Origin: Chrysomallon squamiferum
Lineage: Eukaryota; Animalia; Mollusca
Length of the DNA stretch: 64,000 bases
Assembly (NCBI GenBank): GCA_012295275.1
Contig: CM022670.1
Span: 15,500,001-15,564,000, forward strand
Reading direction: 5' to 3'
The position numbers and the translations under genes were made by a program. Under the pieces are notes generated by a model. That model saw nothing but the letters and a program-made list of their open reading frames with translations. It was not told where the DNA came from and ran no database searches. Below, piece by piece: positions 1 through 64,000 of the stretch. Every line of letters starts with the position of its first letter. Position 1 is the first letter of the stretch.

Positions 1-87
1 TTAAACTGAACACAGTTATAGTCGTCCAGATTTTGTTTCTCATTATTTTTTGACAACTGATTCCTATTCATTATTTTTTCTTTCCAG

Positions 88-2240
88 AGCAAACACAGCA
101 GTGTAAAAATAATCATGGCACCCTGAAGACGTGTTGAACAAGGCAGCCATTGAGAGTAGATAATGACGACATCTCAAGAACCAGTACAGTTGTCTGCTCT
201 CTTTATTTTTCATCCGTTACCACTTCACATCACTCAAGCTGTATCAAAAGCTGTTTTTGTTTCACTGATTGCTGTTAAATGTTATTCGTTGCAATACATG
301 TAGATATACACTGTTAATTTTACTAGAAAATCATTTGCTCAGTTTGCAAAGGTAACCAGTCTTTTAGTTTACTTGTACATTTTGTTTAGTCTAATCATGT
401 TGCAGTCTTTTCTTTTATCAGTGTTATTTTTTAATTATGCTAGTGTCTCACTTTTAGTGACATAGGAAGAACTATTTTTGTTATTCAGTGGCTCCTTTTA
501 TTTTGCTCATTAAACTTGCTAATCTCCTCAGTTTAGCTATTACATTTATTTTTGTGTTACTAGTAAGATGACTTGAGCAGTTAATAGGTTCCTGTCAGAT
601 GCTTAACAACTATTTTAAGAAAGGTCAAAACTGAATTTATTTGGTTATTTAACACATAACAAAAATAAATAAATAACCTTTGCAAATGTATTTCTATTTA
701 CTCTTCCATTTTTAGTCAAATTTTATTAGTGAGTATTTTATAGACGTTTGGTTTTTTCTCCTTCTTCCTTGCATTTTATTTTAAATTAATTGTGTGTATG
801 AACTGTTTTTGTTTGAACATTTCATTTAAAATGACATTGTAATTAATCACTAATGTTTCATTTTCTTTCCTGTGTAAATTTTCAGAGGGATTGGAATACT
901 ATATTTCATTGTTAGATTTTCAAGCTCATTTTTTTAATCCATTATATTTGTTGGAATTTTCATTTTTCAAGAAGTACGTTATTGTTAGTAAAACTCAGTA
1001 ACTGAGTGAACTGAACTTGAGGATGTCGTATAATATTCTGAAAAACAAAAATTTATAGATTTTTTTTCTGTATATAAGGAAAATTGTAAATTCATTCACA
1101 TAATTATATATAATATTGTTTTTAAAAGCTTGCCATCTTTTTAGTGTTTTTATGCATGGAAATATATGTATAGGACCAATTTGATGTTGGCAGACATAAA
1201 AAGAGTGCCTGTCTTTTCTCTTTTATATATATATGTGTGTAAATCATGAACAATGAAATGAAGCTGTATGAATTTATGAAGTTATTTATGTATCTGCTAG
1301 TTGTAGACAAAAGCAGTCTTTGTTTTGTAAAATCACTTGTATCTAAATATGATTATATGGTCATTTCATGTCCAGCTTTTATATACATGTATATATATAT
1401 AACTATATTATATTAACATTTAGCCATATTCTTAACCCATTTTACATTTTATACACACAAAAAAAAAACACAAATGAAAATGGAAAAAAAAGAAGTTATT
1501 TTCATGGTTGTAAACTATACTGTGGTTTTTTAATTATATATAGAAGGCTTAAATATGTAGATTTAAGGGCATATTTTGTTTTAATTATTTTCTTTATTAC
1601 ATTTTCCTTTTAAATTATACAAATGCCACAATACTAATGCAATTGGTGCTTATGGAAATTGTGTACAAGCTGGACATGTTATTTTAAAATGAATATCACA
1701 CAGATTTTTGCTTTCCATACATTCATTGGTTGTTGTGGTATAAATTAAGCTGTGGTGTAGTGAACACATTCTGTAAAGTTGAACTGCCAGTAATTTTTTT
1801 TTCAACTTCTGCATCTTCTGGCAGTAACTTGAAAGATTTTTCAAAGCAAAGTGTATTTACTATTTAGTGTTCTTTTTGCACATTCATTTACAGTTAAATC
1901 TTTTTTATTTACAACTGATCATGTTCCAGAACCAGTAAGAGAGAAATGTAATATTCCAGATATGTCAGACTTAATCCACATAAATAGATTAGCAGAGATA
2001 TGCTATAGACATGTCTAAATATTGCATGTACAGGTATTTTCTGTTTGGTAAATTTATGAATAGTGGTTGTGTATCTTTGTGGACAATATGCATTTAACAC
2101 TAAACCACAGCCACACAAAATATCAAACACAATTTCATTGCCTTCTAAAGGTAAAGTTTTATAGACTGCTTTTATTAGTTAATTTACAATACCCATTTTG
2201 TAGATGGCAATGAGCTAATTAAATCAGGACATACAATAAA
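88..2240 (+). other. Probable terminal exon and long 3' UTR of a gene starting upstream of the window
   Basis: Pyrimidine tract and ttccag acceptor ending at 87; all three frames stop within about 50 nt; about 2 kb of T-rich sequence follows; AATAAA at 2235-2240 is followed by a GT-rich tract (ttggttggtttgttc). Product not identifiable. Confidence 0.35.
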
Positions 2241-3434
2241 TATCTTTGGCTAAATTTGGTTGGTTTGTTCTTCATTTTTTAGCATTTTTGTTTATATATA
2301 ATTCCTTCAGTAATACGATAAATTAGTTGAGAGAAATTGTAATTGAAAAAGGAATATCATTCATTTAATAATTAATCTGCCTAAACAAAAACGATCTACA
2401 TGTTTTCTAGGTTTTAAATAAGGTAATTTTTAACCGACAGAAAAGAAAACACTATCCCTTTAAAGATTTTAATAAAACTAGATCCATTGTTAATTGAAAG
2501 TAGCCATTTTAACTGAATTACTTACTGGCACATTAATTCTGAGTGGGTAACCTAAAACACGTAAACACTTTAATTAAACAGTGTCCTCAAGACCAAATAT
2601 CTTAACAAATGTGTAAAAAATATATAATACTAGATTATTCAAGTTTTGATAAACACCAGTATTCAAGGGTAAAAATTATTTCATTGATATTTTCCAACAA
2701 ATGTTCAAGAACTACATAAACATTGTTCTCATATCAGACATTTATCTTTCCATACACACCATTTCAAATACTTATATGGCAGTCAGAGTATCAAACAAAT
2801 ATCTAAGATCGATATTAAAACACATGGTCATTAACGAAAACTTTTAAAATTAAATACAAAATATCCAAATCATTTATTCAGTTATTTTTTAAATACACAT
2901 TTCAATTTCCTGGCAGGTTTTAATCTTTTCACTAAGACACCATCTAAAAATGCAGTTTAAAGTTTTACATGTAAAATTAATTATTTTCATAAAACAAACA
3001 AAAAGATTTTGTATAAAAATATATTTATTTCACTGATTGCATTTTCTTTCAAAATAAAACTGCTGCCTTTTTCCACCATTTCCACACCTACAAAAGACAA
3101 ACAAGTTTTATTAGTGACCAAAATAATCATTGATTCCCACTGAAACAAAAAAAAAAAAAGTTTTTCATTTTTTTTCAATTGTCAAATCTTTAAAATTACA
3201 AAGCTGATATATTCAGATGCAATTTAAATAGTAGAAATAAAAAAAAAAATTATTTATTTAATTCCTTTTATTTATAATGTGGAACAAATGAAAAAAGTGA
3301 AATTACATTAATCAGTCTAGGTAGAACATTTACCTGAAATAAAATAGTTGATATATAAATGTGTCAATACCAACTTATTTTATACATACATACCCGTTAA
3401 AAATTACATTTTCTTATCTTCCAATCATCTTTTT

Positions 3435-3466
<32 letters not shown>

Positions 3467-3643
3467 AAAAAAAAAAGATCTACTACAAATATCAATATAT
3501 ATATATAAAGGGATTTTATCCAAAGTAACCCAAAATTTGATCCCATAAGAATGAAATTTTCTGCAGCCAGATTTCTGGCTTAATTAAATATACCATCATG
3601 CACATTTTCAGGCTTTGCATTTTATGTATTTATTAAGTTATGA

Positions 3644-3684
<41 letters not shown>

Positions 3685-5501
3685 CCCTAATAAATGTTGG
3701 TTAGTCTTCACATAAAATGCAAGGTCTGTTTTTCAAACATTTTATAAATGATTTAAAGAAATAAAATTTTACATACATTCTAAATTTATTCTTTAATGTT
3801 TTAATTTTACATCATACACATCAAATTTAATGTTTATTTCATTTATTTTAACAATTACATAATAAAATGTTTATCATATTTAGTTTTAAAGTTTTTATTG
3901 GTATGAACTACACAACTACATTTATTCTGGCTATTTTAAGACACCTGGTCACACTTCAGTCGACCGATGTGGTTAATTGAAAACATTAAACATTCACGTT
4001 ACCTGTTTAAATTTTGTCGAAATCCAGTTTTATTTTTGTTCCTTCGTTACCTCTTATGTTTTAGGCTGGTCATTCTGCAGCATTTCATCTCTTTATTTGA
4101 TAAATAATTGTTGAACTATGGCAACCTTCACTCCTGTAGGTATCTTGTTTATTTAAATTAGGCTTCAGAATATTTGCACGTTGCAACTTTTTCATCACAA
4201 ACTAGCATTATGCAAGACTGGGGTTTATGTACCGTTATTTCCATCATTCAATTTTTTTATTAATATATTTTTCTTTCGGAGGTTAAATCATATAAAATAA
4301 TTCTTTAAAAGTTTTTATATTTTTCACATTTAGTTTATTATCTATCACTTTTAAAATAAAAACGATACAAAACTATTGTGTAAGAAGTGGTACAAGTGTG
4401 GTACAGTACAGAAATTAAAGATGCACTGAAAAATCTTGGTTGTGTATATCACAGAATATTTATTTATTTTTTTTTTTAAAAACCTGTTCAGACAGAAATT
4501 TTAAAATGCTTTTCTATTCTAATCCTCTTTTGGTTCTTTCAGGCCTAACCTTTAAATGAAATTTAATCTGCAGTTTTTAGGTGTACAGAAGACCAGCTTA
4601 GTTTCAAAAAATTGTTTATAGCTAGTTATTTTCAGTAACACTACGTTTGAAGCAGTTCACTTGAGGATGCTAAATAAAATTCGTAGATTAAGTGTTTATT
4701 ACACAGTATAAACAAAACAAAACTGGGCTGTCAACTGTTCACAGATTATTTTTCTACTTTTTAATATTTTATTTTTTTTACTGTTGGTTTATCAATGATA
4801 ATGAATTTTGTTTCATCTTCTTGCATTTAGAAGTTTGACAAGTATTTTGTTGTTTTTTTTATTTTCATAATATAACTAGTTATTTGGAAAGTTGGCAGCC
4901 CATAAACACACACAATGACATTTATTTGATATTTTACATTTCGACTAACAGCTAAATTTATCAGTACGAGCATTTGACATTTTAAAATCAATTTATTTAG
5001 CACATGATTACAATAACAATACAAAAGATTATTTTAGCGCTAACATTTTACAAGTAAAGACATTAATCCTGTTATATAAAATACATGTAGAGGAAACATT
5101 TAGGGGGTACTAAAAACATTTACAATTCTTTATTCTGTCATTTACAATACAATTTTACCTTTAGAGACAAAGGTTAATTCCTGATTTATTATTATTATTA
5201 TTTTATTTTTTTAAAGTTAAAGACATTCCTACAAAATGCGACAACCTTAACATTTGGTAATTGTTTTAAAACTTAGAAATGTATACATTTTTATGATCTA
5301 TTATTATAGCCTTATTTGCTGTTGGGCATCTTCCCCCATTTCATTTCATTTCAAAAACATGATTTCCCCCGTAGTCCATTAAAACCTGCCGTGCCACTGT
5401 AAGGGCACAAACTTGTATGTATGTACCTCAACATTTAAACTGTTCATGTGACAAGACAAACGATGAATGATTCGAATGATGGTAAGCACCAAGCTCAACA
5501 C

Positions 5502-8500
5502 TTAATATGCGCCTCCACCTCGGGGAGCTCCGTATGGGTGTGTCCGTGCTCTCATACCACGCCCTGACGTTGGCTTCACTGGACCACCGCCAGATGTCCA
5601 TCCACCACCTAAATAACAACAGTTTAGTGTTTTAACAATCCTATCATCTGCACTGACATGTCCAATATATAAAAATTCAAATAATTAACATTGGTTGGTT
5701 ATCAGAAAACTACATCCATTTATATATAAAAAAAAAAAAAAAAAAAAAAAAGGTAACCTCTTGAATGCTTGTCGCAAGTAATGGAGACTGAGATGGGCAC
5801 CGACAACCACAACCAGCACTATGATCTTGCATTGATCTGTGGCCAGTTTGAAGTGTGGACAACCCCAATACCAAGAAAAACACTTGGCACAAAGAGCTGT
5901 ACGGCAGAACAATCTACACACTTATTTTAGGGCCACAGTGAAATTATACAGATAAATAAAGCTGTTTAAATCTTTTCATACATGACTAAGAAAATTAAGA
6001 ACTTCCACACCATATTCAGTTTTCATATTAACAATATCATCCAGTTATAACTGATGAAAATTTTTTGACTATATAAGTATTTTTGAATGTCAGAATTTGG
6101 TTTTAAAAAGCTGAGAATATAATTGTACTGTTTAAATGAAAAATAAACTTACTGTAATCTTCATAACCCCCAGCACCTGTTCCTCCTGATCCATGCCCAT
6201 AATCAAAATACTGCGTGTCACTAAAAGTAAAATGGAATAATTTATCTAGCAAAGAAAAAACAAACATAAGTTTCATTAAATCTGTTTAATCAGATACACA
6301 ATCAGTATAAAAATAGGCAGTTGGTAGATACAGTCAAATCTGAATTATTACCTTGCACCACCATATGAAGGATCAAAATCTCCTTCTCCATAACCACTTC
6401 CGACACCTGCACTAGCATATGGATCTTCAAATCCCTGTTGAAATAAAACATGATTACAACTTTATCTTAGTATTTACACAGTATTCCTGAATATTTAAAA
6501 CAACGATTCAGACAAAGAATTCTCACTCTGTAGCAAAATGGGCTAGTAGACAAATACATTACATAGTTAGTTGGGAATCTTTTGTAAGCAATCAGTTTTT
6601 TCCCCACAACTAATATTCAGTTTGAGTCAGCTTTTTTACTTTTAATAATCCTAGTTTTCTTAAATCATGGGGACAGTGGCCCATTTGTTGAATGTTAATA
6701 CATACACCAGCATTGTAAGGGTCTTCAAAAGCAGCTCCTTCGCGAGGAACACCACGACCTCTCGCTGCAGGAGCACCTCTGGGCATGCCCCGAGACATGC
6801 CCCTTGGTGCCGGAGCCCCACGTCCTACAGGAGCACCCCTGAAAAAAAAACAGAAAAAAATCATGTTATTTAAAGCTGTTTAAACATAGGAATACAGATC
6901 GCTTATACTCCAAAATACTAATCTACTTTTTAAATGGATATTAATTTATAAATGCAAAAAGGATCCCAGTAAATAAAATAGAAAAATTAGAAGATTCCTT
7001 TTGTAGTAATTTCATCAATTTATGGCAAGTATATATATAAAAAACCTATCATTTACTGTATTCCAGTCACACTGTATTTACCTTCCAGCTGGTGAAGCAC
7101 CTGGTGGGCCTCCACGTCCTCTGGGGGCTCCACGAGGTGCACCCCGGGCTCCTCTGCCACCACCCCGTGCAGGTGGTTGTCCATTAGCCATATACCCCAT
7201 CATATCAAACTGCTGCATACGAATCTCATCATTGTATTCCTACAAGCATTTTAAAACCTGATAATACTGGAAGTAGGATGTGTATGTTACTGTCAAGTGC
7301 CTACTGGATAATAGTTATTTAGATACTTACATAATAAATAACATCTTACAATTTGGACGTTAAATGTGAACACTCACAAAAAACAGCTCAAGAAGAAACA
7401 ATAAAATAAAAATTTTATGACTTTTCAATATGTACTCACTGGTACTAAATATTTCTTCAGTTCTGCTAAACCATGTGCTAATCTGGCATATGCATCTGTG
7501 TTTTCAGAGAATACCTCCACCAAAACATGAAGGTCGTCATTTAAGTGGGCAAATTTTCCACCCTCTTTGCGACATTCTTCTTCCTTTGAAATCAAACAAA
7601 TAACAGCTGATCACAAAAATTATTAATGATAATTCAAGTTAAAAAAAATGGACTGACTTTCCACAATAATGCTACCTTGTATGGTCGTCTGGGTTGTTTT
7701 TTTGTTTTTGTTTTTACCAAAGATGTTGCTGTTTAGATAACAAATAGAATTATTACATTGGAAATTATTAACTGTATTTATATATATATTAAAAGACAAA
7801 ATACAGATTAACATGCTTAGCATAAATTATAATATTTAGTTCATTTGTTATTTCTGGTTGAATAGTGATGAACAGCGTGCCTTATAGTCATCTGGTTCCG
7901 ACAAAAGCAAAAAGCAAAGACAGAACTGATGGTACAACTCACCTTATTTTTATCTCGCATTGAACCTTTGCCTAAAATTGACATTTTTGTTCCTGTCTCT
8001 TCTTGTATTTGTTTCAGGGAAGCTCCCTTTGGACCCAGTAGTTTACCAACAAAATTATACTTTAAAAAAGAAAATAAAAAATTTGAAATTTTAATCTTTA
8101 TCAAAACAAAAACATTATTAAACATGTACACAAACATATATACTTCACTATGCAGGAACATTGAGGAAAAAAAAAGAAGCAAGGAATGTTTATAAATTGT
8201 CACTAACCTTTGGATGTTCCTTAACGGGAATGCGGACTCTGACAGCAACATGCTGTGGCTGATCATGGTGGATAGTTATCCATGGAATGATCCTATCTTT
8301 TGATTCTCCTTTTTCAATTCTTGAGATTTCTGTAACAAACAAAAAAACCACTAAAATTACTTCTGAATTTCAGTATTTAAAAAATACATGACACAGTCAG
8401 TCACATATCACTGGGTCTTTTTTTTATATATATAATTATGGTCCTTTTTGACATTTAAAAATAATGCAGTATAAAGTAAAATCAAAAATAACAAATGGAC

Positions 8501-9942
8501 ACATGCATACACATATTACTTTGTGATACTGAATACTTTTTTGCATCCAGTTTTAATATGGATAAATGATACATTTATAAAAATTCGCAAGATCTATGTG
8601 GCTAATGAGGGAAGATCTGCAAAAATCTGTCCAAGAGCAATCTTAGAAATTATTTCTTTGTAAACACTGTAGCAGATTCAAAAAAATAATAAACATATGC
8701 ATGGTAACATTGAAAAAAAAAAAAAATTACTAACAACGTTAAAGACATGAATGAAATAATGACATTAAAGAAACTGAAATTTATACAGTAAGATCTCATT
8801 AGGACCCGAGTACATCATGACATGAGAAATAAGGTGTGTGATTAAACAGAACAGCAAGATATAAACTTTCGCATGTAGTATAGTTGTAGACTCAATAATT
8901 TTTCCCCAATTAATGTTCTTGTAAATTGCCAATTTGTTTCCATGTTGGATGCTGCATGTCAACTACACACATATAAAAAAACGATCAAAGTATACATCAT
9001 GTTTATGCATGTCAGTGCAATATGCTTTACATACATCAATAATGCCAACTCCGATTTAATTTGCAAACAATATTTACTTTTCAATATTTGACCACATTTT
9101 ATTAATAATGGTACTTGTAGAAGTTGTACATACACAGTAAAAAGGTTTTGAATCAATTACATGTTCCTTTTGCTAAAACTGATCGTCTTTCCAGCAATGT
9201 TACCATCATGAAGATCAGCTTACAGTTTGTCATCTCCAGCAATTTATTCACGATGCAGTCAATTTGTTTGGTCTTCCATACAAATAATGATGAAATCTGA
9301 TTTTCATGATTTTTCCAGCACAAAGTACTTTGAAAATCAAATTTAAGAAATTTAGAGAGCACTTTCAATGACTTAAACATACCCTGAGACAGGCCTACTA
9401 AGTTAATTAGGTTGAAGATTAGTGGGCATGCTCATCTGGATCTGATGTCAAACATCAAAATGAAATATTTGTCCAAAAAAGGTAACATTTTTAATACTCT
9501 AACAACCAAAGAACCAAAGGCAAATTAACAATTAAAAGATAAACTACTTCTAAATGATTATGAAGTGCTTAACATCATCAAAGATATTATCTTACTGTTA
9601 TCAACTGTGTCCTTTAACTTCATCAAAGGGGCTGAGACTATTCCAGTGGAATATCATAACAGATCAATATACCAAGTTATCAAGAATAGGTGAAACTTAT
9701 TCATTAATGTGAATTAAACATTTCGACCACATAGTTATGTTTATATTTAGAGCCGAACATTCCAGAATTACCCAATAGTTCCAAAGTTTTTTAAATATTT
9801 TATTTGTTGGTGCTTTTTACACACAATGGCCATTTTGTAGAGATCTCAATTTTTAAGGGACCATTCTGAAGTACATTTACACTGATATGTGAAGCCAAAG
9901 TTGATAAAATCATTCGTCTGTGCTAATATATACACAGGGTAA

Positions 9943-9983
<41 letters not shown>

Positions 9984-11915
9984 CACATACATACATATTT
10001 TTATAGATTTGTAACTACCTTACTAGTCCTACAGTTTTTATGCCAACTTGGAAAGACTTGGATGATGGAATAAATTAGAGCATTTTAAACAAGAGTATAT
10101 TAAGAACATATAGACAAGAACTAGATGGATAATGAATTGTACTGTAATAGTACTTACAAAGTTACATGCGGTGTATGGTGTTGTGAGTATAGTAGAAACT
10201 GAATTTCCCTTTACTAAGTGACTTAAGAAAGACATATTTTGGTTTTGGGAGCTTGTTTGAATGTGGACACTGTGAGGCACATATCAAACCAAAAAGGAGA
10301 CTCAACAAGGAAATGTAGTATGTTTTGAATACATGTGGCTATTATATCATCACAGTCCAACTGAAGTAATGTGAATATTTTTTTTTGCATTATCAGGTAT
10401 CAGAAATAAACAGCTCAAAGTCAGATCTTCAGATTTTGTGCAGAAGGTCTCGGCTGTCTTCAATAGCTTACTAAAAAGTGGTGTGCTTAAACAACATCAT
10501 AATGATAATTTTATTCACCAACAAGATCCTTTAAAAAAAAAATATATGGAAATCATGTTGTGGTTCAGGAGAATCAATATGATCAGTCACTTTCTGACTC
10601 ATAGGGAAAGTACTCTGGCAGCCATGATTTATCATATAGTTTCAATGAAAACATTTGACTAGATCTTTCTCGGGCACTGGCTTAGATTGTGTTATTGCAT
10701 GAAGTTTCAATTACACTTTTTAAGAGATTAAATGTTGCTGTTACCAGTGATATTTTTTAAAGGGATCTTATTTGAAAATAGTAGACTCTTTACAAAATAA
10801 AATTATTTTATCAAGCTTTTCTTAGCAAAGACCGTTATACTGGATACATAGAGGGCAAGTTAACTTTTGTATGGTCAAGACTTTTTAAGCAAAGAAAATT
10901 AACCCCATCAGCTTAAAATGTAGTGTGATAATAATGTTCAAAATGCAGTTTGGAGAAACATACTGGGATGGATCACTACCCGACTGAGATTACACTTTTT
11001 TTACAACAGAAACTGAGAAGGTAATAGCTGAGCAATAAACACAAAAATAAGACTTCAAATTTTCCATCCATGAAGTTTTTATTCTGAAAGGACCCCAAAC
11101 TGTGAATAAATCAAGCATTCAAAAGTTAGAAAATATAGCATTGCAGAACAAAATTACAAGCATTTTGCAATTTATAAACAACATTTTCAAAAATGTTTAT
11201 CAAGCGAATCAAATAGACCAATCAGAATGATTCCCAAGCATAGCTAGTAATGTTTAGAAAATTCAATTTTTTTTATATAATATTAATATATAAATTTAAA
11301 TCATTAAATTTCTTAAACATATGACATTCTAAAAAAAAATCAGTATCTTTGCATAAGGTGAAAGACAATTAATAGTAATACTAATAGTAATACTACTGAC
11401 GTACTATACTTATAATACTAAGTTCCCATCAAGTTATCTAACAATACCATTGTCCATTTCGGGTGGGGGGCGAGATTTAATTTTATTCATTCATAATGCA
11501 TATTCCTAAAAGATAAATGTTTATAAAACGTCTGAAGTTGATGGGGGAGAACGACCTTGCGTCTACAGCTGAACCCACGTGGTGGAAATGATCATTTCCG
11601 AATTTTTACATGAACATTTTGTACGGTTTCAGTTTTTTAATTTGTATTAAGCAACCAACAGAAATTTATTTTTAAAAATTAAGAAGCATTCTAACACAAT
11701 ACATCACAGAAAATATTCATCTTTACCCTATCAAACTGTAAGAAAAGGAAAATTAAAAACAACATGGCGTCGTTTCTTATTTTAAAGTACCATGTCCTTT
11801 GTTTCTGTAACTCACCCTGAGATAACAAGCGACCTGAATGTGAACTTGGGTTTGTCTGTTGCATTTCCATTTTTAGCTCTTCCAAATAAGCATTTGGCTC
11901 TGGTTTAGCAGCCAT
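5502..11915 (-). CDS. KHDRBS: KH domain RNA-binding STAR protein, KHDRBS/Sam68/SLM family, 343 aa, 9 exons
   Basis: Phase-consistent GT-AG exons: 11915-11816, 8329-8208, 8059-7943, 7583-7440, 7239-7082, 6838-6706, 6434-6352, 6220-6153, 5608-5502 (1032 nt). QUA1-like YLEELKME; KH core [50 protein letters not shown] and [13 protein letters not shown]; QUA2-like NDEIRMQQ; RG/RGG-rich and Tyr-rich regions; C-terminal RTHPYG resembles the Sam68 PY-NLS. Confidence 0.93.
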
Positions 11916-12015
11916 TTTTTCAAAAGTTTTTTGGTTCTAAATAGTAAAACAAGTTCCTTAAAAAAATCCCACCTAATGACCGAGAGCTTTTTACCTCACC
12001 GGCTGGTATATCAAA

Positions 12016-12060
12016 GCGCATGCGCGAATTTAATTTCCCGTTCTTGGGTGATGATGGCGG
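12016..12060 (-). promoter_or_regulatory. KHDRBS proximal promoter: NRF1-type palindrome and YY1-like core
   Basis: Perfect GCGCATGCGC at 12016-12025, about 100 bp upstream of the ATG, in a small CpG-rich patch; gATGGCGG at 12053-12060; another AACATGGCG at 11761-11769 in intron 1. Confidence 0.6.
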
Positions 12061-12206
12061 GAACTTGACGCCTACAGTTGCGCGCTTCTTCATAATTATT
12101 CCATTCGTTGTTATAAATGTTTAAAATAATAATAAGGTATAAATTAATCTGAAATCGCAAAAAGTTCACTGTTCTACATTTTGTTCATTAAAAATGATAT
12201 ACATAC

Positions 12207-12244
<38 letters not shown>

Positions 12245-12321
12245 GATGTATTGGGCAGAAATCTTTAAAACTGCATTATCATTTATACTGTTAGTATTAG
12301 TAGAAATGCTAATGCATTTCA

Positions 12322-12352
<31 letters not shown>

Positions 12353-12516
12353 GTCAAATGAAGGTGTAAAAGGAAAATACTTTTTGAAGATATCTATAAT
12401 AATGTAGAACATACAGCATTTGCATTTCAACGTTTTCAAAAATTCAAAAGTCCACCTGAACTAAGTCACCAAAAACATTTCATGAGATATCTTTATCAAA
12501 TTTACTTCATCTAGTC

Positions 12517-13366
<850 letters not shown>

Positions 13367-16105
13367 ATCTAGTCAATAAAGAAGGTAGCCTTACTGAGTT
13401 AAATATGTTTTGGGCCTGATTCAATTGATAGATGAACATGAAATTGTTCCCGAGTAAGACTGGCATTTGCAAATAGGTAATTTTTCTATTATTTTGATGT
13501 TCACTTCTGCAGACCACTAAAATAGAGTTGTCGTTCGTGAGTTGTTATATTTCAAGAATCGGGCACCACCGCTTCACTTCAAAAGGCTATTAATCAGTAA
13601 ATCTGCTTTAAAATATTCAGTAAATTAGCTTAACATTTTGCAGTTGGGAAGTCGCCCCATTAATCAAAAAAAAAAAAAAAAGAAAAAAGGAGGTAGCGAA
13701 AGCCCCTAGTGGCCATAAGTTTTAGCGGGTAATAGTATCGCTACTCATTTACTAATTTAGTAATTACTTACTTACCTGTTACTAATTTTACTTGATAGAA
13801 AAGGAAATCTATCAAAATAATTGTTCAGCATCATTGAAAGGTTTCTCTTCTTTTTTTTATTATTTTTTTTATTCCCCTTGTTAAAAATCAGTGCTTGTTT
13901 TGTTTTGGGGGGGATTTTTTGTTGTTGTTTTTGTTTTAACTTTTACTTAAATCGAAACGCATCTTTTCTCGCATAAAACCTGAATGACAATGTAAATATT
14001 AAATTTATTAAATACTCTGCATTGTTCCGTGGATAAAACATAAAAATTAATTTTAGAATATAAAATCCCATAATAATAATCATTAACAAATCCAAACATT
14101 CTTAACGTTTTCATTTTTTTATTATAATTATGGGCCAATTTCAACAAAAATAGCACTAGATTACCGATCTAATTTGGCTATGAAATAATAAAGTATCAGT
14201 ATTTCAGTTTAAAATCAGTTTATAAAACTTTCATAGTATATACTAAATGTTTTGTTACAATTTTCATCTGAAACACAGTGTATATAAAAAAAAAAAAAAA
14301 CCCCAAAGCCACCATCAATAAGAATCATGCGAGACAGAACAGCAATTTTAATATTTTCCTAAATTCCAAACATATTTTTATTTATTCTGATAAATTTTGA
14401 TCAGTTATTTCAAGCATTGTTCCATGACCAACACACATAAGAATGGGTAAATAAAAACTTAGCTCTTCTAATTCTGATGAAATTTTTTGTGTAAGGTAAC
14501 TGGGGCTGAAAACATTTCCATTTATCACATTTGGATAAACAGTGTCCGAGATTTGGCAATTTTGACTAAAAATGTATGTTGCCACTAGCATTCAAATGAT
14601 CATTGCTTAGCAATCAACTGGTCAGTTTTATACGTTGGTATGTAACTAAAAAGAGTTAATTTCATAAGGATTACAAAAACTGCATTATTTTTTTAAATTG
14701 GGATAATTTCAAGAGCCATGACCCGATGAATTTTTCATTGCTGATGTGGATCACATAACCTTGAAATGACCTTTATTTTACCATGTTTTCTACATAATAT
14801 AAAATAATTGGAGTTTATTTTTCATGTTAATTTTGACTAAATTGTACACTAAGAAACAGATGAAGCCCATTTCCTATCCAAGACCAAATCTGGTTTATCA
14901 AAGACCATCATTTTCTTACCACTGAGAAGTTGCATGTAAAGAATATTTTGCTGTTAGCAGGGGGATGGTGCTGATTCATCATGCTTCCAGCATGATCGTC
15001 TCTGTAGTATTTAATTATTCAAGCATGTGATTTTTGAAACCATATTTTTTCTTTATCTCTTCATGTATTTATTACCTTTATCATTTTTATTTATTTATTT
15101 TTATTTATTTGTTTATTTATTTATTTTACACAGAAATGACCCTGAATCTATAAGAAGTGAATGATAATAAAATTTCAATAATGAAAAACATGACAAATAA
15201 TTTAAAAGCTTTTATTGAAGGTACTTAACAGAAAGCTTACATAAACACAAACAAAAGCTGGCCAATCCAGCAAAGCAGGTGTTTCCTTTGTTTGTACACC
15301 AGTGGACTCATTTCCTCCATATAAATGGAAACCTGAATTGTTTTGAACTGTTTGCTTGAAATAAATATTAAAAATTAAATGAGATACATCTAAAATAGGA
15401 ATATCAAACAAGACAACAACAGATTCTGAATACTATTACTAAACAAAATGATGTCTGAAATCACTGTGATTTTGGATAATTATTGACCTATTCTGCTTGT
15501 ATCAACATCATGCAAACAAAAGGAAACTAATTTAGAAAACATATCAAGCAAATTAACACTAGCAATTTAAAAAAAAAAAAAAAAAAAAGAGAGAAATATA
15601 CAAACAGCATCTGAACAGAGAACTTCCAAATATTCAAACAAAAGTTTATCTTTAGTCACCATTTTTAAAATTGTTTTCAAATTTAATTCTGAAAGGGGGT
15701 GAATTTAACAAACTAACCTTAAGAACTGAGAAAATAATCAAATATTTATTTGCAAGATTATCAAACCATCAGCAGTGCTTTATATTTGTGATGACTTGGT
15801 CCCATATTCTCATCTTAGAGTATGTCTATTTAATGTGGACTTGCACACATATTGGTAGATAATTTAATCCATTGGACTATTCTTTTATTTAATCTTATTA
15901 CTTGTACAGTTTTTACTGGTGTAATGGCAAAACAAATTTAAGAAGAAACCTGTCACACTAAAATCATTTTACTCTTGGTTATTAAAAATAAAACAAGTGA
16001 AGATTAAATGTATTAAGGTACATTTTATGTGGCAAATAATTAAAAATTATGTTAATTAACATTTAACAGCAAATTAACATCTTGAAGTGTAAATTTATCT
16101 TATCA

Positions 16106-16198
16106 ATTAATTAAAATTTATCAGGTTAGTATATTATAATCTTGTGTGGGAAAGATTTCTAATTAATTAAAATTTATCAGGTTAGTATATTATAATCT
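16106..16198. repeat. Short tandem duplication in the ODC 3' UTR
   Basis: aattaattaaaat(t)ttatcaggttagtatattataatct occurs twice, about 55 bp apart. Confidence 0.7.
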
Positions 16199-16343
16199 GA
16201 TGTTGAAAGGTTTCCATTATAATATATATGACTGGCACTTATACAAGAATGAAAGAAACAGAAACCCTAAACAACAAGAATGAGACAAAACTGTAGATCT
16301 ATAACCCAAAAGTAACAACTATAGTTCTAGGGAAAAGAAAACT

Positions 16344-19300
16344 TCAGCAAATAATATCTTCACAGAGTTTATCAAAATTGAGTGGCGACCCAAACATGTC
16401 ATCTGCCTGCTCAGAGTTGGAGTGGATGTTGATCCCCGTCTTTAGGATTGGGATAGCCTTTGATGGGATTCTCATCTCGGTCTTTTTCTTCTGTTCTGGA
16501 TATAAAGTGTACCTGCAAAACATTGAATAAAATCAGCTTTCTTTAGCATTTCTAAAAATGACTGCTGAACGATACCAATGTTTAAATATTTTCATAAACA
16601 GAATGAAAAAAAAATGCACCACTTATGATTATTAATTCCTCTTTTTAACAGAATCATTATACTGATCACCAGTTTTCATGACAGAATAAATGTAACATCT
16701 GCAATAAGCAAGACATTCTTTAGCAGAAATCTATTTTTCACAATACTTTTGTTTTGCATAATGTTTTTCAGAATTTATTCTTTTGGCTTAACAGTTCAAA
16801 AAGTAAAATAAATTAACTTAAGCATTTACCAGTATTCCTCACTGCAATATAAGTAACACCAGGGTCGAGGCATTCCATTAAAGCAGGTGGAAGCAGACAT
16901 GGTATATGCCCCCATATCCTCAAAGAACAGCCAGTCTCCAACATTAAGTTCTGGGAGTAGGCAATCCTCCATGATGCAATCAAGCCCATCGCAAGTTGGT
17001 CCCCAAATGCTTGAGGTAAATGTGTTTTCATCCTGACAATCCTAAAGGAACATACTTGTTTCATTAACAATTCAACAATTATTTAACATTTATTTATTTA
17101 TCAGACAAAATGACATCTAATATAAAAATAGTGTTTGTTATTTAATATTTTAGAAATTTTTCTGTTTTATAAAGGTTTTATTTCAATCCGAAGTTGCTTA
17201 AAGAAACATACCTGGACCAATGATGGTTGCACCTTAGCATGATCAAACAAGAGACAGTTAAATGAGCCATACACTCCATCATTTACGTAATACATGTATG
17301 CTGGTTCATCATTTGGTGTGACAGTTGTTAGCTCCATGTTACCTGAAAGAAAACAGGTTAATAAATTACATACAGCACTCGACGGAGGTGATATTGTAGT
17401 TTCGCCATGAATATATAAATAATATTGAAGCCATACATTATGTTTATAATGTGAAAATTCAAAATGTATATTTCCATTTATCAGAAATGAGAAAAGCTAC
17501 CTAACAGTACATTTAAAAAATTACTGTAATTATACAATTTATTAGCACACACTTAACCAAAAATTACTGCTCCTTCAAGTTTTAACAGTGTGATAATCTT
17601 TCATATTTTACTTATAAGCTGAAGACATGAGAACTAGAAACCTATTTTGAATCTAAAGCAAGTATGAGACTTCAGAAACAAGCTATATTACAAAGAAAAA
17701 TGCAAAAAAAATCTTTCTGTGAATTAAAATAAATTTTTTAAACATACCATTCTTGGGCCTGTCTCGAAGGACAATGCGTTTGGCAATTATGTTGACTGCC
17801 AGTGTGAAGGCTGAAGCGACAAAGTATCGACCTGGTTCTGCAATAATTTGTACACCTGAGTCAGCTGGGAAGTATCTGTCCAGAGCTTCGTTAAGAACTT
17901 CAGCAACCTGAAAGAATAAATTAAATATTGTTCAGATTGTATCCATGCATGGTGATATTATGTACTTTGTGTGTAGCAGGGTAGGTTAATGAAGTAAGTT
18001 TTTCAAATCAATTACAATAACAACATTTACAGGCAGATTTCCATATATATGTAGTCAGAATTTTCTTATATTTTTAAAACAAATATGCAGTGAGATGGGA
18101 AACAAATATATTTTGGTACATTTAACTTCGATAATTGAAGTAATTTTTTTTTTTTTTTAAATACATTAAATTCAAGAAAGCAGTTGCTAAACATAATTTC
18201 TTTTAAAGGCAAAAGAATTTGACTAAATTATTATTTTTACCTCCTTGAAGGTTATTGGAGCTCTTTTCTGTCCAGGGAATCCTCCTCCAACATCAAGCAG
18301 TTCAAAGTTGAAGCCCAGACTTTGTCCCAGCTTGAAAACATAGTAGGCCTGCTCTACTGCCGCTGCATATGCCTCAGCCTCCTCAGCCCCACTTCCAACA
18401 TGAAAACTAAACAAACAGTGTGTGATTAGTCACAAAAGTATACTACAAACAATAACATTATATATATATATATATATATAAAACAATACAGCATCTACAG
18501 AACATCTTTACAAGTGAACATCCTTATTAGTAAGAATACTCTGTTGTTTAAAGACTAATGTTGGCTTTTATTAGTTCATGTGCATACCTGATTCCAATTA
18601 CATTTAGCCCAAGTTCTTTTGCTTTTGTCAGCAGATCTACGGCTTTGTTTGGGTGACATCCAAATTTGATACCTAGGTCACACTGAACTTTGAATTCTGT
18701 AGGGGGCAAGATACGCAGTACCAACCTGAAAACAAAAAAAAATTATTCTTTTTTTTTGTTTTTAATCATACATATATAAAGTTGCACATTTTGTTTTTTA
18801 AATGTTTTCAAATAATTTTTAAATAGAAGATAACTACGTTTATCTGTTATGAAACATAAATAACATTAGGGCATTAAAAAAATATAACATGTAACAGTAC
18901 TGATTACATATTTCTGTATTACTGATTTTATCACGTTTAAAACAAACAAATGAGGACTACGCAACTGAACTTACTTGGCTTCTGGGAATGCCTGTTTGAC
19001 TTTGTACAGTTCTGCTTCATTATCAAATGTCATTGTCCCAACATTTTGTTTTGCTGCGTAACGAATGAAGGATTTCTGTTTACATGGGTTGGCATATATG
19101 ATGCGTGAAGGTGGCACCCCAAGATTTAGAATCTTTTCAATCTCTGTCTGCAAGAAATATGTAACAGTGAGATCAAAATATATTCAAAAACTCACCATAA
19201 CAAAAAACCAAACAAAAATATAACATAAATTTATTCAACTTATTGTGACTGAAAAAGATTATTAATGAAATGTTTCCCTGATCGGTGTATTTCCAGACAA

Positions 19301-20705
19301 TGCTAGAAATGAATTAGTGAAAGCTTTGCATATAATGTGAAGTATTCTAGGTAGATGCAATTTTATACTAAAGCTATGCTTGTTTAAGGATTAAAACTAT
19401 CTTTCTCAAAATCCAAGTTATTTTTAAACGACATTGTTTCTTAAACTTTAAAAAAAAGCAAGAACATACTTGAAAATGATAATCCTGATTTAAACAAGTC
19501 CAACAACAAAGGGCCTCTGATCAAAATTTATTTTAACTGTCATGTTTAAAAAGCCATATATATCTTTTGTTCTGTTCCTTTTAAATATATCACTTATGTC
19601 TAAGAATTATGCTCTAATTATTTGTGAAACTTTTAGTAATGCAGATTTTATTCATGACTGATTTTATCTTACTTTTTTCATCTACAAAGTAACAAATATT
19701 TTTTCAATAAATTATTGGAATAATCAGAAACATTAGCAACATTTAAAGAACTAACCTTGCTTGCACAATCAAACGAGGTTCCCAGGTCAGCTAGAAGCTT
19801 GATTACTGCATGATCGTCATTGCACTTGACAGCTGTAGGATAAATAGAAAATAAAACAATTTTAAACTATTTCTGATGAAGTATTTACTGTCTGAGTCAA
19901 AAACAATTTCCACACATTATTATATCATAATGTAATATGAACAGTTAACTACTGAACAAATTTTCTCAGTGCAAATGAAAAATGCTTATTTGACAATTTA
20001 TAATTTTGTCATGCATTTTTGTAACAAAAGTTCTATTTTATAACCAATCTTCAAACATAAACACTCTAAAATCACATGTATTCCATTATTATGATTATAT
20101 GTATTAAAAAGAAATAAAATTTAAAACAGAAATGCCAAATTTAGTTTACCATAGAATGGATGAACTCGTGGAAGAAGTTTTCTCCATGTCTGATATTTGA
20201 TGATGATGTCTCCTAGATCGGCCACAAAAAAGGCATCCTCATTATGCTATAAAAGGAATAACATTAAATTTAAAAAATGAAAAATATTTCTGTAAGAGAA
20301 TAACCGAAAGTTTACTTTTGTACAGAAAGAAAATTAGGTTATCCAAGTTTGTAACAGATGGCAAACAATTGTAAGTTACTGACAGGCTGTAAGTGAAACA
20401 AAAACTATGAAACCAGTTTAATAGAAATGCCTCACAAAGTTGAAGTTAGTAATATATATCTAACAAACATTTTAATTTCAAAAGCTTTGTTTGTATTTTT
20501 GGGGATAAGGTGATCAGAAGAAGTCAATTAGTAATTTATTACACATTCCATTTTTTTTATTTGTAAATATTATACTTAAAAAAAAGGTCTATAGCATTCT
20601 AACCTCAGACTCCAATGATGCAATCTTATCAATAATAATATTATTCTTTGGTTTAATGTAAGGAAGTGACTCCACAACACAACCATTTCCGATATAATGC
20701 TTCAT
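16344..20705 (-). CDS. ODC1: Ornithine decarboxylase, 474 aa, 10 coding exons, catalytic motifs intact
   Basis: Phase-consistent exons: 20705-20604, 20246-20150, 19832-19756, 19147-18975, 18725-18588, 18406-18241, 17907-17748, 17342-17212, 17041-16830, 16512-16344 (1425 nt). Motifs PFYAVKCN (PLP lysine), [62 protein letters not shown] (catalytic Cys), MGAYT, FNG. Confidence 0.96.
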
Positions 20706-20848
20706 TCTTTTATGTTAGAGTTAATGAGTCCACTAATGTACAAACAACCTGAAATAAATTATAAACAGTATTGCAAGCATTAAGAAATAAAATGGGTAAA
20801 AGTTTAGAAACTTATAAATGAAAAATGTTTGGCTTTATGAGCATGTTA

Positions 20849-20880
<32 letters not shown>

Positions 20881-21320
20881 TAAAACAGCAGAATCTCAAT
20901 ATCAGAATATGTCATTAATCGAGCAGTAATACTTTTTAAGTATAACTTCTCCAAGTCAGCTGGCCTCTATTGTCAATATTAAATTAATTAAATGATATTT
21001 AAATGATATTACTTGATCTGTCAGTATATGTTATCTGCAATGACTAAACTTTCTAAAGGAAATGCATGTTGCATGACCTGATTCTTCATAATTGTTATAC
21101 CTTTACCAAATATATGTATCTCTCAAATTTGAAATTTTGACTTTAGCCAGAATGTATCACAATTACTAAAATCTGTCATGCAATATGCATGTGTAACTAT
21201 ATGGGTCACACAAAAAGGGGGAAAAAATCATCATTAATGGGAATATGAGAAATTAAAAACTGAGTATTTATATATTAAAACTATCTACCTGGCCAGAGAA
21301 ACACCTGCTTTTAGCAGATA

Positions 21321-24300
21321 CTAGCTGGGCTCCCAAGGTGGCTCTGCGTTGAAGTCAAACTTCCTCTTTGAACGACGTAAGCCCTCTGGGCTTTCCGTGT
21401 AATAGACAGTCGTCAGACTGTCCTGCAAAAGACAAAATAAGCCAAATTTAACTATGTGTTTAAAATATATATACACACTTCATTATCTGATATTTACTAT
21501 TACTATATAACTGTGAGTGTTACTGCACATTATTAAAATACACCTGAAAAAGTTTTCACTTTATCCTAATTGTAATTACTAGTAAAGAGGAGGCATGATC
21601 CTTTTAATAATTTGAACCAAACCATCATGTTTGAATCATTATGCAATGCTGGACTACTGAAACATCAAGTGAAATAATTTAAGGAAATAATTTGATTGTC
21701 AACAAAACTGGTTTTAAAGGTTTTATGTTGTTATTGTGGTGGTGATTATGTCAAGTCTGTCTGTAATGACTAGTCCATCAGATATCAACAGGGTCCTGAA
21801 TTTCAGTTATCTTCAGAATTTATATGAACCTTTAAAACAATAGTAACTTTTGTAGAATTTCAGTATTTTGTCCCATTCATCACAGAATGACTTGTGCTTA
21901 GTTAAATTATAAGTCAACAGTGATTGTGTGCATATGTGTGTGTGTGCTAACATGTGCAATACATACAAAACAAAATCATTTACGCAGTATAAAATAATAT
22001 TTGCTTCTGATGCTTTTGACATTTTTTAGATCATATGTGAATCATTTTCATCTGTCACAGATTCATTATTTTATGCTTATTAACAGCTAATGGTGAAGGT
22101 GTCAGGTTATTTTTGTGACCCGTATACATGTATTACAACAGAAAGGAAATTTTGTTAAAATCTTATTTTTTAAACAAAGTTTTCATATGATACATTTACT
22201 GAATTTTAGTCACAAAATCAAATAAAAAGTAAATAAACACAACAATGCAAATATAAAAGTACCATTTCCTACTTAGTATTAAAAATATGTTCAGAACAAT
22301 CTTCATAAATCAACTACTCTGTATCAAAGCTAGAAAGATAGTTCAGCGGTCCCTCCTCCTAATAATAACTGATGAAAAAATGTTTGTGCAACCTAATCTG
22401 ACAATCAACAGCCAAAAAGTGTTGATAAAGTTGTCATGTAAATGAATGTAAAATAGTGTCATGCTGTAACTACACTAGATGTGTAGTCTATTGTTATATT
22501 TAAGCCTGTATTTTTTCTTGGTTAATATCATTTTCATTTACTTTGATAAAGGATGTCTTAAATGGTTTTTATAATATTACAATTATATAATTTCAGTCTT
22601 TACCAAATATCAGTATGTATATTGTACAGAAAGATGTGATGGAACATAATCAACTTGTGGTTTTCCAAAGACTGAATGGATTTTTCATTAGATAATAATT
22701 TATCAGATTATATTAATGCACAAAATGAATAAACTACTATACAACAGAATGATGTTAATAGAGATCAATGTAAGTTCAAAAACAGGAAAACAAACATTCC
22801 TAGTTTTTGTTATTTCTCTGAAAATGGTGAAAGGTTCTGCTGCCACAGAAGAACACAGTTTAAGACTGGAGATTTCATTTTAAATCCATAACTGGTTTTC
22901 TACTGTGTATAATAATTACACTAATAGTGCATGTCATTTAAACTGCTGTGATATGGGAAAACAGACAAGAATATCTCATCTACTATTCATATTTATCATG
23001 CTAAATTCTTAAGGGTAAGCTTCAAGACATTTTATATTCAGATAAGACATTTCATTTTTACTGGACCTTTACTGTGAAATGTTTTTTGAAGTTAGAATTA
23101 GTTGTATAAAACATCATTGTAGTTTTGGTTTGTCAAATCAACCAGTTTAGTGTTTTTGTTAGCTATAGTGCAGCTAATGTTTGTTTATTTTAAATCATGT
23201 GAGTTACAAAGTAACATGTTTTTTTTAAATTTCAGGTCAGTTTTGTTTATTTGTCTATGTTCAGCCATGTGCATAAAAACAAACCCAGTAACTGGCAGGA
23301 TAAGGTCATGTGTTGATAAAATGTGTCACCAACCTGTGTTTATAAACATTTAAAAAAAAAGTATGTGTTTTTTCAAATATAAATCCTAATCATCCTCTTA
23401 AGTATTTATATAAAACCTGTGATATTTTATATTACTTTTCTCTGTATTTATTTTTATGTCAAAAGAAGAAACTGTATCAAAATTCAGAGAAAAAATGAAA
23501 TCCTCAAAACTGTTAATATAATTTGTATTTTATACCATGAGACAATGATTCAAGGCAACCTTGATAATTGATGTTATCTGGGAGTAAGTAAAAAAAAAAA
23601 ATAAATTCATATTTGAATTTATGTACATAACCTGAAGATTATCTTTTTATGCTGTTGTTATATACGACTACTCACTGTGTAACAAACTATGGGACAAAGC
23701 CCCAACACACCAAGTTTTGCTCAAGTTAATCTCATATCTTTGCAAATAAATCTGTCTACCTTTCATCTATGTCTCTGTTATGTATGTGAGTATAATTTTG
23801 TTAGTTCTACATCTACATTCAATCTGCATCACATTTAAATTACACGTGGCTAGTTTTCAGAAAGTGAATAGACTGATGAAGCATTTGGGGTACCTCACAT
23901 CACTCAGAATGAACTTTGTATCACTGAAATGTAAGTCATTTTTCAAAGCAGTGTATTAACATCTTTAATTTAAAAAATACAAGTTAAAGTGGTTATGTCC
24001 ACTATAAAACTTAATAAATTCTACGGCTATTCTGAATGAACCATTTATGATTAAATTGAGAAAAATTCACATTTTAAAATGTAAAATTATTTACCTGAAA
24101 ACACCCACGAAAGCCTACCAGTTCTAAAAGTCTTAGTTAATGTAATGACACAGTGATTGCCATTGGCACTTGTGTCAAACTGAATTCTGCATTATAAGTG
24201 CCAAGTATCAAGTCTGTATTTAATTACAAAATGTTTATGTTCTGCTACTTATTTTCAATTGTTTGACTGAACAATGGCTTCTTGAAATTACTGTCTGAAG

Positions 24301-25000
24301 CTGACCAAATCAATCATAATGAGCCAAAGTTGTGTATGTACAATACTGTATGGCTGAGGATTTCATGCAAAAATCTCTTGTGTCTTAAAAACCTATTTCA
24401 GTTCTTATTTACTCTTCTGACAAAAAATATATTAGAATAAAAAAAAACTGAGTGAGCTTAGTTAATGTTATTAAATTATTAATCTAAAGACAGACACATG
24501 CATTCGTTACAAAACATTTTAAATTTTTAAAGAAAAAGATAATATACTAATTGATTCTTGTCTATTAAATATTGTCATTCTAACTATTTGTATATACGTC
24601 TGTTGACTAAGCTGCTATTTAAATATTTTGCCTATTACTAAATACTATTATTAGCATATTACATGTAAAAGTCCAAAATTAGCAGAGGCAAAAGGTTGAA
24701 AAGCAGCAACAAAATTTGATATGATACATTATATATATACAATAATAAAAAATATATGTAAGCACATATTACAGATATATCCATTTAAGCTTAGATTACT
24801 ATTAAAAGATGTACACAATATGTTTGTCGTGGGGTTGTGTCATGAATCATTAGTCGGTATGTCTATGAAATAAACTCTTTCACTTTAGTGTCAGCCATTT
24901 GTAACACCAGCATTACACTGCACAGTACAATTTTCTGACACCGTCTCACCTGACCAGAAGGTTCAAGACCGGTTACTTCTTGTTCTCTTACGGCCGTAAT
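21321..25000 (-). CDS. Non-AUG (AUU or ACG) upstream conserved coding region (uCC) of ODC, 50 aa, two exons
   Basis: Exon parts 25000-24950 (donor cag|GTGAGA) and 21422-21321 (acceptor ttttgcAG) join in phase 0: ITAVREQEVTGLEPSGQ-DSLTTVYYTESPEGLRRSKRKFDFNAEPPWEPS*. No AUG after the in-frame TGA at 25021-25019. aagATTa and attACGg are the candidate starts. The C-terminus matches the ODC/AZIN1 uCC signature. Confidence 0.92.
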
Positions 25001-25018
25001 CTTGATAGATTTTGTTAG

Positions 25019-25048
25019 TCAGAATGATAAAAAGTAAACAGGCGACAT
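25019..25048 (-). CDS. Weak-context AUG mini-uORF (MSPVYFLSF*) in frame with the uCC, stop context UGA-CUA
   Basis: tttATG TCG CCT GTT TAC TTT TTA TCA TTC TGA CTA ACA AAA TCT ATC AAG ATT; the ATG is 48 nt upstream of the ATT. Requires the TSS to lie upstream of 25048. Confidence 0.5.
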   Translation of the reverse strand: MSPVYFLSF

Positions 25049-25111
25049 AAATAAACAGAAGAGAAAGATTCCTGCAGTGTCCGGTTCGCTCTACATGTAG
25101 ACTACATTTTT

Positions 25112-25140
25112 TTTATATATTTTTTTTCGGCAATATGGCG
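25112..25140 (-). promoter_or_regulatory. ODC core promoter: TATA box and YY1-like site
   Basis: Minus-strand CGCCATATT (25140-25132) and TATATAAA (25119-25112), implying a TSS near 25090-25065, just upstream of leader exon 1. Confidence 0.55.
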
Positions 25141-25555
25141 ATTGACCTTTGGGGTAGTAATACATTTTGGTACAACTATCTTATCTAACATAAATAATTT
25201 TCTGTGCAGTCGAGGTATCACATTACAAACAACTAACAATAAGTTCCTCAAACACTTTATTTAAATCATTATTAATAAGCATATTATTAGAAAATCAATA
25301 TTAAATTGACGGACTATTTTATGAGATAAAAAAAAAAGGAAAAAGAGGTCATTTTATCGTAGTGCAGAAGTTCATATTTAAAACCTTTTTTTTTTTTTCG
25401 TCCCCTATCGCCGACCGACACAGGTGCGTAGACCCCCAGTGATCTAGTGTTTTCGAAATGCGAAGAAGAATTTTTAAATATTATTTTTAGTCATTTATTT
25501 ATTTACCTTGTTTATCTGTTAAAGCAGATTTGTTGTTACTGTGCATGTATATTTA

Positions 25556-25610
<55 letters not shown>

Positions 25611-26737
25611 TTTATTTTTAAATTATTAACTTTGTTTTATCATTATCTTGTTCAAAAATGTTTTGAGTTTTATTTAGTTCAACCGAATACTAAAATACGT
25701 ATTTTTATGCATTCACAATATCACTCACTGTTTTGTCGATCTGATGTTGCTAGCAATAAATAATAATAATAAAACAACATTAACCTGATGGTGTATTTGT
25801 CATGGTACTATCAAAGAGTTTAAATACATTTCTAAGACGTGCATGTACTTCCTACTTCCAGTTAAATAATCAACTAATTGAATTCAACAGTCTTTCTCGT
25901 TATCGATATCGATAATGCACAGAAGCTTTTTTATCTTTTTTTTTTTTTTTTTTAACTTTATTACAAAACCATTTTTATAAACAAATGTAAAACAAAAATC
26001 GCGATTATAATACAGCAACTTTTTTTATTTATTATTATTATTATTATTTATATATATAGTTGTTTTTTTTGGGGGGGTTAGGGGCGTTTGTGTTTTATTT
26101 TCCTGTCGGAGAAAGATTTCGGAGTTTATACAATCTTGCAAATGTAATGGTTTTAATAAAAACCGAAAGATTGACTTTTATACGTTGTTAAAAGAATAAA
26201 ATTGGTCAAATTATGGCTGAAACTTTAAAAGATCATTAATTTTATTGCTAAATCAATTTGTGCTGAAACGTTATAATACTCAAGTAGTTTAAATTGGGTT
26301 TATAAGACTTAAGAATTTATTTCTGTTATTATTCTAGAACGATACAGAATTTAGAATTTTTTCTTGATGTACTGTTTGCAATTATTTAATATGAATGCGA
26401 ATACCTCCGCCTTATTGTTATACTGCTCTTAGTAAAATAATTCGTGTTTCTTCACAACTGTTGAACGTTGACAAAAAAGATACACGTATATTGAACGATT
26501 TCCACGAAAATGTCAAATTTATAATCAGAATGATATAAATATAGATTTTATTTTGAAAGGTCCAGTGTATAACGTATGCGTTCAATAAACATTAAAATAT
26601 AACACTGATATATAAAATTTAAAAAAAGAAGAAAATAACAAGTTTTAATTAATGCAACACCGCAAAACCTGTCTGTTTAATATAGTGGGAAAAAAAAACA
26701 TGTCATACTGGTATCTGTCGAGTTAGAACTAATAAAG

Positions 26738-26789
<52 letters not shown>

Positions 26790-26823
26790 TTATTTATTTA
26801 TTTATTTATTTATTTATTTTTTT

Positions 26824-26855
<32 letters not shown>

Positions 26856-26979
26856 TTGGCAAAGTTTGCTGTAATTGATGTTCCACGGTCAAAATTTAAG
26901 CAAAAAACCCCAACAGCAACAGTATATAAAATATGTATGTGTGCGTGAATGTTATATGTGTGTGTATGTACATATATAC

Positions 26980-27022
<43 letters not shown>

Positions 27023-28199
27023 AACAATCAAATTTTTCAAACTGGGTTTCAGTATCACTGAATGTTATACAAGTATGTAAATATTATATCTAATTGTAAT
27101 GTTTCTTTAACTTTACTTACTTTTTACCAATATGCTGACCACCCCCACCCCCAGGTTATGAAAAGATTCGAGGAATTAAGCATCCTTTGCACACCAAAAC
27201 AAAACCCCATACATTTTTATCTGTTCTTCACGACCCCTACAAGGCCTCAAATAAATCATTTCTTCGGATGTTGCAATATCATTCTACTATACTCCATTTA
27301 CAAATTTTTGTACGGCCTTGGTTTTTATGAGGCCGTTGATAGTAGTAGTAATAGTAGTAGTAATTCAAATTTAAGTTCAGAAGACGTAGTATTAATAGTA
27401 GTGTTGTTGATGTTCAGACTGGTAACATGTGTTTAATTAAATGAATAAACAAATTAATATAGACACAGTGTACAAATTTAATGTAAACACCGTGTACAAT
27501 GTAAAGGAATGGACGGATTAATTTGCTATTTGTTACCTTAAGCTGGTGTTGAATTAAACGGATTTCACCGTGGGCTATATTTAACCTCCCAGCTTAGTTT
27601 ATTAATAATAATTTTCTTTTTTGCACCCATTAACATCGTGCTGCAGGTGAATGCGCGAGTTATATACACCATAAGCTATAATCAGTGTACATATACTGTG
27701 TTGGCTCGAAATGAAATCGTTTCCGCATTCATGTTCACATGAGTTCGTACTCTGTGCGAAAATCAGTTTACGACAGACGAAAATAGCGAAACGCGTAAAG
27801 CCTATTATTTAACGTGATTGGGTGACAAGAATCTATGTTCGTGGTGTTCGCGTGCTGGCTTTCTTTTCGGGAATCAAGGTCGCGTGGTTACATGCAATTT
27901 CGTCAGTTGATTTATTATTTTACTTATATGTATAGACATATATATATTTTTTAATTTGTTCTTTCCAACGTAACTGCATCGTATCGTATCATGCTACAGA
28001 CAGGTGCGTCCTTGACTTCCAGTTTAGTTTGAAAAATTAAGATTTAGAGGAACCGGGCAGATATAAGTGGGTGGTATGTGCATGATTTAAGAAGTTAACA
28101 CTGCCGGATAGTTATCTCACAGAATAAAGAAAGACTGAATTAACTGTGGACTTACTAAATACTTGGAAAGAGTTAAGCGTATCAAGCGAGGAGTTCGTC

Positions 28200-28223
28200 A
28201 TGTTATCAAAACTATTGTGGAAG
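28200..28223 (+). other. Candidate alternative first coding exon of KLF10/11 (MLSKLLWK)
   Basis: gtcATG...TGG AAG|GTAATT, a phase-0 donor compatible with the phase-0 acceptor at 32970; preceded by a CpG-richer promoter-like region at 27640-28080. Confidence 0.35.
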
Positions 28224-30285
28224 GTAATTAATTAGGAAATACTGTATTGTTTTAAAATATAATTGAAACTGGTTCAAAAGAAGGCGTTAATATATGGATG
28301 AAAGATACACACTGGTTTTTAAAGGAATGAAATATGAATGGATCTGCACGCATAACGTAAACTTTGCACAGATAATTTAATTATATTTTTATACAAACGT
28401 TTTAATAGACAGACAATTTTTGCATTTCAGTTCATTGTTCAAAACTTATACATTTGACATGTGCAATTTTATTTTTATTCTTATTTTTACTATACTATAC
28501 TATACTTTATTTATTTTTATTTTTAATTTTAATTTTTTAATTTTTAAAATTTTATTTCTATTTCTATTTCTGTTTTAATTTTTAAAATTTTATTTCTATT
28601 TCTATTTCTGTTTTTATTTTTATTTGATCTTATCTTATCTTATCTTATATTTAATTTAATTTAATCGCCTGTTGTAATGCGAGGTAATTATTGTCTGCAC
28701 TAACTCTCTTGTCGAGCCATCTCGGGAGTCAATAATTAGTGAGTTCTGAAACGTTTAGTTCCGAGAAACTGGCACTTGCTTTGTAATGAAGACATGTCGT
28801 ATGTTACAGAGACCTGCATATAGTAGGCTGCTGTTACAGTAAAATGATCCTTTGCAAGGGTGAATCGTTTGGGTTATATAACACTGGCTAGCCAACTTGT
28901 ATTAAGTTTCAACCGGTGCGTTGTCCGCTCGCAGGTTAAGAAAACCGAAAAACTGTACAAGTTTAATCTGAATGAAGTCAAAATATTTTTATTTATTTAT
29001 TTATTCGTTCATTCGTTCGTTCACTCGTTCGTTCATTTATTCATTTGTTACTTGTTGGATCATCAATATTAGATTCGGGTACATTTTGTTAAATCGGGTC
29101 AAGGCCGTAATGGATGTCAAGAAGAATAATTCAAGTATTAATTCAGACGTTAATAAGAATGATTAGATCAGAAAAAATAAATAAATAAAATAAATATTCA
29201 GTTCATAGCATTTATTCATCTTGAAAAAGCAATGTATTATCCAGGTAGTTTAATTAGTGGTCAACCCTAAAATAAGTATTCCGAATGAAGAATATACTAT
29301 GGAAGGCAGGTTCTGATAACGTGCATACACCAATTTAAGTGAAAAATTCCGCACCATAAGAATTTTAAAAAGCCAGTCGAATTTATTTAGAACATTGTAA
29401 AAGGGATGCGTAACATTGTAAAAGGGATGCTGTCAAGGTTTCTGCTAATTGAATTTAATTTTTCTGAATGAGATAACTGTCTACAGTGATAGGGTGAAAT
29501 TTCATAGCGTTTGCTAAAGCACGTTGATATTTTAGTACAACGGAGTAATGTCCCTTAGATCGGTAAACATTGACTTCTCGTTATCCTACCGAATCATTAT
29601 TACATTTAAATCTAAAACAATATTAAAATTACATTTAAAAATAGGTATATAACTGCACAAAACACCGCTAGAAAATTTTAAGACGCCACTTGTTTTAAAT
29701 CTGGCAAATAATGTCAACAAAAGATTCATTGTAAATAAGAATGCTTTTGAAGTAGGTTTAAAGGAATCTTTAATATTTCACACGCGCACAGACACACGTA
29801 GAGAGGCGTATATCATTTTGTATTTTATTTCTTAATGTGAAAAGCAAGTTTAAAATCACATTTTAAAATTTATTTATTCAAACTTAGTGTGCAAATAAGA
29901 GCATATATATTTAAAAAAAAAAAATCAGCAAAATGTCAAAAATAGTGAAGTATGGTACATTAACGAAAGATTCATGATTTTATTTTAATATTTTAAAATA
30001 ATTCACGCTTCTGAAATTTTTTTTCTTTCAAAGATTTATTAGATGAGCGTATTTTACAGATCAACACAAATAATATCGTAGTAGAGTCAGATAAACAGCT
30101 GATCACCCTGTCCAGCGTGACAACTATGACATGACTAAGTAAAAATGTTTTTCAGTCATTTGTCTACGTCATGTATGTTTTCACTGGTGTACGTGCCGCA
30201 AGTCGTTTATATTTTCGATAGGTGCGCAGAATAATTCGAAGGCGTGTTCAATAAAATAAGACTTAGTCCGCCCTTTGGTACTGCA

Positions 30286-30329
<44 letters not shown>

Positions 30330-30563
30330 CCTCCAAAAATTAATAACTGAAGATAAATTTGGGTGTATATGGAAGGAACTATTTTTTATTTGCCATATTA
30401 TTTTAAAATAATGCATAGGTCGACTTATTTATCAGGGATGCGAGTTCAATTCCTTTAAAAGGAAAAACTTACAAAAACAAATAAAATAATATTATACTTG
30501 CAGTTAAATTTTCAAACAGATATTTTAATTTTAATTTATTTAGCGATTTCCATGTAGTAACAA

Positions 30564-30612
<49 letters not shown>

Positions 30613-31067
30613 ATTAAGTAGATGTTTATTTTCAACAATTTTATTCCCAGCCTTTTATAATAAATTTTAAATCCTACAATTATTAGACGTCTAATTATTA
30701 TATAGACAAATAATCACATGATTTTCCAGCCATTTTCCCTGTTTTATGGCTATGACTAAGTATGTAAATTTAACGTAATTACGAAAGTAAGAAATTCCCC
30801 CAGGGGCCTTTTGAAGTAGCTAGTCACGTCTGGAGAAACAATTGTCTTGGCCACCAGTTTCTCAAGGTTATTCATGTTGACAACTGTCGTTAGAATTTAA
30901 TCATTACATTAACTATTATATTTTTCATTTCCAAGGTATCTTTTCTCCTTGAACACAATATCGCAATATCGCTTTAGTATGATGAAACACCGAGTTTAAT
31001 GTGTCCGTTCATGTACTGCACTAGTGTGTACCTTTCGCATTCCAAGACCCACCCGCTGCCCACTGAT

Positions 31068-31274
31068 GTAAACAATGACTTGTACTGACAAATAGGCCAT
31101 CTTACAACCACGTGCACCAAACCCTAGGAATCACTCTCTGATCATATGATCACTTAAAGATGATTGGTCAGACCAGCCTTGCCCCCATTTTTCATTGGTT
31201 AATTCTTCCCCGCCCTCGCCTTCAATTTGTGTTGATAGTGTAGTCATATGAAATGGAACGAAAGCTTTACGTCA
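31068..31274 (+). promoter_or_regulatory. KLF10/11 proximal promoter motif cluster
   Basis: GTAAACAA (Fox) at 31068-31075, CACGTG at 31109-31114, two inverted CCAAT boxes (about 31163 and 31194), CCCCGCCC GC box at about 31207-31214, TTACGTCA CRE-like at 31267-31274, directly before the ATG at 31297. Confidence 0.65.
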
Positions 31275-31296
31275 GGTTTTTTGAAATATACGAAAA

Positions 31297-34200
31297 ATGC
31301 GAGAAGATTCAAACTCCTGTTCGCCATATTCTCCAGACAGCCCACAAATAATCGAAACGGTAAGACATATATATATTTAGCATTCGCTGCTTTGTATTAT
31401 TTTTAGATATATATTTATATATGTATATATAATTTATTTTTTAACAAAGAAAGTGTCGGCCGATAAACAAGATTTTTGAAGCCTTGGGATTTTTGTATAG
31501 TCATATTTATAAATTACGTTTACCGGAAAAGTATCAGTCTGATAAGAACGAATGTCTACAGAGCTTATTTTTTACATTTAATTTTTAGAAATCCATTCGG
31601 TGTTTATGATTTTGTTTATATTGATGTTACTGCGACAACTTCATTCGGCAAATCAGCTGTTTGCGGAACATTAACATACTTATTTTTATTTACCGAAAAT
31701 ATTTCCTTTCATAGAGGTTTTAACACAGGAGTGTACAAATAAATGCAAACATCTATAAATGACTGAAAACTGTGAGAGAAAAAATTATATTCAGCAACAT
31801 ATTTTACGAAGTTACCAGCGCACTAAAATAATCAGGAAATAACAGCTAACGCCGATTTGTTTATTTTTAAGTAGGTCACTTGGGTTTTTGCTGTTTTTGG
31901 TGTAAATAAATTTACCTCGGTAATTCGAGGTATTATTCGCACTCAAGTGACTTCTGTGGAAAGGTGCACGCACTCTGCGAGTGTGATTGGAAGATGAGTT
32001 GTGCAACATTAGTTCTTGCGCGTCTGTTGCCAGTGAAGCACGCACGAACCGCGTGCTTGCCTTGCCGACATACTGTTGACAGTCCAAAGGTCGGCTGCTT
32101 TGCAAAGGGGTGTGGTTTCTTGCTTTTCGATTGAAACAATTTAGCTTCCTGTCTGGCAAATCATGTAATTTCCAGTTATAAATTGTACGAAATGCATAAT
32201 TACGACCTGTTTTTATTTTACAGAATATTTTATCAGTGTATATTGAAATAAATAATAAAAATAATGTTGACCGTAACCAATGAACTCTTCAATGACTCAC
32301 ATATACGGAAATGCTGTACAATCACGTGTCTGACCTTGCCATATTTGGAAAGTTTACACACACTAAGCACGTGGTTGTTTCAGTTAAACGCATACGCAGA
32401 CAGTTGAAATAAATAAATAAACAAATAAGTAAATGTAAACAAAAGGACAATCCACATTGTGGTTAAGCAGTTCTTCATTCAAATGAAATACACAATAGCA
32501 AAGCCTGAATAAAAGATTGTTGTTTCTTCAGGAAATAACGGGAGGAAAGTTTGTGCACACTAAGAATGAATTAGTAGTTTATACTGTTTAAAAATAGGTC
32601 ATCATTTCACTAAACAAACAAAAACAAACAAACAAAAAATGTATTGTTAACATTCATTCAGAAATTATTTTTAATACCAAGTATCGTGTGTAAGTTACAG
32701 TTGTAACGATAATAAAGATATAAAGGTAATTTGCATGTGACAGTTTGAAAATGTTTCATTTTATATATATATACACACAAATCAATAAAATTTTCAGTGT
32801 AGTTACATTTGATTCATTTCATAAACATGCAGTTTTTGAAAACAAAATTTAATTCAAATTAATTTATTCCTCTAATTTAAAAAAAAGAAAGAAACTATTT
32901 AAATTTTATTAATTTTAATCAAATATGATATTTAATGTGACATGATATATTAAAATGATTTGAAAACAGGACAGAGAAATGGTGCTGCGAGGTGGTCGAG
33001 CTACAACCTGCACTGACCCCATGGAACGCGATGCTGTCGAGACGTTGTTGTCCATCGGTAACAGTCATCAGAAACCAGTGATTGATGATTACGTGTTACG
33101 CCCTGGGAGACTGACACCCCCCTATTCCACGGGATCAGCTTCACCCCCTTGTTCTGATGATGGTTCTGACATCACATCAAGTAATGACGGACTGCAGGAA
33201 CCAAAAACCACAAGAGATTCCAAACTTGCACGAGTGAGCATCAATATATTTTGTAATAATGCAGTTACTTCCATTTTTTTTTTTTTTTTTTTTTTTATTT
33301 TTTTTTTTTTTTATTTTTTTTTTTTTTTTTTTAAAAATATATATGCAACTAGATTAATATTAGCACATAAAACTAAATGACTGATTTATTTCTGTTACAT
33401 TAATTGCAGAGTTACAGGTTAAATTTTGTTATAAACTGTAAACAGTTTTATCATGTTTAACTCCCAACAGTTTTTATATGTGAACTATTTAAAATACAGA
33501 AGGAAGTAAATTAATTATTTGAGGTCATTCTTTCTTTTCTTTTTTTTTTTTTTTTCAAAATTTAAGTTCAGTTTTTTTTTTTTTTTTTTCTTCTTTTTTA
33601 GCTTTTGCTGGAACATCCCATTCCTAAGATCAGTGTGGCAGGATTTGGATGGCAGGCAGCCAGTGCCTCATCACTGACAAAGACCACCCCTCCTCAGAGT
33701 TCCAGTGTTCCAGTGATTATGCCACCAAGAAAACGCAAATACCCACCAGAGCTTTTCGAAGGCAACAAGGACACAACCAGCTGTGTTGTGAGGGATTCGC
33801 TTACGCCACCAGAAAGTCCACGCCTCACTTCTGCACCCACGCTGCAGACACCACCCGACAGTAACAAGAATTCCCAGAAACCCGACCACAATCACAAGCA
33901 CCCTGTGCCGTCTGCTCAGCCTCCTGTTCACCAGAACTTTTATCGTGAGACAGAAGAAATTCTGAAATCGAATGGTGAATTTAGACATGAACCTCTCCGT
34001 GCTCCTCAGGGACAGTTTCCCCTCATCGTTCCAGCTCAGTCTGATCTGTCCAGGGTGCAGGGCCAGATACCCACCGCTGGTGCAAACTGTTCAGGAAATG
34101 TGCCAACTTTTATTTCCGAACAGAAATTTCCTGGGAAGAGTGCAGAAGCAATACCACAAATCAAATCTCAGATTCCCATTCTGATGCCGCTGAATCAGGC

Positions 34201-35065
34201 CCCCATTGTTCAGGTGTTTGTGCTCGGGGCGGGTGCTGTGGCGCCGCCCCGCAAGGACCACTTCGTGAAGACAGACAATTACTGTGCAATAGCGCCTGCT
34301 CCAGTGATACCTCAGTCCGGCTCGCAGACTGACGACACGTTCAGTGGCGACATGAAGCGTCGACGCAGCCACGCCTGTCATTTCAAAGATTGTGATAAAA
34401 CGTATTTCAAAAGTTCTCACCTGAAGGCACACATTCGTACTCACACAGGTAGGATTTCATTTTACATGATGTTAGAGAAATAAAAATGATCATTTAGGTT
34501 ATCTTCTAAATTTTAGACTTTTGCCATGCTACAGAAAGAGGAACTGATTGTTGTTTTCACAGCTTTTGTAAAAAGGCAGCGTGTCCTTTTCTCTCTGTAA
34601 TTGTTCACTTCTTTATTTATTTATTTATTGACATTTTTAATGTTTAATTTATATTTGTTTTCTGAAGAAAGAATAAACCTTTGACATTGGCAGTGTTACA
34701 GAAAGAGATATTCATTGTTCATTTCGCAGTATTTGTCAGAATTTTATAACTGAAATTAAACAATCATATACCATTTTTTTTTTTTTTTTTTTTCATTATG
34801 ATTAAATTTTGATTTCCGTGTTTCAGGAGAAAAGCCATTTGTTTGTAACTGGGAGTTGTGTCTGCGCAGATTTGCGAGATCTGACGAGTTGTCCCGACAC
34901 AAACGCACACACACAGGTGAGAAGAAGTTTGAGTGTGGACAGTGCAACAGAAAGTTCATGAGAAGTGACCATCTGAACAAGCACATGAAGACTCACACCC
35001 TGAACAAGAAATCTCCAAACTGGCAGACAGAACCACACGAAGATAACAGTGTTTACGTATGGTGA
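31297..35065 (+). CDS. KLF10: Kruppel-like factor 10/11 (TIEG/cabut-like), 470 aa, 4 exons
   Basis: Phase-consistent exons 31297-31359, 32970-33233, 33602-34448, 34827-35065 (1413 nt). Sin3-interaction-like [23 protein letters not shown]; three C2H2 fingers with [32 protein letters not shown] and FMRSDHL typical of KLF10/11. Exon 1 is less certain than exons 2-4; likely pro-ortholog of both vertebrate genes. Confidence 0.92.
31967..32055. promoter_or_regulatory. Two ChoRE-like (E-box-N5-E-box) elements with an intervening CCAAT box, KLF intron 1
   Basis: CACGCA-ctctg-CGAGTG (31967-31983), ATTGG (31986-31990), CACGCA-cgaac-CGCGTG (32039-32055), compared with consensus CAYGYG-N5-CRCRTG. Confidence 0.5.
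32293..32373. promoter_or_regulatory. Immediate-early-type enhancer cluster in KLF intron 1
   Basis: TGACTCA (AP-1) 32293-32299, CACGTG 32323-32328, TGACCTTG nuclear-receptor half-site 32331-32338, CArG CCATATTTGG 32339-32348, CACGTG 32368-32373, all within 81 bp. Confidence 0.55.
34568..34690 (+). repeat. About 120-bp element in KLF intron 3, copy 1
   Basis: tgtaaaaaggcagc...taattgttcacttc...(ttta)n ttgacatttttaatgtttaatttata; a diverged direct copy lies at about 36683-36820. Confidence 0.75.
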
Positions 35066-36682
35066 CAGTGTCTACACCCATCCTACCATCTGTGATGGCA
35101 ACACCTTCAGTTACATCAAAATGAATATTCAGTTTTTTCAGGAAGTGACAGTTGCTACAGATACAATGCTTAACTTGAGACCATTTTTATTTATATATTC
35201 TAGTCTAAAACATTACGTTGCCAACAGTCTTTAAAACAATATAGTCTGAAGATGGTGTATTTAAGAAAGAACACAAATCATTTTGTGTGTGTTAATGTTG
35301 ATTTAGTAATACAAAAAGTAATTAATAAATGGGAGAAAGTTTAAATTATGTTCAGGAAAAGTTTACACAAGCTTTTCTTTTTTTCTTTTCTTTTTTTTTG
35401 TCTCCATCCTTGATGTTAATATTTTAGTTAGCATTTTAATTTATATTTTCTTCCATGAAATAAGAATTATTTTGTATTTATAGTTGGCTTATTATTGTAA
35501 CATGACATTCTGCCAGTATCGTAATACACAAACATTGTGCCCCATATCATAATACACAAATACTGGTGGTAAATGTTTATGAGATGACACAGACTCATCT
35601 TCATCAAATGTCCCATTAAATTATTTTTCTTTGAACCAGTATTCCACAACTGGTCTATCAAAAGAGGTGGCATGCACCGTCTAAAAGTGCATGTAAAAGA
35701 TATCTTGTCAGAAAAACAGGATTTATCCAAATAGGTTTTTACTTTCGTTAAACTAACTAAAATCTTTCTTTAAACGAAGTCCAAGGACTTTGAGAGGGAA
35801 ACAAGAAGACTGAAGTTAAAACTTCATAATTAAATATTTGATTTTTGTATTTCATGTTTACCAGTTGTCTTTCAATTGATTGTCAATGAAGTTTATATTG
35901 ATTATAATTTATTGTTTTCAATGTTCAGATTGACATTTTATTTTTGTACTTTGTACACAGAATGTTTTGTTGCTGCCTGTTTATGGAGTTTTTATTTCAC
36001 ATTTGTCAACCAGCAATGTTACCTTACCACTTAATTTATATATTTTAACTTTCATTTTAATGTGCAGTTGACCTGCATTTAAAATATTGTAATTAATTTT
36101 GTGTACAGCTATAAGAGAAAAAAACCCAGCTAGATAGATGTAATTATTTGTGTTTGTTGTAGATATTAAATAACTGCATCTTGGTGATAGTAAAATAAAT
36201 TCCTTCAGATTTTATTATGTAAATGTGGGAAATGTACACATTTAGATAAGTTACAGAGAAAACAATATGCTTTCTTTTTTTTTTTTTTTAATTTAATAAT
36301 TAAACATTACTGATGGTCTTATTAGTTTGTAAACAAACTACATGTTAAAGCATCATCATTGGAAAATACCAGATTATATAATCATTATTTTAACATTAAC
36401 CAAACTGGGACTGCACAACTTCACATAGCTCAAGGCTTACTTAGGTCTAAAGTGTGGCCCTGGGTTATGTATAGTTCATTATTTGAAACAGAGATTTATG
36501 CAGAAGGCAAGTAAATAGATTGTAAGAAAATCTAGTATTTTTGGGGTTTTAAATAAAGTAACATAAATAATAATGTTAAAAATGAAAATGTGTTGTCTTT
36601 TTAAAGAAGCATGTAATTAAGAAACTTCATATAAATGTGTATGTAATGTCTTAACTACGTATTGTCCAGCACTTGAACCATA

Positions 36683-36820
36683 TGTAAAAAGGCAGCATAT
36701 CTTTTTCTCTGTATAATTGTTCACTTCACTTCATTATTTATTTATTTATTTATTTATTGACATTTTTAATGTTTAATTTATACTTGTTGTTTAAAGAGCA
36801 AATTTAACCGTCAGGCATTG
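36683..36820 (+). repeat. Copy 2 of the KLF intron 3 element
   Basis: Same blocks in the same order as 34568-34690. Confidence 0.75.
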
Positions 36821-37621
36821 CCTTGTGTACCTATTAAAATGATTTGTCAGTAGAAGTATACTGACTGCTAAAAATTATGGATTCAATACTGAACGTGATC
36901 ACAGCTTCTGTTTTTGTATTTTATTTATTGTGCATCGACTTTAATTAAATGGTGATATAAAAGAAATTTATTTGAGGTTTTTGTTATTTCATATATTTTA
37001 TTTATTTATTTATTATTATTATGTTCTTTTTTTTAACAGATTATTTAAATTGTATTAGGAGGAAGAAATAAAACAACTATTTTTTCTTTCTTTTTTCCAT
37101 GTTTAATAAATGAAGACAGACAGAATCGTAATTATAATACTGATGTCGCAGTTTCCCGTTAATCATCAGTGTTCTCCAGCTGTTCACATATGTTGACGCT
37201 AAATCTAATTTTTAACTCTGAATGGGTGCATACGCAACTTTACAAATACCAAGATACCGGGTGTTTGAGATTCTGTGAGGGACACACACACATCAGTTTT
37301 GCTATCACTGTAATTATGTGAAAGCCCGCGTTTTTCTCGGTGCCTTTGTTGCTAGTAGTGAGACCCGCGTGCGTTTTCTCTGCTGTTGTGCCGTGGTTCG
37401 GAAAGGTGAAACAACTGTAGTGAACTTTTGACTCGAGATAAACATGGCCCCTGGACATCTCTGATTACGTGTTTTGTGACATCGTCTGGCAAACAGTGAT
37501 TTGCTGTTTGAAATAGGGTCCGCTGCACGAAATTAGATGTAGAAATTTTGAAATACAACTTTTTGTTAGCCCCGTTCAAGTCCGATAAGAATTTTTGTAC
37601 ATATTTCTGATTTAGAGGTTA

Positions 37622-37652
<31 letters not shown>

Positions 37653-40322
37653 TTTTGCAGTTCAAAGGTTAAGTCAGTTATCCATCATAACAGAAGGAAA
37701 CCGAATCTGGCTGATTTTTTTTTTTTCTTCTTCTTCTTCTTCTTCTTCTTTAATGTAAGAATTATTAATCGTTTTTGTACGTTTTAAACGGACATTCCAC
37801 AGTCGTCACACTTGGGTAAGAGGAGATAAATAAATGACCGTTTCACCCCAGTGCATGACCTTCGAGAAACGAGTTTCTGCTTTCACGCATCAAACGTGTC
37901 AGAAACAGATTCACTTTCATCTTGACTATTATGGCTGTTTCAAATAACAATATTTATTTCTCAGTATTGAGGTTCGTACATTTCGTTTATTTTCTGTATA
38001 TGTAAAACAAGATGATTTTAACATTCTGTTTGAAAGTAATGACTAAAGACCATCATTTTATTTATCAGCAAAACCATATTTTATTTGTTTCATCTCATTT
38101 CATTTCATTTTATCTTATTTTATTTTATTTTTTTTTTTATTTTATTTTATTTTATTTCATTAAACCTCAAAATTGGCTAATACATATGTTCTCGTGACAT
38201 GTATCCTGACCTAGCTATTTTTATTATTTTCCTCGTGTGTATATTTTATTTTCAAATACATTATCCCGTATTAAGGGGAAACAAATAAAAATAAATAAAA
38301 TAAAAAAGAGAAAGAAACAATGTACGGGATTCATTGTCCGCGTGCCATTTATTTAAATATAGTAATATATAAATTTTGTACCAAACACAAAGAAGAAAAT
38401 AAAGTACGAGTGGGATTATATGGTATCGACTTTTATGTGTTAACGTATGTGCATTACATTAAATATCATATGTTAGTTAAAACGACCTCCGTAAAGAAAT
38501 GTGATTCATGTCGTGACCGATATGATTTACGTAACTGTCTACGCGCGCGCACTGCGGCGTTAGACTTGCAAATATTAAATAACTGAGTGGCTGTATGACC
38601 GACCGACTGACTGACTGACTGTCCGTCCTTGGCTGTGCACCCTCCTCTCCAAGTCACGTTTTTCTTCTGTTCGAATATTACACCAGCATTTCTGACCCGA
38701 GTGGCACATATCAGCATTTGTTTAAATAATGATAAACTGATAATAATGGACTACGAAAATAAATATGAAAATGAGTTGTAACGTGGAATATGGAATATTA
38801 CTATTATTAGGACACTCGTAATTCATTTTTGTTACTCGTTACCACCCATTGTTTTATTGTGAAACGTTTTATTTTATTTTATTTTATTTTATTTTATTTT
38901 AATTTAATAATAATAATAATAATAATTATTATTATTATTATTATTATTATTATAAAAACCCCACAAAAATAATTAATTAAAACAACAACAACAACAACAA
39001 CAACAATAATATAGTAAATCATCTAAATGTATTAGACACAAAGCAAACTACGCCAAGAACACGTGAAAGACGTTTTAACCTTCATCGCATTTCAAACTAC
39101 TGAATGACGACTAAGTGACCCGTTTCTTTTTTTTTTTCCTTTGAATCCGATTAGGCCTATTATCCTGTAATGTTTTAATTTGTGTGCATTGCGGCATCAG
39201 GCTAGGTTCTTTTTGACATGTGTCGTGAGAATATTTACAACTATTCTTACATCTGTCTGTTTTAACTCGCATATTACGTAATTTATGGAAAGACGAACAC
39301 GAAGGAGAATCGTGAAAAGATAATACTGTAACACCGTGACATAATTATATTGAATATTTGACACTACAACGTGCAGACCTAAGGATAAAGTCTGTTTCAG
39401 CATAATTAGGTGAAGAAGCTACGAAGTGTTTTTTTTTGTAAAATGTATTTATCAGTCTGTTAGATTATCTTAACCATTTCAAGTACCTATGGCGTTATAT
39501 AACGTGATTAGAACAAGGATGTGTCCAAAATTATTTATAATAATAATAATAGTTGTAACAGTAGTAGTAGTAGTAATAAAAATAGGAGGAGAAGGAGAAG
39601 TAATAAATAAATATAATGTGAGACTGGCTGTATGAAACTGAAGATGAAATCAGTTTTATTAGATAAAAAAAAAAAAAAAAAAAAAAAAAAATCGATTGCA
39701 AAACAACTGCAAGATAAACATGGGCGCATTACAACAGCTTTTTGTGCTACATATGATTTGCAAGTCACGAGCACTTTATAATTATCTCTTGTATCAACAC
39801 AAATGCACTGAATTACGTAGTACACCTGTACGACTAGAGTAGGTTAAATACTGACATATATAATGTTCAAAAGTGGAATATGCATCGTTGTAATGTTCTC
39901 TTTTTTTTTTCTTCTTATTATTACTGCATTTACTTGGAGGTTTATGCCTCGGGCATAACAACCAACTATATAATAATAATAATAATAATAATATAATAAC
40001 AGTATTTTATCAGTGTGTAAAGGTACTCTTGATAAAATGTTCCTGTCCTTGACTATCTTGAAGCACCTCTTGAACTAAGGGCCAGACAAGCTTACGAAGT
40101 CTTCTGCGCTGCACTTTACGGGTTTTTATGTCCAATAACCGGGTGCAAATGTTAAAAAAACATTACAAGTCTATATTTAAACCATACGGGGCTTTCCAGC
40201 AGTATGGGTAGTGCTGATGTTAATATTACATGTGCAGTTAATGCATATAACGTCATTTGTTGGACACGTGATTAAAGAACAAGCCAGTCTTAAACTAACT
40301 TTGCTGCGATATAAGCTAATTA

Positions 40323-40378
<56 letters not shown>

Positions 40379-41269
40379 TACGACCAGTTACATAAAAATT
40401 TTATGAAATTTTACTGCATTTGCAATAACGTGATCTGATCTCATCCTGATTAAATTAGATTGTCCATTAGATGTGTCATATACATTTAAAGGGTGAAATA
40501 AATGAAGTATAAAAACAGCGACGTTTCGTTTTTAATTAATGAACAGTTGCAGAAAGTTAAATAGGATTCATGTTTGTTTATTATTTCAGGATATTTAATA
40601 TAAGCTCTGTTTACTTAATTTATGTCTGAAAATACATCAGAACATATATAATAATTATTTTACACCATAAACTTGATTGCTAATTTTAAAACGTGAATCT
40701 CGATAATTCGTGAATGGACTTTAACCAATGCACACTGACCTAATTTTTTTTTTCTTTCTTTTTTTTTTTTTTTTTTTTTTTTCATTTGCTATAAATAAGT
40801 GCAGAGTCCTGATACTATAAATTCTTTCCGCCCTCTAATACACGATTTACTACTGAGTGCAAATTCAGATAAGCTACTTAATTATTTTGTTGTTTTTACA
40901 TGCAATGGCCGTTAATCTCCAGTATTATGTAAGGTATGTTTACTGAGAATCGCTAAGTGGACAATACGATGCGAGGTAGTTTACAGTCATGTTCTGTGTT
41001 AGTATTTTAAGACATTTAAAAGTTACATTCCATTAGAAGTGAAGCCTCTAGGACAGCAGTAACAACAACTACAGCAGCAGCAGCAACAACAACAACAGTA
41101 ATAATAACAGTATTAATAATAATAATAAATTATACAAATATTGTTTAATTTCATCTCTTTACAACATTTCAGTAATAAATTAAAAAAAATAAACAAAATA
41201 AATAAATAGTATGTGGGTTAAAAGGCACAAAATTAATTGTATTTAAAATTTTCCAGCGATTAAGATTGC

Positions 41270-41433
41270 TATGTATGTATGTATGTATGTTTGTATGTAT
41301 GTATGTTTGTATGTATGTTTGTATGTATGTATGTATGTATGTATGTATGTATGTATGTATGTATGTATGTATGTATGTATGTATGTATGTATGTATGTAT
41401 GTATGTATGTATGTATGTTTGTATGTATGTATG
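41270..41433. repeat. (TATG)n microsatellite
   Basis: About 40 near-perfect tetranucleotide units. Confidence 0.95.
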
Positions 41434-42769
41434 TAAATAAAAATCTAAATGAGAAAAACGACGTCAAATAATATTTGATCTGATTATTTCATCATGGTTC
41501 AACGAGCGTGGGAGGTGGCGTGTCTCACATTTTTGATGTTAGGAGCGAAGCTGATATCAGCCCAAGGCGTTGTCAAACAGGAATGTCAAAGTTTAGATCA
41601 CGTAGGACGAGGCGAGGCTTTCTGAACTTCAAAGCAGACATTTACCTTATAAACAGGATTTCAGTACTAAGTGTCGTTAAATACTGCCACTACTAATAAT
41701 AATAATACAACAACTACTACAACTAATACTGCTATACCACTACTAATGTTACTACTGCTACAGCTACTAAATACTTCTGTTATTATTTTATTATTATTAT
41801 TACTATTATTATTATTATAATAACTAAATGTTAGCCAATAAAACAAAATATGTTTTATTATATACCTATTATAATAACAAATGTTAGCACAATAAAAAAC
41901 AAAATATGTTTTTTACCAGTGGTTGAGTGGTTGATAAATCAGTTATGTGGAACAGGAAATAATTAACCTCGAGCGATTTACTTCAGTTTCACATTAACCG
42001 AACAAAGATAAAGCTATAGTGCTTATATATATACTTAACTGAACACGTCAGTAGACTGCTTCTACTACAACTACTACTATTGCTACTACTACTACTACTG
42101 CTGCTACAGCTACTACTACTGCAGCTAATACAACAGACACTTCAATTCGTCGTTGATATGACAAGAAAAATTGATGTGAAAAAAGAAGAAAGCGAAAATG
42201 GAAGAAAAAGAAAAAGAGCGAGTGAAATTAAAATGAAAGAGAGGAAATCATTTTATCGATTAAACTAAATATACGTGTGCTATATTTTATTTATAATTGT
42301 AAATGTATGTATAATTACATATACATGCAAACCAACAGGTACTACTTCTAACCATCCATCGATCCATCCACCTTTGATACATACGTGCATCCGTTCATTC
42401 ATCTATCCGTCCATACATACTCACACAAGCACATACATACATACATACATGCGAATATTCACGTCTGCGGACCTGTTAATGTGTTTGATAGGAATTTATT
42501 TAGTGAATATAAATGGGTCAGGGTTGTCCTCTATAAAGTTCTGAAACTGAAGGAGTTGCTGCGTTGCCTCACTGCACATGAAGGCCATGTACTTAACTGT
42601 TTGCACTGAGAGGTACGCTCAGTGAGCTGGCTTTTCAAAACCGACATTGCTTTTATTCTCTGTTAATATCCGAGTGGCCCATATTGAATGGGAACACTTA
42701 AATAACTTTTGTGCCAACAAAAATAGCTAAGAATATCAGAGGGAGATAAAATTAGGTGACTAGAGCCCT

Positions 42770-42813
<44 letters not shown>

Positions 42814-42971
42814 TTAAAAACAACAACAACAATGACAATATTATAATAATGAACGAATAAGTATATAAATGATGTTTTTTAAAAAAAAAAAAAAAAAAAA
42901 AATGCATAGCCTGTGAATAGCGAACATTTTCATAGCTTCCCATGTCAAATCGAATTAAGTACGATACTTAA

Positions 42972-43313
42972 GCGAATATAACAAGTAAAGTACATCTGTT
43001 TTTACGGAATACATTGAATTATGTATACGGAATATAACGAGTGAAATATTCATCACTGTATAAGGGATATAACAAGTGAAATGTATGTCAGTGTAGTCGG
43101 AATATAACGAGTAAAGCATCTGCCAGTGCTTAAGAATTAGCGAACAGCCAGTTTGTATGGAATATAACGAGTGAAGTATCGCCAATGTATACGAAATATA
43201 ACGAGCGAAGAATTTGGCACTGTATGCGGAATATAACGAATGAAGTATCGCTCTTTTGTACGGAATATAACGAGTGAAGTATCGCCACTGGGGACGGAAT
43301 ATAACGAGCGAAG
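42972..43313. repeat. 34-35 bp minisatellite with conserved core CGGAATATAACGAGTGAAG
   Basis: Cores at about 42972, 43028, 43063, 43098, 43158, 43192, 43227, 43261 and 43295, plus two truncated units; linkers variable but related (tatcgccactgtata-like). Confidence 0.88.
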
Positions 43314-45006
43314 CGTCTGCTTTTCTGCACGTCACTACAATGTTTAAATAGCAGGTGTCAGTCAAACAAAAAACAGATCACGAAAAACTACACATTTGAT
43401 GAATCTGTCATCTAGGAAACGACGAGTTCACCAAGGTGGATTGATATAGGAAGATTCACTGATCCATCAGATGGAGTTTACCAATGTAGACTGAGCCATT
43501 GTTTTGTTTTTACCTACTGGTTTTGATCCAGTTGGTGATGTTATTGATCCAATGTGTGGTATCCTCATGCTGGACTGATTCAGCAATATCACATTTCTGT
43601 ATGAAAGTCTAACTAGTGTTTCTAATGTGGGAACAAAAACCCACCAACAAACAAAACAAACAAAAACAACAACAAAAACTACACAAAAAAAAAAAGAAAA
43701 AAAGAAGAAGAAATGAAAACAGTTTTTATTACTCATATAGCTTTTTTGTAACTTAATTTCTCTTCTCGTTTTCTCGTCTTCATCATCATCATTGTTTTTG
43801 TTGTTATTTTTGTTGTTATTTTTGTTATTAATGTTGTTGCTGTTGCTGCTATTGTTTTAAAGAAATACTAGTACCATGAATCATTTTAGATACCACAATT
43901 ATTATGAATACATTTATTTATTTAAATTCAAAAGACATATACTAATGAAAATATTTTCTGAAATTCATTCATCTGTTCTGTCAAATTATTATCGTCATTG
44001 TTGTTGTTGTTATTGCTGCTGCTGTTGTTCATGTTGTTGTTGTTTAGCCACTAAAAAGATATTTATAACAAGTTCAGATTGAAAGATTTTTCCTGTACGT
44101 TTTGCTAATCGCTATATTTACTCAATTCGTAGATCTTTAGTTAGATGTTCAGTAATAGTTCTCTCCTTTTAATTATCTTCGTGCCACCTCTTAAAATTAT
44201 TAGAGTTTATTTATTTAGGATTCATGTTCAAAAAACAGAATATATAAAATATAATTTAATAATAAACAGAAAAGGTATTCCGAGAATAACACAAGCAGTC
44301 ATACACTTGTTTTCATTGTGATCCTCAATATAAGCAATAATTTTCACAAATTTGATTAATGCTGTTTAAACATCCCAGTGCTGTGTTATTTTCAAAGAAG
44401 ATAACTAAACATTTTTTATTTGTTTGTCCATGGTAATCTGCCAGTGTTCTCAATGTTTCAACAGTGCAAACTAAACAAGAGATTTCGAAGATTTTGCGAA
44501 GGGCCGCAACTCTTATTCAAATAATAAAAGCAGTCAGTAAGAGTTGTCTCCCCATAACCCATTAAACCTATATGTTTGACGAGTTGCTCTTAATTTTATG
44601 ATTCTCAGTTATACTTGTAGACGGATATATTGCACACAATATACATTTATCTCCTCCTGCTAAAAATTAATAAAACTATTATAAATTTCTAAGTTTAATA
44701 AATATTTTAAATATCTGGTTGATAATAACAGTAAAATATAGTAAAAACATATATACATACATACACACACATATACATACATATATACAGACATATAGAC
44801 ATACACATATACAAACAAACTCATATCAGAAAATTGTACTTGAACCATCAACATTCTTCTAATATTAAATACGCTTGCGAAAATATGATTTAAAAGCAAT
44901 AATAAAGTTTTTTTCTTATTGCTTCCTGGTAAATACGTCCTTTATATCAATACGACAACTCATGTGCTTGATCAAACCTACACATACCTGAAATTATTAT
45001 TATTAT

Positions 45007-45053
<47 letters not shown>

Positions 45054-45251
45054 ATAGTAGTAGTAGTCGAAGCAACAACAATAGGAGTAATAGAGTAGTA
45101 GCCTTTATTTATTTATTTATTTATTTATTTTATTTTTATTATTACTGAATGTCTGCTTGTTACTTAGTAACCTTTCCATGAGGAGTATCAGGTTCATGAA
45201 ATCAATCATTTGTGCTTGAAGAAATATAACATATTAACATGAATTTGTTAA

Positions 45252-46060
<809 letters not shown>

Positions 46061-46819
46061 AAAAAGACATTGCCGTAATCATCATCAGTTGTAAAGCTGA
46101 ACACTGGATCCTCAAGCAGAAAGCAGTACATTCCAAACACTGGCGACAATTGCCGAACTTTTCCATGGTCTGCAGATTTTCGGAATGGATCGTTAATGAC
46201 TCAGCTAAATAGAGAAGCTATATTATTCTTGTGGATGTGAGCCTTGCTGTACCCAGGATGGAGAATACCTCCTGGTGTCGCAGATGAAGCAAATACCTGT
46301 TTTCAGGGTGATGACCGCCCTCATCCAACTATCCACAGAGACCCTAACCAGCCAGCTAAAACTCAGTTAAAATTAATTTTTTTCAATAGTTTATATTCCA
46401 CTATGAAAACAATAGATCAATAAAAATAATGAATAAAGAAAAAAAATGGAAAAAGAAGAAGAAAAAAAGCTTTATGAGTTTTTAAAAGTGTTAGGAAGCA
46501 AATCAATAACTTTCATTATTATGGTCTTATCTATGATCGCACTAGGTTTATTGTAATAACAAAACTATTTAGATTCCGATGAAATCTATTTTTTTTTTTT
46601 TTTTTTTATGGAAAATAACTTCCTGCAGCCTTCTATGAATGTTTCTACACAGCAATAACCATTCTTTTATGTAGTTGTTTTCTGGTGTGTTTCTGAAGAT
46701 GACTACGTAAAAATATTTTCCCTCTTTCTCTTTTGATAATAATTCTGAAGCAGCTTTAAGATGTTAACCTGAAAATCAATGTGTAGAGGTTTTAAACATG
46801 TAAAATAGCAACAGTAATT

Positions 46820-46888
<69 letters not shown>

Positions 46889-46907
46889 AATAAATAAATA
46901 AATAATA

Positions 46908-46943
<36 letters not shown>

Positions 46944-47078
46944 TCTCTGCTCTGTCTCTCTTTCTTTCTCTCTTTTTCTGTTTCTTTTTTCTATCTTTCA
47001 CTCTTTGTGTCTCTGTCTCTGTTCCTTTCTCTCTTTTTCGCTCTCTCTTTCTCTTTTTCTTTCTATCTCTTTATATAT

Positions 47079-47130
<52 letters not shown>

Positions 47131-49843
47131 CTATTTATTTATTATTATTTATTTTTTTTTTTTTTATTATAAATATATAAATGAACCCATTTATAACACA
47201 CGCACAGAAAAAAACAAAAAAAAAAAAAAAAAAATAATAAAAAATAATAAATAAATTATCACGTAGATAATAATATGCTGTTGTACTGTCATAAAAATAA
47301 TTCAGGCATTTCTAATATGAGTGAAGTGCAGTTTACAGAGTCGAGTTACATGCATGTTGTGTCACAACACGTTCTCTTTCGTTATTGCAGTCGCAACAAT
47401 GGTGAGCCATAAAAACAGTCCAGGAGGTTTGCGACAACAGAGAAACTAATACGATCTGTCATTATTCTCATACCTATCTTGTCAATCGCCTGTAAGATTC
47501 ATTAAACATGATAGGCCACTTATTCTTAACTTTCGATATTTTTAGTATTTTTCATTTCGACGAGTCTTTTCATTCCTTTTTCTTTTTCTTTTTTATTCAT
47601 TTATTTATTTTATTATTATTATTATTATTTTTTTTTTTTTTTTTTTTTTTTCAAATTATTTTTTAAATTACTGTCGTTAAGTTTCATGTTTAGATTTATG
47701 TTTTTTCTTATTATATTTTCCCCTAAATATTAGAGAAAATTTCTAATTATTGTTGTTGTTGTTGTTGTTGCTGTTATTATTATCATTGTACCTAGAGCAA
47801 TTCGTAAAAAAAACAATATAACTAAAAATATTTCAATTTGCCTTTTTGTTTGTTTTTTTTTTTTGTAGTTTTTCTAGTAAATTATAACGCTATAAAATCA
47901 GGAACGGTTTAAAACTGGCATTTCAGAGTGAATGATTGAAGTACTGTCATTTCCCATAGTTGGTCCAAGTACAAGAGCTAGGCTGCTGGAAAATAAGCGG
48001 TGTAAATATATTAATATAAAAAAAGTTGTTATCAGAAAAAAAAAAAAAAAAAAAAAAAGGTTTTTCCACATTAAACAATTACATAATTCTTCTTCTACTA
48101 CAACTACAACTATTTGAGTTACTACTACTAAAAGCCACTATCACCACTGTTATTATTACTACTACTACCAAAACCATCACCACTGCTATTACAACCATTA
48201 CTACCACTGCTATTAGTAGAAGTACTGCTACTACTACTACTATTAATATTCTGCTACTACTACTACTACTACCACTACTACTACAACTGCTACTACTACT
48301 ACTACTACTATTACCACAACTACCACTACTGCAACTACTACTAATACTACTAATAAAAATAACGTTTGGCTAATGTCAAAGTCTTCAGAGTTATAAAAAC
48401 TATCTCGTCTCAGATTTTTGAGACTGTTAGTTACTGCCTCGGTTTCTAATCCTAAACATTTATTTGTAGTGGCCAGATCACTGCCACACGCCATTGTAAT
48501 GAAGCGTTGCTATATTGTTGTCAATTGTTTTGTGCACGTAAACAGAAGTGAATACGAAAACGTGCGTTTTCTTTTCCACTGTATTATTTTTCACTGGGTA
48601 TATAGAAACTTTTTGGAAAAGATTAGATTTATGGTGTTGCATATTAGTGAAAAAAATTGTATAGATGTCCAAAAATAGAAAAGTCACAGAAGGATTAAGC
48701 AACGTAACTTTTTGTTTCTTTTGTAAGATCTAGTTTTAGTAAACTAATTGCGTCATCATTATGCAGTAAACAAGTTATTGTGATACCTACTAATTCCTGC
48801 CAGTACTTGTTTAAAATATACATGTTGTGACTGCAATAAATCTGATAAGTAGAAAATATTTTATATACTTTAACGTGTTTGCTTTATTTGGCCTTAGACA
48901 CCAGTGTTTGATGATAATGAATTATAGATATAATAAAACACGTCCGTCAATAATGCATTTTACCTTTAAATGAATGACGTCATATCGTACAGATAAGTAT
49001 ATCTGTATTGAGAGAGACGGGCAAACAAATACATTCTACATTCGCACACATAACTATATACAAATGTATGCATTATATACGTATTCACAAATACATATAT
49101 GCAAAATGGCTTACGGGCTATTTATTATTTTTAATGTACAAAACCAGAAAAGGATGTAAGCCCTTATGTATCAACAAGTAATTAGTGTCATCATCATTAA
49201 CATGGACCAAAGAAAACGAAATAAAAATAAACTAAAGAGGGGTTATTATTTCTACATATACAATTAACATCTGAACAAAATAATTTTGTCACAACTTCTT
49301 TTGAATTTGTAATCATTTTCTAATGTGTTTCTTTTTTTTTTTTTCTTTCTTTTTTTTCGACATTTATTATCATTCCGTTTTAAATGTCATCATTTTTCAT
49401 TGTCTAGAAATGAACAAACTGATATTGTAGGTTGATTGATTTGAGATTTATTAAGTGGGATCGATAACGTGGTCACACGTACTACAACAATTTCTTTCAA
49501 AAGCAAACACTGCTTATCAGCGTAGTTGACCACAATGAACTGTTTGCAAAGTGGCAGCGCTGGAAATAACGAACTGACAGCTTCTTCATTACCAGTTATA
49601 TTCAAAACGGCAAACATGGCCGAGCTTAGATCCGTTCTTTTACATAACCAATTTAAAGCAAGGTCTGGAATATTTACCTGCCAGACTGTATGCAGCTTTG
49701 TTCGTTGTTGACTGGCAGTCCAAGTTCTGTTGACGTTATAGCACTGGCCTTTAAATGACCCTTTGAAACTTAGAAGTACCAAAACCTTTCAAACATAACC
49801 TTTTAATTTATTGTAAGGAAAATATTTTAAATGTTAAATATTA

Positions 49844-49895
<52 letters not shown>

Positions 49896-50100
49896 ATACA
49901 TATTTTTTCAAAATATTTTATTTATTTATATCTGAATGTATGTATATATGTATGTGTATAAATGTACCTATTTACGACGTTAATGCTGTTTTGTTACTGT
50001 TGGATTATGTATGATCAAATCAAATTTGTGAATATTATGTAATTACAGATTATGTAGGCTTATGTGTGAATATGGATTTACTTCTTTATGATACGTATTA

Positions 50101-50138
<38 letters not shown>

Positions 50139-50747
50139 CTGTCGATATATGTGCATGCTGTTTTATTTTTCGTGCAAATTGTACGTGTTCGTGTTTTGCT
50201 GAATAATAAATACATTTAACACATAACTGTGTCTGGGCACGCTATATATTAATACAAATAGCTTCATTCAAATCATCACAATTACTGGATCGCAATAAAA
50301 ACAAGTTTATGTGCAGTTTGAAAACATGGAATATCTATAATGGTTTTTCTGGTATCCACCAAACAGAAACACGTATTTACAGCGTGAAATTGTTGTTCTG
50401 TGCAGCAAGATTAAGTCTGTGACGCGGTGACACAAATTACATGTTTTTGCTTTACGCAGAGAGGTGAAAACAATGCCTTCCATTTCACACTTTGTTTAAT
50501 CAGTTTAGGTGTGTATTGATCGCGTTAAAATAGACTTAGAAAATCAACAACAACAACGACAAACAAGCAGGTTCCAGCACAGAACCGTATAACAACAGTT
50601 CAACAGTTTCTCAGTACCAAAATAAATAATAAAAGAAAGAAAGAAAGATAGATATTATTATAAGCGAAAGAATTAATAAATAAAACTATTTTATATAAAA
50701 AAGTTATTTTGAGATTTCTTTGAATGTTTGACTATGTTACCTGTGAA

Positions 50748-50864
<117 letters not shown>

Positions 50865-51006
50865 TTCTTTTTCTATCAGATTCTCTCTCTCTATGTCTGT
50901 GTCACTCTCTCCTAATACACATGTTATATATAATTCTACTCACTGATAGAAACTAAGAGACAGAGTATTATAAATAATTTATACTCACTGATAAAACCTA
51001 AGTTAA

Positions 51007-51885
51007 TCAGTATCCATTCAAGGCACTGGAGTTCTTTGAGACGGTAGACCCGGATTTCTTAGAAACGTTGGACGGAGATATCGACTTGGTAGGGGATTTG
51101 CTGGGAGACTTGCTGTCCCTTCCGCCCAGTGACGTCATATATCTGTCTATGGCTTCCGGTCCCATCCTGCAGATTTCCAAAGGAGGATGTAATAAAGGAT
51201 TTCCGTTCAAGGCAGAGGACGTGTAACGGTAGCCCCAGTCTAGTTTCGTTAACCTACCGAAACTTCTGGGCAGCTGTCGGATTCTGTTGTTTCCTAACCA
51301 AAGACACCTAAGCTCGACAAGATCGCAGAATGAGTCCGGAAGTCTGGAGAGATCATTGATGAAGAGCAGAAGCGACTCGAGACTCTTCATTTTGCCAATC
51401 TGTTTGGGAAGACTTTTGATGTGATTGTCGCTCATGTCGAGAAACTCCAGATTTTCAAGTTTCGTCAGCTGAATGGGAAATTCGTGGAAACGGTTGTTGG
51501 CTGCATGAAGGCTTTTTAGGTTTTTTAAATTCTGAAATCCCGAAGGAAGTGATGTCAGCATGTTGTTGCTGATGGCCATTCTTTCTAACTGATGAAGGAG
51601 AGATAACTCTGGTGGAAGTTCTTTCAGTTCGTTGGTATCCAACATCAGCACTCGCAAGTTGACCAGTTTTCCGATGTATCGTGGTACCTCCGGCAGTTTG
51701 TAGTCCAAACAAGCTTCTCTTTCTGGACTTAAATCTAACACCTCCAGTTCGTGCAGACTGAACACAACATCGGGTAACTGGGAGAGATCCTTTCCACGTA
51801 TTTTCAGTTTCTTCAGGCCGTAGTAAAGAGGGTCTTCGGATTCAATTCGAAGTTTATATTTCTTCATGAGTGACGTTGCTGCCAT
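51007..51885 (-). CDS. Intracellular leucine-rich repeat protein, 292 aa, intronless CDS
   Basis: Uninterrupted GC-richer ORF with acaATGG start; about 8 LxxLxLxxNxLxxLP repeats of 23 aa; GNPLLHPPLEIC cap; Ser/Lys-rich tail. Ortholog not recognised. Confidence 0.9.
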   Translation of the reverse strand: MAATSLMKKYKLRIESEDPLYYGLKKLKIRGKDLSQLPDVVFSLHELEVLDLSPEREACLDYKLPEVPRYIGKLVNLRVLMLDTNELKELPPELSLLHQLERMAISNNMLTSLPSGFQNLKNLKSLHAANNRFHEFPIQLTKLENLEFLDMSDNHIKSLPKQIGKMKSLESLLLFINDLSRLPDSFCDLVELRCLWLGNNRIRQLPRSFGRLTKLDWGYRYTSSALNGNPLLHPPLEICRMGPEAIDRYMTSLGGRDSKSPSKSPTKSISPSNVSKKSGSTVSKNSSALNGY

Positions 51886-52749
51886 TGTATCGATTCAGTT
51901 AAATGTATTATAAACACGTTAAATTAAACGACAAAGATAGCCCAGCAAAATACTGTTTTTGTAAGAAGACAGCATGTCTCTAATTAACACACACACAACT
52001 CATCTGTCCGGTGAAAGCATCAGTAAGAAGTTATTAACGCAGATCACGACAGATACACACAAACCCGCTTCACGACAGTCTCGGTCCAGTCTGATTCGCT
52101 TGTAAGCTTGTAAGCGAAAATCAAACAATATCGAACTTGACTGCCCTGCCCTTCGCGCTGTAGTAACCCTCAGTCGTAAGCCGAGAACAATAGCGAGTTA
52201 ACAAACTGAGCACTTTGTCTAAATCCTGCCTTCACCCAGTGAAAGGTTTCAGTAAACGTTTGGCAAGCTGCGCTACCAACGCCTCGGCAACCATACGTCA
52301 CATGTCCCGCCTCTCCCAATAGAACGAACAGAAAAAAATGAAAAAGAAAAAGAAATCAGTCTATTAGATACGGGTGGCAATCAGTCATCGACGCTCGTTG
52401 TTCCTTTCATAAAAAAAAAAACATTTCTTTAATCGCTGTAAAAGGGATAAGACGTTAGATTGTTAATAGCTTTCAAAGTGAAACGATACCGACCTATGCT
52501 CGGGTTACATAATTTATGTATTATTTTCTGAACAATAAAACAGAGAATATGTAGTAAACCTTGATAGGAGAAAAAAAAAAAGAAAAAAACGCAAACCAGT
52601 ATAACAGTTCAGTTAGGATTTGCTTTAAGACTGGATTTATGAAAAAAAAAAAATAAAAAAAAAATAAAATAAAATAAAATAAATAAATAATAATAATAAT
52701 AATAACAATAATAATAATATATTTTTACTATTTATTTATTTATTTATTT

Positions 52750-52832
<83 letters not shown>

Positions 52833-52886
52833 TATGGAATAGTTGTATATATACGGTATTTTTACATTTATTAATTATTATTATTA

Positions 52887-52934
<48 letters not shown>

Positions 52935-54346
52935 TATGGAATAGTTGTATATATACGGTATTTAGCAGATAGAGCATGCATTACAGGAAATGTCAAGAGC
53001 CATAATATATATTACACTGAAGAAAAAAGCAGTAATAATGTTAAGAGTAAAACCAGTCACGTGTTGACAGAAAGAAAAGAGGTGAATGTAATGTGTTACC
53101 GCGTGGTAACGACAATCGATTGTTAGTCTTTAGAAGGCGATGTGTACGGCTGAAAACAGATAATGCAGTGGTATACAATGAATAATGTATGTGACTATGA
53201 TTTTATGGGTTACTGCAGGTTCATATAAAATACCCAACTGTCTAGTAGTTATTTCTTTATCATTCAGGTTTACAGACCCGGTGTAAATAATTTTTATCTT
53301 TTTTATTTTTATTTTTTTAATCTAAATGGAAAGTCAAGTTTGTGTAATAGACGGTATGCACACAAAGAGTGTTTACTTACATACATAAGTATATCAATAC
53401 ACATGTATATATATACATATATAGGTTGACGGAATGTTGTTATGAAAACCTGATCGGACCTGAGCTTAGTTTTAGTGGAGGTGCGTAAATCGGCAGATAA
53501 GTGAAGTATATGTTCGTAATTTTACATCATATTTTGTAGAATCAGATTTATCATTTATTTTATTTTTTTATTTTTTTTTTTTAATCATATAGGTATCTGT
53601 ATGCAGTGGCGCAGATACGGTATGACACGTATGGTATGTGTCTTAGGCGCCACTTCACGATGGACGCAACTGAACTCTTTCTGTTATACCTGACTGGTAT
53701 TTTTCAGCTGATTTTATGGTAATGCTATTTGAAAGTTGGCCTCGGATGTTTGGTCAGGGGTGCAGTTCAGTGCTTGCCACCGGCGCTGTTTTTAAATAGA
53801 TACGCTCCTAGCTGTAATATTACTATATCTCTGATGTAAGACTTTTACAAGGCAAATACCATGCTCTAGCAAAACAATCGTGATTCTAATGGAAAATATA
53901 ATTATCTGTTCCTTTTCTCAGTTAACATACATATATATTAGTTTGCAGTTATAATCATATTAATTAGTTATTTATTGTGCATTGACTCTGTTCTCTGTAA
54001 TGTGTTAAATTGATTTTTACACCAAAGGGGAGTGGTGCCCCAGACCCTAGAATCCGCCGCCAGAATACTGCTGATAAAATAAATAAAGCAGAATCACCGA
54101 GTTACGTTCATTTCAGTTATTAAAACAGAATGTTTTCAATATGCTGACTGTTTTTATTTCTTTTATTTCTTTATTTCTTTATATTATATTATATTATATT
54201 ATATTATATTATATTATATTATATTATATTATATTATATTATATTATTTATTTATTTATTTATTTATAATACAAACGATTTATCGACGATCGATCAATAA
54301 ATGTGATTATGTGATTGCGTAAAGTACCCGTCTTCTGTATATATCA

Positions 54347-54348
<2 letters not shown>

Positions 54349-54438
<90 letters not shown>
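54349..54438. repeat. (GA)n microsatellite
   Basis: Perfect dinucleotide tract; an (ATATT)n tract lies nearby at about 54180-54245. Confidence 0.95.
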
Positions 54439-54439
<1 letters not shown>

Positions 54440-54832
54440 ACGGTAAAAAAGTAATAAATCTCTATTAAAAGGTGATCACGAGTGATAATCAGCATACATA
54501 ACACGGCTTTCTCCAAACTGATGTAACGTGCTTAGAAACGATGTAAATATTTTCACTGAACTAACGACGCAAAAACACGCTTAAAGATTTTCCTTTGATC
54601 TTATTTCTAATCAGCTTAAGCAACAGACTGAAATAAAAGGATTAAAACCACGCCTAGAAGTGAAACAAATGTTTGACATTTCACATACATATGCATGTGT
54701 GTTGATTTATCTACATGAATTATCTTTAAGAAAATTTATTCGATTTTGAATAGCATTCGAGCAGAAGGTAATTAATTATTAATTTTAAAAAGGACACCTG
54801 ATTTTATTTATTTATATGTTTTATTTATTTAT

Positions 54833-54892
<60 letters not shown>

Positions 54893-55065
54893 GATTATTA
54901 TTATTATTTCTAAGAAAGAAATGAAACCATAGTCAATTTGGAAAAAAAAGAAGCTTATTATTTTATTCTTATAACTGGAAAGTATACGATAATATAAAAA
55001 GTATTCCGACACAGTTAAAGGTTTGTTTAATAAAGTAGATTTTTATTTACTTATTATTATTATTA

Positions 55066-55109
<44 letters not shown>

Positions 55110-55291
55110 GTTTTTAATCATTTTTGTTATTTATTTATTTATTTATTATTTTTTATTACACTGCTATTTGACATTCAAGAAAATCTCTTCGATTCCAGTA
55201 GTTCCGCTGACATTCTGTTAACACTGAATACATATTGTGTATGTAACTACTTACAACAAAAGACACGCAGTGGGCTAACAGAACTGTTTAA

Positions 55292-57400
<2,109 letters not shown>

Positions 57401-57574
57401 TGTGTTAGATTTTCACTGCAAAAACGATCTACACAATAAAACAGCTGTACTATCGCACGATAAGACTTTTATTCTCATAACCACAGTTTTCTGATAGCAG
57501 ACTTCATTTCTTTTATTGTTTAACCATTAATACGATCTGTGTTAGAAAATCCATGGGATGACAGATATTATTAA

Positions 57575-57632
<58 letters not shown>

Positions 57633-59104
57633 AGCAACAACAACAATAATTTAAACAAACAAATACTGTGGTAAGCTACTTAAAAATTGAGATTTCTTTG
57701 TGCAGGTATATGAATTACTCGACATATATGAACATATTAAGTAAATAATATTTTACACTTTTTATTTCTATATCCTGGTTCTTATATCAAAATCTGTGCT
57801 GTATCAAAATGAAAGGACGACTCAGTCTGTGTAATACTTTGTTAAGGATAGAAGCATAACTCGACCAGCAGTAAGACATATTTTATATACACTTCTCCAG
57901 AAACAGGAAAAAAAAAACATAGAACTATCCAAATGCATTCTCTGAGAAGAAAATTAATCTCCGACATATCATACTCACCCTATTAATACGTTTCAGATGA
58001 AATATGGTCATCTCAGTCTCTGGCAGGAAATATCTCTTACATTATTTTTTGTTATTATCTCCAACAAATAACAAACCTTAGACTTCTTTACAAAAGATGG
58101 CATTTTCATTTCCTCGTATCTTTTCCTTTCTTGTTAGATGTTAGTGTTATTGTATTGCTTTCTGTTATTATTATGCATCAAACCGATGATCTTCAATTCA
58201 AATCGAATAAAAAGAAAATTAAAAAAAGATTGTTCACTGGAGTTCGAAATATGTTTTTGATTTAAGCGACTACAGGAAAGCCTCATTAGTAAGGTACGCA
58301 GTTTTTAATGACGTCACTAATGTAATTGACGCAACATCTCTACGTTAAAACGTAATCACGATAGAGATCTATTTTGCCTGCATACAAGTAGAAGATATCT
58401 AACAATGTGAGTAATTATGAGTCAAGACTACATCACAAATATATAAAAGAAAGACCAGGAAGGCATCCACGGTTTCAGGGGATTAATCAGATTGTTATGA
58501 GTTTCAGTACAAAAAGAAAAACAAAAACAAAAACAAAAAACCTGATCGATAAACTGGAAGAGTATTAGTGTCGGGTGGCTCCATTCTATGTCCATATTAT
58601 ACATATGTAAGATATATATACTCACCCTGATGTGTGTATGTATGTGTGTGTGTGCGTGCGTGTGCGAATACTCTTCCAATATTTTAAATTATTATTATTA
58701 TTATTTTTATTATTATTAATTTTACAATGCATTATAATGTTCTAATTACATAATATATAATATTTGCATCATTCAGTAAAATTGCTAAAATTAAATGTTT
58801 CAGATCACTAGAAGAGATGGTTTAGCTACGAAACGTATTGGTAAAGTGCTACAAACGAAAAGCCATTAACGAATTTTAATTGGAAAAAATCAAACCAAGT
58901 AAAAGAAAAAGGAAGAAAGAAAAAAATCAACAACAAACAAAGAGAATAAACTAAAAACTATTTTAATGGAAATCCTCCATTCGTCAGAAAATTAATATAG
59001 AAATAATCAAAACAAGTAAATAAAGACTTTATAAAAATAAGAGGATAAGGAACAGAAGGAGAAGAGAATGTAGATATTCAAATTAAATAAAGTCAGTAAG
59101 AAAA

Positions 59105-62100
59105 ATGAACGAAGAAAAAGAGGACGATGATCTGTTTCTAATGAGCTGGGCTGAAAATGATGACGAACTTGCGAGTCCTTTTCCTCAACCCCAGAACGTC
59201 GATTTCAACAGAATCATTGAAATGGACAACCGAGCTCTTAGCGTGAGTATCAAGTCTGCAACTTATTTTATTTATCTTTTTAACAGTGTGTGTGTATATG
59301 GTCCATATAGGTGTGTGTGTGTGCGTGTGTGTGTGTGTGTGTGTATTTGTGTGTGTATGCTGTGAGTGTGTGTCTGTGGTTTTGTGTGCACGAGTGTGTG
59401 GGTGTATTGTATTGTCAGAACGTCGATTTCAACAGAATCATTGAAATGGACAACCGAGCTCTTAACGTGAGTATCAACTCTACAACTTATTTTATTTATC
59501 TTTTTAACTCTGTGTGTTTGTGTGTGTGTGTGTGTGTATGTGTGTGTGTTGTCCATATAGGTGCGTGTTTGCGTGTGTATGTTGTGAGTGTGTGTCTGTG
59601 GTTGTGTGTGTACGCATGTGTGGGTGTTTTTTGTGTTATGTGGTGTACGCGTGTACGTCTGTGTGTTTGTGGCTGGATGAGTGTGTGGGTTTCAGGAACG
59701 ATGAATAAAATTAAACGATTCTTATAACAAAGAGAAAATAATATCAGCGTCAACCGTGAGAATGTTTGTTTGTTTATGGTGACAGATGAGAAATTGATAT
59801 CAAGAATAGTTTAAATGACTGTAGATCATTAATTTGGAAACAGAAACGAGCTTATGAGACCATTTATTCATTTCGCCACAACTAAACACATTTTAGTATT
59901 TTCACATCTGTTACAGATTCCCGCTGGCTTTGTGAGAAGACCTCTGTTCGAAGTTGTCAGGTATCTGATAGAGACGGCTGAAAACGAAGTGGAGGTCGCA
60001 CGCGTCTTGTTTCGCTGGATCACCGCTCAGAACGTCGATCAAGTAATTTGCAATGTCCCGGATCTAAACTCTCTTCCTGGAGACTACGCATGCGTATTGC
60101 TGCAAAAAGTCAAAAATGGCAGACTCGAATATTCTGATATTTACAGAGATATGGCCAGGTAAATATTTTAGTATATGTAAGAAATAGCGGTTTCATTTTT
60201 AAATAAATATAGAATGAAAAAAAAAAGTGAGTGAAGAAAAAAAAAAAAAGAAACCCAGAAAAAGAAAATAACTAAATAAAAAAAAGTAAGTAAAATAAAT
60301 AAATAAATAAATCTGGCACAATTCACTGTTAAGCTAAGTTTCCATAAATGCGGTATGCGAACACGGCATGTGTTGTATTAGAAGGAAATGCATATAGAAT
60401 AATTGCATAGTCAGTAATATGCGATTCGTCACTTGGCCGCGAATGCGAAAAACTGAACTGCTCCAAGTTACAATTTGTGTGGCATCTGTGTTCAAAATCG
60501 AAATTTTACAATTAAAAACAAAACGCACAATTTCAGAAACAATCACCGAACAACTCACTGAACTAGACCGCTCCCCTGCTATCCAAAGCTACTGGATCAC
60601 AAGAAGGACCCTGTTAATATACAGTACAAGGAAGAGCATATCAGAAATATTTGCTGTGAATAAGTTTAATGCTAATCAGGCTAGAGCATCAATGGTCATA
60701 CATATTCAGCTATTCCTTCCTCTCACATAAAGAAAATCCAGCATCTCAGCAAGGAAATCCCCCAAAACAAAATAATATAGAGATTGAAAACGCATGGAAA
60801 ACTTCATATGGAATTTTACAAATCGCAGAAAGCACGATGCATGCTGCATTCGCAGTTAATCAAATCTTAGCTTTTGTCTTAATTGTCACTTTAACAATGG
60901 CAAAATATTAATCAATTCCATTACATCTTAAAATCTTTTTTAATGTTACAGTTATTCTAATCTTGAATGCGTTAAGATATCAGGAGTCCGCAAAATTCTC
61001 TCAGACGAGCCCTGTGCCACTGTGTGCAAGCTTATCGACTGGACGTGGGTGTCTGTTTTGCTGGAGGGCCGCTGGAGATTGATTGACTGCAGCATGGGAG
61101 CCATCTATTGGCAAGAAACCGAACAAAGCGTCCTAGAACAGAATGAAGAAACTGCAATTAGTAATAATGAAGAAACTGCAATTAGTAATAATGAAGAAAC
61201 TGCAATTAGAAATAATGAAGAAACTGTATTTACTAATAATGAAGAAACAGCAATTAATAATAATGAACAAACATCTCTGATTTCCTTTCTCAATAATTTT
61301 TACTTTCTGACTAATCCAAAAGAATTAATATTGTCACATTTTCCAGATCATGAGCACTGGCAACTCTTAGCAAAACCTGTGAAATATGCGGAGTTTGTCA
61401 GTTTGCCTTTTATAAATCCCCAGTACCGTTATTACTCGGTCCAGACAACTCGAAAGGACAGGCTGGACGTTTGGGCGGATAACGGGGAAGTTCTGTTGGA
61501 ATTCACTTTCCCACACACTTTGCCTAATTCACTGTCCTATAGACTGAGAAAGATCGGGGAAAAGAAGTACACAGACTATAAGGAACGTCTGGAAAATGAT
61601 CCTGACAGTAATACGGTTAGAATTAACATAAACCTTCCCGCAAACGGTCTGTATGTCATCGACATGTTCGGTAAAAGTAGTCCGGAGCTGCCGAATACTC
61701 AACTGTGTCATCTGTGTTCGTATTTGATTCGTTGTTTGAATACTGACTCAAATTTAGAAGTATTCCCATCCAGTGAAATGATGAAGTCGGGTCCTCCTTC
61801 GGCAGCAGAAGAGATCGGCATGATTCCCGTCAACAACAGCGAAAGTCTGGTGACGACTGTTGACGGAAAAGCAGAAATCGTCTTCAATTTACGAAAACCG
61901 TTAATATTTGATCAGAAATTAGTCCCCAAAAATTCAACTCGCGAACTTGATTACAATTACGCTCTGAGTAGAATAGAAAACGGACAAGTCGTGTTCAATG
62001 TCACTCCGCCTAGTGAGGGCGACTATTGTTTGAAAATATACGCCAAAGAACAGAAGGAAGACGGCGTATTTCAAAACGTCTGTAACTATTCAATACGATG

Positions 62101-62808
62101 CCCGGGCGTTGCGGTCACACCTTTCCCAAAGGAAGCCTCTGCTAGTGTTGGAGTGTCGGGTTCCTGTGATCGACTGGGACTCAAACTGATTAGTCCGCGG
62201 TCAGCGATCACATATACTCCCGAAGAAGGAAGAATGTCGGTGACGTTTCAGGCTTCTAAAGAAGTCCAGCTGTTACCTACTCTGCAGTACTGCAACGAGG
62301 AAGGAAACGCGGAACATCTTCCAAACTGTGTCGCGCAGACCAAACACAGGAATCGCATAAATCTGCGCTTGAAATTTCCGAAACTTGGACTGTATCTGTT
62401 TTCACTGTACGGCAGGAACCCCGATGAGGACAACGATTTCACGCAGGTTTACAACGCTTTCATACACTGTGACTGGCCGTTAAAGGAAATGTCCGTGGAA
62501 CCCACTTACCTTCCTGCATGGAAGCCCAGTTACAAACTTCACTGGCCAGAAGAGAGTAATGTTCAAGACAGGTCGAATTTAACTTTTTACTTGACGATAC
62601 CAGATGCTTTCGACGTAGTTGTGAACATCCTGGAGAAGAAATATCATATGAGAAAACTGGACGATAATTTATGGGAGTGTTTAATTCCAGCTGGTTCTCC
62701 CAAATCAGTGTTTGAAATCATGGCTTGTCTAGATAGTCGCTTGATGTCATATCTACCAGTGGTCAAGCTTGAAGTGAGTGAGCCGTTTTTATTATTATTA
62801 TTATTATT

Positions 62809-62878
<70 letters not shown>

Positions 62879-63264
62879 TTTTTTTTTTTTTATTTATTTA
62901 GTTAGTTAGTTAGTTAGTTAGTTATATAATTCTGCTATTATTTAAATTTACTTTTACATAAAAGTTTTATACATCACTTTAAAATATATCTTGTATTTAT
63001 CGCTAAAATTTCTTTTAAATAATAGGCTATAACACTAAAATCTTAACAGTTGTTTTTGTACAGTTTATAGCTAAAAACATTCAAATAACAACCTTTAGGT
63101 ATGAATTTTGTCTACATTCCATGTTTTGAGTAACCCTAAAGCAATATACACCATGTATTTAATTTAGCAAAACTGGTGTGGTTAACTTTATTATTTTGTG
63201 TCCTTGTTGTTCTTGTTTTGGGGACTTTTCTTTTTTTCTTTCTTTTTTGTTTTTTTAATTATTA

Positions 63265-63312
<48 letters not shown>

Positions 63313-63643
63313 GTTCGTTTGTTCGCTAATGTTTTGGTTTTTGGGGGTTTTTTGTTTTGTTTTTCAGGTCAAACCACAATCTATCAGAGATGTAAACGAC
63401 TCGGAAGAGGACGGCTTCCATAAATCAATCCAGGCAACAGAAATGAAAAAAGTGAAATGGCGTGATCCTCCGAAAAACTCTGAGTTGGTACATAAAACAG
63501 ATGATGATGATGATTCTCCGCCATCGAATTCACAAAACAGCAAAAACGTTCACACCTCAATGGAATACGGCGACTTCGTTATGGCTTCCTCAGCCTGTGA
63601 AGAGTTTGCGTCAAAAGATTATCATACTGTTAAAAAGTCTATG
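59105..63643 (+). CDS. Hillarin/kyphoscoliosis peptidase (KY)-like protein with transglutaminase-like domain and repeated beta-sandwich modules; probably 3'-incomplete
   Basis: Phase-consistent exons 59105-59242, 59917-60158, 60952-62773, 63368-63643 (donor atg|GTTAGT; the unspliced frame runs on to TAG at 63838). Motifs ARVLFRWIT, CVKISG, GRWRLIDCSMGA, FYFLTNPKELILSHFPDHEHWQLLAKPV, and repeated PxxGxYxxxxxG/A modules. Confidence 0.85.
59192..59640 (+). repeat. About 224-bp tandem duplication spanning the KY-like exon 1 3' end, donor and (TG)n intron start
   Basis: cagaacgtcgatttcaacagaatcattgaaatggacaaccgagctctta(g/a)cgtgagtatcaa... at 59192 and again at 59416. Confidence 0.9.
60316..60894. 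mobile_element. Putative non-autonomous DNA transposon (MITE-like) in KY-like intron 2
   Basis: Imperfect inverted ends of about 60 bp (gcacaattcactgttaagctaagtttccataaatgcg versus cgcagttaatcaaatcttagcttttgtcttaattgtcac); right end GTCACTTTAA resembles TTAA-targeting Kolobok-type ends; left TSD not evident. Confidence 0.4.
61142..61273 (+). repeat. Coding 24-bp tandem repeat (NEETAISN, about 5.5 copies)
   Basis: aatgaagaaactgcaattagtaat units at 61142, 61166, 61190, 61214, 61238 and partial at 61262. Confidence 0.92.
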
Positions 63644-63647
63644 GTTA

Positions 63648-63817
63648 GTGTGTTAGAATTTAATCTGAAAGTTTTAACTGAAGTTGAATTGAGAGTCTTA
63701 CTAGAATTTAAATTTAATGTCTTACTAGAAGTTAAACTGAAAGTGTTACTAGAAGTTAAACTGAAAGTGTTACTAGAATTTAAACTGAAAGTCTTACTAG
63801 AATTTAAACTGAAAGTC
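63648..63817 (+). repeat. 24-bp tandem repeat, about 7 copies (gtcttactagaatttaaactgaaa)
   Basis: Directly after the candidate donor at 63643; open in the exon frame as VLLEFKLK units. Confidence 0.88.
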
Positions 63818-63925
63818 TTCGCTAAGAGTCAAACTTAGTAAATTCTGTAATATCATATAAATGTAAAATGTAAAGTTTTAAATATAGTTATGATGTTTAG
63901 CTTCTGATGTCTCTGTTTCTCTTTT

Positions 63926-63995
<70 letters not shown>

Positions 63996-64000
63996 CATCA

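What the first reader, a model, noticed from the sequence alone, without database searches (positions are those of the whole stretch)
21321..25000. Intron-split, non-AUG polyamine-sensor uORF (uCC, ...NAEPPWEPS*) in the ODC leader
Seen: two leader exons 3.5 kb apart splice in phase into a 50-codon ORF with no AUG, starting at aagATT (A at -3) and followed immediately by ACG in optimal context (attACGg). It ends PEGL...FDFNAEPPWEPS-stop, about 75 nt of spliced mRNA before the ODC AUG, with no AUG between it and the main start. Established: vertebrate AZIN1 and many ODC homologs carry an AUU-initiated uCC ending PPW-x-PS-stop. High polyamines inhibit eIF5A, ribosomes stall at PPW, and queued scanning subunits raise near-cognate initiation, repressing the main ORF. 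The C-terminus here is essentially the AZIN1 one as I recall it. Inference: this active invertebrate ODC is autoregulated the same way. The mechanism class is known; this instance and its tandem AUU/ACG start are invisible to ORF callers.
Basis: partly seen in the sequence, partly recalled or inferred. Interest (0 to 1): 0.88.

Follow-up and report, generated by a model that had tools for sequence, protein, structure and literature searches.

The report
Polyamine-sensor uORF in snail ODC leader
The spliced leader of this likely snail ornithine decarboxylase mRNA holds a 50-codon reading frame without AUG that ends like the known polyamine-sensing frame of human AZIN1, so it is an ordinary member of that family and likely turns enzyme synthesis down when polyamines are high.

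Summary
Real, and a new member of a known family. RNA contigs from one study join both leader junctions, giving AUU(25000) to UAG(21321), 50 codons, 75 nt before the AUG of an intact 474-aa ODC (86% identical to a gastropod ODC). Its last 12 residues match the human AZIN1 uCC. In 14 of 16 related transcripts an in-frame AUU sits 46-50 codons before the stop, and the C-terminal half is under purifying selection. Polyamine control by eIF5A-dependent PPW stalling and queuing is inferred, not tested. In non-mollusc relatives (all UGA) that stretch evolves like a 17-codon readthrough tail; in molluscs, this window included, it is conserved only as nucleotides.

The parts
24950..25142 (-). Leader exon 1 (5'-most RNA contig end 25142; true cap site not mapped)
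   Evidence: Contigs X2, X4, X3 reach 25142, 25125, 25077 and splice at 24950
25102..25107 (-). AUG-UAG start-stop element, A at -3
   Evidence: Sequence; inside X2 and X4 contigs
25091..25096 (-). Second AUG-UAG start-stop element, weak context
25019..25048 (-). 9-codon AUG uORF in weak context, same frame as the uCC, stop ends 18 nt before the AUU
   Evidence: A short AUG uORF closes 18-23 nt before the uCC start in 6 of 15 leaders (p=0.001), 4 of 13 without the window and L092 (p=0.022)
24995..25000 (-). AUU start (A at -3) followed by ACG as codon 2
   Evidence: In-frame AUU with purine at -3, 46-50 codons before the stop, in 14 of 16 related transcripts. Use as a start is inferred
24950..25000 (-). 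uCC first part, 17 codons, poorly conserved in peptide
   Evidence: omega about 0.63 for the N-terminal part
21423..24949 (-). Intron 1, 3527 nt, phase 0, splits the uCC 33 codons before its stop
   Evidence: RNA joint. Acceptor 33 or 32 codons before the stop in 4 of 4 genomic relatives, 3 of them near-identical
21321..21422 (-). uCC second part, 33 codons plus UAG, with PEG and FDFNAEPPWEPS-stop; PPW at 21341-21333, PS at 21329-21324
   Evidence: Last 12 residues identical to the human AZIN1 uORF printed in PMC9648851 (compared by eye). Omega about 0.15 outside the search pattern
21289..21320 (-). Conserved stretch right after the stop (continues about 12 nt into exon 3); possible 8-bp hairpin at 21320-21302
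   Evidence: 71-78% identity among 6 mollusc-clade rows against 34% at four-fold ODC sites. Hairpin -7.8 kcal/mol, z -2.0; covariation p=0.063
20749..21288 (-). Intron 2, 540 nt, 32 nt after the uCC stop
   Evidence: RNA joint in 4 of 4 runs; donor 35 nt after the stop in the genomic relatives checked
16344..20705 (-). Ornithine decarboxylase main ORF, 474 aa, 10 coding exons, AUG context agaATGa
   Evidence: All coding junctions in RNA contigs; translation; K69, D88, E274/R277, C360/D361, Y389 align with human ODC; PF02784 and PF00278

Best explanation
This is a spliced, AUG-less upstream conserved coding region (uCC) of the animal ODC/AZIN1 family in front of an intact ODC, and it likely works as a polyamine-sensing brake on ODC translation. 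Shown here: the spliced frame, its expression, its conservation and selection on its C-terminal peptide. Inferred from mammalian AZIN1: at low polyamines most scanning 40S subunits pass the weak AUU and start at the ODC AUG 228 nt downstream. At high polyamines eIF5A is inhibited and the few ribosomes in the uCC pause at Pro-Pro-Trp (and probably at Pro-Ser-stop). Scanning subunits then queue back over the roughly 135 nt to the AUU, initiation there rises and ODC synthesis falls, which closes a negative feedback loop directly on the enzyme. The ACG is most likely part of the conserved AUU-NCG context and at most a minor second start. The upstream short AUG frames likely feed reinitiating ribosomes into this region and tune the set point.
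For: Both leader junctions in RNA. In a metagenome pattern scan 20 of 120 hits carry an ODC downstream on the same strand. 14 of the 16 spliced ones have an in-frame AUU with purine -3 at 46-50 codons, a feature the pattern did not ask for. Intron position is shared with 4 of 4 genomic relatives. In columns outside the pattern, third positions vary most (p=0.0005), omega is about 0.15, and window-versus-mollusc codon differences are synonymous in 20 of 48 against 0.19 expected (p=0.006). No AUG inside the uCC in 14 of 15 rows. Human AZIN1 uORF ends in the same 12 residues (PMC9648851, passage). Family definition and AZIN1 experiments: PMC2811004 section 6, PMC9082881 and PMC10855120 passages. 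ODC exons score higher against ODC than AZIN1 structures in 3 of 3 searches.
Against: No translation, ribosome profiling or polyamine response was measured; per PMC2811004 (2009) initiation was verified only for AZIN1. RNA support is one study, contigs only, and 1 of 4 runs lacks the first joint. Three upstream AUGs could intercept scanning ribosomes and change the outcome. The N-terminal part shows little selection (window versus 14: 16 of 237, p=0.62). Omega values are rough because the trees are saturated (length 17-30). Relatives were picked by the PPW pattern, so they cannot show how often ODCs lack a uCC.
Confidence: 0.87

Rival explanations
1. The ACG is a real second start: molluscs evolved a tandem AUU-ACG that raises basal uCC initiation.
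For: ACG at codon 2 in the window and 3 of 5 mollusc-clade relatives, from both the gastropod and bivalve sides of the tree, and in 0 of 12 other AUU loci. ACG is only 12% of Thr codons in 12 ODC coding regions and 1 of 20 in the window's. It always has A at -3. No relative took GCG, which would be the best +4 for AUU.
Against: C at +5 in 17 of 17 and G at +6 in 15 of 17 relatives, mostly as CCG, which is not a near-cognate start. The base after ACG is G only in the window. One C-to-A change in a mollusc ancestor explains the pattern. L022 and L092 keep CCG.
Confidence: 0.3
2. Regulation here runs mainly through the upstream AUG uORFs (ATF4-like delayed reinitiation, eIF2-linked), with the uCC as the inhibitory frame that is bypassed when ternary complex is low.
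For: Three AUGs upstream, the first with A at -3. A short uORF closes 18-23 nt before the start in 6 of 15 leaders. Vertebrate AZIN1 has 2-3 positionally conserved conventional uORFs of unknown effect (PMC2811004) and is a borderline eIF2-resistant mRNA (PMC4383229 passage).
Against: 7 of 15 leaders have no AUG in the 70 nt before the start, yet keep the uCC. The AUG-position test alone is not significant without the window and L092 (5 of 13, p=0.27). The window width was chosen after seeing the data, and relatives are not independent. It does not explain the PPW conservation.
Confidence: 0.15
3. The window's UAG is read through into a 15-codon hydrophobic tail that has a function, as the tail of non-mollusc relatives seems to.
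For: The tail starts YLLK as in relatives, and the window's net 3-nt loss restores the ancestral frame for its distal half. A coding signature is strong in non-molluscs.
Against: Among the 6 mollusc-clade rows there is no synonymous signal in the uCC frame (13 of 54, p=0.37). There are 1- and 2-nt indels, and the next stop falls at 15, 16, 19, 19, 26 and 27 codons. The stop is UAG or UAA in 6 of 6 against UGA in 19 of 19 others.
Confidence: 0.1
4. The frame is a vestige or chance, no longer regulatory in this species.
For: No direct functional data; the N-terminal part is nearly unconstrained.
Against: Intact start, phase, PEG and 12-residue C-terminus; synonymous excess in comparisons that involve the window; 0 of 100 shuffles match; no listed difference in the uCC exons in the RNA contigs that cover them.
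Confidence: 0.03

Closest known systems
Vertebrate AZIN1 uCC (Ivanov, Loughran and Atkins 2008; Ivanov et al. 2018; neither paper held, seen through PMC2811004, PMC9082881, PMC10855120, PMC9648851)
   Same: AUU start with purine at -3, about 50 codons (human 52), PEGL and the same last 12 residues, PPW and PS-stop, extra conventional uORFs in the leader.
   Different: It precedes a catalytically intact ODC, not an antizyme inhibitor; codon 2 is ACG (Thr) rather than Pro; two residues shorter between PEGL and the C-terminus; stop UAG; regulation untested.
Animal uCC of ODC homologues (six phyla per PMC2811004 section 6)
   Same: Non-AUG start, adjacent prolines near the end, Pro-Ser-stop, ODC homologue downstream; length, start and intron position shared with metagenome relatives.
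   Different: Mollusc-clade traits seen here: AUU-ACG, UAG/UAA stop, and a 2-nt deletion that takes the post-stop stretch out of the frame kept by other invertebrates. Whether the 2008 survey lists molluscs or this species could not be checked.
Pro-Ser-stop polyamine uORFs (plant AdoMetDC, yeast HOL1 MLLLPS-stop; passages in PMC2811004 and PMC10855120)
   Same: C-terminal Pro-Ser-stop that slows termination in an eIF5A- and polyamine-dependent way.
   Different: Those uORFs are short (the HOL1 one starts with Met); this one is long, AUU-initiated and adds PPW.
AMD1 readthrough C-tail (PMC13025110, abstract and passages)
   Same: A conserved in-frame extension after a stop in a polyamine-pathway mRNA: the nearest analogy for the tail seen in non-mollusc relatives.
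   Different: The AMD1 tail follows the main ORF and runs 384 nt; the tail here follows a uORF, is 17 codons, is only predicted, and is not kept as peptide in the window's lineage.

Membership tests
Animal ODC/AZIN1 uCC | Lies in the 5' leader of an ODC-homologue mRNA | tested here: met
   One RNA contig spans both leader exons and the ODC exons in X2 and X3; ODC identity
Animal ODC/AZIN1 uCC | [quoted passage not shown] | tested here: met
   aagATT; 14 of 16 related transcripts. The 9-codon AUG frame upstream is closed by a stop
Animal ODC/AZIN1 uCC | Adjacent prolines near the C-terminus (PPW) and Pro-Ser-stop | tested here: met
   definition from PMC2811004
Animal ODC/AZIN1 uCC | Peptide-level conservation concentrated near the C-terminus | tested here: met
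   Omega about 0.15 (C part, pattern codons left out) against 0.63 (N part); synonymous excess p=0.006-0.027
Animal ODC/AZIN1 uCC | Homology by descent (length, intron position) | tested here: met
   46-50 codons; phase-0 intron 32-33 codons before the stop and a second intron 32-35 nt after it
Animal ODC/AZIN1 uCC | Actual initiation at the AUU | not testable with these tools
   No ribosome profiling at hand
Animal ODC/AZIN1 uCC | Polyamine-, eIF5A- and PPW-dependent repression of the main ORF | not testable with these tools
   Needs reporters or profiling; inferred from AZIN1
Active ornithine decarboxylase (versus antizyme inhibitor) | PLP-binding and catalytic residues intact, closer to ODC than to AZIN1 | tested here: met
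   K69, D88, E274/R277, C360/D361, Y389 aligned to human ODC; bits ODC vs AZIN1 86 vs 75, 74 vs 56, 28 vs 21; 9 of 9 motifs present (motif list and residue roles recalled)
Active ornithine decarboxylase (versus antizyme inhibitor) | Measured decarboxylase activity | not testable with these tools
   Enzyme assay needed
Programmed stop-codon readthrough tail | Coding-type evolution and frame kept after the stop, in the window's own lineage | tested here: not met
   Mollusc rows: p=0.37, frame-breaking indels, variable second stop. Met in non-mollusc relatives
Conserved RNA hairpin after the stop | Compensatory base changes and a consensus fold | tested here: inconclusive
   87% paired in molluscs and 68% in others against 25-53% in slid registers, but register taken from the data, many G-U pairs, covariation p=0.063, no RNAalifold consensus; no Rfam match

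The most novel reading that the evidence does not exclude
The invertebrate ODC uCC has an undescribed second layer after its stop: ancestrally the slow Pro-Ser-UGA is read through into a conserved 17-codon tail ending LLRIS-stop that spans an intron, and molluscs, this window among them, switched to UAG/UAA and turned the same stretch into an RNA-level element (a hairpin abutting the ribosome stalled at PPW), together with an AUU-ACG start and a short upstream uORF.
Probability: 0.3. Interest if true: 0.65.

Novelty: new member of a known kind. Interest (0 to 1): 0.36.

Why it matters
As an instance it is expected: animal ODC homologues in six phyla were reported to carry this uORF. Its value is as a complete, RNA-supported invertebrate case in front of an active enzyme, where per the 2009 review the mechanism had been tested only for AZIN1, and as a leader in which the open question of what the extra AUG uORFs do can be tested. 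The comparative side result is more surprising: a coding-like 17-codon tail behind the uCC stop in many invertebrates, kept only as nucleotides in molluscs. If real, polyamine-slowed termination at Pro-Ser-stop would have a selected readthrough product. Paper searches (listings only) showed no description of it, but the two primary papers and their supplements were not available.

Tried and rejected
No whole genome is held, so paralogues outside the window and the partner genes (antizyme, eIF5A) were not checked. Only one ODC copy lies in the window. Ivanov 2008 and 2018 are not held by DOI or PMC id; their supplements may list mollusc uCCs and may already note the post-stop conservation. Viral contigs: 3 pattern hits, 0 with ODC. 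100 of 120 metagenome hits had no ODC match and were left out; 4 of them score as uCCs on the non-pattern part (L027, L052, L081, L109). Run X5 gave patchy, mostly repeat-driven cover and no splice evidence. Low intronic cover in the RNA runs is read as pre-mRNA or DNA, not as an isoform. No hairpin 14-20 nt after the AUU; whole leader z -1.5; one 60-nt window at +40 has z -2.8, 1 of 13 tested. Rfam: 0 matches in 15000-27000. Pfam: nothing for the uCC exon-2 peptide. The bacterial promoter scan is irrelevant to an animal gene. uCC-ODC fusion by readthrough was rejected: several in-frame stops intervene and the frame relation varies among relatives. The -1 and +1 frames after the stop were rejected as the coding frame in non-molluscs (0.05 and 0.20 against 0.56). 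The mollusc +1 frame shows 13 of 18 synonymous differences over only 3 codons and begins after a stop, so it was not taken as evidence of a frameshift. AUGs at the very 5' ends of metagenome contigs were treated as likely adapter remnants and not counted (only 70 nt before the start were scored). The protein tree is the quick one; the careful search did not finish. L043 and L113 are ambiguously placed by their short ODC pieces. A literature check of KLF10/11-ODC1/AZIN1 synteny found nothing useful.
Full report
Observation. On the minus strand the leader has exon 1 (to 24950), exon 2 (21422-21289) and exon 3 (from 20748). Joining them by coordinates gives an AUG-free frame from ATT 25000 to TAG 21323-21321 of 50 codons, 17 from exon 1 and 33 from exon 2, in context aagATTACGg. 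The next AUG, 75 nt on at 20705, opens a 474-aa ORF ending at 16344. Five public runs hold the stretch. RNA contigs join 24950^21422 in 3 of 4 RNA runs and 21289^20748 in 4 of 4, and all nine coding junctions in the three RNA runs laid on them. These are contigs from one study. X1 lacks the first joint and shows an unspliced contig across the donor at about a tenth of the main depth. The end-of-uORF pattern occurs once in the window and in 0 of 100 shuffles.

The gene. Three exons match solved ODC structures better than AZIN1 and keep K69, D88, E274/R277, C360/D361 and Y389 (residue roles recalled). The closest named protein is a 474-aa Gigantopelta aegis ODC-like protein, 85.7% identical over the full length. 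In a quick tree the window falls in a 26-row clade (SH-aLRT 99) with Haliotis, Pinctada, Solemya and Bradybaena. So this is most likely a gastropod, with an enzyme predicted to be active.

Relatives. 20 of 120 carry an ODC downstream on the same strand: 16 spliced transcripts and 4 genomic pieces, three of them near-identical. Features the pattern did not ask for recur. An in-frame AUU with purine at -3 lies 46-50 codons before the stop in 14 of 16 transcripts; L072 has AUC at 44 codons and L034 an AUG at 46. A phase-0 acceptor lies 33 or 32 codons before the stop in 4 of 4 genomic pieces. Pro is invariant in the PEG motif and D/N is kept six columns before PPW. Outside the pattern codons the C-terminal part has omega about 0.15 and the N-terminal part about 0.63, both rough because of saturation. 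Differences between the window and 5 molluscs are synonymous in 20 of 48 codon pairs against 0.19 expected (p=0.006), while the N-terminal part shows no signal for the window against all 14 (p=0.62). The human AZIN1 uORF printed in a figure legend of PMC9648851 (passage) ends in the same 12 residues, FDFNAEPPWEPS, and shares PEGL.

The ACG. Among 17 AUU-starting relatives codon 2 is CCG in 12, ACG in 3, ACC in 1 and CCU in 1, so +5 is always C and +6 is G in 15. CCG and ACG make up only 11-12% of Pro and Thr codons in 12 ODC coding regions. The constraint is therefore on AUU-NCG. ACG is confined to the mollusc clade (window and 3 of 5 relatives), and the base after it is U, C or U in those relatives. 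A tandem start is possible (about 0.3) but is not needed.

Upstream AUGs. RNA contigs reach 25142, 25125 and 25077, so the leader includes two AUG-stop elements (25107, 25096) and a 9-codon AUG frame (25048-25019) that ends 18 nt before the AUU. A short AUG frame closes 18-23 nt before the uCC start in 6 of 15 leaders (scan over 1000 shuffles, p=0.001), and in 4 of 13 without the window and L092 (p=0.022). The AUG position alone is weaker (7 of 15, p=0.028; 5 of 13, p=0.27), and 7 of 15 have no AUG in those 70 nt. PMC2811004 (section 6 read) says vertebrate AZIN1 has two to three positionally conserved conventional uORFs of unknown effect, so this fits the family.

After the stop. An earlier scan note (e1-8672333) said some relatives stay coding past the stop; I tested this. 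All 19 non-mollusc loci end in UGA and the 6 mollusc-clade rows in UAG or UAA. Seven transcripts carry an in-frame tail of 17 codons (19 in L020, by an in-frame insertion) ending in IS-stop, mostly LLRIS. Two genomic types not used to define the group, L043/L080 and L054, complete the same 17 codons across their intron (for L043/L080 the acceptor was picked by that outcome). In these 9, codons 9-17 differ synonymously in 136 of 232 pairs against 0.16 expected, as strong as the uCC itself (0.54). Without selecting, all 15 non-mollusc loci (L053, L080, L027 left out as duplicates, L052 as vertebrate-like) give 205 of 977 against 0.10 (p=0.0003), and the next 30 nt give nothing (p=0.86). Exceptions exist: L072 and L052 have a second stop at once, L081 at codon 3, and four others run 10-13 codons. 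In molluscs the first 45 columns are 71-78% identical against 34% at 74 four-fold ODC sites and 30-36% further on. Yet there is no synonymous signal in the uCC frame (p=0.37), a shared 2-nt deletion and further 1-2 nt indels break the frame, and the next stop varies from 15 to 27 codons. So the window's lineage keeps nucleotides, not a peptide. A hairpin starting at the stop fits the window (-7.8 kcal/mol, 8 of 200 shuffles as good). That register pairs 87% in molluscs and 68% in others against 25-53% when slid, and the indels fall in its loop. But covariation is not significant (p=0.063) and there is no consensus fold. Its role is open.

Mechanism. Shown: spliced frame, expression, homology, selection. 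Inferred from mammalian AZIN1 (passages in PMC9082881 and PMC10855120; PMC2811004): leaky scanning past the AUU at low polyamines; at high polyamines, eIF5A inhibition, a PPW pause, a queue back to the AUU, more uCC initiation and less ODC. With an active ODC downstream the loop is direct. Confidence 0.87. The upstream AUG frames and the post-stop element are likely modifiers.

Comparison and verdict. Every sequence-level defining feature of the animal uCC tested here is met; initiation and the polyamine response could not be tested. The review reports uCCs in animals of six phyla, and the scan has noted uCCs in five other genomes, none matching this DNA. Ivanov 2008 and 2018 were not held, so whether molluscs, AUU-ACG or the tail are already in print is unknown; searches (listings only) showed nothing on them. 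Other papers were seen as passages only (PMC5009743, PMC13578949, PMC13025110, PMC3105428, PMC4383229, PMC8162569). Verdict: new member of a known kind, interest 0.36; the readthrough-tail-to-RNA-element reading has probability about 0.3 and would merit about 0.65.

Noticed in passing
L004, L006, L020, L034, L076, L103, L113, L043/L080, L054 (51-57 nt after the uCC stop): In-frame 17-codon tail after a UGA, ending IS-stop (mostly LLRIS) and crossing an intron, with strong synonymous variation: a candidate programmed readthrough of a uORF stop.
   Followed up: yes
L072:345-353, L052:3025-3027, L081:250-258: Lineages that close the tail with an immediate second or third stop; L072 and L081 still show the tail pattern in frame behind it.
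   Followed up: partly
L052:2870-3050: Vertebrate AZIN1-like uCC end (PEGLG..YRE..FDFNAEPPW) with an acceptor upstream; no ODC part in the locus.
   Followed up: partly
L001, L047: uCCs ending PPWDPC-stop (Cys for Ser), with a proline-rich stretch before PPW.
   Followed up: no
L072, L034: Likely AUC start (G at +4, 18 nt after a short uORF stop) in L072; AUG in poor context at the usual start position in L034.
   Followed up: partly
window 32964-35065 (+): Three-finger C2H2 gene, KLF/Sp type, divergent from ODC. It looks KLF10/11-like by its N-terminal motif, and human KLF10-AZIN1 and KLF11-ODC1 are linked (both recalled, not confirmed): possible ancient synteny.
   Followed up: partly
window 6610-11936 (-): KH-domain gene (KHDC4/BBP-like KH, RG-rich exon; Sam68/QKI type by recall) downstream of ODC on the same strand.
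   Followed up: partly
window 51007-51894 (-) and 59833-62905 (+): A single-exon leucine-rich-repeat ORF, and a KY/transglutaminase-like gene with Ig-like KY domains and an internal 8-residue repeat.
   Followed up: partly
window 25132-25146 (-): Initiator-like TCAATC and a CGCCATATT (YY1-like, recalled) motif at the 5'-most RNA contig end, suggesting the cap site is near 25143.
   Followed up: no
window 24826-24978 and intron 1: Unspliced contig across the exon-1 donor in X1 (depth 25 against 233) and low cover along intron 1 in all RNA runs.
   Followed up: partly
P0001-P0003: The closest named species has three ODC-like paralogues; whether all keep a uCC is unknown.
   Followed up: no
window 21289-21422 (-): The uCC stop lies upstream of ten exon junctions, so ribosomes ending there could also expose the mRNA to nonsense-mediated decay (inference).
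   Followed up: no

What the first reader, a model, noticed from the sequence alone, without database searches (positions are those of the whole stretch)
25000..25048. AUG mini-uORF ending in leaky UGA-CUA sits in frame ahead of the uCC: possible readthrough entry into the sensor
Seen: the only AUG in the predicted leader (poor context tttATGt) opens 9 codons ending TTC TGA CTA A, then six sense codons lead into the uCC ATT in the same frame. Established: UGA-CUA(G) is the classic leaky termination context in animals, and eIF5A and polyamines influence termination. Inference: readthrough would make a 66-aa AUG-initiated uCC, a second and possibly polyamine-tuned way to load ribosomes onto the PPW stall and seed the queue. 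I know of no description of this arrangement. Caveats: being in frame has a 1-in-3 chance, the base after CUA is A not G, and the TSS is only predicted.
Basis: partly seen in the sequence, partly recalled or inferred. Interest (0 to 1): 0.8.

Follow-up and report, generated by a model that had tools for sequence, protein, structure and literature searches.

The report
Leaky stop feeding snail polyamine sensor
In the messenger for a snail's polyamine-making enzyme, a tiny reading frame ends in a known leaky stop signal that sits in frame with the ribosome-stalling polyamine sensor; the same layout recurs in two distant animals, so a few ribosomes likely reach the sensor by reading through the stop, an untested entry route that I did not find described.

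Summary
The gene is a gastropod ornithine decarboxylase (86% identical to Gigantopelta aegis ODC) with a spliced AUU-started uCC ending PPWEPS. AUG 25048, nine codons, UGA-CUA-A and six sense codons run in frame into the AUU. All three RNA contigs that splice exon 1 to exon 2 carry this stretch. 'Only AUG' depends on the start site: two contigs also cover two AUG-UAG pairs further up.

A scan on the uCC tail alone gave 14 distinct animal leaders. Nine have an AUG 42-56 nt ahead of the uCC, so this uORF is old and widespread. Frame alone is not enriched (4 of 9). Two leaders, a heterobranch gastropod and a non-mollusc, have the exact layout with UGA-CUAGGC, the OPRL1 readthrough sequence (0.005 expected by shuffling). 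The non-mollusc lacks an in-frame AUU. All four in-frame stops are followed by C, none of five out-of-frame stops.

Selected readthrough into the sensor is the best reading (0.55), but this snail has the weaker CUAA form, caenogastropods have the uORF out of frame, and nothing shows readthrough or polyamine tuning. I could not read the two founding uCC papers.

The parts
25112..25119 (-). TATA-like element TATATAAA; would put the main start site near 25090 (predicted)
   Evidence: read from the sequence; spacing rule recalled; not mapped
25102..25107 (-). AUG-UAG start-stop in good context (aaaATGt); in the mRNA only if transcription starts further up
   Evidence: covered by RNA contigs of X2 and X4, not X3
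25091..25096 (-). second AUG-UAG start-stop, weak context
   Evidence: covered by RNA contigs of X2 and X4
25019..25048 (-). AUG mini-uORF MSPVYFLSF*, weak start context, 48 nt ahead of the uCC start
   Evidence: AUG at -42..-56 in 9 of 14 relatives
25015..25021 (-). UGA-CUA-A leaky stop context, in frame with the uCC
   Evidence: UGA-CUAGGC at the matching place in L007 and L014
25001..25018 (-). six-codon open linker (LTKSIK) between the stop and the AUU
24950..25000 (-). uCC exon 1 part, AUU start (aagATTa), followed by ACG in optimal context
21423..24949 (-). intron 1, splitting the uCC after codon 17
   Evidence: joint in RNA contigs X2, X3, X4
21321..21422 (-). uCC exon 2 part ending FDFNAEPPWEPS*; PPW at 21341-21333
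   Evidence: same tail in 19 loci
16344..20705 (-). ornithine decarboxylase coding region, 10 exons, 474 aa, AUG at 20705
   Evidence: 85.7% identity to Gigantopelta aegis ODC-like

Best explanation
A short AUG reading frame ends in UGA-CUA in frame with the polyamine-sensing uCC of this snail ODC mRNA, and a small share of ribosomes likely read through that stop and so enter the uCC without needing its weak AUU start. Step by step: (1, shown) the layout is in the spliced transcript. (2, shown) an AUG about 45 nt ahead of the uCC is an old feature of animal ODC/AZIN leaders, and where it is in frame its stop is followed by C, three times of four by CUA. (3, inferred from mammalian reporters) UGA-CUA lets through about 1.5% of ribosomes, UGA-CUAG more. 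(4, inferred from AZIN1) these ribosomes make a 66-residue product, stall at PPW when polyamines inhibit eIF5A, and seed the queue that then boosts AUU initiation and represses ODC. (5, inferred) the roughly 98% that terminate either drop off or resume scanning, skip the AUU only 18 nt away and reinitiate at the ODC AUG about 246 nt on; so the stop acts as a fork between 'bypass the sensor' and 'enter the sensor'. (6, speculative, about 0.3) polyamines also shift that fork by slowing termination.
For: In-frame AUG + TGA-CTA + open frame into the uCC in 2 of 14 distinct leaders, 0.005 expected, 0 of 4000 shuffle sets reached 2; generous binomial p = 1e-4 to 2e-3. Both TGACTA words in 1812 leader bases are in the uCC frame. 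Both read UGA-CUAGGC, the conserved OPRL1 and Ross River/Getah virus sequence; OPRL1 gives about 31% readthrough, UGA-CUA alone 1.5% (PMC4132726, passages). L007 groups with the heterobranch Bradybaena (100/100), the window with Gigantopelta and Haliotis, L014 outside the mollusc group (nearest named proteins 55-58% or long fused models); L007 and L014 share only 13 letters, the motif itself. L014 has an optimal AUG (aaaATGg) and no in-frame AUU after the stop. +4 C in 4 of 4 in-frame against 0 of 5 out-of-frame uORF stops, Fisher p = 0.008; 3 of 3 against 0 of 4 after merging sister leaders, p = 0.029. Control: 0 of 16 main-ORF stops of the same mRNAs are followed by CTA.
Against: No readthrough was measured. 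This snail has CUAA, not CUAG; the G was of particular importance in mammalian cells (PMC4207609 and PMC4132726). With a weak AUG as well, the flux may be below that of the AUU and the adjacent ACG. Frame alone is not enriched (4 of 9, p = 0.35). Both caenogastropod lineages keep the uORF and its TGA but out of frame and without CUA (L012, L015/L022), and 5 of 14 leaders have no such AUG. Two in-frame cases end in UAA, about 6-fold less leaky than UGA in the OPRL1 context. No 3' stimulatory structure stands out (z from -1.85 to +1.29 over 9 folds). Only two supporting relatives, each a single assembled contig; L014 also has in-frame CUG and AUC candidates. TGACTAA also looks like a splice branch word and lies 26 nt before a real acceptor elsewhere in this gene. 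Start site unmapped.
Confidence: 0.55

Rival explanations
1. The uORF is a conventional terminate-and-reinitiate element. Ribosomes that use it finish too close to the AUU to be recharged, bypass the uCC and set a basal ODC level, or drop off when the queue boosts the weak AUG. Any readthrough in this snail is too low to matter, even if it matters in L007 and L014.
For: AUG at -42..-56 in 9 of 14 leaders, 2.3 expected, whatever the frame (range chosen after seeing the data). Includes a fish AZIN1-like exon 1 whose uORF ends 2 nt before the AUU, out of frame. Vertebrate AZIN1 has two to three position-conserved conventional uORFs of unknown effect (PMC2811004 section 6). AUGs close behind a short uORF are poorly recognised (PMC3105428 passage). 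Weak CUAA form here.
Against: Does not explain why UGA-CUA appears three times, always in frame with an open linker, nor the +4 C split.
Confidence: 0.3
2. What is selected is slow termination at a weak stop, sensitive to eIF5A and polyamines; the paused ribosome blocks scanning, and the readthrough product is a by-product.
For: eIF5A loss piles ribosomes at stop codons (PMC5499558 passages); UGACUA was the weakest signal and the most responsive to eRF1 knock-down (PMC5829715 passages).
Against: A pause needs no frame match, yet weak contexts are found only where the uORF is in frame.
Confidence: 0.08
3. TGACTA(A/G) is kept for another reason (splice branch or acceptor word, or a DNA-binding site near the start site), or is chance, and the frame match is luck.
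For: CTGACTAAC lies 14-22 nt before an AAG directly ahead of the ATT; TGACTAA precedes a real acceptor in this gene; in L007 and L014 the word ends in TAG-G.
Against: No joint into 25001 was listed in four RNA runs and the contigs read straight through. The gene's real acceptors have a T-rich tract and end CAG or TAG, whereas this place is A-rich. The window has no AG at the place where L007 and L014 do. 2 of 2 relatives' words are in frame behind an in-frame AUG.
Confidence: 0.07

Closest known systems
AUU-initiated uCC of vertebrate AZIN1 and invertebrate ODC homologs (Ivanov, Loughran and Atkins 2008; Ivanov et al. 2018; seen only through PMC2811004, PMC9082881, PMC11058473)
   Same: AUU in good context, about 50 codons, PPW and PS* at the end, upstream of an ODC homolog; extra conventional uORFs at conserved positions
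   Different: here an AUG uORF is in frame with the uCC and ends in a readthrough-type stop; the texts I could read describe entry only by initiation at the uCC's own start codon (non-AUG, in a minority AUG)
UGA-CUAG readthrough of OPRL1, OPRK1, AQP4, MAPK10, MDH1, LDHB (PMC4132726, PMC4207609)
   Same: UGA-CUA core; the full UGA-CUAGGC of OPRL1 in L007 and L014
   Different: those extend a protein's C-terminus; here the stop belongs to a 5' leader uORF and the extension is a regulatory stalling peptide; this snail has A, not G, at +7
AMD1 readthrough and tail stalling (Yordanova et al. 2018, seen through the abstract of PMC8831848, a passage of bioRxiv 10.1101/710061 and the listing of PMC13025110)
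   Same: polyamine-pathway mRNA; rare readthrough sends a ribosome into a stall proposed to start a queue
   Different: AMD1 acts 3' of the main ORF; the authors later showed that their IRES reporter test of the queue was not specific to the tail

Membership tests
Animal uCC of ODC homologs | lies in the 5' leader of an ODC homolog | tested here: met
   PF02784 and PF00278 on window exons; spliced to the ODC exons in RNA contigs
Animal uCC of ODC homologs | two adjacent prolines near the end and terminal Pro-Ser | tested here: met
   AEPPWEPS*; definition from PMC2811004
Animal uCC of ODC homologs | in-frame non-AUG start in good context | tested here: met
   aagATTa at 25000, 50 codons before the stop; AUU at 46-49 codons in most relatives
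Animal uCC of ODC homologs | polyamine-dependent stalling and repression of the main ORF | not testable with these tools
   needs reporters or ribosome profiling
Programmed UGA-CUA(G) readthrough | UGA followed by CUA | tested here: met
   25021-25016
Programmed UGA-CUA(G) readthrough | G at +7 (full CUAG) | tested here: not met
   A in the window; G in L007 and L014
Programmed UGA-CUA(G) readthrough | motif and open downstream frame conserved across relatives | tested here: inconclusive
   present in 2 of 14 leaders, far above chance, but absent from both caenogastropod lineages; no close relative's leader was available
Programmed UGA-CUA(G) readthrough | readthrough measured above background | not testable with these tools
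   only assembled contigs were available, no ribosome footprints

The most novel reading that the evidence does not exclude
Several animal lineages load the ODC polyamine sensor by programmed readthrough of a uORF stop: a leaky stop replaces or backs up the weak start codon (in L014 it may be the main entry), and polyamines, through eIF5A, tune the termination-versus-readthrough fork as well as the PPW stall.
Probability: 0.3. Interest if true: 0.85.

Novelty: new variant of a known kind. Interest (0 to 1): 0.7.

Why it matters
The uCC queue model needs a first ribosome to enter the sensor, and only leaky initiation has been described for that in the papers I could read. A uORF stop built to leak would be a second entry that does not depend on start-codon stringency, and a rare use of programmed readthrough inside a 5' leader for regulation instead of protein extension. 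The survey also points to a function for the unexplained conventional uORF just ahead of the AZIN1/ODC uCC. Natural variants (in frame with CUAG, in frame with CUAA, out of frame) give a ready series for simple reporter tests.

Tried and rejected
No whole genome is held for this window. Ivanov 2008, Ivanov 2018 and two Dever reviews are not held; their text and supplements, which align invertebrate leaders, could already note this layout. Paper searches that found no description of readthrough into a uCC: (listings; passages read only where cited). Protein search with uCC exon 2 found nothing; the HMMER search gave 4 unnamed peptides without DNA, most of which look like intron-exon read-ins, so I did not use them. 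The uCC-tail pattern found 0 in prokaryote genomes and 3 chance matches in viral contigs. Of 26 metagenome loci 7 were chance matches (L003, L004, L005, L011, L013, L021, L025); I also left out L008 (8 nt of leader), L018 (35 nt), L019 (no exon 1), L020 and L022 (near-duplicates of L016, L015). No 3' readthrough-stimulating structure. An antizyme-like +1 shift at the stop is rejected for the window, L007 and L014, as the +1 frame stops at once (GAC TAA or GAC TAG); it stays open for L001 and L012 only. Run X1 showed no contig over 24979-25091; a filter drops records, so this proves nothing. Earlier findings of the scan held no note on this layout.

Full report
Gene and organism. The finding lies on the minus strand in exon 1 of an ornithine decarboxylase gene. 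Window exons match PF02784 and PF00278. The spliced protein is 474 aa and 85.7% identical to Gigantopelta aegis ODC-like; in a tree of 38 proteins it sits with Gigantopelta and Haliotis. So the animal is a gastropod near the neomphalines. The catalytic lysine (AVKCND) and cysteine (GPTCDG) motifs are present (motifs recalled).

Observation. Translation from 25048 gives MSPVYFLSF*LTKSIK and then ITAVREQ... from the ATT at 25000. The uCC continues after a 3.5 kb intron and ends FDFNAEPPWEPS* at 21321; read through, the frame is 66 residues. The exon 1-2 joint is seen in RNA contigs of X2, X3 and X4 (3 of 4 runs, one study). These contigs start at 25142, 25077 and 25125, so each includes the AUG and the UGA-CUA-A with no listed difference. 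A fifth run, of unknown kind and another study, differs only further up (25088, 25106, 25113). Two contigs also cover AUG-UAG pairs at 25107 and 25096. A TATA-like box at 25119-25112 would put the main start near 25090, below both, and the relatives' mRNA contigs hold 79-224 nt ahead of the uCC start, but contigs cannot fix a start site.

Relatives. I scanned the metagenome collection once for the codons of AEPPW(E/D)PS-stop, a pattern blind to the leader. Of 26 loci, 18 had an ODC match and one more (L009) was a fish AZIN1-like uCC (label recalled from the peptide); 7 were chance. After dropping three with too little leader and two near-duplicates, 14 distinct leaders remained, 12 from mRNA contigs and 2 genomic. 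In 9 of 14 an AUG lies 42-56 nt ahead of the uCC start and its frame ends before the uCC; 2.3 were expected (the range was chosen after seeing the data, and the L014 start is uncertain). So the uORF is an old positional feature. This fits the remark that vertebrate AZIN1 has position-conserved conventional uORFs of unknown effect (PMC2811004, section 6 read in full).

Frame and stop context. The uORF is in frame with the uCC in 4 of these 9, no more than chance (p = 0.35). The stop context, however, follows the frame. In frame: TGA-CTAGGC (L007), TGA-CTAGGC (L014), TAA-CAGTTC (L017), TAA-CTATTC (L024); L016 has a second, in-frame uORF ending TAA-CCA. Out of frame: TAA-ACT, TGA-TCA, TGA-TCT, TGA-TGG, TAA-AAT. 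C follows the stop in 4 of 4 against 0 of 5 (Fisher p = 0.008; 0.029 after merging sister leaders). None of the 16 main-ORF stops of these mRNAs is followed by CTA. L007 is sister to the heterobranch Bradybaena; L014 falls outside the mollusc group and has no close named relative. Their leaders share only the 13-letter motif. In L014 the AUG is in optimal context, four codons precede the stop, and no AUU follows in frame, though CUG and AUC candidates do. Against this, the two caenogastropod lineages keep the aligned uORF and TGA but one base out of frame and without CUA.

What the motif does elsewhere. UGA-CUA alone gave 1.5% readthrough, MDH1 UGA-CUAG about 3.5%, OPRL1 about 31%; UGA-CUAGGC is the OPRL1 and Ross River/Getah sequence; UAA cut readthrough about 6-fold (PMC4132726, passages). 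The G at +7 was of particular importance (PMC4207609, passages). UGACUA was the weakest stop signal in a library and the most responsive to eRF1 loss (PMC5829715, passages). eIF5A loss stalls ribosomes at stops in yeast, but that paper's main text does not mention readthrough (PMC5499558, passages). A search for polyamine effects on readthrough listed nothing direct.

Mechanism. In AZIN1, rare ribosomes that enter the uCC stall at PPW when polyamines inhibit eIF5A, and the queue raises AUU initiation (PMC11058473 and PMC9082881, passages). Here a ribosome that starts at the weak AUG meets a fork. Most terminate 18 nt before the AUU, too close to be recharged (PMC3105428, passage), and either leave or reinitiate at the ODC AUG about 246 nt on (one search printed 248 because two intron bases were included at the exon 2-3 edges). 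About one in a hundred would read through, translate the uCC and seed the queue; a queue reaching back 48 nt would in turn favour the weak AUG. The layout and its recurrence are shown; readthrough, stalling and any polyamine tuning are inferred. I put selected readthrough entry in this snail at 0.55, a purely conventional uORF with negligible leak at 0.30, slow termination as the selected trait at 0.08, and a splice or DNA motif or chance at 0.07. The splice rival is real enough to name, since TGACTAA precedes one true acceptor in this gene, but no joint into 25001 was listed.

Comparison and novelty. The uCC is an ordinary new member of the animal uCC family by every feature I could test. The readthrough entry works like UGA-CUAG readthrough but fails the +7 G here and is untested. 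The nearest logic is AMD1, where readthrough leads into a stall 3' of the main ORF (abstract of PMC8831848; passage of bioRxiv 10.1101/710061). Nine searches showed no description of readthrough into a uCC, but Ivanov 2008 and 2018, two reviews and their supplements were not available, so prior notice cannot be excluded. Verdict: real, likely functional, a new variant of a known kind; interest 0.7.

Noticed in passing
window 21320-21315 (-) and uCC stops of L001-L026: The bases after the uCC stop are conserved as nucleotides: TATTT(A/G) in 10 of 17 loci, TAT or TAG at the start in 14 of 17, TATCTG in the window. Possibly a termination or reinitiation signal.
   Followed up: no
L001, L012, L015/L022 leaders: In these out-of-frame cases the uCC is in the +1 frame of the uORF (gaps 10, 19, 19 nt). 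A +1 shift at the stop would join the uCC in L001 and L012 but meets TAA in L015/L022.
   Followed up: partly
L015, L016, L017, L018, L024, 12 nt before the AUU: An in-frame TAA four codons before the AUU recurs in five leaders from different branches, with or without an in-frame AUG.
   Followed up: partly
L008:9-11: An in-frame AUG in weak context stands 46 codons before the uCC stop, where others have AUU: a possible AUG-started uCC; only 8 nt of leader are held.
   Followed up: no
window 24997-24995 (-): The codon after the AUU is ACG with A at -3 and G at +4, a second candidate near-cognate start; L012 also has ATT ACG.
   Followed up: no
window 25108-25096 (-): The two AUG-UAG pairs overlap a small inverted repeat (ATGTAG-T-CTACAT) between the TATA-like box and the predicted start; a YY1-like CGCCATATT (motif recalled) lies at 25140-25132.
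   Followed up: no
window 32964-34483 (+): A Kruppel-like factor gene (KLF10/11-like by recalled motifs) lies head to head with ODC, about 8 kb away. From memory, vertebrate AZIN1 and ODC1 lie near KLF10 and KLF11, which would be old synteny.
   Followed up: no
window 5428-11936 (-): Exons of a KH-domain RNA-binding protein (KHDRBS/Sam68-like, label recalled) directly downstream of ODC on the same strand.
   Followed up: no
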